This document shows positions 1 to 52,107 of a stretch of 52,107 bases of DNA, in pieces (positions within the stretch are counted from its first letter, which is position 1; each line of letters opens with the position of its first letter). The notes beneath the pieces are model-generated. The model saw only the letters and a list, made by a program, of their open reading frames with translations. It was not told the origin of the DNA and ran no database searches. Position numbers and translations under genes: made by a program. Origin of the DNA: a virus (taxonomy: Duplodnaviria; Caudoviricetes); IMG/VR virus record IMGVR_UViG_3300007983_000005, positions 1-52,107 of that record. One strand, 5' to 3'.

Positions 1-120
1 ACTAGAAGATGAATCTGAACTGGAACTAGAAGATGAATCTGAACTGGAACTAGAAGATGAATCTGAACTGGAACTAGAAGATGAATCTGAACTGGAACTA
101 GAAGATGAATCTGAACTAGA
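1..120. repeat. 24-bp tandem repeat, at least 5 copies (ACTAGAAGATGAATCTGAACTGGA), encoding SSSDSSSS on the minus strand
   Basis: Identical units at 1, 25, 49 and 73, and a one-mismatch unit at 97; no spacers. Confidence 0.97.
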
Positions 121-861
121 AGTACAATCACAACACCAACAATATGCATGATCTAATAATTTTTCAGACATTATGGAAAGTTCTTCAAAATGATAAGGAA
201 TAAAACAATCACCTGAAGAAATCCTTTCAGCACAATTAGTTGCTGGTAGCTCAGGACAATCACATCCTCCATCAACATTAGGATCTGGAGCTTTACCTGG
301 AGTAAATTTTATGCCCAATGACTCGCATGGAACTACCCCATAACATTCTCCATTGGCATCTTCTGCATTTCCTCCATAGACACAATCATCTCCGTTGACT
401 TCAACAATACATGATTCTGATACTTTTTCTATTGCCTCCCTAACTCTATTTACAGTATCAGGTTTAATATTTGCCCCTTGTTGAATTTCAGCTATAGATT
501 CGTTAACATCAGATAATGCAGAAGCTATAACATCTAAACAACCAGGTATATGGGAACAACCCTCTGTTTGTTCACAATCTAAATCGCCTCTTCCAGCAGA
601 AGATGTACTAACATCATAACTTATATAACCAGCAGTAAAAATTGTATTATTATCACAACACCCTTTTTTATATTCTGCGTTGTCTGATCCTGTAGTAAAA
701 CTTACTGATATTTTTTCCCAATCACATGCATCAGGATCAAAATCAATTGCCTTTGTAGGGCACCTAGTTTTAATATAGAGATCCCATACATTATAAATAT
801 TTGTAAATGTAGAATTAAGATATGCTATTAAAGTTAATCTTTCGCATCCATCACATGCCAT
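1..861 (-). CDS. Cys-rich, poly-serine putative virion protein; 3'-truncated by the window edge (not in ORF track)
   Basis: ATG at 861 with GAGGA SD. My translation is MACDGCERLTL...HAYCWCCDCT then (SSSDSSSS)n, in a frame that stays open to base 1, with about 20 Cys in the first ~246 aa. Confidence 0.85.
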   Translation of the reverse strand, partial: MACDGCERLTLIAYLNSTFTNIYNVWDLYIKTRCPTKAIDFDPDACDWEKISVSFTTGSDNAEYKKGCCDNNTIFTAGYISYDVSTSSAGRGDLDCEQTEGCSHIPGCLDVIASALSDVNESIAEIQQGANIKPDTVNRVREAIEKVSESCIVEVNGDDCVYGGNAEDANGECYGVVPCESLGIKFTPGKAPDPNVDGGCDCPELPATNCAERISSGDCFIPYHFEELSIMSEKLLDHAYCWCCDCTSSSDSSSSSSSDSSSSSSSDSSSSSSSDSSSSSSSDSSSS

Positions 862-903
862 AATTTATTTTCCTCTATAATATTTTATCACAAATTTCTA
901 TTT

Positions 904-3015
904 TTAAGAATAAACACAACATGGATTACCTTTTGTATAACGAAGTACAATTTCTCCATCTTCGCATACGAATTCATCTAAACTAACAATAGCACATCCT
1001 TCATCTCCAGAACTATAAGGTTCGACTTTAAGGACTAATTCCTGTTTATCGAATTGTACAGCACAATCTTCAGAACTATAATTAACTCCTGTTAATACTG
1101 AACACGATCCTGTTGAAGTAACTTCTTCAAAAACAGGAGTTGTGGCAGTTTCAAGTTTATATTGACATTCTTCATTATCTAAATATCCTCCGATGACAAC
1201 ATCACTTCCAGGACTTAAACATGATTCAGGACTTTCAGTTTCTAATGTTGGTATTGTTCCTTTATCTAATTCCCATGCACATTCTTCGTTGTTAAAAGAT
1301 ACACCTTTAATGAAATCTATAGAACATTCAGTTCCTTCTCCTACTACTATATCTGGCATTTTACGATATGTAGCAATATAATTACATGTGACTAAATCAT
1401 ATCTTACTCCTGTAACTATTGCTTCTCCAGGAATTGCACAAAAAGGATTACCATCTTCATTAGCCATTTCTGGAGGAGTAAATTCTATATATGCACAAGA
1501 TGGATCAGCACTCAACTCAATTGGTTGGCCAGCACCACCACCAACGTCTATACCTATATTACCTTTTACTTGTGCTCTAATATTTCCATTTACACAACCT
1601 TCAATAGGATCAGGTCTGTTAACTCCTACACCTTGAATTCGGGAAAGAGTGACAATAGTTCCTGTGCAATCAGAATTTACTAAATCATTAGTAATATTTG
1701 CTATAGGTACACATCCTCCACCACAGTCACCTTCTTCAGGATTATTACATTCTCCTCCTTGAATTCTCATGTATCCATAATCATATTCTAGATTTTTGCA
1801 TCCTTCTTCTAATGTAACAGTTCTTAAATTTTTAATAAATCCTTGGAATCCTGATCCTAAAATTGGATTACTCCCATCACATAATCCTGGAATAACTTGA
1901 CATTGACCAGGCAGACACCCAGGAGATACACCAACAATTCCAGTATTAGTTAATAATCCTCCAGTCTCAGTTTCTTCTAAACTTAATCCACACCCATATT
2001 CAAGGGTTTCTACACATTCAAGACAAACTCCATCATTTCCATCATTTCCATCAATTCCTGCAGGACCTGGAGGACCTGCAGGACCTTTTGGTCCCGGATC
2101 CCCTTGTTCCCCTGGAGGACCTTCTGGTCCAATTTCACCTGGAGGACCTTCTGGTCCAATTTCACCTGGAACTCCTGGGTCTCCTTTTGGTCCTGGAGGG
2201 CCAGGTTCACAAATACATTCTGGATTGCATACTAATGCAGCAGTTAAATATTCTCCACTATCTAACACTGCATATAACATATATGAAACTCTAGTTGCCA
2301 TTCCAGAAACAGTAAAAGTATTATCATCAATTCTAGTAATTGTTAAATCACTACACCCATTTGTCGGATCTGCATTAACAAGAGGAAATGAAGATGTACA
2401 ATCAAATTCTTCAATTATTCTACACTCTGGAGATTGAAAAGTTATAGTAGGACATGCACTACAATCAACTGTTATATTAGCAGTGTATCCCATTCCCATT
2501 ACACCAACAGGATCTCCATTGCAAAATGCATCAATTTTATTATTACAACAATTTGGTGTTGATGGTTGATATAAAAATCCATATGCCATTTTAATACCAA
2601 CTTGAACTTCGCATTCATTTATTCCTGTTGGTTTAACATGTGTTAATCTTCCTGGATTATCTGGACTTAAATATAATGGATCTCCCAAATTACCTGGTAT
2701 TAGTGTAATATCAGGAGCATTTTCTCTTACTCTACCATCGCTATCTTTAGAAAAATAATCTGGTGTTAATGGGAATCTATATAACATAGGTCCATCACCT
2801 TGATGAAGATAAAAATGATGAACATCTTCAAATGACCAAATAACTCCAGCAACATCAGATTTTTCAGGAACTGCAAGTGCAGGTTTAAATACACCATCAC
2901 AGTCAAGATATACAACCATACCTATTTCTAGAGTTTCTTTTGCATCAGGTTGATAAATAATTCTAGGATCAGTATGAATGTGACCTATTGTTTTATCTCT
3001 TCTGCGACTTACCAT
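904..3015 (-). CDS. Cys-rich collagen-like fibre protein (head fibre/whisker-like)
   Basis: N-terminal cement/fibre-base-like motif (GMVVYL...[15 protein letters not shown]), ~20 Gly-X-Y triplets, five C-terminal Cys-containing repeats; AGGAG SD. Confidence 0.75.
2111..2164. repeat. 27-bp direct repeat x2 inside the collagen segment (GEIGPEGPP)
   Basis: CCTGGAGGACCTTCTGGTCCAATTTCA at 2111 and 2138. Confidence 0.95.
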
Positions 3016-3046
3016 ATCATTAACTCCTAAATGTTTCTTACTTTTA

Positions 3047-3054
3047 TATTTATA
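3047..3054 (-). promoter_or_regulatory. T4-type late promoter TATAAATA
   Basis: Exact motif in the divergent intergenic region, ~30 nt upstream of the 703-aa fibre gene. Confidence 0.6.
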
Positions 3055-3127
3055 TATTCTTTTGATCGTAAGCCGATATATAAATCAACATTATATAGTA
3101 TAATTATAATGGAGGAGGGAGAAAACT

Positions 3128-3307
3128 ATGAAAGAACTATATTGTCCAAATTGTAAAAGAACAATAACAGTAAAACCTGGAATTAAAGAACAGATTTGTC
3201 CAAAATGTCTTGAAGATCATGGAGTTTCATATATAATGGTAGAATCAAAAAAATCTAAGACACCTAGAAACTTAGGCGGTGGATTATTTGAAATTCCAAA
3301 GGAGTAA
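3128..3307 (+). CDS. 59-aa zinc-ribbon protein (not in ORF track)
   Basis: MKELYCPNCK...ICPKCLED with two CxxC motifs; strong GGAGG SD; stop abuts the next ATG. Confidence 0.85.
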   Translation: MKELYCPNCKRTITVKPGIKEQICPKCLEDHGVSYIMVESKKSKTPRNLGGGLFEIPKE

Positions 3308-3309
3308 AA

Positions 3310-3882
3310 ATGTCATTTTTAATTGGGCTAGCAGGACCAGCCAAAGTAGGAAAAACAACAACAGCAAAATCATTGGTAAAATCAATTAAAAATAAATATT
3401 CAAATTTAAAAGTTGAATACATAGCTTTTGCTGATATGTTATATGGAACTTGCAGTTATTTATCAAGAATACCAGTGGAAACATTAGCAGACCAATCATA
3501 TAAAGAAGTAAAATGGACTGATGAAACCGCTCCTCTTCCTTGTTTATCTGGGTGGACACCAAGAAAATTTCTTCAAATTGTAGGAACTGAATGTTTTAGA
3601 AATAATATAGATAATGAATTTTGGATTCAATGTGCAATTAAATCATCCAAAGAAAATGATATAACAATTCTTTCTGATGCTAGATTTGAAAATGAATTCA
3701 AAATATGTGATTATGTTATAGAATTATCAAGAGAAGGAATAAATTATGAAGGAAATCATGCTTCAGCATTACCCCCTCCCAAAGATTTAATAGATATGGA
3801 AATACATTTATTTCCTGAAATTGTTTTTGATATGCAAATTGAAGTCATATTAGATCGTTATAAAATAATAAAAGGAGAATAA
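3310..3882 (+). CDS. Deoxynucleoside monophosphate kinase (T4 gp1/T5 Dnk-like)
   Basis: P-loop GLAGPAKVGKTT plus PRKFLQIVGTE and ILSDARFENE family motifs. Confidence 0.9.
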   Translation: MSFLIGLAGPAKVGKTTTAKSLVKSIKNKYSNLKVEYIAFADMLYGTCSYLSRIPVETLADQSYKEVKWTDETAPLPCLSGWTPRKFLQIVGTECFRNNIDNEFWIQCAIKSSKENDITILSDARFENEFKICDYVIELSREGINYEGNHASALPPPKDLIDMEIHLFPEIVFDMQIEVILDRYKIIKGE

Positions 3883-3884
3883 CC

Positions 3885-4100
3885 ATGCCATGGGATGTAT
3901 TTAAAAATAAAGTAAAATGTGAAATATGTGGCGATATAATAATGCCAGATAGCGATAAAACATGGACTGAATGTAGTTGTGGTTCAACACAAGTAATGGG
4001 AAAAAGTTTTTTAAGAATTAAAGGTGATAACTATACAAATTTAAGTAAATTTAATTATGATGATATTCCTGAACATAAAGATTGGAATGAAACAGACTAA
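3885..4100 (+). CDS. Small Zn-binding phage protein
   Basis: KVKCEICGDII...ECSCGS pattern common in phage hypothetical proteins; AGGAG SD. Confidence 0.75.
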   Translation: MPWDVFKNKVKCEICGDIIMPDSDKTWTECSCGSTQVMGKSFLRIKGDNYTNLSKFNYDDIPEHKDWNETD

Positions 4101-4109
4101 GGAGAAAAT

Positions 4110-4751
4110 ATGTCAAGATTTGAAATACAATTTTCATCACCAGAAGAACAAACATATGATGTGGAGAATTCGCAAAGAAAAGAATTTAGATTGTTTTTAA
4201 TTGGTGAATTAACTAAAGATAATGGCACTGAATTAATTCAATCTATGTATGATATAAATGAAATAAATGAAGAATTAGGAACTGAAATTCCAATAATTTT
4301 AATTATTAACACTCCTGGTGGAGATTTACAAGTATGTCAAATGGTTTGTGATGTTATGAATGAAATAAAAACTCCAGTTTATACAAAATGTTTGGGTCAA
4401 GCATGTAGTGCAGGGATTATTATATTAATGAACGGTGAACCTGGATTTAGAACAGCATCTAAACATTCACAAATGATGAGTCATAGATTTAGTACTGCAA
4501 TTGAAGGATCTCATTCAGATCTAGAATATCATAATAAAGAAATGCAAAGAATGTATAGTAGATTAATTGATCATTATGTATTTTGTACAGGATTAACAAA
4601 AAAGAAAATTGAAGAGAGATTATTAGCAGAACATGATACATATTTAACATCACAAGAATGTGTGGAATTAAATATTATTGATGAAGTCATTAAAGGAAAA
4701 GAAAAAAATGTTAAACGAAGAACAAAATCAACTAGAAGTAGTAAAAAATAA
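4110..4751 (+). CDS. clpP: ClpP-like serine protease
   Basis: INTPGGD, GQACSAG (Ser), MMSH (His), HDTYL (Asp): catalytic triad appears intact. Confidence 0.92.
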   Translation: MSRFEIQFSSPEEQTYDVENSQRKEFRLFLIGELTKDNGTELIQSMYDINEINEELGTEIPIILIINTPGGDLQVCQMVCDVMNEIKTPVYTKCLGQACSAGIIILMNGEPGFRTASKHSQMMSHRFSTAIEGSHSDLEYHNKEMQRMYSRLIDHYVFCTGLTKKKIEERLLAEHDTYLTSQECVELNIIDEVIKGKEKNVKRRTKSTRSSKK

Positions 4752-5430
4752 AAAAAGTGATTCAATTTTATCTTTACTTAAGAATGATAAAATATTAACA
4801 TCTAATGATTGGGACGATTTAGAGTCATCTACTGGATTTATAAAAGAATGTTTTAAATCTATACCTATGTATAGACCTTTACCAGTAAAAATATTTGGGG
4901 TGTTAAATGATAAAGAATGTCCTACTCCAGAAACAAAATTTTGGCAATGCAGAAAAGAAGCCGAAGTTCATGCTGATCAGTTAATAGAAGATATCCATAA
5001 TCTTGAAATGATAAGAATTAATATAGATAGAGCTAATTATGCATTAGATAAAATGAAAAATGAATATATATCTGAAAAAAATGTTGATAGAAAAATGGAA
5101 ATTGAATTTGATTTAAGAGAAACTCAAGTCAATCTTTCAAAATTAGAATATAGAGGAATTAAACTTCAAAAGCAAATAAAATATAGAATTGAAGAAGTTC
5201 ATGAATGGAAAAAAATATCAGAAAATATTAAATCATCTCATAATATAGAAACTAATAGTTATATAAAACAGTATGTAAATAATATGAGGTTTAATCTAAT
5301 TAAAAAGAAAAATGAGTTGTCTGAAGAAAATAACAAAGAAGAATTAACTATGTTAGATTCTCAATTAAATACATTTAATACAATAATAAAACAAATTGAA
5401 TCTATTAAAACCCCGTCAGAGAAAATCTAG
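4708..5430 (+). CDS. Coiled-coil hypothetical protein (CPTPETKFWQC motif)
   Basis: Charged helical ORF; start moved to ATG 4708 (AAGGA upstream); overlaps the clpP 3' end. Confidence 0.7.
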   Translation: MLNEEQNQLEVVKNKKSDSILSLLKNDKILTSNDWDDLESSTGFIKECFKSIPMYRPLPVKIFGVLNDKECPTPETKFWQCRKEAEVHADQLIEDIHNLEMIRINIDRANYALDKMKNEYISEKNVDRKMEIEFDLRETQVNLSKLEYRGIKLQKQIKYRIEEVHEWKKISENIKSSHNIETNSYIKQYVNNMRFNLIKKKNELSEENNKEELTMLDSQLNTFNTIIKQIESIKTPSEKI

Positions 5431-7276
5431 CATTAAATGGACTAGAAACAATAATTTTAATTGAATTATTATCTATAGGTATTATTTGTTGTGCTTGAAC
5501 TTGAAAATCATTATCAATATTAAATAGGGTATATGAGAAAGAATATTTATCATTCAAACTTAAATTGTGATTCCATATATATTCGAATCCTAAGAATGTG
5601 GGACCACCATTATAAACATATGATGTTGATGTCCAATCATCAGATGATATTTCTACATTATCACCTAATCCTCCACCATCGCCAGAACCAGTACCTACAT
5701 TTTTAGTATTTGTACCGTCAAAATATTGAAATTGTTTCAAACCATCATTATACCAAAATGGTATACCATATTCAGATATATCATATTGTGTTAAATAATC
5801 ATAAATTTCATCTTGATCTGGAATTCCAAATCTAACTTCTTGTCTGTTACCAATACCAAATACTAAATTGTCTTTATTCCAAAATGATTTAAGAGGTTTA
5901 ACTGAATATAATGTATCAGGAGAACCAGATGTTCCTGATGTTCCTGTCGTTCCTGTTGTGCCAGTGGTTCCAGTAGATCCAGGTGATGATACTGATACAT
6001 CTTGAACATCAACATTATATAATTCATCAAACCCACCAACAGAATTTATTATAGCATCATTTTCAGATATAATCCAATCTCTTAATAATGTAATACCAGA
6101 ATCTATTTCAGTTTGTGTATTATATTCATCTCTTATAATTGATGTGTTGAATAAAGATACCCTTGAATCTGATCCTGATGCATATAACAATCTAGTTGTA
6201 ATACCAGAAACTAAATTTCCATTCCAATAAAATTTTTCATCTAAAATTGTATCAGTTAAAATTACTTTTCCTTTTGTTACATTTATTCCAGTAAATTTAG
6301 TAATATTAGATGAATCATTATTATCTGATGGATTTGGTTGCCCTGCATTTGAGAAATCCAAATCTTTAATTGTCAGAACTGAATCTTTATTATGATCCAT
6401 TCTAAATAATTGAATTTCTTCAGTAGAAGGAGTTACATCATCAATACTTCCAAATCTTAAACCTTCAATAAAAATACTACTTAATGTATTAGTAGTTGAA
6501 GGATCATTAAAGTTTACAAATCTATTAAAATTATTAGTTCCACCAGTAAAAGAAATTGTACTATTAATAATTCTAACTCCATTTCTTACTTTTGTAAGAT
6601 TTCCTATAGGTGCATTTTTTATCTGAAACATATCACTATATTTTGTATCCATAAATTCATATGAAATATCTTGGAACAAAATAGATATTGGATCAGTAGA
6701 ATCAATAGTAAATGCATATTTTCTATTAGAATTAGTACCTTCTGAATCTCTTAATCTAAATACTGGATTTCCTACACCCATATATCTAATTCCATTAGCA
6801 TTAATTTCAATTGGTTCATCACCGTCGAATTCAAATACCCCATAATCTGATATAGTATCTGCTGAATTTTGTCTATGGGATCCCATTATCATTAAATTTA
6901 CATTATTATACCCATTAAAAATTAATGTGTGGGCATAATCTGTAGCTTCTTTTAATGAATTATATATTTCACCTTCAACAACAAATGAGTCTGGTATTGT
7001 AGGATCTACATATATAAATCGTGATGTATATTTAAGATATGCAAATTGATTAAGATATACAAGAGCATCTTGTATGTTACTGATGCCAACATAGAAATTA
7101 TCATCAGAATCAAATGAAACATTTGATCCTATAAGACCTTTTAATAACTCTGTTAATGTAACACCATCAGGATTTGGTTCATCTCTAAAAATTAAATTCC
7201 CATCAGAATCTGAGGTAAGTGCTCTTACTATTCGACCTACTTGATAAGCTGTGGACTTAAATGGATCAATTGGCAT
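5405..7276 (-). CDS. Tailspike/fibre-like protein with probable right-handed beta-helix
   Basis: FIYVDP...YNSLKEATDYA beta-helix cap pattern, Asn/Ile-rich rungs, C-terminal WNHNL motif, N-terminal DSDGNLIFRD motif. Confidence 0.6.
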   Translation of the reverse strand: MPIDPFKSTAYQVGRIVRALTSDSDGNLIFRDEPNPDGVTLTELLKGLIGSNVSFDSDDNFYVGISNIQDALVYLNQFAYLKYTSRFIYVDPTIPDSFVVEGEIYNSLKEATDYAHTLIFNGYNNVNLMIMGSHRQNSADTISDYGVFEFDGDEPIEINANGIRYMGVGNPVFRLRDSEGTNSNRKYAFTIDSTDPISILFQDISYEFMDTKYSDMFQIKNAPIGNLTKVRNGVRIINSTISFTGGTNNFNRFVNFNDPSTTNTLSSIFIEGLRFGSIDDVTPSTEEIQLFRMDHNKDSVLTIKDLDFSNAGQPNPSDNNDSSNITKFTGINVTKGKVILTDTILDEKFYWNGNLVSGITTRLLYASGSDSRVSLFNTSIIRDEYNTQTEIDSGITLLRDWIISENDAIINSVGGFDELYNVDVQDVSVSSPGSTGTTGTTGTTGTSGTSGSPDTLYSVKPLKSFWNKDNLVFGIGNRQEVRFGIPDQDEIYDYLTQYDISEYGIPFWYNDGLKQFQYFDGTNTKNVGTGSGDGGGLGDNVEISSDDWTSTSYVYNGGPTFLGFEYIWNHNLSLNDKYSFSYTLFNIDNDFQVQAQQIIPIDNNSIKIIVSSPFNARFSLTGF

Positions 7277-8622
7277 TACGCACTCCCTTCAAATTTTAAC
7301 TTTGTTGCTATCCAGTCTACACTTCCTGTGAATTTTTTCTCAGAGCGGATAGTAAATCCAGTATTTTTCTTATTTGTATAAAACATATTTATATTTTTAT
7401 TACATGAAATTGACACGCTATAATCTATGGATGAAAATGGAGTCTCGAATTCTACTTTATATAATTCCTGATTTTCAAAATTTATAGTTCCTGATTTTCT
7501 ACCAAGTTTATCTTCTTTACTTATATCATAAATTATACAATCTATGCTTGAATTAGTTATAGGATCATTTGTCAAAGAATTTGGAAATCCAATTATTCTT
7601 CTTTCTGATGATTTATACATGATGTCAGTTGTTTCTTCAAGTGATACTACATCATTTTCGTTAACGCAATCTAATTCCATAACATCATCAGTTAGTATAT
7701 CATCAACATAAAATTGAACTAATATTCTATGATTTGGTTCAGTTTCTGAAGATTCTTTTTGCTCTTGAGTTGCACATTGACAGTTTAATCTTTCAAAATC
7801 TTCATTATAAGTTAATAAGTTTCCTGTATATGTAAGTATTGGTTGTTGTTCTATAGGTTCTCTTGAGTTATTTCCTATACTTATTTGATCTAATACTTCT
7901 CCAGTAGTTTCATTATAAAGACGGAATAATATAGGTTTTTCAGTCTTTATAGTTCTAATAGAAAGTTTAGAAATTATAGAAGTCACTTTTTGTTTATCTA
8001 AAGGTGGTAATAGAATTTCTAAATTAGGAACATTGTGCCACCTATATGAACCATCTGAAAGAGTTTTATAATCAGGGATAAAACTATTAGATATAATATA
8101 TTGATCAATAGAAAAGACTTTAGTACCTTCAGTATTAGTTGGGTATTCTCCTGAACTGTTCTTAGTAAAAATCCTAGAATTATTTGAATTATCTGCAATA
8201 TTAGGATCTCCATTTACATTAATTGTTATATTATTGCATTCTGAATTTGTTATTGAAGTCCTTCCAACCCACCAAATACCGCCCTGAACAAATCTATTCT
8301 GAGCATCAGTATATGCACTTACCAATTCATCTAAACTATATGCTCTTTTTGTTGAACTATCTTTGAAGTATAATTTACCATCATTTACATAAATTCCATT
8401 TACTCTTGTCCATAAATCTTTTAATGTTATACTTTGTAAAGGATTTCCATTAATATCAACTTGATTTGATATCCATGAATCTCTAAAATGTAAATTTCCA
8501 TCTTCATCTAAAAATAATACATTATCAACACTTTCTATTGTTGTTGAATCAGTAGTTGGTTTTCCTAAACTAATTCCTGATGCTAAAAATGGGTCAGGTT
8601 TTGTATTTCCGATTTCACTCAT
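7276..8622 (-). CDS. Virion structural protein; short paralogue of the 2015-aa protein
   Basis: Shares N-terminal, central and C-terminal motifs with 8635..14682. Confidence 0.7.
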   Translation of the reverse strand: MSEIGNTKPDPFLASGISLGKPTTDSTTIESVDNVLFLDEDGNLHFRDSWISNQVDINGNPLQSITLKDLWTRVNGIYVNDGKLYFKDSSTKRAYSLDELVSAYTDAQNRFVQGGIWWVGRTSITNSECNNITINVNGDPNIADNSNNSRIFTKNSSGEYPTNTEGTKVFSIDQYIISNSFIPDYKTLSDGSYRWHNVPNLEILLPPLDKQKVTSIISKLSIRTIKTEKPILFRLYNETTGEVLDQISIGNNSREPIEQQPILTYTGNLLTYNEDFERLNCQCATQEQKESSETEPNHRILVQFYVDDILTDDVMELDCVNENDVVSLEETTDIMYKSSERRIIGFPNSLTNDPITNSSIDCIIYDISKEDKLGRKSGTINFENQELYKVEFETPFSSIDYSVSISCNKNINMFYTNKKNTGFTIRSEKKFTGSVDWIATKLKFEGSA

Positions 8623-8634
8623 CTCATGTTCCTC

Positions 8635-11600
8635 TTACTTATCAAATATATATCCATCTAATGGAGAATTTTCACTAATATCTTTTTCTGTTACGTTAAT
8701 AATTGCATTTGCGACATAATCAACACTTCCAGAAAAATTATCAATTTCTGTAAAAATCGTAAATCCAGAATTTGTTTTATTTTCCCACCATACTTCTACA
8801 TTATCACTTGGAGTAAGAGATATTTGATAATTTCCGTCAGAAATGTCATCAGAAAATGGTGTATCAAATTCAACAGTTGCTTCAGAAGTATTATCGAATA
8901 ATACAGATCCATGTCTTTCGACTATTATATCAGATTCAGCTTGATATATATTTACACTTAAAGACGAAAGAACATTTTCACTATTTCCTGCGTAAATTTC
9001 TCCGTCTTTAGGATATTGGGTATGCAAGCGGCGGCCCATATAATTCTTTAAAAATTCATCTTCTTCTGGTATATCTCTAAGATCCCATACGAATACTCTA
9101 GGTGTAGTTTCTCCACTATGATAACCATTAGAAATTCCTGTAATACTTATATTACTATCTACTTTATGTCCTCCAACTATAATTGAAGCGTCAGGTTCAC
9201 CAAAACACATTTGACCTATATGCCATTTATTCATTTCTGACCATTCCGTTACGTTTCGAATCTTTTTAAGAGTAGGGTTGTATATAGAATCATATACTGG
9301 CACGTCACCTCCAAGACCTACACCATCCATATAACGCTTCCAAGAAATATTTTCATAATCTATTTCTAATTTAGATGGACTTATTCCTAATCCGTTAGAT
9401 TGTACCCATTTTTTCGGAGCTTTATATCTTTGGTCATTTTGATATTCTTGAATAAATGATGTTCCCCATTCAGTGTAGGATTCACTTGTTGCTGACATAG
9501 GGAAAGTTATAGATACATTAGAACTAGCAGAAATACAATCAGTCTCTCCTGATATTGAAATTGTTGCATTATTTAACGCAGTATATTCATGAGTTTGATT
9601 CGTTGTATTTCCATTTAATAATATTCTTCCATTTAACAATGACCCATAATTATTAGAAGAAATATTTATAGTTGATGTTTCAAAATATGTAGAACCATAA
9701 TTAGTATCACTACTAACGTCTCTGCGGTTTATATCAGAACTTAAATTAAAAGTACCCACGTCTTCATATAAGCCCTGCGTCCAAATTGGAACGCCCCAGC
9801 GTTGGTTCCCGATAGGGGTAAAATCAGCCACCAATTCAATAAAACTAGAAATATTAGGACCACAATCTGAAAGACTTGATCTCCATTCTTGTTCTTTAGT
9901 AGTGACACCAATCATAATTCCATCTTCAAAAGTAATATCAAATTTAATATCACCGACAATACCATCCATTATTAATGGTGTCGTATTTTCTGAACTTTGT
10001 AATACTTTAAATGTGTGTGATATTGCAGTACTTGTTTCTCCATTTTTTATATCTTGATAAATTGATTCCATTGACTGGAATTTCATAATTCCCACACCTG
10101 CAAACATATAAGTTTTATCAGATTCAGTTGATGAATCATATATCATAGTTTCTTCAAATCTATAACTCATTTCTACTGATAAGTCTTGGAAAACTTGAAC
10201 ATTAGTTACTTCAAATTCTTTATTGTTTGATGTTATAGAAATTATATCATCAGGATAAACTGGTGTTGTATCTGTTCTAATGGTAATATCAACTTCTTTT
10301 ATTTGTATAGTTCCTGTTGTTGTATTTTCTGTATCTGTTACTTTAGCATTTGCTCTGAACGTACCGCCAGTTATAACATTTTTATTTAATGAAATAATTG
10401 TTGTTCCTAGATTATGATTTACTGTAACATTTGTTTCATCTTGAGGAGCTATTGGTGCAGGATTAGTAGGTGCTACAGTTATAATATTAAAATTAGGATA
10501 GTTATCAGAATTTGAATATTGAAGAGTTTCTTGATCATCTCTAAACCTAGGATCACTGAATAAGAGAGAAACATCAAATGTCTCCCAAATTGGAGATTCC
10601 CAACATGGACCTCCACTTAATATTTCGACGTAATCTGTTCCTGCTAATGATATATTATTTTTTTCGAATGTTTTAACATCATCTGGACATAAAAATTCAT
10701 CAGGATCTATAGAATCAGTTGATGCACTTATAGAATTGACATTAACTTCAAATGAACCTATAGAATCGTGTATACCACCCCAGAAAATTGATCTATTTTC
10801 ATCTCCGACTCCACAATGCCAATAAACAGATTCTAACATATTTTGTCTACGAATCCATGTTTGATCATTTAATTCATAAACTAAATCTAAAACTCTATCC
10901 TTTTCTAGTTTAACATTAGTTAAGGTATTTGATACTATTGGAGTATATCCAGTAGAGTATTTATCAAAAATCCTCTTTATAACCCCATCAGATCCCCCCA
11001 TATTGTTATATTCTGTTCTTCCACCTGTTGATATGCCAGAATCATTATCTCCAGTATAAACCATTCCGTGGCATCTTAATGGGTATCTTAAATTCGGATC
11101 GACTGTTACATATTTGATAGTAACTTCTCTAGATTCAACTGATACATTATCAGTTGATAAATTTGAAAGGCTATCATCACAATTACAATTACTTTCTCCT
11201 AAATAAATCAACCTAGCATTAACTGACCCAGCATCTTTAGGATATGATATTTCTAAGCCAGGAGATATTGTTATAACACTACCTGATTCAGAAACACAGA
11301 AATCATATATTTTATCTGATGGGCGACTTTCTATATATGTTTCTAAGTCAATTAAAGAATCTTCTTGAACATCAAAAGCGTATTCAGAAGATTGCCCATT
11401 AATAGATATAGCAGTATTAGAAGCCCATCTTCCAGTTATACCATCAGTTCTACAATTACAGATAGAATTTTGACCAATATAACATAATTCAAAGTTTACT
11501 TGTCCTCCCCATAATCCATCACCAACAAATTTTATATCTGAATCAGGATTATTTACACAGAAGTTATCTGTAGTTCCTAATGTAGTTAAATCTCCAGGTT

Positions 11601-14600
11601 CATTAAATATAGTATCTACATATAACCCATCTGAAAATATTTTAACTCCTCCAGGATTACCAGAAGAAATACAATCTGCATCTTCATAAATTAACTTAAC
11701 TACAACAGAACCATAATCTTCAGAGTTATTAGAATAATTATCATCTTTATATCGCAATCTTAATTCTGAATCAGGTTCAGTAACACAGAAACTGTATTCA
11801 TCAGAAGAAGTAAATGCAATTCCATTTAAATTATCATTTATTATAACTTCTACTTGTTGTAATGATTGATTACATGGACACGATTGAATACCTTGCCATG
11901 ATATACCAAAATTTACATTACCATTATTATTTGAAAGATCGTCATCGCAAGGATCATCAAATTTAACATTAACTGTTACTGGACTTGATACTGATGCATT
12001 GACACAAAATTCAAAATATGGTTTACTCAATCCACCAAAGAAACTATTAAATGATGTTAAATCCCCAAAGCATTGATCCCATGATGTAGGAACTCCTAAT
12101 GCATCATAAAAAGTTGGATTTGCAGCAGAACCATTTACAGTAACAGTAACATTACATGCATAATAATCAATTGTACTTCCACCACTTAAAACTTGATTTA
12201 CAACAGGAGAACCGCCGGCATAAGTGAATCTAAATAATCCACATGTTTCCATCACTATGTCTGTTCCATTAGTGTCAGAACTATCTACAGACGTTCCACC
12301 TGCATAACATGGATTATTTTCATCAGGATCTTCTACACTAAATTCTATTCCTTCTATTCTATATGTACCAGCATATGGTAATGTGGCAATAGTTCCAGTT
12401 TCATCCCATCCTGGAATTGATATAGTTTCTTCAATTACTCTTTCATCTCCTGAATTATTATTTGAGAGTGTACTATTTAAAAGCGTAGCTCTATAATATC
12501 CACATGAAGGAACTGAAATGCTTGTTCCTGTTGAATCTCCCATATCAACAGAAACTGATTCATATACTATAGATTGACATGAATCACCTGAAATATTAGC
12601 AGATGCTGAAGAGTGGAATCCCCCGTTAATATATTCTAATCTATATTTTCCACATTTATCTACTGATATATCAATTCCATTAGGTGAAGTACCTTCGATA
12701 TTTATCATATCCTTTATGATTTCTTGTGGGGCATCTATAATTAAAGAATTATCATTAGATGTTGATAATGTATTTTCGCTCGCAACTAAATATGTAGTGT
12801 TTATTTTTTCGAATATATCTACGACTTCATCATATTTAATCCCATTTATATTGACATATGATTCTTCTGCTCTAGAAATTAGATTAGATCTACCTGTAGT
12901 AGTTCCCCCATATACAAACCCTTCAACATTAGAAAGTGCATATCGAATATAATTTGATGTTTCACCTGACAAATCATTTACAAATTCTAATATAACTTGT
13001 TCATTATCTTCAATCAAATCAAAATCTTTAATTAAAGATTCAATTTCAAATTTATCTTGTCTAGAATAAGATTCAACTGAAAGATTTCCTGCGTGATCTC
13101 CTCTAGGAATATTAAGTTGAAGATCAGATACAGTTTGAAAATATGATAGAGAAGGGTCAGATGCGCCAATAAAAACTTCTAATGAATCTAATGGAGTAGC
13201 TTTACTCCATTCAGAAAATTCTTTAGGATTATCAACATTAAATTCAGAATATCCTCCAATAACACCACATGTAGATCTACCATTTCCCCCTTGAACATGG
13301 TAACATCTTGGAGAATTTAATGTAGGTAATATATTTTTTAAGAAACCATTTCCTGACCATAGTTCAGCATTTGAGAGTACTCTTGTTTTCATAGGTATAT
13401 CATTATATTCATTTGTAGTTATACCACCAGCAATGATACCATTATCTCTTGTACCATTCGCTCCTCCAAATGCTCTATCAATATTGAGAATTCCTATTTC
13501 ATGGACATTATCTTCTAAATCAGTGCTTCTCCAATTTATAGGATCAATAGTTCCTAGAAAATCTCTTTGAGAACTGTCATAATCTGGTTTAAGAGTAATT
13601 TGACTTTCAATTAAATGTGAAATTTCTGAATCATTTTCATCTTCTAATTCATAATTAATTTGATTGGATTTAGTTTGACATGAATCATTTTCAAAATTAC
13701 CTGATGTTCCAAAATTTTGAATATTGTCTGTACTTATTAAACCTCCAACCCAATGAGATATTAAATTATCAGACCAAAATATATTATTATTATCATTTTT
13801 TGTTTGAGATTCATCTAATATAGTTGTACTAGTGCCATCTTTTATTCTAGCACCTAAAACATTTTTTATTGTATAATAATGACCAAAATTATTTTCTGGA
13901 TCAAAAGTAAATTTTAAATTTAATAGAATATTTGCAATTTTTAGTTTTTCAAATGGTTTAGTTGAAATAGTTAAATCTGGTATTGTAAACCATCCACCAT
14001 TTAAAAAATCAGAATTAGTTAAAAATCCATTATATAAAGATGGATCAGATAGATATTTTTTATACTCATCATTTACATATTTATCAGGAGACCAAAATTC
14101 AAACATTTTTGCTTCAATATTACCATTTCCTGAAAGACCTGGCGTTGTAGATAAAGTGACATTAGTATTTCTACTGTTATCATTAAATCCATCTGTTGTT
14201 ATTCTACTAGCCCACCATACATCACCAAATTTAGATAATTTATGAAAAACTAAAAAGGTATCTATATCTTTAACAAAATTCTGTAAAGTAATTTCCTCAA
14301 CTTCAATATCTTTAAATGATAATTGTTGTTTAAATTCATCCCATAAAATGTTATTATCAGCATATTCCCATAATTGACGAAGTAATATATCATCTATATA
14401 TTCAGTATCACCATCAATTAAAAATGATTGGGAAGACCATTCATCTCTAAATTTCATTTCAGTACCAGAATCGGTTGGAATTACAGGTACTCCAGTTGTT
14501 CCTGAAGTACCCATAGTCCCGCCTGACATTGTAGGTATATTAGAAATATTAGTATATGTTGGTACAAATACTCTACAATCATTTTCTTTATGTATACTGA

Positions 14601-14682
14601 ATTTTAATCCAGTATATGCTTGGTAAAAATTACCCCAATCAAAAATTTGGTCATTTAATGACATCTGATTTATTTTCTCCAA
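8635..14682 (-). CDS. Giant appendage/receptor-binding protein: Kelch-like propeller plus nested LecA-like domains (start may be ATG 14664)
   Basis: Six GG-containing Kelch-like blades, four split jelly-roll repeats and the shared C-terminal module. Confidence 0.7.
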   Translation of the reverse strand: MEKINQMSLNDQIFDWGNFYQAYTGLKFSIHKENDCRVFVPTYTNISNIPTMSGGTMGTSGTTGVPVIPTDSGTEMKFRDEWSSQSFLIDGDTEYIDDILLRQLWEYADNNILWDEFKQQLSFKDIEVEEITLQNFVKDIDTFLVFHKLSKFGDVWWASRITTDGFNDNSRNTNVTLSTTPGLSGNGNIEAKMFEFWSPDKYVNDEYKKYLSDPSLYNGFLTNSDFLNGGWFTIPDLTISTKPFEKLKIANILLNLKFTFDPENNFGHYYTIKNVLGARIKDGTSTTILDESQTKNDNNNIFWSDNLISHWVGGLISTDNIQNFGTSGNFENDSCQTKSNQINYELEDENDSEISHLIESQITLKPDYDSSQRDFLGTIDPINWRSTDLEDNVHEIGILNIDRAFGGANGTRDNGIIAGGITTNEYNDIPMKTRVLSNAELWSGNGFLKNILPTLNSPRCYHVQGGNGRSTCGVIGGYSEFNVDNPKEFSEWSKATPLDSLEVFIGASDPSLSYFQTVSDLQLNIPRGDHAGNLSVESYSRQDKFEIESLIKDFDLIEDNEQVILEFVNDLSGETSNYIRYALSNVEGFVYGGTTTGRSNLISRAEESYVNINGIKYDEVVDIFEKINTTYLVASENTLSTSNDNSLIIDAPQEIIKDMINIEGTSPNGIDISVDKCGKYRLEYINGGFHSSASANISGDSCQSIVYESVSVDMGDSTGTSISVPSCGYYRATLLNSTLSNNNSGDERVIEETISIPGWDETGTIATLPYAGTYRIEGIEFSVEDPDENNPCYAGGTSVDSSDTNGTDIVMETCGLFRFTYAGGSPVVNQVLSGGSTIDYYACNVTVTVNGSAANPTFYDALGVPTSWDQCFGDLTSFNSFFGGLSKPYFEFCVNASVSSPVTVNVKFDDPCDDDLSNNNGNVNFGISWQGIQSCPCNQSLQQVEVIINDNLNGIAFTSSDEYSFCVTEPDSELRLRYKDDNYSNNSEDYGSVVVKLIYEDADCISSGNPGGVKIFSDGLYVDTIFNEPGDLTTLGTTDNFCVNNPDSDIKFVGDGLWGGQVNFELCYIGQNSICNCRTDGITGRWASNTAISINGQSSEYAFDVQEDSLIDLETYIESRPSDKIYDFCVSESGSVITISPGLEISYPKDAGSVNARLIYLGESNCNCDDSLSNLSTDNVSVESREVTIKYVTVDPNLRYPLRCHGMVYTGDNDSGISTGGRTEYNNMGGSDGVIKRIFDKYSTGYTPIVSNTLTNVKLEKDRVLDLVYELNDQTWIRRQNMLESVYWHCGVGDENRSIFWGGIHDSIGSFEVNVNSISASTDSIDPDEFLCPDDVKTFEKNNISLAGTDYVEILSGGPCWESPIWETFDVSLLFSDPRFRDDQETLQYSNSDNYPNFNIITVAPTNPAPIAPQDETNVTVNHNLGTTIISLNKNVITGGTFRANAKVTDTENTTTGTIQIKEVDITIRTDTTPVYPDDIISITSNNKEFEVTNVQVFQDLSVEMSYRFEETMIYDSSTESDKTYMFAGVGIMKFQSMESIYQDIKNGETSTAISHTFKVLQSSENTTPLIMDGIVGDIKFDITFEDGIMIGVTTKEQEWRSSLSDCGPNISSFIELVADFTPIGNQRWGVPIWTQGLYEDVGTFNLSSDINRRDVSSDTNYGSTYFETSTINISSNNYGSLLNGRILLNGNTTNQTHEYTALNNATISISGETDCISASSNVSITFPMSATSESYTEWGTSFIQEYQNDQRYKAPKKWVQSNGLGISPSKLEIDYENISWKRYMDGVGLGGDVPVYDSIYNPTLKKIRNVTEWSEMNKWHIGQMCFGEPDASIIVGGHKVDSNISITGISNGYHSGETTPRVFVWDLRDIPEEDEFLKNYMGRRLHTQYPKDGEIYAGNSENVLSSLSVNIYQAESDIIVERHGSVLFDNTSEATVEFDTPFSDDISDGNYQISLTPSDNVEVWWENKTNSGFTIFTEIDNFSGSVDYVANAIINVTEKDISENSPLDGYIFDK

Positions 14683-15252
14683 TTATTTACTTTTTGGAGT
14701 TGCACTCTCCGGGGTATCTTCGCTCTTGAGAAGTTTCTCAATTGCAGTTTTACCCTTTTCTTCAATATATTTCTTAACACTTTCAGATTCGCCTGCTTTT
14801 TCAACAGCAACTCTAAGGGTTTCAACTAATTTATCTTCTGAGCTTGGAGCTTCAGATTTCTTAGTTGCCCACTCCTCAGTCCAGTTGATTGATTTTACTA
14901 AATATCCTTCAGCAATAGCTTCAACTGCATCAGGAATATCAAATCCCAATTTCTTTTCTATTTTCTTGATACCAAGTTTTGCAGCAAGTGTAACAACAGC
15001 AGTACTAATACCAAGTAAAATTGCTGCAACTTTCCAAATTAAAGAAACCCATGGGTTTGTTTTTTCAGATACTTCTTTATCTGAATCTTCAGATGTTACT
15101 GTAGGTTCTACTGTGGAAGATGATGTTGATGATACAACATTCTTTTCAACACCAGAAACTGTGACAACAGGTTCATCTTCTGCTACAATGTAAGAAACTG
15201 GTGCAACAGATATACCAAAAACTAACAAGATTGATAATAATAGATTACGCAT
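14683..15252 (-). CDS. Membrane protein, holin-like (LL-H type C-terminal region) with N-terminal signal-like segment
   Basis: ATG 15252 with AAGGAG SD; hydrophobic MRNLLLSILLVFGISVA, second TM WVSLIWKVAAILLGISTAVVTLAA, then helical ...TEEWA...EDKL. Confidence 0.5.
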   Translation of the reverse strand: MRNLLLSILLVFGISVAPVSYIVAEDEPVVTVSGVEKNVVSSTSSSTVEPTVTSEDSDKEVSEKTNPWVSLIWKVAAILLGISTAVVTLAAKLGIKKIEKKLGFDIPDAVEAIAEGYLVKSINWTEEWATKKSEAPSSEDKLVETLRVAVEKAGESESVKKYIEEKGKTAIEKLLKSEDTPESATPKSK

Positions 15253-15295
15253 ATTTTTCTCCTTTATGAAATCCAATTTACTCTATAATTATATA

Positions 15296-17032
15296 TTAAC
15301 ATTCACTATTCTCTCCAACAAACAAATCTGGATATGTTCCTGATTCAGGTTTATCGTCTGTAGGAATAGCAAGGCCTGTTTTACATCCAACTAATATAAA
15401 GTTTCCATTAAGAGTATCTGTATCAGATTCTCCGTCTCTTGATATAACAAAATATGCAATTGAACCTCTAGTAGCCTTTAGATCTTCATAAAAATTTCCA
15501 TATATTTCAAAATATCCCATCTTTCCATCTTTTACATATTCTGGGATAGGTACAGTATAACTAAATTTTTTATATTCAGAATCATTTGGATTTCCGAAAT
15601 CTCCAGTATTAACTACCGCGACCCAAACATCAAATTTCATATTACCACATGTTCCATTTGGGCAACAATTTAAATCATCAGGAGTAAATTCATTTTCATT
15701 TACAAAATATGAAATTCCTAAATAACAAAGGCCAGGATCTGGACCATCAACTCTCATATCAAAGTGAGCAAATCTAGTATATTCAGGATCAAATTCCAAT
15801 CCATGAGTTTTTGGAGAAACACCAGATGGAGAATCTAAAAATTCTAATTCATTTGGTCTAGGTCCATTTTCAGCATCCCAATCAAATTCATCAATTTTTC
15901 TATTAAATTGACTTAAACATAACCATTGTTCTTTTGTCATTATATTTGGAAGTTTTGCACCTTCACAATCTTCTGCAACATGACGACCGTTTACTGTAGT
16001 GACATTCCATTTTGTTATGCCTTGATTATAATTATATAATTCATTTATATCTAAATTATTTATTTCATATTGAGACCAAGGATTTGGGAGACCACCTAAG
16101 AACATTTGAGAAATTGCAATTGCTCCATCTTCTCGGGTTCTCCTAATTCTAATTTTTATTGAACTTGTATTTTGTCCTACTCTAAATGCAACGGCTGAAG
16201 TTCTATATTCAGGCAACCATAAATCTTGTTCTGCGTATAAGTTATGATGAGGCCAAGGTCCTAGAACAACAATTTCTTCAACTGTATCTAATGCACCTAT
16301 TACTTCAATCCCCAAATCTTCGTACCGAGAATAACATCCTGTAGTTAAATCTGGAGTACATGTTATTCCTGGTATATCTGGAGTTCCTGTTGTTCCTGTA
16401 GTTGGGCATCCTGTAGTTGGCGTTCCTGTTGTTCCTGTAGTTCCAGTTGTCCCAGAAGTTATACAATCAGGTTCTCCAACAGAAGAGATTCCGGGAACCA
16501 TCGAACTATCACAATATGGGATTTCATAATCAAATTCTATCGCTTGATGATTTTCTTCGGTATATACACCAGTTCCTTTTATAGCAAATACTAATTCAGT
16601 TCCTCTAAGTTGAGGTGGTATATAAAATTCTCTTTGTAGATATCTACCATGTTCTCCATTAACATCAGTAAATGATACCCCACCGCTATATACTAAAAGT
16701 CTTTCAACACCTTCATTTTGTATATCTATATCATTAGTAACTTCACCATCATCAACTGCTATCCATGAATTTTTCTTTTCAAAACAATCAAAATTACCAC
16801 CATTAAAAAATATCTTTTGTCCAGATGAATCATAATCTAATAAATTACCATATAAAAGAGACAAATAATTAGGTGAACTTGCAGATGATACAGAAATGAA
16901 GTTTAATAAAAACCTCAAATTATGTTGCAATTCTGATATTGGAAGGTTAAAATTTTCGTCATTTACGTTTGTACTAGGATTTACTAATGATATCTCATCA
17001 ATAAATTCTTCATCAAATACATCTTCTGCCAT
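15296..17032 (-). CDS. Tail fibre/baseplate-associated structural protein
   Basis: N-terminal fibre-attachment-like motif NFNLPISELQHNLRFL, beta-rich body, GTT-repeat insert. Confidence 0.6.
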   Translation of the reverse strand: MAEDVFDEEFIDEISLVNPSTNVNDENFNLPISELQHNLRFLLNFISVSSASSPNYLSLLYGNLLDYDSSGQKIFFNGGNFDCFEKKNSWIAVDDGEVTNDIDIQNEGVERLLVYSGGVSFTDVNGEHGRYLQREFYIPPQLRGTELVFAIKGTGVYTEENHQAIEFDYEIPYCDSSMVPGISSVGEPDCITSGTTGTTGTTGTPTTGCPTTGTTGTPDIPGITCTPDLTTGCYSRYEDLGIEVIGALDTVEEIVVLGPWPHHNLYAEQDLWLPEYRTSAVAFRVGQNTSSIKIRIRRTREDGAIAISQMFLGGLPNPWSQYEINNLDINELYNYNQGITKWNVTTVNGRHVAEDCEGAKLPNIMTKEQWLCLSQFNRKIDEFDWDAENGPRPNELEFLDSPSGVSPKTHGLEFDPEYTRFAHFDMRVDGPDPGLCYLGISYFVNENEFTPDDLNCCPNGTCGNMKFDVWVAVVNTGDFGNPNDSEYKKFSYTVPIPEYVKDGKMGYFEIYGNFYEDLKATRGSIAYFVISRDGESDTDTLNGNFILVGCKTGLAIPTDDKPESGTYPDLFVGENSEC

Positions 17033-17045
17033 AAGGTTACCTCTT

Positions 17046-20000
17046 TTAGATTAATTCATCCCACCATTCAATGCCATTTTTAATTGCCAAATAATGAACT
17101 GTACATGGTACAGGGGAACTTGTTCTAACTCTAAATTGATTATTACTTTTCTCAACCCAATACATATTTATATTTTCATTAGAGGAAAGTATGATAGAAT
17201 ACCCAGGATCGTCCACGTTTATATTCATATTTCCTGACTCAGATTCTACTCCAATTTCTGGTTTAATAATCAATTCATTATTATACCAATATTCTAGATT
17301 TACTTCAGTTGGTGAAGGGAATATTAGAGAATCATTGGTATTTCCTGGCCATTCGTTATATGAATTTCCATCTGAATCAATAAACACTCTATCAGTAAGG
17401 GTTCTTCTACCAACATAAATACTATCTGGTGTAAATACCCCACCAAATACATCTTGATGGAATGCCATCCATGCAACTTCTTTCTCTAAGAAATAACTAG
17501 CAGAAACAGTAAATCTATCAGGACATAAATTATTCCAATATATTTTTTGATTCAATGGATTTGAAATAAATATAAAATAATTCTTATCTTTAAATGGAGA
17601 ATCAAATTTTATTGTTTCACTCTTAATATTTCCATTAACTTTTAACACTCCTGCTTTAAATAGACTCGTATCTATTTCTTTAGCAATTACCCAATCTATA
17701 TTTTGACTAAAACCATTAAATGATGTTAGCATATTAAATCTAGTATTATCAGTTCTTTCATAAAAAGTGTTAACATTAGAATTAGGTGACATAGCAATTA
17801 ATCCACTAACTCTTCTATTGTTCGATAGTCCCATAGAACCACCTCCAGCCTCTAAAACATCAATCCCAAATGGTTTGATTTGGTTAAGTTCGGTATAACT
17901 TGGTTTAAACACATCTACAGAATCTCTTATAAATGTTTCAAACTCTTCTTTTTTATCATCATCAAAATATAAATCAGGTTCTGATAAATTTTCTACATCG
18001 AAATTTAAATTAAATTTATGAGATCTAAATATTTGAGCAATACCATACATATATTCTTTATCGATTTGTGTTAATCTTAAATCCCCGTTATCAGTTTTCT
18101 CAAATATAACAGGTTCGCCTGAATTATAAATTCTACCATCAGTAAAAGATATTCTTTCATCTTCTATGATTGAATCAAAGAACCAAGAACCTATAGCACT
18201 CGTTGAAAATAAATTAGTTTTAATGAATGAATAAGTCGTTGTTACTTTTTGACGATTTTCTGATTTATCAGATTTACCATAATATAAAAATAATTTAAAA
18301 TTTGATCGTATTGCATCTTGTAATCTGACCCAAATGACAGCATAGTCTCTTTCATAATCATAATATGCAACTTTAAATTTTAATGGCTTTCTACTAGATG
18401 CATCTGAATATAATCTTATGGATCTATCATTTATTGCAGTCTGAGAAAAATCAAATGTATTTTCTGATCCTAAAAATTTACTTAACAATGGAATATTATT
18501 AGATTCGCTATCATTACTATTATTATATCCATTACCATATATAGTTATAGGTATAGCAAAATCAGTATTATCATTAAATCTACCATCCTCTAATTCTATA
18601 AATCCATCTATATCAATTCTTCTATAAAATGGGAATTCAGATTGTAGAGGACTTAATTGCGGATTTACAGTAAATTCTGGTCCTATATTAATATTAAATT
18701 TATTTAATAATGAAGAATGAAGATTCACTAATCTATATTCATCTGATGTTTGACCATCATTTTTCATAATATCGAAATAGTTCATTCTATAACTAAAAGT
18801 TCTATCAGGATTAAATATTACATAACTTAAATTTGATAAATTTGTAGAATATGTATTGATATTTGCTAAAGGTTTAATATTTCCTTTGAAAAATACTTTT
18901 ATATTAATGAAATAATTAATTTCTACTTTAGTTGAAGGTATAACATTAGCAGAAATTTCAAAGGTTAAGGGTTGATATGTGTCAGGTTCAATAACCCAAT
19001 CTAAATCTTTCCTATTTATTTCAGTATATTTTTTGCAAATGGGTGATCCAGAAGAACCTGTTGTTCCAGTCGTTCCTGTTGTACTTATACTATTAGTACT
19101 ATCATTAGTTAATGTATCATGATATTCAATTAATGGATCTCCATTTTTATCTAAATAAATGGATCTCCATACATTACAAGCAAAGTTATATTGTAATGTG
19201 TATGTTGTTGTACTATTATTTATTTGAGTTATAGGAACTGTTGATAATATAGTCTTCCATTCATCTTTATATTCCCTATCTGCCCATTCTGTAGGTATAG
19301 ATAATGAATTTAATTTACTTTCATCTATAATGTTTTGTTGAAATAATGGCCTTTCATATATTTCGTTATCAATTTTGTTTGGAAGTTGATATGAAGTTAA
19401 GAAAGTAGGGTTTAAATTATCATAAATTAATTCATCATTGTTTACAGAAAATGATGTCGTTATGTTAATCCTATTTAATGTCTCATCTATAGGAAGTTCA
19501 TATGTTAAAAATCTATTACCTATTTTAAATTCTCTACCGTGAACTGAATTTAAATCAACGTATCTTGATCCATCAAGAAGAGTTTTAATTCTTCTTGTTG
19601 AATCTATTTCTCTAGGTAAGCTAGTAGAATCTGATATTATTAATTTAGTATTAACTTTAGGGACATTATTAAATGACGTTATTTGGCTGATTTTTGGTAA
19701 GGATACTGGATATAATCTTTGAGAAAATACTTGAGAATTTATACCAGGAAAATTATTAAATTTAGTATATTTTCTTGAATCTTCTATATCTTTTTCAAAA
19801 ATATATAATAATTCATTCTGATTTACATTAACATCTTGCAATGTAGATAATGCCAAATTCATTGTATCTTTGGTAAATAATATAAATAAATCATCAAAAT
19901 GTTCTATATTTATTATATTTTTTCTATCTCTTATTATTTTATAATCAATAGGTTCGTAAGAATCTATTCTTCTATTTTCATAGCCAGGAACTATATTATC

Positions 20001-21173
20001 AAAAATATCATCGCTTGTCCATATATGAGAATAAAATGAATCAGTTGAAATTCTGTCAAACTTTTCAAAAAATCCAAAATATTGTAATGCACAAGGGTCA
20101 ACAATTGTTATCTCTTCATTCCAGAAGAAATAGAATATATTTTCATCATAGAATGAATTTTCTAAGAATTTGAGTTCTTTATCTGTTAATTCTTGGCCAT
20201 CTTCAATATCATTAGTAAATAATAATTCCACCTGAACATATTTATTTTGTTCTGGTATATCATTAGGATCTACAATCAATAAAAAATATTTCTTTTGATT
20301 TAATACTTCCATATAATAAAAAATTAATACTTTTTTATTGATATAGAATGTTTTTACAATATTAAAAAGTGATACATCAACTTCTTTAGGTATCAATTCT
20401 CTCATTATAACTGGAGTTCCATTTGATGGAGTTATAGTATATTCATACCAATTTGAAAGTGGCAATCTTCCCTGTTCTTTTTGATATAAAACTTCTAAAC
20501 TTGTTTCTAAATTAGGTTCTTTAACAGTTAATGTAAAACTTTCGGTTAATTCTTCTTCTGGTAAATTTTCTTTATCAACAGTTAAAACTCTTCTAACCCA
20601 AATTTTTAAAACACATTGAGGTGGTATTTCTAATGGTAATTCATTACCTGACCATGTTTTTTTGAATACTAAATTTCTTAATTTATTATCAGTGTCATAT
20701 TCATCATTTATATAAATTGAAGGATTTCCTGGCTTTCCAAAATCACTAGGAATTTTTCTTTTAACTTCATTAATGGTATAAACACCTTCAACATTCATAT
20801 CAACATTAGAAATAGAAAATGGAGATCCTGTAGATCCAGGGGTTTCAATACCAGTAATTGGATCAGGTACAACATCTGAAACTGAAACTTCATTTAAAAT
20901 TACATATTGGTTGATACTTTTATTTGTTATATAGATACATCTATAGTTAATGTTAGATTTTATTACATCTGATGCAACTATATTATCAAAAACATTAGTA
21001 GAACCTGAAGGTATATTATATTTTAATATTTTTAGATTTCCTAAGTTTTCTTCGTCAAAATATTGGCCACCCAAAGTTTGCCCATAAACAACACTGTTTA
21101 ATCCTATACCACAAGGATTATTATCAGGATTACCTCTACTCAAATTAAATGTCATATTTGGATTAGGTGCCAT
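17046..21173 (-). CDS. Large virion protein with DUF2341-like domain and C-terminal repeated modules
   Basis: NVFDNI...YRCIYITN...IWVRR phage structural motif; FDFSQT...IRLY...AVIWVRL...LYYGK resembles DUF2341. Confidence 0.65.
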   Translation of the reverse strand: MAPNPNMTFNLSRGNPDNNPCGIGLNSVVYGQTLGGQYFDEENLGNLKILKYNIPSGSTNVFDNIVASDVIKSNINYRCIYITNKSINQYVILNEVSVSDVVPDPITGIETPGSTGSPFSISNVDMNVEGVYTINEVKRKIPSDFGKPGNPSIYINDEYDTDNKLRNLVFKKTWSGNELPLEIPPQCVLKIWVRRVLTVDKENLPEEELTESFTLTVKEPNLETSLEVLYQKEQGRLPLSNWYEYTITPSNGTPVIMRELIPKEVDVSLFNIVKTFYINKKVLIFYYMEVLNQKKYFLLIVDPNDIPEQNKYVQVELLFTNDIEDGQELTDKELKFLENSFYDENIFYFFWNEEITIVDPCALQYFGFFEKFDRISTDSFYSHIWTSDDIFDNIVPGYENRRIDSYEPIDYKIIRDRKNIINIEHFDDLFILFTKDTMNLALSTLQDVNVNQNELLYIFEKDIEDSRKYTKFNNFPGINSQVFSQRLYPVSLPKISQITSFNNVPKVNTKLIISDSTSLPREIDSTRRIKTLLDGSRYVDLNSVHGREFKIGNRFLTYELPIDETLNRINITTSFSVNNDELIYDNLNPTFLTSYQLPNKIDNEIYERPLFQQNIIDESKLNSLSIPTEWADREYKDEWKTILSTVPITQINNSTTTYTLQYNFACNVWRSIYLDKNGDPLIEYHDTLTNDSTNSISTTGTTGTTGSSGSPICKKYTEINRKDLDWVIEPDTYQPLTFEISANVIPSTKVEINYFINIKVFFKGNIKPLANINTYSTNLSNLSYVIFNPDRTFSYRMNYFDIMKNDGQTSDEYRLVNLHSSLLNKFNINIGPEFTVNPQLSPLQSEFPFYRRIDIDGFIELEDGRFNDNTDFAIPITIYGNGYNNSNDSESNNIPLLSKFLGSENTFDFSQTAINDRSIRLYSDASSRKPLKFKVAYYDYERDYAVIWVRLQDAIRSNFKLFLYYGKSDKSENRQKVTTTYSFIKTNLFSTSAIGSWFFDSIIEDERISFTDGRIYNSGEPVIFEKTDNGDLRLTQIDKEYMYGIAQIFRSHKFNLNFDVENLSEPDLYFDDDKKEEFETFIRDSVDVFKPSYTELNQIKPFGIDVLEAGGGSMGLSNNRRVSGLIAMSPNSNVNTFYERTDNTRFNMLTSFNGFSQNIDWVIAKEIDTSLFKAGVLKVNGNIKSETIKFDSPFKDKNYFIFISNPLNQKIYWNNLCPDRFTVSASYFLEKEVAWMAFHQDVFGGVFTPDSIYVGRRTLTDRVFIDSDGNSYNEWPGNTNDSLIFPSPTEVNLEYWYNNELIIKPEIGVESESGNMNINVDDPGYSIILSSNENINMYWVEKSNNQFRVRTSSPVPCTVHYLAIKNGIEWWDELI

Positions 21174-24100
21174 TATATATCCTCAAATATTAAGTTAAAT
21201 TTATTATCATTTATATGAACTTCCACTGTTTTCTTCTCAGTAAATTCTTCATATTTCATTATACTATCTTTATAGAATGTATTATCTTTTATTAATATTG
21301 GATATTCATCTATAAATTTAGAATCATATACATGTACAGAAATATCATATAACTCTATTTTACCAGAAAGTGCCCAAATTGAAACGCACTCATCAGGAGA
21401 ACCTGATGTCCCTGTAGTTCCTGTTGTGGAAACATTATTCGTTTGAATTAATGTATTTGGATTTTCACAATCTAAATAAAATACAACTCTATCTCCAGTT
21501 CTAAGAGTTATTTTACTTCCTATAATATTTCCATTACTATCTAATTCTGTTACATTTGATCTATTATATCTAATAACATTAACTTTAGTTAGATATGGTA
21601 CAACTCTGAAAAAATCTTCAGGTTTACTTATTTTGTAAGGATCGGATCCTTTTTCAATTCCCCATGTTATAGAGTATCTACCTGGTACATCCCAATAATT
21701 AATTCCTATTCCAAGATTATTAGCATAATCCTTTTCAATAACAAATATTTTATTTTCTTTTATATAGAAAGTATCTACTGGTTTTGGATATAATTCAGGA
21801 GGATCATCTTCTATAATATAATATAATTGATCATTGATTAAAATATACTGAACATAATCTATAGATTTATCATATTTATTAATAAATGAATTTTCTGGAA
21901 TCCCAAATTTTTCATCAATTTTTACTATATATTCATTTAAAGATCTTCCATCTATAGTACTTGCAAATTTATAATTTTTTGGCTTATTAATTGTATAATC
22001 AACTTGACCTACATATGTCATATCATTAAACATTTTAAATCCGACATAAAATCCATCTATAGGTAATGTTGATGCGAATTCTTCTTTAAAATTATTAAAT
22101 GTAAAATCTGAACTTACAGTATTACCCAATTTATTAGGATATGTCATTTGTAAATCTTCAAGACCTGTCATTATAGCTTGTAACGTTTCCCATTCTCCCT
22201 TGAGATATCTTTCAGAAAGTTTTTCATATTTTTTATTTGTATTATAATTTAATATTAGTTGAAGATCGTTTCCTCTTTCTGCGAAAAATATTTTTATACT
22301 ATTTGTAGTAACTTTGGCTTTTAATCTATACCATACATCAGGTTTGATACTTCTAGTATTAAATTCTCCCCAAGATGCTAAATAAGTTTCTTTAACTTCA
22401 CCATCATCTGTTATGCTTCTCATACCAAGACCAACATCAAAATTATATGTTCCAATACCAACAAAATAGTAATCAGTAATTCCCCATTCTTTATCAATTG
22501 GAACATAGTTATTTTCTGCTTTTAGTATAATTTCAAATTTCTTTTCAAGATCAGTATTGACTATATCTTTATCAAATATAACCTGACATTCAAATTCGTA
22601 ATCAGATGATTCTATATCACTTAAATATATAGGCGATCTAGACCCAGAATTACCAAATATACCTACATTATTAGTGTTCCCATTAGTACCAGAAAAACTT
22701 TGAAGTTTAGGATTTTCAAATTTATCTTCCATTTTGAAACAACGAGTATTCTTATATGGAACAATGGAATATGGTAAAGCATCGCCTGTGAACTTTAACT
22801 CTATATCAGGTTGTCGAGTTGCTACTTTATATTTTCTTTCATCTTCTACACATGGAATCCATTTAAAATCTCGTTTTGCCCCAAAATCATCAGTAAATTT
22901 ATTAACATCTGTTAATCTAAATAACTTATCTGAATATAATTCTATAAAGAAATTTGTAGTCCCATAAAATTTAGTAAAATCAAATTGTTGTGTATTTAAT
23001 ACAACAGTAGAATTTTTACCATTAACATCAGTTGAGATATAATAATGATCATTTGGAAGAGTATAGTTATCAACAATAACATTTCTTATTAATCTTTTCC
23101 ATTTTGGAAATGGTTCAACTAATGGTGGAACATTAAAGAACATAACCCTACCATCAGATACACCAAGAGTAACTTGTCTATCAGGAACTCTAATTGAATC
23201 TTCAGGATTGCAATTTTCAGAAACTCTTGTTTGATTAATAACAACTCTTGGTAAAGACCCTACAGGTAATCTATATTCTGGATAGAATGCCCAATATTTG
23301 TTAATTTCATAAAGATCAGAAGAAACTGGACAATAAATTTTATTTATTTTGAAACAATCTATAAATTCTTCATTCCATTCAGTTAAATCCCATCCTATCC
23401 TACTATTTTCATTTATCAAAAAGTCTTCATTGTTAGAATGTACTAAATACCAATTCCAAAGGCCAACAGGTATAAAAGTTCTATTTGAATTAGAATCATT
23501 ATTAACAATATTTCCAAATTGAATTGTGGTTAAATCTGAATCTATTATAGAATCTAATGGTATTGGTGCTCGCATCCTTTCTGATATTTTAATAATTTCT
23601 TCATTATCAAGTGTGAATCTATCTTCGTTTATATCAAATCCTATAGAGTTATATATTGAGTCATCAAACGTACCAAAGCCATATTCATTATTCCCACTTG
23701 TTGATAAACTATGTTCCCATCCAACACTAGAAACACACCAATCTACATCTACAATATAATTTGATGGATATGCGTCAATAGTTTGATCTGAAAGAACTAA
23801 AGGTACACCTTGTGGATTTCCTGAAGTATTTCCCAATCCACTATATACATTAATTCCGTCATTTGTAGGATATCTAGGTTCAACTTTTCTTTCAATCCAT
23901 ATTTTATTAGGATTCCACCAATTAAATTCATTTTCAAATTCTTCTTGTTGTTCCAAATCTGTTTCATCTGGATAATCTATATTTTCCAATCGTTTAAATA
24001 TATTTACTATTAAATTAGGAATATAAAATGCATTTGGTATATTATCTATTATGCAGTTTTCATCATAGTCGGCGGGTACTGGATATTCTCCTGGTTCACA

Positions 24101-27100
24101 TGGACTAGCTTCATGTAATGTTAATGGAATTATATTAGTTGAATTAAATTTAGCAACAAAAGAAGTATTTACATCTAAGAAATAATTACTCATTATGGTT
24201 CTACTATATTTCTCTTCCCAATATACTCCTTCATCTATTTTAATTTGGACATTATTATCATTTTCAATAAATGTAAATCCATCATAAGAATGATTTGCAT
24301 ACACGCCAATCATATTTATTTTTGCATCACCTCTTAATATTTCTGGAGGTAAAATCATAATAAATTTATCAGTTTCTAATTTACCAATAGGAATAAAATA
24401 TCTTATAATATCATTATTTGAAATTGGGGTTTCAGTATATGTTGGATAATTATCATTAATTCCATCAGGGTATTGAATATCAAATAATCCCCATAAAGTA
24501 GTATTTTCACAATATCTACAAGTTAATCTTTCATGAACCTCACTATCTATGATTCTAACACCTATTATTTCTTGAGAACTTGTTCCTGCCGTAGATGTAT
24601 CTCTATAAATTGGAGCAAACACTTCATTATCAATTATTGATCCGTCAATAGTCCACGTTTCTGAAACTGAATTTGGGCACACTTCTTCCCATAATCCATT
24701 ATATTTAACGGATTGAGGATTAGATTTAATATGGGTATTTAATTTTGTGTTTAAAACAAGATTACTTAAATCATTTTCAATTCTAGTTAATTCAGATGTA
24801 TATTCTAATACATCACCTGCACTAGCAGATATTGTATGAGGTAAAATTCTTGAATCTTCATATACTATAGGTGTATAACCAGAATTTCCTTTAGAATAAC
24901 CTGCACCAACACGGAACCAATTTACAACAGGTTCGTAAAATTGTCCTACTGGAATTATTAACCTATTTAGGGCGTCTTCTCTATTGGAAAAATTAGTTTC
25001 CATAAATTCTCTATTCATAAAAACATTAAATCTTGTTCCCCAATCATCTGATATTATGGTATCACCATATACTCTATCTACTGAGTTGTCAGTAGCAGTT
25101 TCTAAATTTTTACTTAGTTCAAATCTTGATTCAGATCCATCAAAATTTTCAGTAAATCTAATTCTAAATGTTTCAGATGTAGGTTTATCGACATTTGTAA
25201 ACCCATAAGAATTATATTGTAATAAGTTATCGTTTCTTGAATCTAACCATTTTGGACTAATTTGTTTCCACTTATCTTTATCTTCTAAGAGATTTTCATC
25301 AATTTCATCTAATGGAATTACTGAAATCGAATTCAATAAGAATGAAGATGATTGTACAGAGAATCCATATGTTCCCTCTTCTTCTATAGGAATATATTTA
25401 TTTGAAGTTTCAGTTTCTTCCTTATTACTATTATACACTATAGTTTGTTCATCACTTTGAATTAAACTTATATTATCAAATATAGTAATAAATTCTTCTT
25501 TATTACTGTATTCTAATAAACTTTGTTCTTTTGTATTTTTTACGTTATTCTGTGCTTCAGTAAAACTATCATTTTGCCTATATTTTAATGTAACAGCATT
25601 ATCATTAACTATAACTTTAAAATCATAAAAACTATCTTCACTTAACTCTTTGGTTAATCCATTTTCATCTAAAAGAGAAATGAAAAATTGTCTTTGGTCA
25701 ATATTAGTTTTATCTTTATTTAAATTCAAATATCGGTAAACTGGACCATTTACACTCTCATTATATTCAACATAAGCCAATCCAAATTCGCTTTTTATCC
25801 CGTCATATATAATTGAATAATATGAATCTATATTAGAATAAAGATCTTTTTTTCTAAATACACCTCTAAATAAAATCTGGAAATTATTTCTAGGTCTAAA
25901 CGGTAAAATTACGTCATCAGTAATAACTTGGATTTCTGGTTTAATTCTAATATTCATTTCTAAATCTTTATATTTTTTGGATTTAGAAATTATACCTGAA
26001 TTTGTATTTCTATTTGGATTTGGTGTTGAATATGATACTTTAAAAATTTCTCCAATTTCTAATGACTGATTTGGTATAGTCAATATACCTTTACCATTAG
26101 ATTCAGTAATATCTAAATTGACATCATTTACTGTAGCTAATTGATTTGTAGAAATTATTTGATTGGGTAAAAAATTAACAAAGCTAGTAACATTATTAGA
26201 TTCATTAGTTTCTTCTCTCCACCCTTCAAAACTAAGTTTTAATTTTTTAATATTAGATTCGCCATATGTAGATTTAATTTCATATGGATAATATCCTGGA
26301 GAAAGCTTAACATAATCACTATATTTAACTTTTTCATTTTGTCTAATTTCTATCAATCCATATTCAGTATTTCTTTCTTCAAAATTTAACGTTATAGTTT
26401 CATTAGTCACTGTAAAGGGTGTAGTACCTGGAATAGCATCAAAAGAAAACGAATCAACTGAAGTTTCTTTAACTTGGTCTAAAGTTAGAGGGGTTTTCTT
26501 TAAACTAAATAAACCAACATGTTGATTAGATATATCTGAACTTAATCCTGAGTTTCCGACATCAAATTCAAAATTATAATATCCTTCTTCTGATATATTA
26601 ATATATCCTCTTGATACAACAAAGTTATCACCTTTAGTTTCAACTCCAATTGTTGGAAATAAATTTGGTTGTGTCGGGGTAGATGAATAATTTATAGTTG
26701 GAAGAACATTATCAAATATAGGATTTCTAATAGAATTTTGAGATACGCCTATTATTTCAGGTGGAACTGTTACTCCTGATTTCCAATCTGCCCATAAATA
26801 ATCATCTGTATTATCACTTGGATTTTCATTTCTTTCATTTTCATTATTTGGTATTTGTCCTAAAACATTAACAACTCTGCTAACATATCCAAAAGGAGCC
26901 TGCCATATTTTATATGTAGCACCAAAATTAAAATCTCTATCTCTGATAAAATCATTATTTTTTGTTACTGAAAATCCTTCTAATGTACAAGATAAATCAA
27001 TAGGGTCAAAACAAAAAGCTGAAGGATCTAATGTGCCTTCACATTGAGATTTATTCTCTAATAAAATAGATCTCCCATCATTTCTTTGAATTTTTATTAT

Positions 27101-28195
27101 ATTAGGTGAATAATCATTTATTGAAAATGATGAATAACAATCATCTGATTGGTTGTCAATGATATCAAATGGATATGAATGTCTTGTTATATAATGATAA
27201 TTATCTATTAGTAAATTGCTAGTTCTACCAATATATTGAGCATTGTCATTATTCCATCCTGTAACTTTTATACCATTGAATACAAAATTATTTTTTGTAT
27301 TCTCTAAAGTAGGATCAAGTAAAAAATGATCAAATAAAGGATCAGGACTAGTAGTAGAAAAATTAGAAGTCCACATTTCTTTAACTTCAGTTACAAAATC
27401 ATAAAGCCGGAAAAACGATTCTATTGATTCAGAAGAACCTTTTTGTTTAAATAAAGCTGAAGTATCAACAATAAATTGTCTAAATTTATCAGTTTCTTCT
27501 TTTGTAGCAGTACCCAATGAAATTTTATTAAAAATATCATATTCTAAAAATGATACGAAATCATCATTTAATTTTTGTTCAGAATAACCAATTTTCTTTG
27601 AATAAAAACGAGAATGATTAAATGTGTCACTAAAATAAACTAATAAATTTTCAGGAGTATGATCAATATCCACTAGATTAGAAACTTGTTTAATTTCTTT
27701 ATACATCCTATCGAACATTTTTGATGTTGCATTAATTAAATCAGAAAACCCGTCACTCGTTTCATATGCTTTCAAATGAGGAACTGTCATATGACTCTTA
27801 AGCCATTTAATTGACATAAGATTTACTTTTAATTGTTTTTCTTTTGTATTTTTTACTCGGTATGTTATGCCAGTATTAGTATCATAAAATGGTTCAGAAG
27901 TAATACTTAGAGATACTACATAATTACCAGATACTTCATAAAATTTACTTGGGTTCTGATCTACTGAAATTGTAGAATCTCCAAAGTTCCAACTTATATA
28001 ATCTATTCTAGTAACATATATTTCACTGACATCAATATTAAAGTTATCAATAATATTACCATCTTCATCTACAAAAACTGTAGTTTCATCTTGTTGGACA
28101 AATCCTAATGTGGATTTATTTTCAAAATCTATAGTTTGTGGGGCAAATGATACTTCAGGTGAAAAAACAAAATCTGCCAAAAAACGTCTAGCCAT
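21173..28195 (-). CDS. Baseplate wedge protein (gp7/P2 gpI-like) with PKD-, PA14- and LamG-like domains
   Basis: WNFGD...SGNYVVSL (PKD), LVDIDHTPENLL...FKQKGSSESIESFFRL (wedge), GYINISEEGYYNFEF...LSPGYYP (PA14-like); directly follows gp6. Confidence 0.7.
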   Translation of the reverse strand: MARRFLADFVFSPEVSFAPQTIDFENKSTLGFVQQDETTVFVDEDGNIIDNFNIDVSEIYVTRIDYISWNFGDSTISVDQNPSKFYEVSGNYVVSLSITSEPFYDTNTGITYRVKNTKEKQLKVNLMSIKWLKSHMTVPHLKAYETSDGFSDLINATSKMFDRMYKEIKQVSNLVDIDHTPENLLVYFSDTFNHSRFYSKKIGYSEQKLNDDFVSFLEYDIFNKISLGTATKEETDKFRQFIVDTSALFKQKGSSESIESFFRLYDFVTEVKEMWTSNFSTTSPDPLFDHFLLDPTLENTKNNFVFNGIKVTGWNNDNAQYIGRTSNLLIDNYHYITRHSYPFDIIDNQSDDCYSSFSINDYSPNIIKIQRNDGRSILLENKSQCEGTLDPSAFCFDPIDLSCTLEGFSVTKNNDFIRDRDFNFGATYKIWQAPFGYVSRVVNVLGQIPNNENERNENPSDNTDDYLWADWKSGVTVPPEIIGVSQNSIRNPIFDNVLPTINYSSTPTQPNLFPTIGVETKGDNFVVSRGYINISEEGYYNFEFDVGNSGLSSDISNQHVGLFSLKKTPLTLDQVKETSVDSFSFDAIPGTTPFTVTNETITLNFEERNTEYGLIEIRQNEKVKYSDYVKLSPGYYPYEIKSTYGESNIKKLKLSFEGWREETNESNNVTSFVNFLPNQIISTNQLATVNDVNLDITESNGKGILTIPNQSLEIGEIFKVSYSTPNPNRNTNSGIISKSKKYKDLEMNIRIKPEIQVITDDVILPFRPRNNFQILFRGVFRKKDLYSNIDSYYSIIYDGIKSEFGLAYVEYNESVNGPVYRYLNLNKDKTNIDQRQFFISLLDENGLTKELSEDSFYDFKVIVNDNAVTLKYRQNDSFTEAQNNVKNTKEQSLLEYSNKEEFITIFDNISLIQSDEQTIVYNSNKEETETSNKYIPIEEEGTYGFSVQSSSFLLNSISVIPLDEIDENLLEDKDKWKQISPKWLDSRNDNLLQYNSYGFTNVDKPTSETFRIRFTENFDGSESRFELSKNLETATDNSVDRVYGDTIISDDWGTRFNVFMNREFMETNFSNREDALNRLIIPVGQFYEPVVNWFRVGAGYSKGNSGYTPIVYEDSRILPHTISASAGDVLEYTSELTRIENDLSNLVLNTKLNTHIKSNPQSVKYNGLWEEVCPNSVSETWTIDGSIIDNEVFAPIYRDTSTAGTSSQEIIGVRIIDSEVHERLTCRYCENTTLWGLFDIQYPDGINDNYPTYTETPISNNDIIRYFIPIGKLETDKFIMILPPEILRGDAKINMIGVYANHSYDGFTFIENDNNVQIKIDEGVYWEEKYSRTIMSNYFLDVNTSFVAKFNSTNIIPLTLHEASPCEPGEYPVPADYDENCIIDNIPNAFYIPNLIVNIFKRLENIDYPDETDLEQQEEFENEFNWWNPNKIWIERKVEPRYPTNDGINVYSGLGNTSGNPQGVPLVLSDQTIDAYPSNYIVDVDWCVSSVGWEHSLSTSGNNEYGFGTFDDSIYNSIGFDINEDRFTLDNEEIIKISERMRAPIPLDSIIDSDLTTIQFGNIVNNDSNSNRTFIPVGLWNWYLVHSNNEDFLINENSRIGWDLTEWNEEFIDCFKINKIYCPVSSDLYEINKYWAFYPEYRLPVGSLPRVVINQTRVSENCNPEDSIRVPDRQVTLGVSDGRVMFFNVPPLVEPFPKWKRLIRNVIVDNYTLPNDHYYISTDVNGKNSTVVLNTQQFDFTKFYGTTNFFIELYSDKLFRLTDVNKFTDDFGAKRDFKWIPCVEDERKYKVATRQPDIELKFTGDALPYSIVPYKNTRCFKMEDKFENPKLQSFSGTNGNTNNVGIFGNSGSRSPIYLSDIESSDYEFECQVIFDKDIVNTDLEKKFEIILKAENNYVPIDKEWGITDYYFVGIGTYNFDVGLGMRSITDDGEVKETYLASWGEFNTRSIKPDVWYRLKAKVTTNSIKIFFAERGNDLQLILNYNTNKKYEKLSERYLKGEWETLQAIMTGLEDLQMTYPNKLGNTVSSDFTFNNFKEEFASTLPIDGFYVGFKMFNDMTYVGQVDYTINKPKNYKFASTIDGRSLNEYIVKIDEKFGIPENSFINKYDKSIDYVQYILINDQLYYIIEDDPPELYPKPVDTFYIKENKIFVIEKDYANNLGIGINYWDVPGRYSITWGIEKGSDPYKISKPEDFFRVVPYLTKVNVIRYNRSNVTELDSNGNIIGSKITLRTGDRVVFYLDCENPNTLIQTNNVSTTGTTGTSGSPDECVSIWALSGKIELYDISVHVYDSKFIDEYPILIKDNTFYKDSIMKYEEFTEKKTVEVHINDNKFNLIFEDI

Positions 28196-28197
28196 TA

Positions 28198-31100
28198 TTA
28201 ATCTACTCCATCTGCTTCAATGATTATATCCCCAAGAATAGGAAATTCATATCTATTAAGTTGTAAGTTAAAGGAGAATACCCATTCTCTTTCTCCTGTA
28301 TTAGAATCTGTCACATCTAATAATGGTTCAACTATAGTTAAAAGAGATTCATCTTTTGCTAGAAGTTCTAAAATCTTTCTTCTTTTAACTTCAGCAACAG
28401 TTTCATTAATATCTGTAACGGCATCAATATCGTAATCAGTTGCAGATAATTTATCATTTTCATCTTTATGCCATGCAACTTCAACATAATCTATATTTGA
28501 TACATTATTAGTTATATCAGTAACTAGATCAGAATGATGCAAATTTTCTCCTAATTCCCTATTAGATTTTTCAAAATAATTTCTTATTACTCTTTCAATT
28601 CCATTCTTTACTGTTGATATATTTCCTAAGGTTGTTGGTTTAAATCTAACTCTAACATCTATAGGAATATTAGTTGCAGAAAATACTTCATGTTCAACAG
28701 TGGCCATTGATTTAAATTTCTTATCTAATGTTTCTATTATATATTCTTTTTGTTTTTTAGTTATCTCATTTCCAAATCTTGGAAGAACAACTAAGAATAT
28801 ATAATTAAAAAAGAATCTATCATCATCTGTTGTAATAAATCCACCTTTAATTGCATCTTTATAAGACATAGCTTCTGCTTTAAGAATTATATCATTAAAT
28901 GCTGATCGGGAGAATGATGCATAATCATTTAAAGAAACAATTCTATCTTGTCTCAAATTAGCAGATGATGCAGATTTTCTCAATTCTTCTGTTGTTTCAG
29001 GATTTCCTCCACCAACAGCAGAATTACTTTGAGAAATAGTTAATATATCAGAATCTATTTCTGTTCCTTCAGAATCATATATTATAGAAGAAGATGTTCT
29101 AGAATCAGAAGAAAAGAATGTTTCATTTTTAAGCCCTAAAAGTTGAATAAATTGTTGTTCAAATTGAACAGTTATATTATCGTCACCAAGTATTTCTTTT
29201 GATAATACAACAGAATCTGCCAAACTATTTGGAGGAATATTACCATCTCTTCCAACTGTTCTTAAACCAAAAATATACATTTCATTTCCATAAGGATCTA
29301 CACCAAAATCTATTCCATTTCCAAACTTTATTTCAATCCTTCTAGTATCTTCAACTCTAGCAAAAAATACTTTAGCTCCAGGTTCAATATCAGTACTTGA
29401 AGTTAAATTAGATGCATTTATCCATTCTTCCCAATTATTAGAACTATTTTTAACAAAAATTCTTATATCATTATATGATATATTTTCGGCTGCTACTTGG
29501 AATTTCAATTCTTTATCATTTGTTCTATCAGCAGAAAATTTAATACCCAATTGATTATTTGCAGAATCTATAGTACCATTTCTATTTATGAAAGAGAAAC
29601 GAATATCACCTTGTTTCAAACTATCAATAGAAAATGTTTCGTTTATATTGTTATATCTAATTCCAGGAATTGTTCCTGCACTAGTAACTTGACCAGAAAA
29701 ATTAATAGTTCCATGTTTTTGGAATTCGTATATTGGGGAAAAATCTGCAAACCAATCGATTATTATATTGCCATCAGTACTTTCAACATTTATAGTGAAT
29801 CCAGTAGTAGTTTTATTAGTAAACCATACATTAACATTTTTATTTGCAACCATATGTAAACCATATTCAGTATTTTCAAATTCTCCGTCAAATGTTATAT
29901 CCTTTGTAGTCTGATCTCCACTTAAAGTAACAGTTCCTCTTCTTCGGGTAGAAGATGTTTCTTCGTCTATAACATTTTGATCTGTTGAAAACACAAAAGT
30001 AGAATATGAAACACTTCCAGTAAATGATTTTTCAACTTTCACTTTAAAACCATTTGCTGTTTGGTCTTCATACCATACATTAACATTTTCATTGGGGGTT
30101 AAGAAAATTGTATATGGTGCATCAACACCATCTATCTGAGGAATTGGTTCATCGAATACAACTTCTATTTCTCTAGAATCTTTAGGATCAATTCTAGTTG
30201 CAACCCAATTGATATCACCTTCAAAAGCTGCATTAGGTTCTATATTTACAGTGAATCCATCTTCACTCTTATTGCTAAACCAAACTTGTATATTTTCGGA
30301 AGGAGTAAGAGATACTGAATATTCAACTGAATCTGTACCAGTTGTAGATGAGGTAAATGGTTGATCAAATGCAACAAATGTATTTGTTATTCCTTCTGAA
30401 AAACTAACAACTCCTGATTTTTGTTGAGTTGTAGTTACATCAACTTCAGGTACAATTTGGAAATTACCAAATCTTTGTCCTGTATCTCTTAAAATTGTAG
30501 GAGTCCCACTTTCAGGATCTACATATCCAGGATATATTTTAGCTATAGTAATTTCATCTACAGTTGGTTCTAAAGATGTTACATTTAATTTAGCATCATA
30601 ATTAAAATCAGGAGCATCAGGAGTAACAATCGCCATATTTACATTATATTCTGTTACATTGGCATCCCAACTATTTAAATCGAATACCTGAGAACTTATT
30701 CTTCCATTTCTGAAAGTATAAACTACCCCATTAACTAAAACTTGCCATGGGGGAGAATTTCCATCTTTGTTTATATCTAAATGAATTTGTTTAACCCCAA
30801 ACTCCGTTGATTCTAGTTTATCATATGTAAACTCAGTAGAACCAACATTACGCATTCCTAATATTCCTTTATAGAATTTACCTTTGGCATCATTTGATAC
30901 TTCTCTTAATGTCCAAAAATTACCATCTTCGTCTTCAGGAACTAATCTAATTGCATTTATTACATCATCTTTTCTTTCTTGGAGAATATTTCCATCATCC
31001 AATATTTCCAATGTTGGTCTAGATTGTTCTTTATCATATGTGAATAAAACATAATATGTAGTATTTGCTTTTATTCTAAGGGTTGTATCCTTCATTGTTA

Positions 31101-31827
31101 TATTTCTATTAAATGGTTGACCAACTGAACTTGCGTTACTTGGATTAAATAATGGGACATTATCTACATCATAACCTTTATAATTATTTCTATTTAATCT
31201 ATCCAAAACTGATAATGGTTCAGAATCAGATAAATTAAGTACTATATTTGTAGGATCGAAAGCAGGACTTGATGTTGTACCTTCTGTTTCCCAAAAATCT
31301 CTTGATGCAGTGTATGGAAATTCAAATCCAGAATAACTAAAATCATTTTGTTGAATAGGTCTTGTACCAAACCCTTTGATCATATATACCATATTATTTA
31401 CATTCGTGAAAGTGAATTCATCGCCGGCAGGTGTAGTTATATTTGATGGAAATGAAGAATACGATGGGATTTCAAAATATGTATTTTCTTTTCCTAGACA
31501 ATATTCCGAATCAAGGCTACCTACAACATCAAGTTGTGCTGATTGATATCCTCTTGGATCATAATTTAAGAGACGAGCAATACGATTTAAATTTTTATAT
31601 CTTTTGGCAGATGGTAAAAATGGTTCATTTGCTACAGAATTAATATAATACCCAAATAGAGATCCCAAATATGAATATAACCCTACCAATGTATTAATAT
31701 TAGATGCTGTAAAATCAACATCTTTATATGTTCCGGTTTCTCTTAGATATTGTATCAATTCAGATCGAACTGCATCAAAATCTATTGTAGAATAATCAAT
31801 ATTAATTGCTTTGTTATCTTTTGCCAT
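28198..31827 (-). CDS. gp6: Baseplate wedge subunit, T4 gp6-like, enlarged
   Basis: DFDAVRSELIQYL, YKDVDFTASN, ANEPFLPSA, IKFGNG, GGGNPETTEELR, QDRIVSLNDY motifs; follows gp25. Confidence 0.9.
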   Translation of the reverse strand: MAKDNKAINIDYSTIDFDAVRSELIQYLRETGTYKDVDFTASNINTLVGLYSYLGSLFGYYINSVANEPFLPSAKRYKNLNRIARLLNYDPRGYQSAQLDVVGSLDSEYCLGKENTYFEIPSYSSFPSNITTPAGDEFTFTNVNNMVYMIKGFGTRPIQQNDFSYSGFEFPYTASRDFWETEGTTSSPAFDPTNIVLNLSDSEPLSVLDRLNRNNYKGYDVDNVPLFNPSNASSVGQPFNRNITMKDTTLRIKANTTYYVLFTYDKEQSRPTLEILDDGNILQERKDDVINAIRLVPEDEDGNFWTLREVSNDAKGKFYKGILGMRNVGSTEFTYDKLESTEFGVKQIHLDINKDGNSPPWQVLVNGVVYTFRNGRISSQVFDLNSWDANVTEYNVNMAIVTPDAPDFNYDAKLNVTSLEPTVDEITIAKIYPGYVDPESGTPTILRDTGQRFGNFQIVPEVDVTTTQQKSGVVSFSEGITNTFVAFDQPFTSSTTGTDSVEYSVSLTPSENIQVWFSNKSEDGFTVNIEPNAAFEGDINWVATRIDPKDSREIEVVFDEPIPQIDGVDAPYTIFLTPNENVNVWYEDQTANGFKVKVEKSFTGSVSYSTFVFSTDQNVIDEETSSTRRRGTVTLSGDQTTKDITFDGEFENTEYGLHMVANKNVNVWFTNKTTTGFTINVESTDGNIIIDWFADFSPIYEFQKHGTINFSGQVTSAGTIPGIRYNNINETFSIDSLKQGDIRFSFINRNGTIDSANNQLGIKFSADRTNDKELKFQVAAENISYNDIRIFVKNSSNNWEEWINASNLTSSTDIEPGAKVFFARVEDTRRIEIKFGNGIDFGVDPYGNEMYIFGLRTVGRDGNIPPNSLADSVVLSKEILGDDNITVQFEQQFIQLLGLKNETFFSSDSRTSSSIIYDSEGTEIDSDILTISQSNSAVGGGNPETTEELRKSASSANLRQDRIVSLNDYASFSRSAFNDIILKAEAMSYKDAIKGGFITTDDDRFFFNYIFLVVLPRFGNEITKKQKEYIIETLDKKFKSMATVEHEVFSATNIPIDVRVRFKPTTLGNISTVKNGIERVIRNYFEKSNRELGENLHHSDLVTDITNNVSNIDYVEVAWHKDENDKLSATDYDIDAVTDINETVAEVKRRKILELLAKDESLLTIVEPLLDVTDSNTGEREWVFSFNLQLNRYEFPILGDIIIEADGVD

Positions 31828-31840
31828 TATTTAACTCCAA

Positions 31841-32230
31841 TTATAGCCTCTCTAGCGAAACCTGAAGTGTATCGACTTCACCTGTTGTAATAATTTGATA
31901 AACTACTTCAATTTCATATGAACCTTCTGTAAAATCCATTTGAACATCTAAATTTAATAGTTTTATTCTTCTTTCGAAATTGATTATTGTACTTTGAAGC
32001 TCTTCACCTAATCTTCTAGCTGTAGTTTCATCAAAAGGTTCAAATAAGAATGATTTTATTCTGGCACCAAATTCAGGATAAAACACTCTAGTTCCACGGG
32101 CAGTTTCTACAATCATATTTAATGCTTGTTTTATAGAATCTGCATTTACGACTTCTGATATATCTCCTGTGGAAGTTATTTTTATATCTAGTGGTAAATC
32201 TTTATAAAATATTCTATCATTTTCTGCCAT
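31841..32230 (-). CDS. gp25: Baseplate wedge subunit gp25
   Basis: SIKQALNMIVETARGTRVFYPEFGARIKSFLFEP...FERRI. Confidence 0.93.
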   Translation of the reverse strand: MAENDRIFYKDLPLDIKITSTGDISEVVNADSIKQALNMIVETARGTRVFYPEFGARIKSFLFEPFDETTARRLGEELQSTIINFERRIKLLNLDVQMDFTEGSYEIEVVYQIITTGEVDTLQVSLERL

Positions 32231-32249
32231 TTTTAGCCCCTACTGCACA

Positions 32250-32257
32250 TATTTATA
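32250..32257 (-). promoter_or_regulatory. T4-type late promoter TATAAATA
   Basis: Exact motif ~20 nt upstream of the gp25 ATG, intergenic. Confidence 0.6.
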
Positions 32258-32331
32258 TAGAATCCACAAATATGTGTTGCTATATTGATTTATAACATTT
32301 TAACATATATTTTTTGAAATTCAGAAAGGCC

Positions 32332-34020
32332 TTAAATCGAACTTCCTGGATTTTCTGAGGCTTTTGTTATTGGAGATGGATTTCCATTTTGGAGACCATT
32401 AAAGGTCTTTCTTACAGTTATTCCTGGTTCTCTCTGGGCCATAATAGCATCAGTTGGAGAATCTGGAGAATCAGGAGTTCTAGAACCAATACCAAATCCA
32501 CTTCCTGGACCTGTTGTAACTATTAACGTATGAGCAGTAACTGGACTTCCCAAGTCTGCAGGTCCCATATTTCTTATATATCCCCCACAACTTATGCCAA
32601 TATCAACAAACAATTGGCTAGCAATAGATGTTTTCTTAGCAACATCTAACATTCCGCCAATTTTAACATCTTTACCAATGCTAACTTTATCAGAAACTCT
32701 AAGTTCTTCTGCGGTTATGTCTACATTTTTATTTGCTTCAATTTTAATATTTTCAGCTTTTATGTCAAGATCATCGTTAGTTGTTAAAGTTACTTTACCA
32801 TCAAGTTTTAAATCAGAAGATCCAAATACACTAGCTTTCAAATCGCCTTTTACTTGTATATTTGCGTTACTATTAACTTTTATATTTGCATTTTTCTTAG
32901 CATCTACATCCAGATTACCTGCTATATCTGCGTTCATATTACCATTTTCTACTATTACATCAACATCACCTTCTCTACACACTACACCAACAGATTCTTT
33001 AGCATCAATTTGAACATGGGAGTCACACTGTATATGCATTCTTCCTTTGGCATATAAATCATAATTACCAAAAACATGGAGTTCATGATTCCCTTCCACC
33101 CCCATTTCATAATGACATGGATCTTCAGTATCAGTTGATGTAGGACCAAAATCTTTACCCCGTTTCTTTCCTACATATATTTTACGATTACCATATGGAT
33201 CAGTATATTCCATATAATTTTTATGGATTACATATATTTGTTCTCTTCCTAATCTCTGATCTATTACTATAGTTGTACCATTTGCACTAGTGATACACTG
33301 AATATCTCGATTTGATGTATCAGGACCATTTTCTTCATTAGAAGGAAAGAATGCTAAATCTGGTTTATTAACTAATGTATTTACAACTGCTTCTGATGCC
33401 CATGAATCACCAGTAGCTTTTGATTGGTTTCTTGGAGTGAACTCTTTTTTGAATTCATTTATCTGTTCAACTTTCAGATTTACTTCTGTGTTTCTCCAAG
33501 ATTTTTGTGTATGCCAATCTCTTGCCATAGGTGCCATGGCAAAATATATAGGTTTATCATGATTTCCTGCCTCAAAAAACAAAAATACCCAATTTCCTCT
33601 TTTAGGTACTACGAAATCACCTCCCGTACCACATGCATTAGAAGTTGGATCTTGTCTTATTTGTTGAAAATTATTATTTGATTTATTAGGGAAACTATCT
33701 ACAGTATGGTCACTTCCCATTACTTTAGATCTATTACCAACATTATATCTTCCATTTTTAACAGTATTTTGTACTGGTTCACTATGAGGATAATCTTGGT
33801 TTTTTATATTATATCCACCACTCCACGCTAATCCTAGAGCAGGTTCTGCCCATGGTAATTGTTCAACAGGAGTTATTTCACCATCAAAATTATGTATACC
33901 AAAAATTCTAACTTGTAAACGACCTACGTCTTCAGGGTCTGCATTATTTTCAACTAATCCCCTATAAATTCCAGGAAATTTATAGTTTACTTTTTCAAAT
34001 TCTTCAAAATCAAGTCCCAT
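32332..34020 (-). CDS. gp5: Baseplate hub/central spike, gp5-like (OB fold + beta-helix, no lysozyme domain)
   Basis: YRGLVENNADPEDVGRLQVRIFG, LPWA, VVPKRGNWVFLFFEAGNHDKPIY; ~8-aa beta-helix repeats. Start moved to ATG 34020. Confidence 0.9.
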   Translation of the reverse strand: MGLDFEEFEKVNYKFPGIYRGLVENNADPEDVGRLQVRIFGIHNFDGEITPVEQLPWAEPALGLAWSGGYNIKNQDYPHSEPVQNTVKNGRYNVGNRSKVMGSDHTVDSFPNKSNNNFQQIRQDPTSNACGTGGDFVVPKRGNWVFLFFEAGNHDKPIYFAMAPMARDWHTQKSWRNTEVNLKVEQINEFKKEFTPRNQSKATGDSWASEAVVNTLVNKPDLAFFPSNEENGPDTSNRDIQCITSANGTTIVIDQRLGREQIYVIHKNYMEYTDPYGNRKIYVGKKRGKDFGPTSTDTEDPCHYEMGVEGNHELHVFGNYDLYAKGRMHIQCDSHVQIDAKESVGVVCREGDVDVIVENGNMNADIAGNLDVDAKKNANIKVNSNANIQVKGDLKASVFGSSDLKLDGKVTLTTNDDLDIKAENIKIEANKNVDITAEELRVSDKVSIGKDVKIGGMLDVAKKTSIASQLFVDIGISCGGYIRNMGPADLGSPVTAHTLIVTTGPGSGFGIGSRTPDSPDSPTDAIMAQREPGITVRKTFNGLQNGNPSPITKASENPGSSI

Positions 34021-34666
34021 TATGGTCATCCTCATATTGTTCGAATGGATCAAACATATATAGATTACCATTTACTATTTTTTTATCATATTTCCCTTTT
34101 TCAACTTTGGAAAGGAATGATAGACTCTGGCGAAGAAATTCTACAGATTTTACTATTTGGGTTGGACATAAATAAGGATTTCTTTCTAAATGATAAAATC
34201 TTATAACTCCAACTATACAAATATTTGCTAATCGGGCTTTAGCTTTTTCTTTATTTTTTTTATTTCTAGATTTAGATATAATATTGTTAATTTTTATTAA
34301 TTCAAATATTTCTTTTGGTAGTTCTTTCCCTTGATACCATTTCCATTTATATAACCATTTAAATACTTCAGTCGCTAATTTATCATCAATGCATATATCA
34401 TCAACATCAACTTCAAAAACTGTCTCAAATAAATCAGGTTCAATTTCAATTAAATCAGTTTCAGGTGGATCCTGAAACCAATATTTAATATCTTCTTTTG
34501 TAGGTAAGTTTTCTACAGAAAGATTATTATCTTCAATGAATTTTTGATTTTCTAAATATTCATCCACCAGATCATCTACTTTTTTACAACTAGGTCTTCG
34601 ACCCATTGTTTTTAGACGATTGATGAAATTCTTTCTTATTTTATCTCTATCTAGCATACGTCCCAA
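34010..34666 (-). CDS. Hypothetical protein
   Basis: 218-aa ORF with GGAG SD, overlapping the gp5 start; no motif recognised. Confidence 0.7.
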   Translation of the reverse strand: MGRMLDRDKIRKNFINRLKTMGRRPSCKKVDDLVDEYLENQKFIEDNNLSVENLPTKEDIKYWFQDPPETDLIEIEPDLFETVFEVDVDDICIDDKLATEVFKWLYKWKWYQGKELPKEIFELIKINNIISKSRNKKNKEKAKARLANICIVGVIRFYHLERNPYLCPTQIVKSVEFLRQSLSFLSKVEKGKYDKKIVNGNLYMFDPFEQYEDDHNGT

Positions 34667-34742
34667 TTGAACTCCGTCCTTTTCAAATCAAAGTTATAAT
34701 TGATATTATAACTGATTTTACAAAAAATTATGTTTCAATTGG

Positions 34743-34750
34743 TATTTATA
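34743..34750 (-). promoter_or_regulatory. Possible T4-type late promoter TATAAATA
   Basis: Exact motif just downstream of the AAA/VWA island, upstream of the 218-aa gene and gp5. Confidence 0.5.
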
Positions 34751-34754
34751 TTCA

Positions 34755-35720
34755 TTATGCTATAGCAGATAGTGCTCTTGCAGTCACTGAGTATTTTTTA
34801 ACTTTAGAGTAATCTTCAATAATTTCATTAATATCGATACCAGTATACTCTGAGTTTACACTAGTATTAATTAATTTATTAACGCCATAATAATCTCGAA
34901 TTAGACAAAGATAATCATGTAGAATGCACGCTCCAGATAGAAGACGAACAATAGATAGGGTCATATTTTTCTTAAAAGCATCGATATCATTATCAGAAAA
35001 TAAAACAGCATTATTTATCGAAACTGGTTCTAAATTTATTCCTTTTCTAATATCATTTTTCTGATATGACTGGATAGATTTTGAATAAATATTAATTTTA
35101 TTAAATATATCAACACTACCACCAATAAAATCTTTATCGCCACAAATAAAAATAATATTATTTTTTCCATTTTCCATTTTATATGAAGTCATATATCTAC
35201 ATATTTCATTAGATTTTCTACCTACTTCGATACAAATTCCTCTTTTTTTACAATATTCAACATGCGAATTTTCATACCCCCCACCAATTAGTGGCTCAGG
35301 ATCGTCAATTCCTAAACTATCATATCTAATTTTACTATCTAATGCCGCACAGATATCAGAAGATAACCATCTAGCAAATAATTGACGTGAAGAATAAATA
35401 TTCATAGAATCATATAATTCTTGAGTTCTTGTATTACCCTTAAATGGCTTTCGGGATCCAAATAATTTACTACTTCCATTTGGAGAAAACCAAAAAGGAA
35501 CCAAAATATCATCCACATTTTTCTTACTATTTCCAGTTTTTTCTATTTCATTTCTTATTTCATGAAACAAATTAATAGATTTATCCAAATAATCAATAGA
35601 ATCAATTTCAATATCTTCAATATCATTAAAAGGAATCGGATCATGATTAACATTAATCATAGTTAATGTCATTTCTTTTGTTGTTGCTCCAATTTTATGT
35701 TTTAGTATTTTTTCTGACAT
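34755..35720 (-). CDS. Hypothetical protein, third gene of the VWA/AAA island
   Basis: 321-aa ORF, AAGGA SD, 9 nt downstream of the AAA gene. Confidence 0.75.
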   Translation of the reverse strand: MSEKILKHKIGATTKEMTLTMINVNHDPIPFNDIEDIEIDSIDYLDKSINLFHEIRNEIEKTGNSKKNVDDILVPFWFSPNGSSKLFGSRKPFKGNTRTQELYDSMNIYSSRQLFARWLSSDICAALDSKIRYDSLGIDDPEPLIGGGYENSHVEYCKKRGICIEVGRKSNEICRYMTSYKMENGKNNIIFICGDKDFIGGSVDIFNKINIYSKSIQSYQKNDIRKGINLEPVSINNAVLFSDNDIDAFKKNMTLSIVRLLSGACILHDYLCLIRDYYGVNKLINTSVNSEYTGIDINEIIEDYSKVKKYSVTARALSAIA

Positions 35721-35729
35721 ATTATTCCT

Positions 35730-36866
35730 TTACGCTGCAAATTTTTTAGAATTAGAAATTTCTTTAAAACTATCTAAAAGATTAGTATCAAATAACTTCT
35801 GTAACAATATAGGCTTATCTATAACATTAATTCTAGATAACATTCCAACCAAACTATCTTTTGGTATAAAATCTAAACTAAAATATTTAAATATCCAATC
35901 AATATCAGATAATCCATCTCTATATTCTTTTTCGATCCATTCAACAATAATATCAACAGAAGCTTCAAATATATCATTTTTAACAATAATTTTTCCATCG
36001 TATATTGTACTAATTGCATCTTTAATTCTTGTTTTATTTCTATCGAAGTTTTGAATTTCTTTAATAGTTAAATATGTAGTATCTTTAAATCTTTCGTCCC
36101 ACCATTCATTTAGGAAATCTGTACCTAAATAAGATCCAATTATGATATTACCAAATTTTCTAATCCATTTATCATCTTTATTATCAACAATTTCCATTAC
36201 ATTAATTAAACTTCTTCTTGATGGTTTAATTTGAAATGGTAATTTAAATTTTTCAATATTAATCCATTCAGGATTTTTATCTATAACAGAAAGAGTTGTC
36301 GAAAGATTTTTATTTTCTGCATATCTAATCCACTCTTTGTTTGTTGGCTCCAAAATTACATGTCCACATCTATCTCTAAGAGCTTCATCTTGTTCAAATG
36401 CATCATTTACTACATACTTACCATTACTAGGATTACATGCTGCAACAACAACATCTTTAGATCCAATAGAATGAGTATGAATTTTGCCTTCATTTAAAAA
36501 TGGAAGCATTGCAGCCATAACAAATTTATTACCTCTATTAAATTCATCTAGAAAATAAATTGTAGGTTTATCACTATCAGTTTTTAACCATTCAGGTTTA
36601 CTCCAAATCATTTCATATTTTCCAGGATATACTTCTATTTTTGTTGGCATACCAATTAAATCAACAATATCTTGAGTTGCTAGATGTAAAACAACTACAT
36701 TATAACCTAAAGTTTCTCCAATTTCATGCATTACTGTAGTTTTACCAACAGCCTTTACGCCCCAAAAACATACAGGAAGTCTACTCTCAGTAATAAAAGA
36801 GAATAAATTTTTCATATCATCAATACTTATTGATAACACATTTGAATTGTTTGATATATCAGTCAT
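35730..36866 (-). CDS. MoxR-type AAA+ ATPase
   Basis: Walker A GVKAVGKTT, DLIGMP, Walker B YFLDEFNR, sensor AACNP, Arg finger ALRDR. Start moved to ATG 36866 (GGAG SD). Confidence 0.9.
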   Translation of the reverse strand: MTDISNNSNVLSISIDDMKNLFSFITESRLPVCFWGVKAVGKTTVMHEIGETLGYNVVVLHLATQDIVDLIGMPTKIEVYPGKYEMIWSKPEWLKTDSDKPTIYFLDEFNRGNKFVMAAMLPFLNEGKIHTHSIGSKDVVVAACNPSNGKYVVNDAFEQDEALRDRCGHVILEPTNKEWIRYAENKNLSTTLSVIDKNPEWINIEKFKLPFQIKPSRRSLINVMEIVDNKDDKWIRKFGNIIIGSYLGTDFLNEWWDERFKDTTYLTIKEIQNFDRNKTRIKDAISTIYDGKIIVKNDIFEASVDIIVEWIEKEYRDGLSDIDWIFKYFSLDFIPKDSLVGMLSRINVIDKPILLQKLFDTNLLDSFKEISNSKKFAA

Positions 36867-36876
36867 TGTTTCTCCA

Positions 36877-38583
36877 TTAATTGTACCAACTATTATCTCC
36901 ATCTTGAGATATTACTGTGAATCCTCTTTCACTCAATTCTTCGCATACATTTTGATTACCAGAAGCACTAACAAATATAATAACTTTGAAAGGAAAATCA
37001 TTTTGTGTATAACCAGTATCAACCCATCCATCTGTAAATACAATAGTTGTTTTAGTATTTCCTTCTTTTTTCAATAGGTCTAATGGAACTTTCATTGAAG
37101 TTCCACCAGTTTCTCTGATTCCAATACTCTTTATTTTACTAATAGGGATCATAGTATCAAGAGAAATTTCATGGTGGAATTGAATATACCTAATAGTAGG
37201 GGTATCGACTTCTCTTGTTGCTCTAATCATTTCATTTCTAAATCTAGTAAAGTCATCCTTATTAATAGATCCACTAACATCTTCCACTAAATTTAGATCA
37301 ATCCCATTTTCTCGCATTTTTCCAGGAAACATATTCTCGATTGACCTACTTTCTCTTTTCATTGTATAGTCAAAATCACTTTGTCCAATTGTTTTAATAA
37401 TTTCATGCCTTAAAATATGATCCCATGGCATAGTAGGAGTTTTATAAAATCCTTCAATCATCTTACCGAAAGATTCATTATAATTAAAAGGTAAGGTTTT
37501 CAATGCATCTTCAGGATTATTAATTTCTCCTTTCCGAATCATATCATCTATAACTCTTTTTATATCATTATTTGAAATTCTTTTTATATCAGTTGGAGTT
37601 GGATTAAAATCTTCAAATTCTTGAGTTTCAGATGTTATTCCCAAATCAGATTTAAGTTTTTCTAAATCCTCTTCTGATAACTCATCAAGTTTATGTTTGA
37701 ATAGATCATAAAGATCTTCGGGTTTAAGATCAAACATTGTGGACTTAAGATTATTTTTTCCTACCAACTCTTCTAATAAATTTTCATCAGCATTTTTTAG
37801 AATATTGTAGTAATATTCATAAGGCTGATTTAAAAATTTAGTTTCAAAAACATCAATATTAGGTATATGATATTCTTCACATTTTAAAGGAGCTCCGCCA
37901 GAAATAAAAGCTTTAAGAAGTTTTATATTATCTGTTGTCATGAATTTAGGATTAACTTTACCAAAATATAATGATTGATTGATAGCAAAATCCATTGCGA
38001 TGTTAGTTAGAACATGACCAAACATCTTAGTCTTATCATCTATATATCGTCTTGGCGAATTACAATGACACCATGTACAATGAAGAAATTCATGAACGAA
38101 CACAGAAGATAATGGATTACTTAAATTGTCATCATTAATATTTTCATTATATTTTTTATGATCAAATCCAGAAAAACTATATTCATTTAAAAAATCAATC
38201 CAGAGTTTAAAGTTAGGTTCTGTCCATCCATTATCTTTAAACGCATTAATTAAGATTCGATCAATCTCTTGAATTTTTGTTTTATCATAGTCCTTATCTG
38301 ATAATAGGCATGATCTAAGAACTACATCCCATAATATTAAGGGATTTGTTACAATTCTAAGTTTTCTAATAGAAGGTATATATTGAGCACATGCAGCCCC
38401 ATCCATCCTAAAATCATCAACAATTTCGATTCTATGAGTATATTTTTCTATAAATCTTCCAAAAATATATTTTTCAGAATGAATAATAGACAAAAATGTT
38501 GATAATGTAGGATTTACATCATCAGATTTCCTAGATTTGTGGTCTATATTAAATATTGTTAACATTTCATCAATCATGGCCAT
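36877..38583 (-). CDS. Metallopeptidase-like + VWA protein (DUF2201-type)
   Basis: HEFLH (HExxH), NIAMDFAINQ, MIDAS DVSGS, GGTS, VFTDG. Confidence 0.88.
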   Translation of the reverse strand: MAMIDEMLTIFNIDHKSRKSDDVNPTLSTFLSIIHSEKYIFGRFIEKYTHRIEIVDDFRMDGAACAQYIPSIRKLRIVTNPLILWDVVLRSCLLSDKDYDKTKIQEIDRILINAFKDNGWTEPNFKLWIDFLNEYSFSGFDHKKYNENINDDNLSNPLSSVFVHEFLHCTWCHCNSPRRYIDDKTKMFGHVLTNIAMDFAINQSLYFGKVNPKFMTTDNIKLLKAFISGGAPLKCEEYHIPNIDVFETKFLNQPYEYYYNILKNADENLLEELVGKNNLKSTMFDLKPEDLYDLFKHKLDELSEEDLEKLKSDLGITSETQEFEDFNPTPTDIKRISNNDIKRVIDDMIRKGEINNPEDALKTLPFNYNESFGKMIEGFYKTPTMPWDHILRHEIIKTIGQSDFDYTMKRESRSIENMFPGKMRENGIDLNLVEDVSGSINKDDFTRFRNEMIRATREVDTPTIRYIQFHHEISLDTMIPISKIKSIGIRETGGTSMKVPLDLLKKEGNTKTTIVFTDGWVDTGYTQNDFPFKVIIFVSASGNQNVCEELSERGFTVISQDGDNSWYN

Positions 38584-38611
38584 ATTCTAATGCCAAAAAT
38601 TGGGTTGTCAA
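38584..38611 (-). promoter_or_regulatory. Sigma70-type promoter TTGACA-N16-TAGAAT
   Basis: Perfect -35 (38606-38611) and 5/6 -10 (38584-38589) immediately upstream of the VWA gene. Confidence 0.65.
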
Positions 38612-38694
38612 CTGGTATATTTTAATCCTCAGAGCACTTTTTAATTATTACATACAATGAGGACCAATGTTGAATATTATGCTAATATGGCATA

Positions 38695-39222
38695 TTAGAA
38701 TGGAAGGGGTAATAGTACCTTAAGGGCCACGCACCCTGCCCTAACTCCAACATCAGCACCAACTTCTATAATAGCCTTAACTGCATCATTGAAGTCTTCC
38801 CAAAATACATTTATTTCTTCTGCAACATCAATACCAAGCTCTATAGCTTTAGATGAAATTTCTCTATATTCTTTAAGTTCATCAAAATCCAAAACTTCTA
38901 AATTTTGTATAGATTTAAGCATTGCTATTTTTATAGCATAATTTCTTTGAAATTCAGTTAATCCAAGTAGATAGTCTCCGTGGTTAAGAAGTAAGGTGCC
39001 TGCTTGATTAATAGCTTCATCTTTAGCTGCGTTACCCATACCTTCAAGAATTTTTTCTCCACAATTTTCTAGCCTTTCTTTCATGGTTTTATTTTGATCG
39101 TCTGCTTCAATCTTTACATCATTTATTATATCTTTTGCATTTTTATCAGATTTATCTTGTGAAAATATTTTTATTAATATTTCTAAAATTATTTCAATCC
39201 AACTTTTTTCTTTACTCATCAT
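38695..39222 (-). CDS. Helical hypothetical protein, possibly membrane-associated
   Basis: Hydrophobic N- and C-termini; ATGA overlap with the upstream lipoprotein gene. Confidence 0.7.
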   Translation of the reverse strand: MMSKEKSWIEIILEILIKIFSQDKSDKNAKDIINDVKIEADDQNKTMKERLENCGEKILEGMGNAAKDEAINQAGTLLLNHGDYLLGLTEFQRNYAIKIAMLKSIQNLEVLDFDELKEYREISSKAIELGIDVAEEINVFWEDFNDAVKAIIEVGADVGVRAGCVALKVLLPLPF

Positions 39223-39458
39223 CTTCCTTTCTCTATAGTATTAGCAGCATTTCTAAAATCTTTTATATCAGTTTTAACCATAGATTTTAATTCTTCTATT
39301 TTTCTATCTTCAGGAAGAGTATCAATAGTTTTTAACATTTGTTCATTAGTATCTGCTGCTCTTCTAAGAGTATATTCAAAATCATCAGGAATTCGAACTC
39401 CACAACTAGAACTAAGTATAATAGAAATCCCTATAAATACAATTAATAATTTTCTCAT
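39219..39458 (-). CDS. Putative lipoprotein
   Basis: MRK + hydrophobic stretch + lipobox-like LSSSC; AGGAG SD. Confidence 0.65.
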   Translation of the reverse strand: MRKLLIVFIGISIILSSSCGVRIPDDFEYTLRRAADTNEQMLKTIDTLPEDRKIEELKSMVKTDIKDFRNAANTIEKGR

Positions 39459-39467
39459 AATATACTC

Positions 39468-39884
39468 CTATTTTTTATATGTTTTACAACGTTGGCAATA
39501 GTCTTCAGGAACTGTTCCATATAATTTACATAAAACTTGTCTTTCTTCTTGTTGTGGGGCAGGAGGAGGCGTAGGAGGAGCTTTTTCTAAAATTGGTTCA
39601 TCAACCCAAACTTCTATAGTGTCAGGAACTCGCTTTTCTTCTACTACTTTGGTTTTTGGTCTTCCTTTACATCCACAACCTTTAGTTTTTTCAACTTTAA
39701 TAGTTTTAAATAATGGATTCCCTTGCTCATCCTTTTTCTGTATAACTTTTTTAACTTTTCTTACACCATTTTGAATTTGAACATTATCAGGTGAAATTGC
39801 TGCTGGCCTATTTTTTCTAGGCATGTCTTTTAATTTATATTTACAAGGTTGATTTCTAATTTCAGTTAGAGTACGATTAGGCAT
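39468..39884 (-). CDS. Basic hypothetical protein with Cys motifs
   Basis: Lys/Arg-rich; GCGC and C-x10-CxxC motifs; GGAGG SD. Confidence 0.75.
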   Translation of the reverse strand: MPNRTLTEIRNQPCKYKLKDMPRKNRPAAISPDNVQIQNGVRKVKKVIQKKDEQGNPLFKTIKVEKTKGCGCKGRPKTKVVEEKRVPDTIEVWVDEPILEKAPPTPPPAPQQEERQVLCKLYGTVPEDYCQRCKTYKK

Positions 39885-39905
39885 TTTAATTCCTCCATAT
39901 ATTTA

Positions 39906-40661
39906 TTATACATACCTAAGTACAAAATTATTAGTTGGCATCATTCCTGAGTGAGCCCAAGTAACATTCATATTTAGTTTGTCTGCGTTTTTATATGTAA
40001 ATGTTTGAGAATTTAAACTTATAGGAAAAGCATCTAAAAATTTATATTCTGATACTTTTTGCCTATGGTTATTAGTTATAATTAAATGGATATCAGTAAA
40101 AAATTCCTGGATCATTCCTCTTCCACTTAAATTATTGAATTCTTCTGGGTTATGAAGAGCATATAACCAATATAATATAGCATTATAATCTAGTAAATTT
40201 TCACTGATCATCATTGTAGTATTTAAATCAGTAAATTTTATTTTACTAGCTCTTGAAATATCAGCAAATTGAGTCCCTAATCTAACAGTATCAATGGATA
40301 TAGCAGGCATTTCACATTCACTAATATATAATTTAAAATTATTAAGATCTAAATTGCCTTCTCTTCTAATCCTACCTTCTTGTGTTTTTTCTGGTAAATT
40401 ACAATCTCCTGATGCTCCTGTAGTACAACCAGTTTCTATATCTGGATTATTTACTGGATTTTGGGGATCAAACTCTGGACCATCTCCACATTCTGATGAT
40501 CCGGTTGAGGGAGGGGTAACAAAATATGGAGGAGTACTTCTTTCTTGAAACCAACTACTTAAAAATGTAGCAGTAGGTAATTTTGGAATCACAAGTAAAA
40601 AATTATCTGCATGTGCTTCATTGATTTCAAGTATGGTATTTGGTTCACTATAAGACATCAT
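39906..40661 (-). CDS. gp3: Tail completion/tube terminator, T4 gp3-like
   Basis: NFLLVIPKLP, EMPAISI, IKFTDLNTTMMISENLLDYNAILYWL, FLDAFPISL. Confidence 0.75.
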   Translation of the reverse strand: MMSYSEPNTILEINEAHADNFLLVIPKLPTATFLSSWFQERSTPPYFVTPPSTGSSECGDGPEFDPQNPVNNPDIETGCTTGASGDCNLPEKTQEGRIRREGNLDLNNFKLYISECEMPAISIDTVRLGTQFADISRASKIKFTDLNTTMMISENLLDYNAILYWLYALHNPEEFNNLSGRGMIQEFFTDIHLIITNNHRQKVSEYKFLDAFPISLNSQTFTYKNADKLNMNVTWAHSGMMPTNNFVLRYV

Positions 40662-41011
40662 AATATATGATCATCCGTTAATCTAAATTCTTGAACATTT
40701 CTATTTGTATAATCAATACCATCAATTGTAGTAATTGATGTGACTATTGCAGTATAAATTCCTTCTTGCATATCTCTTGTAGTTTGATATCTATAATAAT
40801 ACCATCCTGGTCTATTAGGAACCTCATTCATATTAACACAATCAATTAAAGTCTCTGCCAAATCTTCATTATAAATTGAAATATTCATACAAGATGCTGG
40901 TCGATAATCATTAGCACTTGGAGGTATACTAACATCAATAAATGGTTTATGTTTTACCACAAAAGAAATAGCATCTCCTCTGCGATATGCTTGATCGTAT
41001 CTTTGTACCAT
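40658..41011 (-). CDS. Small Ig-like/beta-sandwich putative virion protein
   Basis: RGDAISF...PGWYYYRYQ...EGIYTAIV strand pattern. Confidence 0.55.
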   Translation of the reverse strand: MVQRYDQAYRRGDAISFVVKHKPFIDVSIPPSANDYRPASCMNISIYNEDLAETLIDCVNMNEVPNRPGWYYYRYQTTRDMQEGIYTAIVTSITTIDGIDYTNRNVQEFRLTDDHIL

Positions 41012-41028
41012 ATTTATCTCCTATTTTA

Positions 41029-41036
41029 TATTTATA
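41029..41036 (-). promoter_or_regulatory. Possible T4-type late promoter TATAAATA
   Basis: Exact motif 18 nt upstream of ATG 41011, overlapping the upstream stop codon. Confidence 0.5.
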
Positions 41037-41160
41037 CTAAAATTGCTTCTAATTCAGTATCTGAATATAAAAATACTTCTATACAAGAATTTTCCCATAT
41101 ACAAAATTCTAATTCTGTATTATCAAATATAAAAATTTCTAAAGTATCATCATAATTCAA
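41032..41160 (-). CDS. 42-aa acidic mini-protein with 10-residue periodicity (not in ORF track)
   Basis: TTG start with GGAGGT SD 8 nt upstream; MNYDDTLEIFIFDNTELEFCIWENSCIEVFLYSDTELEAILV; fills the gap exactly. Confidence 0.65.
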   Translation of the reverse strand: MNYDDTLEIFIFDNTELEFCIWENSCIEVFLYSDTELEAILV

Positions 41161-41162
41161 AA

Positions 41163-42698
41163 CTAATTACCTCCAGATTGTTTAGCATCTTCAGATAATT
41201 CTTGTAATGTTCTCGTAAGACCTTCAGCATAAATATTTAAATCAGACCCGCCCCTTCGTATTTGATCTTCGAGTTTTCCACTTCCTTCACCCAAAACACT
41301 TTTAGACTCAGGTAATCTTATATTTCTATTATCTGAACTATAGATATCAAAAAATGAATCTTTAACTAAAATCATTTTTCTTATAGCTTTACCATTTTGA
41401 TACGAATCTATTATTTCTTCAATGAGCCATCCTCCACTCATTTGTTCATCTATTACATTTGCTTGACCATCAAATATGTTAGGGTTGGCTGACATAAATT
41501 GTATACCCATAGCATCACCAACTTGAACCCATTCATTTACTGGACATAATGCTTCACATCTAATTTGGAAATTATGATCTGTTATTCTATTATTTAAATA
41601 ATTTCTTGCTACTGATGGGGATACTGATCCAATATAGTGACCAACAGAAAATTCATTTGATATTTGTTTATCCCATATAGCAAAGTTTCCAAATTGTGGA
41701 TTTCTATCAAGAGATTGTTCATAATTATCGCAAATAATATGATATCCTACACTACCATCATACTGATAATTAAATTGTGTACCTCCAGCTAAACCTATAG
41801 TCAATGAACTTAAGTCATATGTTAAAAATTTATAATAAAATATTTGATTTATATTTCTTTGTGTTATACCTTTTACAGGGATATTAACAGACTCATCAAA
41901 AGGGGATTTATCAACTAATGAAAATGAATGGACTATATCATTATTAGGAGTCTTAAACATACCCAACATACTTTTCAAATTTACTTTTGTTAATCCAGAA
42001 AATAAATTACTTGATGTGAAAAATTTAACATTTCCAAAATCATTTTCGTCTCTGGCATAATCTAATATATATTTAAAGAATTTTTGGGGCTTCCAGAAAG
42101 GACATGATACTCTAAAAACATCATTAGTCATTTTATGAAAATCATATTCTATAAAATCTTCATTTAATTTTATACTATCCCTCAAAAATGTTTCGAAAAT
42201 ATTATCAATTGTAGGTGCTATTATTTTACCAGTTCCAAGATCTTTACCAAATGTTCTCATTATTTTTTGCCCATTATATTTTAAATAAAATGGTGCTTCT
42301 ATTAAATGAAAAGTAAATGCTTTTCTTTGAAACCTTTCTTCTTTTGATGAATTAGGTCTCATTTGATCTTCTTCAATATTAAATATATTAAAATGGACTA
42401 TTTTATAAAATGGAAAAGATCCTTCAGTTCCTGTTAATTTATTTTTATACAATAAAGTAACAATTTCATTACCTGTCATTGGGAGACGTTCTCTTAAACC
42501 AACATTATCTTCAAATTTAATAAATCCATATCTATACATAGAATTTACAGATTCATGTATCTCCATAGATATAACTTTACCTAAGAATTTTTCTTGGCTG
42601 AAAAAACTATCAGCTTCAAATTCATTGAAGCTAGGGCCGAAATTTATAAATGCTAATGCATCAATATCATCAATTGATGGTTGTCCATCTAATGCCAT
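41163..42698 (-). CDS. Baseplate hub protein (gp27-like)
   Basis: MEIHESV...GLRERLPMTGNE at the N-terminus and SGGWLIEEIID near the C-terminus; adjacent to gp53. Confidence 0.75.
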   Translation of the reverse strand: MALDGQPSIDDIDALAFINFGPSFNEFEADSFFSQEKFLGKVISMEIHESVNSMYRYGFIKFEDNVGLRERLPMTGNEIVTLLYKNKLTGTEGSFPFYKIVHFNIFNIEEDQMRPNSSKEERFQRKAFTFHLIEAPFYLKYNGQKIMRTFGKDLGTGKIIAPTIDNIFETFLRDSIKLNEDFIEYDFHKMTNDVFRVSCPFWKPQKFFKYILDYARDENDFGNVKFFTSSNLFSGLTKVNLKSMLGMFKTPNNDIVHSFSLVDKSPFDESVNIPVKGITQRNINQIFYYKFLTYDLSSLTIGLAGGTQFNYQYDGSVGYHIICDNYEQSLDRNPQFGNFAIWDKQISNEFSVGHYIGSVSPSVARNYLNNRITDHNFQIRCEALCPVNEWVQVGDAMGIQFMSANPNIFDGQANVIDEQMSGGWLIEEIIDSYQNGKAIRKMILVKDSFFDIYSSDNRNIRLPESKSVLGEGSGKLEDQIRRGGSDLNIYAEGLTRTLQELSEDAKQSGGN

Positions 42699-43117
42699 TA
42701 ATTTTGATCTCCCTTAATTTGTCTTGCCTTTTTAGCTTGTCTATCTCTAATTATTTTTTGTTGTCTAGCAGAAAGAACTAATTGAGATGTAAATTCTGGT
42801 TTAAGAATTTGAAGCTGTGTTATTCCTGCATCTTCTATTGTTTGTTCCATTGTAACAAATGGATCTTCTAAATCATTAAACAAAGGTATCACCCACCAAA
42901 GTCTTTCATCATCATAATATCTTCTTGCAAGAGAAACCCATGTTTGACCACTTTCAACTTTATGTAATAAAAAGAATCGCATTTCTCTTTTATTAAAAGG
43001 ATTAATAACATATGAATCCCAAATATCTAATGATGGATTTGGATTTTGATCTTTATCATATACTATTTCTTGAAAAAGATTCATAAAACTAGTTGCTGGT
43101 ACATTTACATTTGCCAT
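42698..43117 (-). CDS. gp53: Baseplate wedge protein gp53 (LysM-like)
   Basis: HKVESGQTWVSLARRYYDDERLWWVIPLFNDLEDPF. Confidence 0.88.
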   Translation of the reverse strand: MANVNVPATSFMNLFQEIVYDKDQNPNPSLDIWDSYVINPFNKREMRFFLLHKVESGQTWVSLARRYYDDERLWWVIPLFNDLEDPFVTMEQTIEDAGITQLQILKPEFTSQLVLSARQQKIIRDRQAKKARQIKGDQN

Positions 43118-43119
43118 TT

Positions 43120-46100
43120 TTAATTCCCAATATTAATTTGATTTATTATAGAAGATGGATGATTCTGACCTGATAATACTTTCCATTCACTCTCTAATCT
43201 TCTTATATTTTGATTAGCTTGTAGATTTTTCTGTCTTGCATTACTACATACTGTTGATTCTTCGAATCCATTTTCCAATTCAAACTGAGTAGGAGTAGAG
43301 CAATTATTAATACGGAATTCTTCATTTGCTTCAGATTGAATTGATTTCCAGTTAGATATTTCTTCATCTATTTCATTTAATCTTTGTTTTGTTTCTAGTG
43401 ATAATTCTGAATCGTTACTTGTAGCAGTTGGATATACTTCTTCAAATTGATCTATTGGAGTACCATCAATATATGTATTAGAAGATCCATATTCTATAAC
43501 TTCTGCTCCTGTTATATTTTGTTCTTGATTTGCCAAATCACCTAGTTGTTGATCTATTTCTTGAAGTCTAGATTCATTATCCAAGAATTTTTGTTTTCTA
43601 ATAGGATCACTTATTCCATCTGCTCCGCCTGATAAATTATTATCTTCATCAACAAGATCTCCATTTCCAGGTGAAGTAATAGCTAATTGCTGTTCTGCTG
43701 TAATATCAGCAGATTCATCCATTAAAGACTGAGCCTGATCTCTTAAATTCTGTACCTGTTCTTGCTGTGCGGGTGGAAGAGATGGAGGTGCTGGAGGAAG
43801 AGATCCACCAGGTTGAATAGATGTAGGACCAGGATCTTGTTGTTGTGGAGTAGGAGGAGCGCCATCAGTTTTAGCTTGAGTTTCTTTAGTTGCTTGAACA
43901 TCTTTAACTTGTTGTTGATCATTAGTAACAGTATTAGCAGTTGATGCACCATTAGACCCACCTTTATTTCTGCCATTTTGTTCAGTTGCAGAATCTCCAG
44001 TTTGAGGTGATGTTCTTTCAAATAAATCTTTTTCTGTTTCATTGAGTCCAGCTAAAGGTCTAACAGATCTTCCACTTGGAGTAATAAGATTTCCTTGTCC
44101 AGTTTGCTTTACGCTAATATTAATTAAATTTTGCGGATCATTTGCTCCATTAAATAACTGAATCCAATCATCTCTAAAGAATGGCATTGCATTTTTAACT
44201 ACTATTTTAACTTCTGCCATAGATGGATATGCTGCTGGTAATTTTCTTTGAGGATTAGCAGGATCTATTTGTCCACTATCCAAAACTTGTCTAAATGATT
44301 TTTCAGCTTGTATTTCTCCACCTGGAGTATTAGCAACATTGATAGGAGTTCCGTCATAGTTATACCATGGACCTAAGAACTTATAATCAATACTTTGGAT
44401 ATAACATATTGGGAAATATATTAAACCAGAAGAATGCCTCATAGATAGATATTCAGGTCTTCTAGTAACAAAATAACGAAATGGTCCAAATCCTCCAGTT
44501 CTAGCTCCAGCTTCGTCAATATTTCCTGCTACTTGTCCGCCCGCTCTTAATCCGCCCGCAGTTGCATTCAATACAGGAGCATAATTATTATCAGAACCAT
44601 CTTTGTTCTTGCTATAATTTTCCATTCGTTTAGCCATTTGTTCAGTATCACCTTGAATATTACCTCCAATTAATCTCTTTGGATATGTTAATGCAGTTAA
44701 AAACATTAATGGCCTATAAACATCAGCAAGAAAATCTTTTTTAGTAAAAAGAACAAAAGGAAGTGTAATTTCTAAAGGAGATGTACTCTGATAAGTATCT
44801 ATAGTATCAATTTTTCTTGAAATTCTTCTTGCAGATGCAACTTCTCCCCCTTCCTCGACTGATCCTAGAATAGTATTTGTTGCTTGCAATAATGACTGAC
44901 CAGCATCTACAAAATTAAGACCAGTTTGAGCCAATTCAGCAAGTTTACCAGCCATTCCTGATCCCCATGTATGATTGTGAGCGAGGTTTAACCAATTTGG
45001 TTCATTTGGATAAACAGTAAAAGTTCCTATAGTATTTGCTCCTTGATCTTGAACTTCATTTACAATTGTATTACCATCTGGACTAACTACTGGATTACTT
45101 GTTTGTGGATTTAATTCAAATATATTAAAATGAACAGCATCCCTTGCTATTGCATCTTTATCTCTAGGGCCATAAGGACTATAACCATTTTTCATTCTAA
45201 AATCAGAAATTGCTGTTAATGTTGGCATTTGCAAATAAAATGGAGCACCATTGTTTATGCTCTCAAACCCTGTAGGGGATCTACCAACATTTTGTGGTCT
45301 TATAGTATCACCAGAATCATTTCCTGTAGGTGATGTCTGATCTCCTGTTCTTCCTGGAGGAACATTAAGTGCTTCATTTTGTGCAGCTTCTAATTCTTCT
45401 GGTGTTAATCCTGCTTCTAATAATGCAGCCTCGCCACCTTCAGCAGCAGAACCACTAGCAATAGATTCATTAGCATCTCTTAATTCATTTTTTGAATTAT
45501 CTAAATCATTTGATGCTTGATCGACTCTATTTTTATCTTCTTCTGTCCAATTTTCAGGATTTGTACAATCTGTTCCACTTTCTGACGTTGATCTACAACG
45601 TTGTTGTGCTGATGTTTTTGCTCTTTCTAAATTAGCTTCTTTTCTTAATACATCTTCTTCGGTTATATTTTTACGTTGAACCATAGCTTGAGCTTCTATT
45701 GAAGATAGAGGCTCTGAATTTGGATTGTTTTCTCTTAATGCATTTAACTGTACTTCATCTCGTTGAGATTGATATTTATTTTGAGTTTCTTGTAATTCAG
45801 ACTGCTTTTGATCATCATAGAAACTTTCAAGTTCATCAGAAGCATCTTGATTCTCTTTTCTCAATTTAGCTGCTTCGTCTTCAGCATCAGCAATTTGCTT
45901 TTCATTTAAAGATCTTTGGTCTCTCGCTTCATCCACACTATTTGGTCGGGTAGATTCAGGACCATCCCATTCTCCAGTTTCAATATAATTATCCAATTGA
46001 TCTTGTCTGGCCTTTAAATTTTCTGCTTCTGCTTCTTTCAAAGATGCTTCGTTTGATCTATCTATATAATCAGGATCATTATATAATCCATTAAGAGCTT

Positions 46101-47691
46101 GAGCTTTTTCAGAATTATATTTAGATTCAATCTGTGATTCTTCATTATCTTGAGCATCATTTATCGATGAAATTTGTGTCGCTGCTTGATCATTAACTTG
46201 ATCAGCATCAACCCCTTCTCTAACATTTACATATCTATCTGAATCTAAACCAGATCCATCATAATCTTGAATATCATCAGGGTCTATAAATTGAGCAGTT
46301 TCAGTATCCCAAACTCTATCTGGTGGTATAACTTCACCATCATTCCATTTATCTCTATCTTCTGAATTTATAGCACCATAATTTTGGGGAATTGGATCTA
46401 TAGGTTTATCTAATTCTGAAGGTAAAACTATGCTATTATCTTCATTTAATCTTTTAGCAAAATAATCTGGATTATTTCTTAATTCAGCAACTTCTCTTAT
46501 ATCTCTTTCTGAGTTCCTAACCCCAGCATCAGCAATAGATATTCTACTTGTATTATTTTCAACTTCTTTATTTAATTGTTCAACTAAAACAGGATCTGGA
46601 TTTTCTTTAGCTAATTCAGCATTTAATGCATCTCTAGATTGGATCAAATCTTGATTTGCTTGCCATCTTTCATCAACAAATTTTTGTCTTTTTTCTTTTA
46701 TACTATCTAATACTCTATCATCATTAGCAAATTGTCTCTGAAGGTCTGTTGTCTTCATTTGATTAACAGTTTCTGTTCTACTATTAATGAAATCAGAATT
46801 TAATTGCTGTTTTTGAAGATTTCTATTTATTCTATTTTCAATTATTCTAGTGTTTGCCCCTGGAGTGTCACCAATTGTGTCTAGAAGTTTTTTATCGTTA
46901 TCAATTTTTGATTGTATATTTGCATTTTCTTTTTGTCGTTCTTCTATTTCAGTTTCTATTCTATTATATGTTTCCTGTCTTTCTTGGGTTAAATCTAATG
47001 GAGTATTTAATGTAATTGTTCCAGCTTGAGAATCAGTAACACCTTCAGTTTGCGAATCAGAAATATCAGAATTCCAACGTTTATCTTTAGAAGGTATATT
47101 AACAGTCCCATCATTATTATATGTCGTTTCATTTATAATTCTAGGTGAGGCATTATTAGTACTAGAAATATCAGAATTCGATTCATTCATTCTAGTAGTA
47201 GCGTTTTCAATATCAGAACGAAGAGAATCTTGTTTCGCTCTAGCATTGCTAATTGATAAATTTAAATTAGAAATTTCTCTTTGTTCATCGACATTTAATG
47301 GTCTAATAGATTCAATTTCTTTAATTTCATTTATTCTATCTTGGGCCTGTTTTTGGGTGGAAGATGATTCTTCCCATTCTAAACTAGAATTATCTCTATC
47401 AGACACTGCTTTTATAACTTCAGCATATGATGATGTCGTATCAGTCCCACCAGTATCAATAGGTTTAGGTGTTTCTCCAATAGGAACACTATTTTCATAT
47501 AATTCTTTTAATCTTGACCATTCACTTTCAGTAGAAGAATATTCTCTTGATAATTGATCTCTTTCTTGTTGTTGGGAGGCATCAATCGTACCAATAGCAT
47601 CAATTTGAGCTATTTGTTGTAATAAACTTTCCATTTTGGCTCTTAAAGCCACTACTTTTTCTGCTAATACAGGATCGCCATTTGTCGCCAT
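43120..47691 (-). CDS. Large protein with a central gp48/gp54-like tube-baseplate junction domain and long coiled-coil arms
   Basis: ITLPFVL...LTYPK...PEYL...CYIQSIDY...YPSMAEVKI motif series; immediately upstream of gp53. Confidence 0.6.
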   Translation of the reverse strand: MATNGDPVLAEKVVALRAKMESLLQQIAQIDAIGTIDASQQQERDQLSREYSSTESEWSRLKELYENSVPIGETPKPIDTGGTDTTSSYAEVIKAVSDRDNSSLEWEESSSTQKQAQDRINEIKEIESIRPLNVDEQREISNLNLSISNARAKQDSLRSDIENATTRMNESNSDISSTNNASPRIINETTYNNDGTVNIPSKDKRWNSDISDSQTEGVTDSQAGTITLNTPLDLTQERQETYNRIETEIEERQKENANIQSKIDNDKKLLDTIGDTPGANTRIIENRINRNLQKQQLNSDFINSRTETVNQMKTTDLQRQFANDDRVLDSIKEKRQKFVDERWQANQDLIQSRDALNAELAKENPDPVLVEQLNKEVENNTSRISIADAGVRNSERDIREVAELRNNPDYFAKRLNEDNSIVLPSELDKPIDPIPQNYGAINSEDRDKWNDGEVIPPDRVWDTETAQFIDPDDIQDYDGSGLDSDRYVNVREGVDADQVNDQAATQISSINDAQDNEESQIESKYNSEKAQALNGLYNDPDYIDRSNEASLKEAEAENLKARQDQLDNYIETGEWDGPESTRPNSVDEARDQRSLNEKQIADAEDEAAKLRKENQDASDELESFYDDQKQSELQETQNKYQSQRDEVQLNALRENNPNSEPLSSIEAQAMVQRKNITEEDVLRKEANLERAKTSAQQRCRSTSESGTDCTNPENWTEEDKNRVDQASNDLDNSKNELRDANESIASGSAAEGGEAALLEAGLTPEELEAAQNEALNVPPGRTGDQTSPTGNDSGDTIRPQNVGRSPTGFESINNGAPFYLQMPTLTAISDFRMKNGYSPYGPRDKDAIARDAVHFNIFELNPQTSNPVVSPDGNTIVNEVQDQGANTIGTFTVYPNEPNWLNLAHNHTWGSGMAGKLAELAQTGLNFVDAGQSLLQATNTILGSVEEGGEVASARRISRKIDTIDTYQSTSPLEITLPFVLFTKKDFLADVYRPLMFLTALTYPKRLIGGNIQGDTEQMAKRMENYSKNKDGSDNNYAPVLNATAGGLRAGGQVAGNIDEAGARTGGFGPFRYFVTRRPEYLSMRHSSGLIYFPICYIQSIDYKFLGPWYNYDGTPINVANTPGGEIQAEKSFRQVLDSGQIDPANPQRKLPAAYPSMAEVKIVVKNAMPFFRDDWIQLFNGANDPQNLINISVKQTGQGNLITPSGRSVRPLAGLNETEKDLFERTSPQTGDSATEQNGRNKGGSNGASTANTVTNDQQQVKDVQATKETQAKTDGAPPTPQQQDPGPTSIQPGGSLPPAPPSLPPAQQEQVQNLRDQAQSLMDESADITAEQQLAITSPGNGDLVDEDNNLSGGADGISDPIRKQKFLDNESRLQEIDQQLGDLANQEQNITGAEVIEYGSSNTYIDGTPIDQFEEVYPTATSNDSELSLETKQRLNEIDEEISNWKSIQSEANEEFRINNCSTPTQFELENGFEESTVCSNARQKNLQANQNIRRLESEWKVLSGQNHPSSIINQINIGN

Positions 47692-47720
47692 TATTGTATA
47701 CTCCTACAATATTATATATA

Positions 47721-50537
47721 CTATTTAGAGTTTATAAGTCCTTTCGATAATTGTTTAATCGTGTACAACTCATGTGTTTGTTGAATTTGTTGGGATTTAC
47801 GAACAACAATATTCTTTTGGATCTTTTTATTTTTAGTTTCTTTAATTTTTTTCTTAATAGTTTCCCATTCAGGCAAATCTTTAGTAGTTTCTTTAATATA
47901 TTCCATGCCAACTATATCTAAAGGAACGAAAGTTTCTTTATTAAATGGTATTACTGCTCCTCTGGCAAATTCTTCTGGATTTATTTCTCTTCCATCAGGT
48001 TCTTCAAAATTCCATCTATTTTTACCTGTAAATTTATTTACATCTTGGTAGAAAAATCCTTTATTATCTTGCCCTCTAGTACCTAAACTACTAAAGTCTT
48101 TTTTAGAAAATACATTTTTTCTAAGATCTTCCACAGTAGTTTCAAGTGCCATTCTTCTTGATTTATAATCTTTAGAATTTTTATCTAAATCTTTTATTAA
48201 TTTGATTATTGTATCTCTTGAAGAGATATAATCCAAAATCATATTTCTTGCTCGTTTAGATGCCAATTGTCTGCTGACGCCCCTAAGATTTAACTTACCT
48301 TCATCATCAACAAACATTTCAAGAGAACTTCCTTGAATAGAATGACCACCTTTTTTCATAACATGTTGGGCGCGAATTGCATCAGAAATAGATTTTTGGT
48401 TTATTTTTATATTATTATCATTTTTTCTATTAGCAATATCTGCCATAGTTTTTATACTTTGATTGATATATTCGAAAGTAGAATCTCTAAAATTATTTAC
48501 AACCCCTACATAAGATCCTGTTGCTATTACTGTACCATTTAAAATATCACCGAAGTTTTTATATTCCTTCATTAGAATCAATATTTTTTCATTATTTTTG
48601 GATGTAGATTTTAAATTTTTATCGACAGAATCGTTTATGTTAGCATATGTTTTACTAACAGATTCCATATTAGTGTTATATATTTTAATTATGTTATCTT
48701 GGGAAGTCTTAGGATCACCTAAAGCCTTTATCGCAATATCCATTTGTTGAAGAAGTTTAAGTTTATCTTTTATTGCATTTTCAGTTAATTGCTTACCACC
48801 ATTTTTAAGATATTTAATTTTAGTTTTAATCTTTTTAATTGTCTTATCATCATTAAGATTAACGCCAATACCTGTCACTTGAGATATTTTATCTCCCATC
48901 ATTCTTATGACTTCTTTATCTGTCATATTTGTATATTGGCCTTGATTTCTAGCATCTGATACCATACTAGCTATTAAATCTGAAACTGTTTGTTGTTTAT
49001 CTGATTGATTTAATTTATTAATTGATGAAATTGCAGCATTCCTATCGAGAATATTTCTTTGTATACCCGAAGATGTTTTAGGTTTTAAATACGCATTAAT
49101 AGAAGAATCTAAATTTGAATATAATGCATTAAATCCAGTAGTGAGCATTGAAGATGCAACATTACCTACAACATCTAAAGATTTAAATCCTTTATAAATT
49201 GATTTAAATGCTTCTTTTACCCAGGAAGAAAGTGCATTTTCGTGAACCAATTCTTTTACATAATCCATCATACTATAAGCTTTAGATAATACTAAATCTA
49301 TACTTTCACTACCAGAACCAGTTATATAATCAAATGTTTCTTGTATCCAATAAAATATACTACTTACAGTTTTTTCTCCAAAAATATCAATTAAAGATGT
49401 TTTGACAAAATTAAATAGACCATCAGCTATATCTGGAATTATATCATTTAATCCTGTTGCGGTAAATACCCATTTAAAGAAACGTTTTATTCCTCCCCAA
49501 ATCCATTGTGTGACATTTCCTAGTAAATCAAAACTAGTTTTTAAAAGTCCTCCAATAACACTTCCTGTTTTTAAAAGGCCTCTAATTGCTTCCATTCCGA
49601 GTCTAACACCTAAAACAATTAATGGTATACCAGCAATAAGACTTATAGGACCTCCAGTAATAGTTTTCATTATTAACTTACCTAACCATCTAAAATAAGT
49701 TTTAAATCCAAACCCAATAACAGATACAGTTTTCTTTACTGCTTTAAGACTAACATCAAAAATAGTTTTTACACCTTTAGTTATAAATGTTATAGCTTTA
49801 ACTCCAACATTTATGAACCATTTAAGACCTTGAAATGGTAACTTTGCAACATATCTAATAGCATTTCCACCAGAACCAAATAATAGTCTAGAAAAATCAT
49901 CAAATAATTTAACAGCAGTTTTAAATGGAGCAGTAATCCATCGTTTAATAGATAACAATCCTTCGATACCTGTAGTATAAATCCATTTGAAAAAATTTGT
50001 TATATCAGGTGCTAATTTATTTGACAATTTGCTTGCACATTTCAACATTTTGTTTGCAGCAGTTTTTGCTGAATTTAATGTAGAAGTAGCAGAGTTTATA
50101 GTTCCACTTATAATATCATTATTGGATTTAATTTGTTTTTCAGTTTTTAATAAATTTTCATTTAAAAACCCTTTCATCTGATCCATATATGTTTCAGTTT
50201 CAGATGGAATTTCTAAAATATTTTTCGATTCTATATTTTCTCGTTCAATATCTTTAGTTTTATCTGATATATCATTAGATATAGTATCTAAAGTTTCATT
50301 AACTTCTTGTGTTTGATCAGAAACTTCTTTTATAAATTCATTATCTCTTCTTTCTATCTCTTCTCTTATTTCTTTTTGTGTTTCTGTTTCTGAAATTTTT
50401 CCAGTTACATTTCCAATAATTTCTCTAATATTTTTTAATTGCTCAGATACTCCATCTAAGTCAGATGAATTATTATCATCAGATTTTTTAGTATTAACTA
50501 ATTTTTCGAAATCAGACATTGAAGTATCTTTAGCCAT
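47721..50537 (-). CDS. Tape-measure-like protein
   Basis: Long helical protein with a hydrophobic, aromatic-periodic middle and C-terminal FARGAV...FVPL. Confidence 0.65.
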   Translation of the reverse strand: MAKDTSMSDFEKLVNTKKSDDNNSSDLDGVSEQLKNIREIIGNVTGKISETETQKEIREEIERRDNEFIKEVSDQTQEVNETLDTISNDISDKTKDIERENIESKNILEIPSETETYMDQMKGFLNENLLKTEKQIKSNNDIISGTINSATSTLNSAKTAANKMLKCASKLSNKLAPDITNFFKWIYTTGIEGLLSIKRWITAPFKTAVKLFDDFSRLLFGSGGNAIRYVAKLPFQGLKWFINVGVKAITFITKGVKTIFDVSLKAVKKTVSVIGFGFKTYFRWLGKLIMKTITGGPISLIAGIPLIVLGVRLGMEAIRGLLKTGSVIGGLLKTSFDLLGNVTQWIWGGIKRFFKWVFTATGLNDIIPDIADGLFNFVKTSLIDIFGEKTVSSIFYWIQETFDYITGSGSESIDLVLSKAYSMMDYVKELVHENALSSWVKEAFKSIYKGFKSLDVVGNVASSMLTTGFNALYSNLDSSINAYLKPKTSSGIQRNILDRNAAISSINKLNQSDKQQTVSDLIASMVSDARNQGQYTNMTDKEVIRMMGDKISQVTGIGVNLNDDKTIKKIKTKIKYLKNGGKQLTENAIKDKLKLLQQMDIAIKALGDPKTSQDNIIKIYNTNMESVSKTYANINDSVDKNLKSTSKNNEKILILMKEYKNFGDILNGTVIATGSYVGVVNNFRDSTFEYINQSIKTMADIANRKNDNNIKINQKSISDAIRAQHVMKKGGHSIQGSSLEMFVDDEGKLNLRGVSRQLASKRARNMILDYISSRDTIIKLIKDLDKNSKDYKSRRMALETTVEDLRKNVFSKKDFSSLGTRGQDNKGFFYQDVNKFTGKNRWNFEEPDGREINPEEFARGAVIPFNKETFVPLDIVGMEYIKETTKDLPEWETIKKKIKETKNKKIQKNIVVRKSQQIQQTHELYTIKQLSKGLINSK

Positions 50538-50541
50538 TTTA

Positions 50542-52107
50542 TTAATCTACTCCTATGATTCCAGTTGATAGATTCTTAAGATTATATCCAGTTTCATTAA
50601 ATGTATTTGTTGAACCTTCTATTATCTCTTCATAAATTTCTTCTACAATATATTCAGAATCACTATCTATTTCTTTTTGGAAAGTTTCTGAATCCACTAA
50701 TCCATTAATAGTATCTACTATAAAATTCCAACCATCTTTGTTTATAGGTATAACGGCTTCAGCATGTTCTCCTTCACCAATCCATGCTAATGTAGTTCCA
50801 GTTATAAGTCCACCAGTTTCTAACCTTTTTATGGATTTAACATCTTTGGAATATCCTCTACCTGTAAATCTTGTACTACTACCAGCACGCCTAACACCAA
50901 AATCTTGAGCTATTCCTGGTATTTCAATATTGAAGTTTTCTTTACCCCAATATTTATTATCAAATACAAGTTGAGCTTGTCTAGCAACAAATCCAGTAGT
51001 TAAATTATATGTTTTAGCTAATTGTATTTGTTTATGGAACCAAGAATTTATTTGTTCTTTAATTGTTTCTTTATCACTTAAAGGATTTAATCCTGATCGA
51101 CGGGAAGGTAAAAATGCATTTATCATAGCATCTATTACATTTGGAAAACTATTCCCTATATAATCAGGAATAGCCCCTGGCGACATTGATGTAATTTCTG
51201 ATAAATCGACATCGAATTCTTTATTAAGGGAACTTAATTGGGATAAAATAGTAGAAATATCTATTTGCCTGGTTATATTAGATGAATCAATTATAGACAA
51301 TGCAGTTTTTATTGCATTTGTAAATTCTTGACTAGTTTTAGCAGAAGATATATCTCTTAATGTTGAACTTAATTTTTTAATTGAATTTGTTGCATTTTGA
51401 GTATCTCTTGATTTTTTACCTAAACCTTCACCATCTTTACTGATATAACTAGGAATAGTTGTTATGTCTTTTATTATTCCATTTTTCTTTAGATCATTAA
51501 TAACAGACTTCATTTTTTCTTTTTGTTTATTAGATACGGTTTTAAAGTTATCTATAGTTTTTATTTGATCATTAACAGCATTAGTTAATAGTGTTGCTTC
51601 AGTCATACCTTTATTAAAACTTTCTTTTAATTCTAAATTTTTGGCGGCCATTCTTGTATTTAGTGCCTGACCTGTTTCCTTTATGTTATACCAATCTGGA
51701 ATTTCAATTTTATCACCTGAAATCCATTCATATGTCATAGCAACAGGACTACTAATTCGAATTAAATCTTCTAGTGCTGATTTTGATTTTCCTCCTCTAG
51801 TTCTAGTATCTCCTTCAGATAAAACATTTTCCATTTCATTTAATGTTTGAAGTATACCTTGGAGTTTAATTGCTGATGTATCAAATCTTCTTTGTGCAAC
51901 TTCTTTAGATTGACCAAACATCTCAACTACAATAGCATCTATATCCACTTGTAATTGTTTTTTCATATTAGTATCTAATTGAACTCCACCAAATCTAAAT
52001 TCTCTTAAAAATTGATTATATGCGTCTTTACCTACTTCAATAAGTTCCATTCTAAATTGATTTCGTTTTGAAGGATGAGAATAAATCAATTCTGCTATTT
52101 CAGCATA
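50542..52107 (-). CDS. Tape-measure-like protein, 5'-truncated by the window edge
   Basis: Frame stays open upstream of the called TTG to base 52107; C-terminal TGGLITGTTLAWIGEGEHAEAVIPI is a typical TMP motif. Confidence 0.7.
   Translation of the reverse strand, partial: YAEIAELIYSHPSKRNQFRMELIEVGKDAYNQFLREFRFGGVQLDTNMKKQLQVDIDAIVVEMFGQSKEVAQRRFDTSAIKLQGILQTLNEMENVLSEGDTRTRGGKSKSALEDLIRISSPVAMTYEWISGDKIEIPDWYNIKETGQALNTRMAAKNLELKESFNKGMTEATLLTNAVNDQIKTIDNFKTVSNKQKEKMKSVINDLKKNGIIKDITTIPSYISKDGEGLGKKSRDTQNATNSIKKLSSTLRDISSAKTSQEFTNAIKTALSIIDSSNITRQIDISTILSQLSSLNKEFDVDLSEITSMSPGAIPDYIGNSFPNVIDAMINAFLPSRRSGLNPLSDKETIKEQINSWFHKQIQLAKTYNLTTGFVARQAQLVFDNKYWGKENFNIEIPGIAQDFGVRRAGSSTRFTGRGYSKDVKSIKRLETGGLITGTTLAWIGEGEHAEAVIPINKDGWNFIVDTINGLVDSETFQKEIDSDSEYIVEEIYEEIIEGSTNTFNETGYNLKNLSTGIIGVD

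Follow-up and report, generated by a model that had tools for sequence, protein, structure and literature searches.

Does one gene of an uncultured phage encode four copies of a single domain nested inside one another and, if so, how might such a stack grow and what would it do? Self-nested domains are known from few cases. The window studied here is the whole 52,107-nucleotide stretch of the virus record IMGVR_UViG_3300007983_000005, in which the first-pass annotation had quoted eight half-repeats in the order A1A2A3A4-BBBB. We found all eight, in that order, in the minus-strand ORF 8635-14682, where residues 654-1168 comprise the four A halves followed by the four B halves (Table). The quoted A half-repeats begin at residues 660, 710, 754 and 797, and the central cysteine-bearing strands of the B halves at residues 890, 963, 1039 and 1126. 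When the likeness between halves was scored against 500 shuffles, five of the six A-A pairs had scores that no shuffle reached (z 5.6-11.3), and the A3-A4 likeness was weak (z 2.0-2.4). The scores of B2-B3 and B3-B4 were reached by 0/500 shuffles, those of B1-B4 and B2-B4 by 1-4, that of B1-B3 by 17-26 and that of B1-B2 by 64; no A-B pair was significant in this test (z ≤1.2). Profiles of the A and B halves, with the window's own halves included among the seeds, recovered four A and four B halves in the six frames of the window at 37.7-53.3 bits, as compared with best scores elsewhere in the window of 5.7 bits (A) and 6.9 bits (B). A1 and A4 still resemble each other at the DNA level (46 nt, 72%), as do B2 and B3 (35 nt, 80%), and 20 of the protein's 31 cysteines fall in residues 677-1168.

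Table. Features of the nested array and of the ORF that carries it, in window positions.
Feature	Positions	Strand	Residues	Remarks
Host ORF	8635-14682	minus	2015	2009 residues counted from the first ATG
C-terminal region of host ORF	8638-8997	minus		BLASTP and alignment
Further blade-like repeat near C-terminus	9079-9243	minus	1814-1868	motif by eye, conserved in relatives
Conserved blade-like repeats resuming past array	10753-11100	minus		tentative
B4 half	11179-11415	minus	1090-1168	terminal Cys-x-Cys; no Ca-type loop
B3 half	11452-11646	minus	1013-1077	short loop without Ca-type motif; terminal Cys-x-Cys
B2 half	11671-11853	minus	944-1004	Asp-x4-Asn-Asn loop; one terminal Cys
B1 half	11872-12174	minus	837-937	Asp-x7-Asn-Asn-x-Gly loop; terminal Cys-x-Cys
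A4 half	12190-12300	minus	795-831	contiguous with B1, forming the tip domain
A3 half	12337-12441	minus	748-782	partner B2; no Cys ahead of third strand
A2 half	12472-12573	minus	704-737	partner B3
A1 half	12613-12723	minus	654-690	three strands; partner B4, outermost domain
Conserved region ahead of array, Gly-Gly blade-like repeats	12793-13530	minus		Atlas lead 0.87 to Kelch clusters; tentative

The halves had been proposed to pair as A4-B1, A3-B2, A2-B3 and A1-B4, and this register agreed with an AlphaFold model, with fold-search ranges, with the matched absence of halves described below and with the cysteines. The structural support all comes from a single predicted model, built on a shallow 26-row alignment, which placed the halves in the nested register with a mean pLDDT of 84.7 (82.3-84.7 across five models), as compared with only 33.9 for a single-sequence model. 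At a pTM of 0.49, this model does not fix the relative placement of the domains and gives no support to the proposed rigidity of the stalk. In a wide fold search, single jelly-roll chains aligned across nested ranges in all 50 matches listed (31 over A3+B2, 9 over A2+B3, 5 over A4+B1 and 5 over A1+B4), rows 15 and 46 starting more than 15 residues off a range edge, and across parallel ranges in none. A second fold search likewise gave nested ranges alone in 50/50 matches listed, as counted by eye. The cysteine state, also compared by eye, matched in 28/28 nested pairs versus 22/28 in parallel order; the six pairs that discriminate between the two orders all belong to a single three-protein clade. 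Taken together, these results suggest a nested architecture of the four domains, which we regard as highly likely.

The relatives of the protein bear on how such a stack might grow. Of the layer numbers that had been foreseen for homologues (1, 2, 3 or 5), we found one, two and three; none with five was found. The eight fused proteins carry 4, 4, 4, 4, 4, 3, 3 and 2 layers, with equal numbers of A and B halves in each; in relatives P0006 and P0007 some halves scored under 8 bits and entered the count by visual inspection, and layer labels are ambiguous in P0007 and L004. Relative P0004 lacks exactly A2 and B3, its halves scoring best to A1, A3, A4 and B1, B2, B4. The one-layer relatives, not remarked on before, are two genes split directly after the A half, with a single A1-type and a single B4-type half, so that two chains would have to come together to make the domain. 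Proteins of the split type comprise 13 A-ending and 5 B-starting ones, each with a single half and none with several, and 12 of the 13 A-ending proteins stop 5-9 residues past the A half. A sequencing frameshift as the source of the split in L005 was rejected, since the same point in L011 is marked by a clean stop, a purine-rich spacer and a start, and 12/13 proteins end alike. In an unrooted tree, fused and split forms lay on opposite sides of one branch (support 100/100), and on the question of gain versus loss of layer 2, an AU test with the four-layer proteins constrained to one clade gave p 0.385, favouring neither.

Two other accounts of the halves were weighed against these data. One possible explanation for the repeat pattern is that the halves are not nested at all and form separate small A and B domains, pair in parallel or pair between the subunits of an oligomer. 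The pTM value leaves room for this, and a single-chain model is compatible with half swapping between subunits, domain swapping being described for Si3 in the available part of PMC11515920. However, parallel ranges numbered 0 among the 100 fold-search matches listed, A2 and B3 are absent together, the cysteines agree in nested pairs and the three strands of an A half would probably not fold by themselves, all of which makes this reading very improbable. The second account concerns history and leaves the structure unchanged: copies of A would have accumulated at the end of one gene, and copies of B at the start of the following gene, before a fusion locked in the nested register. We consider it improbable, as every one of the split proteins has a single half and the A and B counts are always equal in the fused forms, although splits located exactly at the A/B junction are frequent and the single well-supported branch between fused and split forms would fit it; the tree, being unrooted, does not give a split-first order.

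The first-pass annotation knew of no phage receptor-binding arm built by recursive self-insertion; in other kinds of protein, domains recursively inserted into their like are already on record. According to the available parts of PMC11515920 and PMC13114784, Si3 of the cyanobacterial RNA polymerase beta' subunit contains HABAS domains inserted into members of their own family at several levels. The array resembles it in that a domain is interrupted by a homologous domain over at least two levels, judged from the homology of the halves and the nested register of the predicted model. Si3 differs, as far as these accounts go, in fold and function and in being branched and partly domain-swapped, whereas the array is a single chain of four layers, varying from one to four among relatives and with a split one-layer form. 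The host protein is not a member of the Si3/HABAS family; it is a phage tail-cluster protein whose domains match jelly rolls. In the Geovibrio thiophilus flagellin (PDB 9au6), one of the outer domains D4/D5 is a copy of the other and sits within one of that domain's loops, likewise giving an out-and-back surface arm, but by one self-insertion as compared with three in the array, and in a flagellar filament with a FliD-related fold (PMC11532411, available part). This flagellin was the first row of a Foldseek search with the whole array model, at a TM of 0.09, which is no real match. Contractile tail sheath proteins also show nested insertion within a phage-tail-type machine ('Russian doll' domains I-IV); the available part of PMC6088184 does not describe these domains as mutual copies, and the sheath is not an adhesion arm.

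The host ORF lies among the clustered baseplate genes of a large, uncultured myophage, a location expected of a receptor-binding protein. The surrounding gene order is kept in 5/5 viral loci, with gp25-like and gp6-like wedge genes preceding the ORF at a conserved position. About 78 residues of its C-terminal region are common to the gp6-like wedge protein (28198-31827) and to a 448-residue neighbour (7276-8622), with BLASTP E values of 1e-7 to 1e-12; the 448-residue protein also shows a weak likeness at its N-terminus. A match of this region to Gp53-like_C was weak (1/12 members, E 0.029). From this sequence context, the host protein is very likely part of the virion baseplate. Searches of the 2015-residue protein against Pfam and PHROG gave no match; no relatives were found in GTDB genomes or among annotated phages, no cultured relative was found, and an initial viral scan with the array segment alone found no relatives.

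The proposed likeness to the LecA jelly roll was borne out at the level of predicted fold and not of sequence. PA-IL (LecA; 3zyb), EclA (6ygq) and PllA (5odu) held ranks 1-3 of 48,161 in the fold search, with Z 8.4 (rmsd 4.6, 102 aligned), Z 8.0 (rmsd 3.4, 100 aligned) and Z 8.0 (rmsd 3.4, 102 aligned), respectively, and the next entry had Z 7.2. EclA and PllA aligned with model residues 149-303, that is, with the contiguous A4+B1 unit that had been singled out as LecA-like; PA-IL itself aligned with A3+B2. The predicted domains have the form of a jelly-roll beta-sandwich of ~120 residues (~100 aligned). In the second search, LecA-family Z-scores reached 8.8 and a Klebsiella phage baseplate chain 8.0; the LecA-family values lie within ~1 of other jelly rolls, those of tail-tip and baseplate proteins scoring nearly equally. 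Z-scores of 7-8 are typical of models lacking a clear match. PF07828 (the LecA/PA-IL family) gave no profile match to the array or anywhere in the window's record, and Pfam, PHROG and PDB sequence searches gave no match for the array. The PA-IL lead in Atlas was one cluster only (0.85), with PA-IL on 17% of its members. Foldseek with the whole 548-residue model against PDB and viral libraries gave no real match (query-normalised TM ≤0.17) and no LecA chain among the matches listed. On every predicted array domain that was compared, ~100 residues of LecA, PllA or the EclA N-terminal domain could be superposed (Z 8.0-8.8), and the B1 and B2 halves of the array have, like these proteins, an Asp...[Asp/Asn]-Asn loop ahead of the last strand, at differing spacing. 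The array domains are only 10-13% identical to these proteins, without a profile match, are interrupted and nested four deep inside a 2015-residue phage protein, and are Cys-rich, not a free tetrameric lectin. Judging from the model, true kinship to the LecA family is likely. The literature searches brought up no phage baseplate protein with a LecA-like fold, and the main text of an eCIS receptor-domain catalogue (PMC12923769) mentions neither PA-IL, LecA nor Kelch.

The D...NNxG loop had been expected to be best preserved at the tip. The loop is present in the window's tip (B1), but B2 has one too, and, by eye, only 4/8 fused tips carry it. It is missing from B3 in 5/5 (by eye) and retained in 4/5 single-layer B halves and 4/7 B2-type halves. 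The LecA calcium loop is Asp-x6-[Asp/Asn]-Asn (Asp100/Asn107), and galactose is contacted by His50 and Gln53 (PMC9321714). In the available text of PMC11875179, the EclA loop residues are Asp114/Asp121/Asn122, and the LecA-like domain binds calcium with no sugar ligand found for it. The spacing in the array is x4-x7, as compared with x6 in LecA and EclA. The stretch around LecA His50/Gln53, in the numbering we assume, presumably corresponds to the insert site in the three outer array domains. We put glycan binding by the array at slightly short of even.

Alternatively, the stack may be nested as proposed and yet serve structure alone, as a baseplate spacer or strut or as a protein-binding arm, in which calcium, if bound, stiffens the joints and no sugar is bound. 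Loop loss from half of the fused tips and from B3, the missing PA-IL profile match, the nearly equal scores of tail-tip and baseplate jelly rolls and the EclA domain without a known ligand (PMC11875179, available part) speak for it. We nevertheless consider it unlikely, given the retention of the loop in most single-layer and B2-type halves, the three different LecA-family chains that top the fold search and the array being the most variable part of the otherwise conserved N-terminal two-thirds of the protein, as expected of a host-facing module.

We prefer, as fairly probable, the hypothesis that four nested LecA-type jelly rolls form an out-and-back baseplate arm, likely binding host-surface glycans through calcium-type loops. 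Each inner domain would interrupt the domain enclosing it, past that domain's third strand. The outbound chain would lay down three strands per domain from A1 to A4, the tip would be completed at the far end, and the returning chain would complete domains 3, 2 and 1 from B1 to B4. Glycans would likely be bound by the calcium-type loops of the two distal domains. Cysteine co-occurrence suggests one disulfide per domain, from the cysteine ahead of the third A strand to the second cysteine past the last B strand, and perhaps another inside B. Domains without the loop (here A2-B3 and A1-B4) may be spacers, so that layer number would set reach, and where there is one layer, two gene products would combine into the same domain. 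For a tip layer, a single whole-domain insertion would suffice; a middle layer would take two breakpoints ~0.8 kb apart, most simply through an out-of-register double crossover swapping the inner cassette. More tentatively, and in our view doubtful, this jumbo-phage family may adjust, in the manner of a telescope, how far a calcium-dependent, glycan-binding arm of the baseplate reaches, starting from one two-gene lectin-fold domain with an inter-chain disulfide and a Gly-rich hydrophobic leader at the tip, followed by fusion and by exchange of layers as cassettes (a 1-2-3-4 ladder). The family supplies intermediates (split one-layer and fused two-, three- and four-layer forms, in which distant halves come or go in matched pairs), which makes two things directly testable: how the stack grew, and how it folds while three half-domains await partners up to 440 residues away. 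With the array, phage adhesion arms would gain a new type of construction, phage baseplate proteins would gain a LecA-like fold, and protein design would gain a natural route to a longer arm with both chain ends kept at its base.

The array may itself be inserted in a larger, Kelch-like scaffold, a tentative assignment missed by the earlier annotation. No Pfam or PDB profile match was obtained for the blade regions, and single-blade profiles did not detect the other blades, including residues 1814-1868. As compared with Kelch-type beta-propellers, the blades are broken by long inserts and lack a Pfam match, but Gly-Gly blade-like repeats flank the array on both sides, with an Atlas lead of 0.87. 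The region ahead of the array is likely, if tentatively, the initial portion of a Kelch-type propeller hosting it, and the repeats that resume past the array show a weak profile likeness to an upstream blade (E 0.15).

The array lies in a 2015-aa ORF, where four N-terminal half-domains (A1-A4, residues 654-831) are followed by four C-terminal half-domains (B1-B4, residues 837-1168), confirming the AAAA-BBBB order read by the first-pass annotation. In comparisons with 500 shuffles, five of the six A-A pairs scored above all shuffles, the B halves resembled one another less than the A halves did (two pairs at 0/500 shuffles, B1-B2 at 64/500), and A and B halves were unrelated. The half profiles matched nowhere else within the window, and 20 of the 31 Cys residues of the protein fall in this quarter of it. 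Database searches covering 5.8 billion and 1.84 billion proteins, together with contigs from viruses and metagenomes, yielded 8 full-length (the window's included), 13 N-terminal and 5 C-terminal proteins. We found that A and B halves were equal in number in all eight full-length proteins: four layers (A-B pairs) in the window protein, P0003, P0005, P0006 and L002, three in P0004 and P0007, and two in L004, some halves of P0006 and P0007 being below 8 bits and counted by eye from the alignment. Together with one-layer forms split between two genes, these supply the homologues with one, two and three layers that had been envisaged.

The nested architecture is well supported, and the pairing A4-B1, A3-B2, A2-B3 and A1-B4, proposed earlier, was borne out by P0004, the split-form halves, the Cys residues and a predicted model. 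The halves of P0004 scored best to A1, A3, A4 and B1, B2, B4, with close A4 and A1 scores for its innermost A half. It therefore has neither A2 nor B3, halves separated by ~0.8 kb, and joins an A3-type to a B2-type half in the middle; both observations agree with nesting and contradict parallel pairing. An AU test on layer 2 gave p 0.385, compatible with a single gain as well as with a loss in P0004. Since the inner halves of P0007 and L004 mostly matched the outermost layer best, their layer labels are uncertain. Cys states (for A, a Cys just before the third strand, present or absent; for B, two or fewer Cys after the last strand) were tallied by eye from the alignment and profile matches, without a script. 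In the eight fused proteins, whose halves share one gene, they agreed in 28/28 pairs read outer to inner and in 22/28 read in parallel, the six discordant pairs all belonging to one clade (window, P0003, P0005). A2 and B3 have jointly lost Cys in the sister proteins L002 and P0006, P0006 being the less clean case because its B3 carries an additional Cys a few residues upstream. These patterns suggest that in each A-B pair one disulfide links the two halves and another lies inside B. The C-termini of P0014 and P0015, products of split first genes, carry an A half without the Cys before the third strand; their partners would be predicted to miss the second Cys after the last strand of B.

In the L005 and L011 loci, the protein is encoded by two adjacent genes, the first stopping just after a single A half and the second beginning with ~100 Gly-rich, partly hydrophobic residues before a single B half. 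Among the N-terminal proteins, 12/13 stop 5-9 residues past the A half and one continues 70 further, with DNA context for two and protein records only for the other 11; each of the five C-terminal proteins has one B half. The halves scored in five split-form proteins were A1-type (2/2) and B4-type (3/3), supporting A1-B4 as the outermost pair and implying that the one-layer domain would form from two chains. Fused and split forms fell on opposite sides of one branch (100/100), as compared with 76/69 in the C-terminal tree, both trees being unrooted. The leaders of the second gene, also seen at the N-termini of P0009-P0011, contain 7-21% Gly and little Lys/Arg, show Kyte-Doolittle 19-residue peaks of 1.25-2.0, and gave no match when scored against the A half. 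Because they occupy the place of the inner layers of fused forms, they would hang from the tip of the arm, and could be membrane-contacting or assembly peptides.

Prediction of the array from a single sequence failed. A 26-row alignment gave a model with a mean pLDDT of 84.7 (82.3-84.7 over five models), three strands in every A half and low-confidence linkers; its pTM of 0.49 lends no support to the rigidity earlier ascribed to the arm. Jelly-roll chains aligned over 80-115 residues at four model intervals only, and the ranges of the 50 rows listed were nested in 50 and parallel in none, the strand register being taken from first and last residues. A second search of the same model returned the same intervals.

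Positions of the features discussed, with fold-search rows per model interval (first search, rows listed; second search, counted by eye)
Feature	Position	Strand	First search	Second search
2015-aa ORF carrying the array	8635-14682	minus
A1+B4	model ~8-524		5	4
A2+B3	model ~55-435		9	9
A3+B2	model ~89-366		31	35
A4+B1	model ~134-303		5	2
448-aa neighbour	7276-8622	minus
gp6-like wedge	28198-31827	minus
Small Cys-free ORF	14683-15276	minus
Cys-rich ORF (7.3% Cys)	1-861	minus
Cys-rich ORF (5.4% Cys)	904-3015	minus
MoxR-type AAA ATPase and adjoining gene	35730-38583	minus
Three-gene plus-strand group	3310-5430	plus
N-terminal part of host-protein family, L005	9947-11899
Gly-rich leader, L005	11901-12200
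Gly-rich leader, L011	9353-9660

Of the LecA-like jelly-roll suggested earlier, the fold was supported by the predicted model; sequence tests for membership of the LecA/PA-IL family gave no match. PA-IL ranked first of 48,161 chains (Z 8.4, rmsd 4.6, 102 aligned), followed by EclA (Z 8.0, rmsd 3.4, 100 aligned) and PllA (Z 8.0, rmsd 3.4, 102), and then by a lambda tail-tip chain and carbohydrate-binding modules (Z 7.2). In the second search PA-IL scored Z 8.8, while EclA, at 8.0, was equalled by a baseplate chain from a Klebsiella phage. The lead over other folds is narrow, and values of Z 7-8 occur often; on this model, three distinct LecA-family entries at the top exceed one chance row. The array is predicted to comprise four nested jelly rolls, with the LecA family closest. 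Binding by LecA involves Asp100, Thr104 and Asn107, together with His50 and Gln53 (PMC9321714), and the homologous EclA domain holds calcium through Asp114, Asp121 and Asn122, with no sugar ligand found (PMC11875179). An Asp-x(4-7)-[Asp/Asn]-Asn loop, tallied by eye, occurred in 4/8 fused tips, 4/7 next-out B2-type halves, 0/5 B3 and 2/8 outermost B halves, and in 4/5 lone B halves from split forms; in the window, B1 (x7) and B2 (x4) carry it. The motif is thus not confined to the tip, where the first-pass annotation placed its best-preserved copy, and the calcium-type loop is, judged from sequence, an ancestral-looking feature retained on some layers.

Conserved Gly-Gly blade-like repeats flank the array on both sides. 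They gave a Kelch lead in Atlas (0.87), no match by Pfam, PDB profiles or cross-blade profiles, and one weak profile comparison (E 0.15). A Kelch-type propeller around the array is likely but unproven, and would add a fifth nesting level. Large lineage-specific, partly Cys-rich inserts precede the last blade-like repeat in P0007 (~aa 1560-1700) and in the second genes of L005 and L011; this region may be a second variable arm, also built out-and-back.

For the function of the array, we infer an arm on the baseplate that would run out and back and be stapled by disulfides after leaving the cell, spacer layers determining its reach and the distal layers attaching to glycans of the host by way of calcium. 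An extra tip layer would take one whole-domain insertion. To add or remove a middle layer, the DNA would have to break at two points, and a double crossover between homologous layers out of register would be the simplest route; residual DNA likeness exists between halves. The first-pass annotation knew of no phage arm made by recursive self-insertion. Insertion into a domain's own kind is an already known principle, since homologous domains inserted recursively are described for cyanobacterial Si3 (PMC11515920, PMC13114784) and a single self-insertion for Geovibrio flagellin (PMC11532411), and tail sheaths are called Russian dolls (PMC6088184). In searches of the open literature, we found neither a phage protein with an arm of nested lectin folds nor a depth series with a split form. 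The array works similarly to Si3 in architecture and is likely similar to LecA in chemistry, but by the tests run it belongs to neither family.

The window record (52,107 bases, completeness estimate 25%) contains a contractile-tail module with tail tube, gp53-like, hub/lysozyme-like, gp25-like and gp6-like wedge genes. Very large ORFs without annotation come after these, and the 2015-aa ORF is one of them. No relative was found in GTDB genomes or among annotated phages. Because ~78 C-terminal residues of the 2015-aa protein recur in both the gp6-like wedge and its 448-aa neighbour, we infer that this domain, weakly Gp53-like_C in 1/12 members, ties the protein to the baseplate. Tail-gene order was kept in 5/5 related viral loci (contigs 39 to 332 kb), the sole departure being a small gene directly upstream of the 2015-aa ORF; this Cys-free ORF, with predicted membrane-like stretches, is missing from L003, L005 and L011 but not from the window, L002 or L004. 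The N-terminal part of the host-protein family in L005 weakly resembles the 448-aa neighbour (26% over 207 aa, E 4e-5), suggesting that the two are paralogous and useful for tree rooting. Inside the tail module, a MoxR-type AAA ATPase gene adjoins a VWA-like/metallopeptidase gene. Opposite to the tail genes, a dNMP kinase, a ClpP-type protease (not seen in L011) and an unknown 250-aa ORF are kept in related loci. Two Cys-rich ORFs, the larger with a collagen repeat, are kept in several related loci and are possible disulfide-rich fibres.
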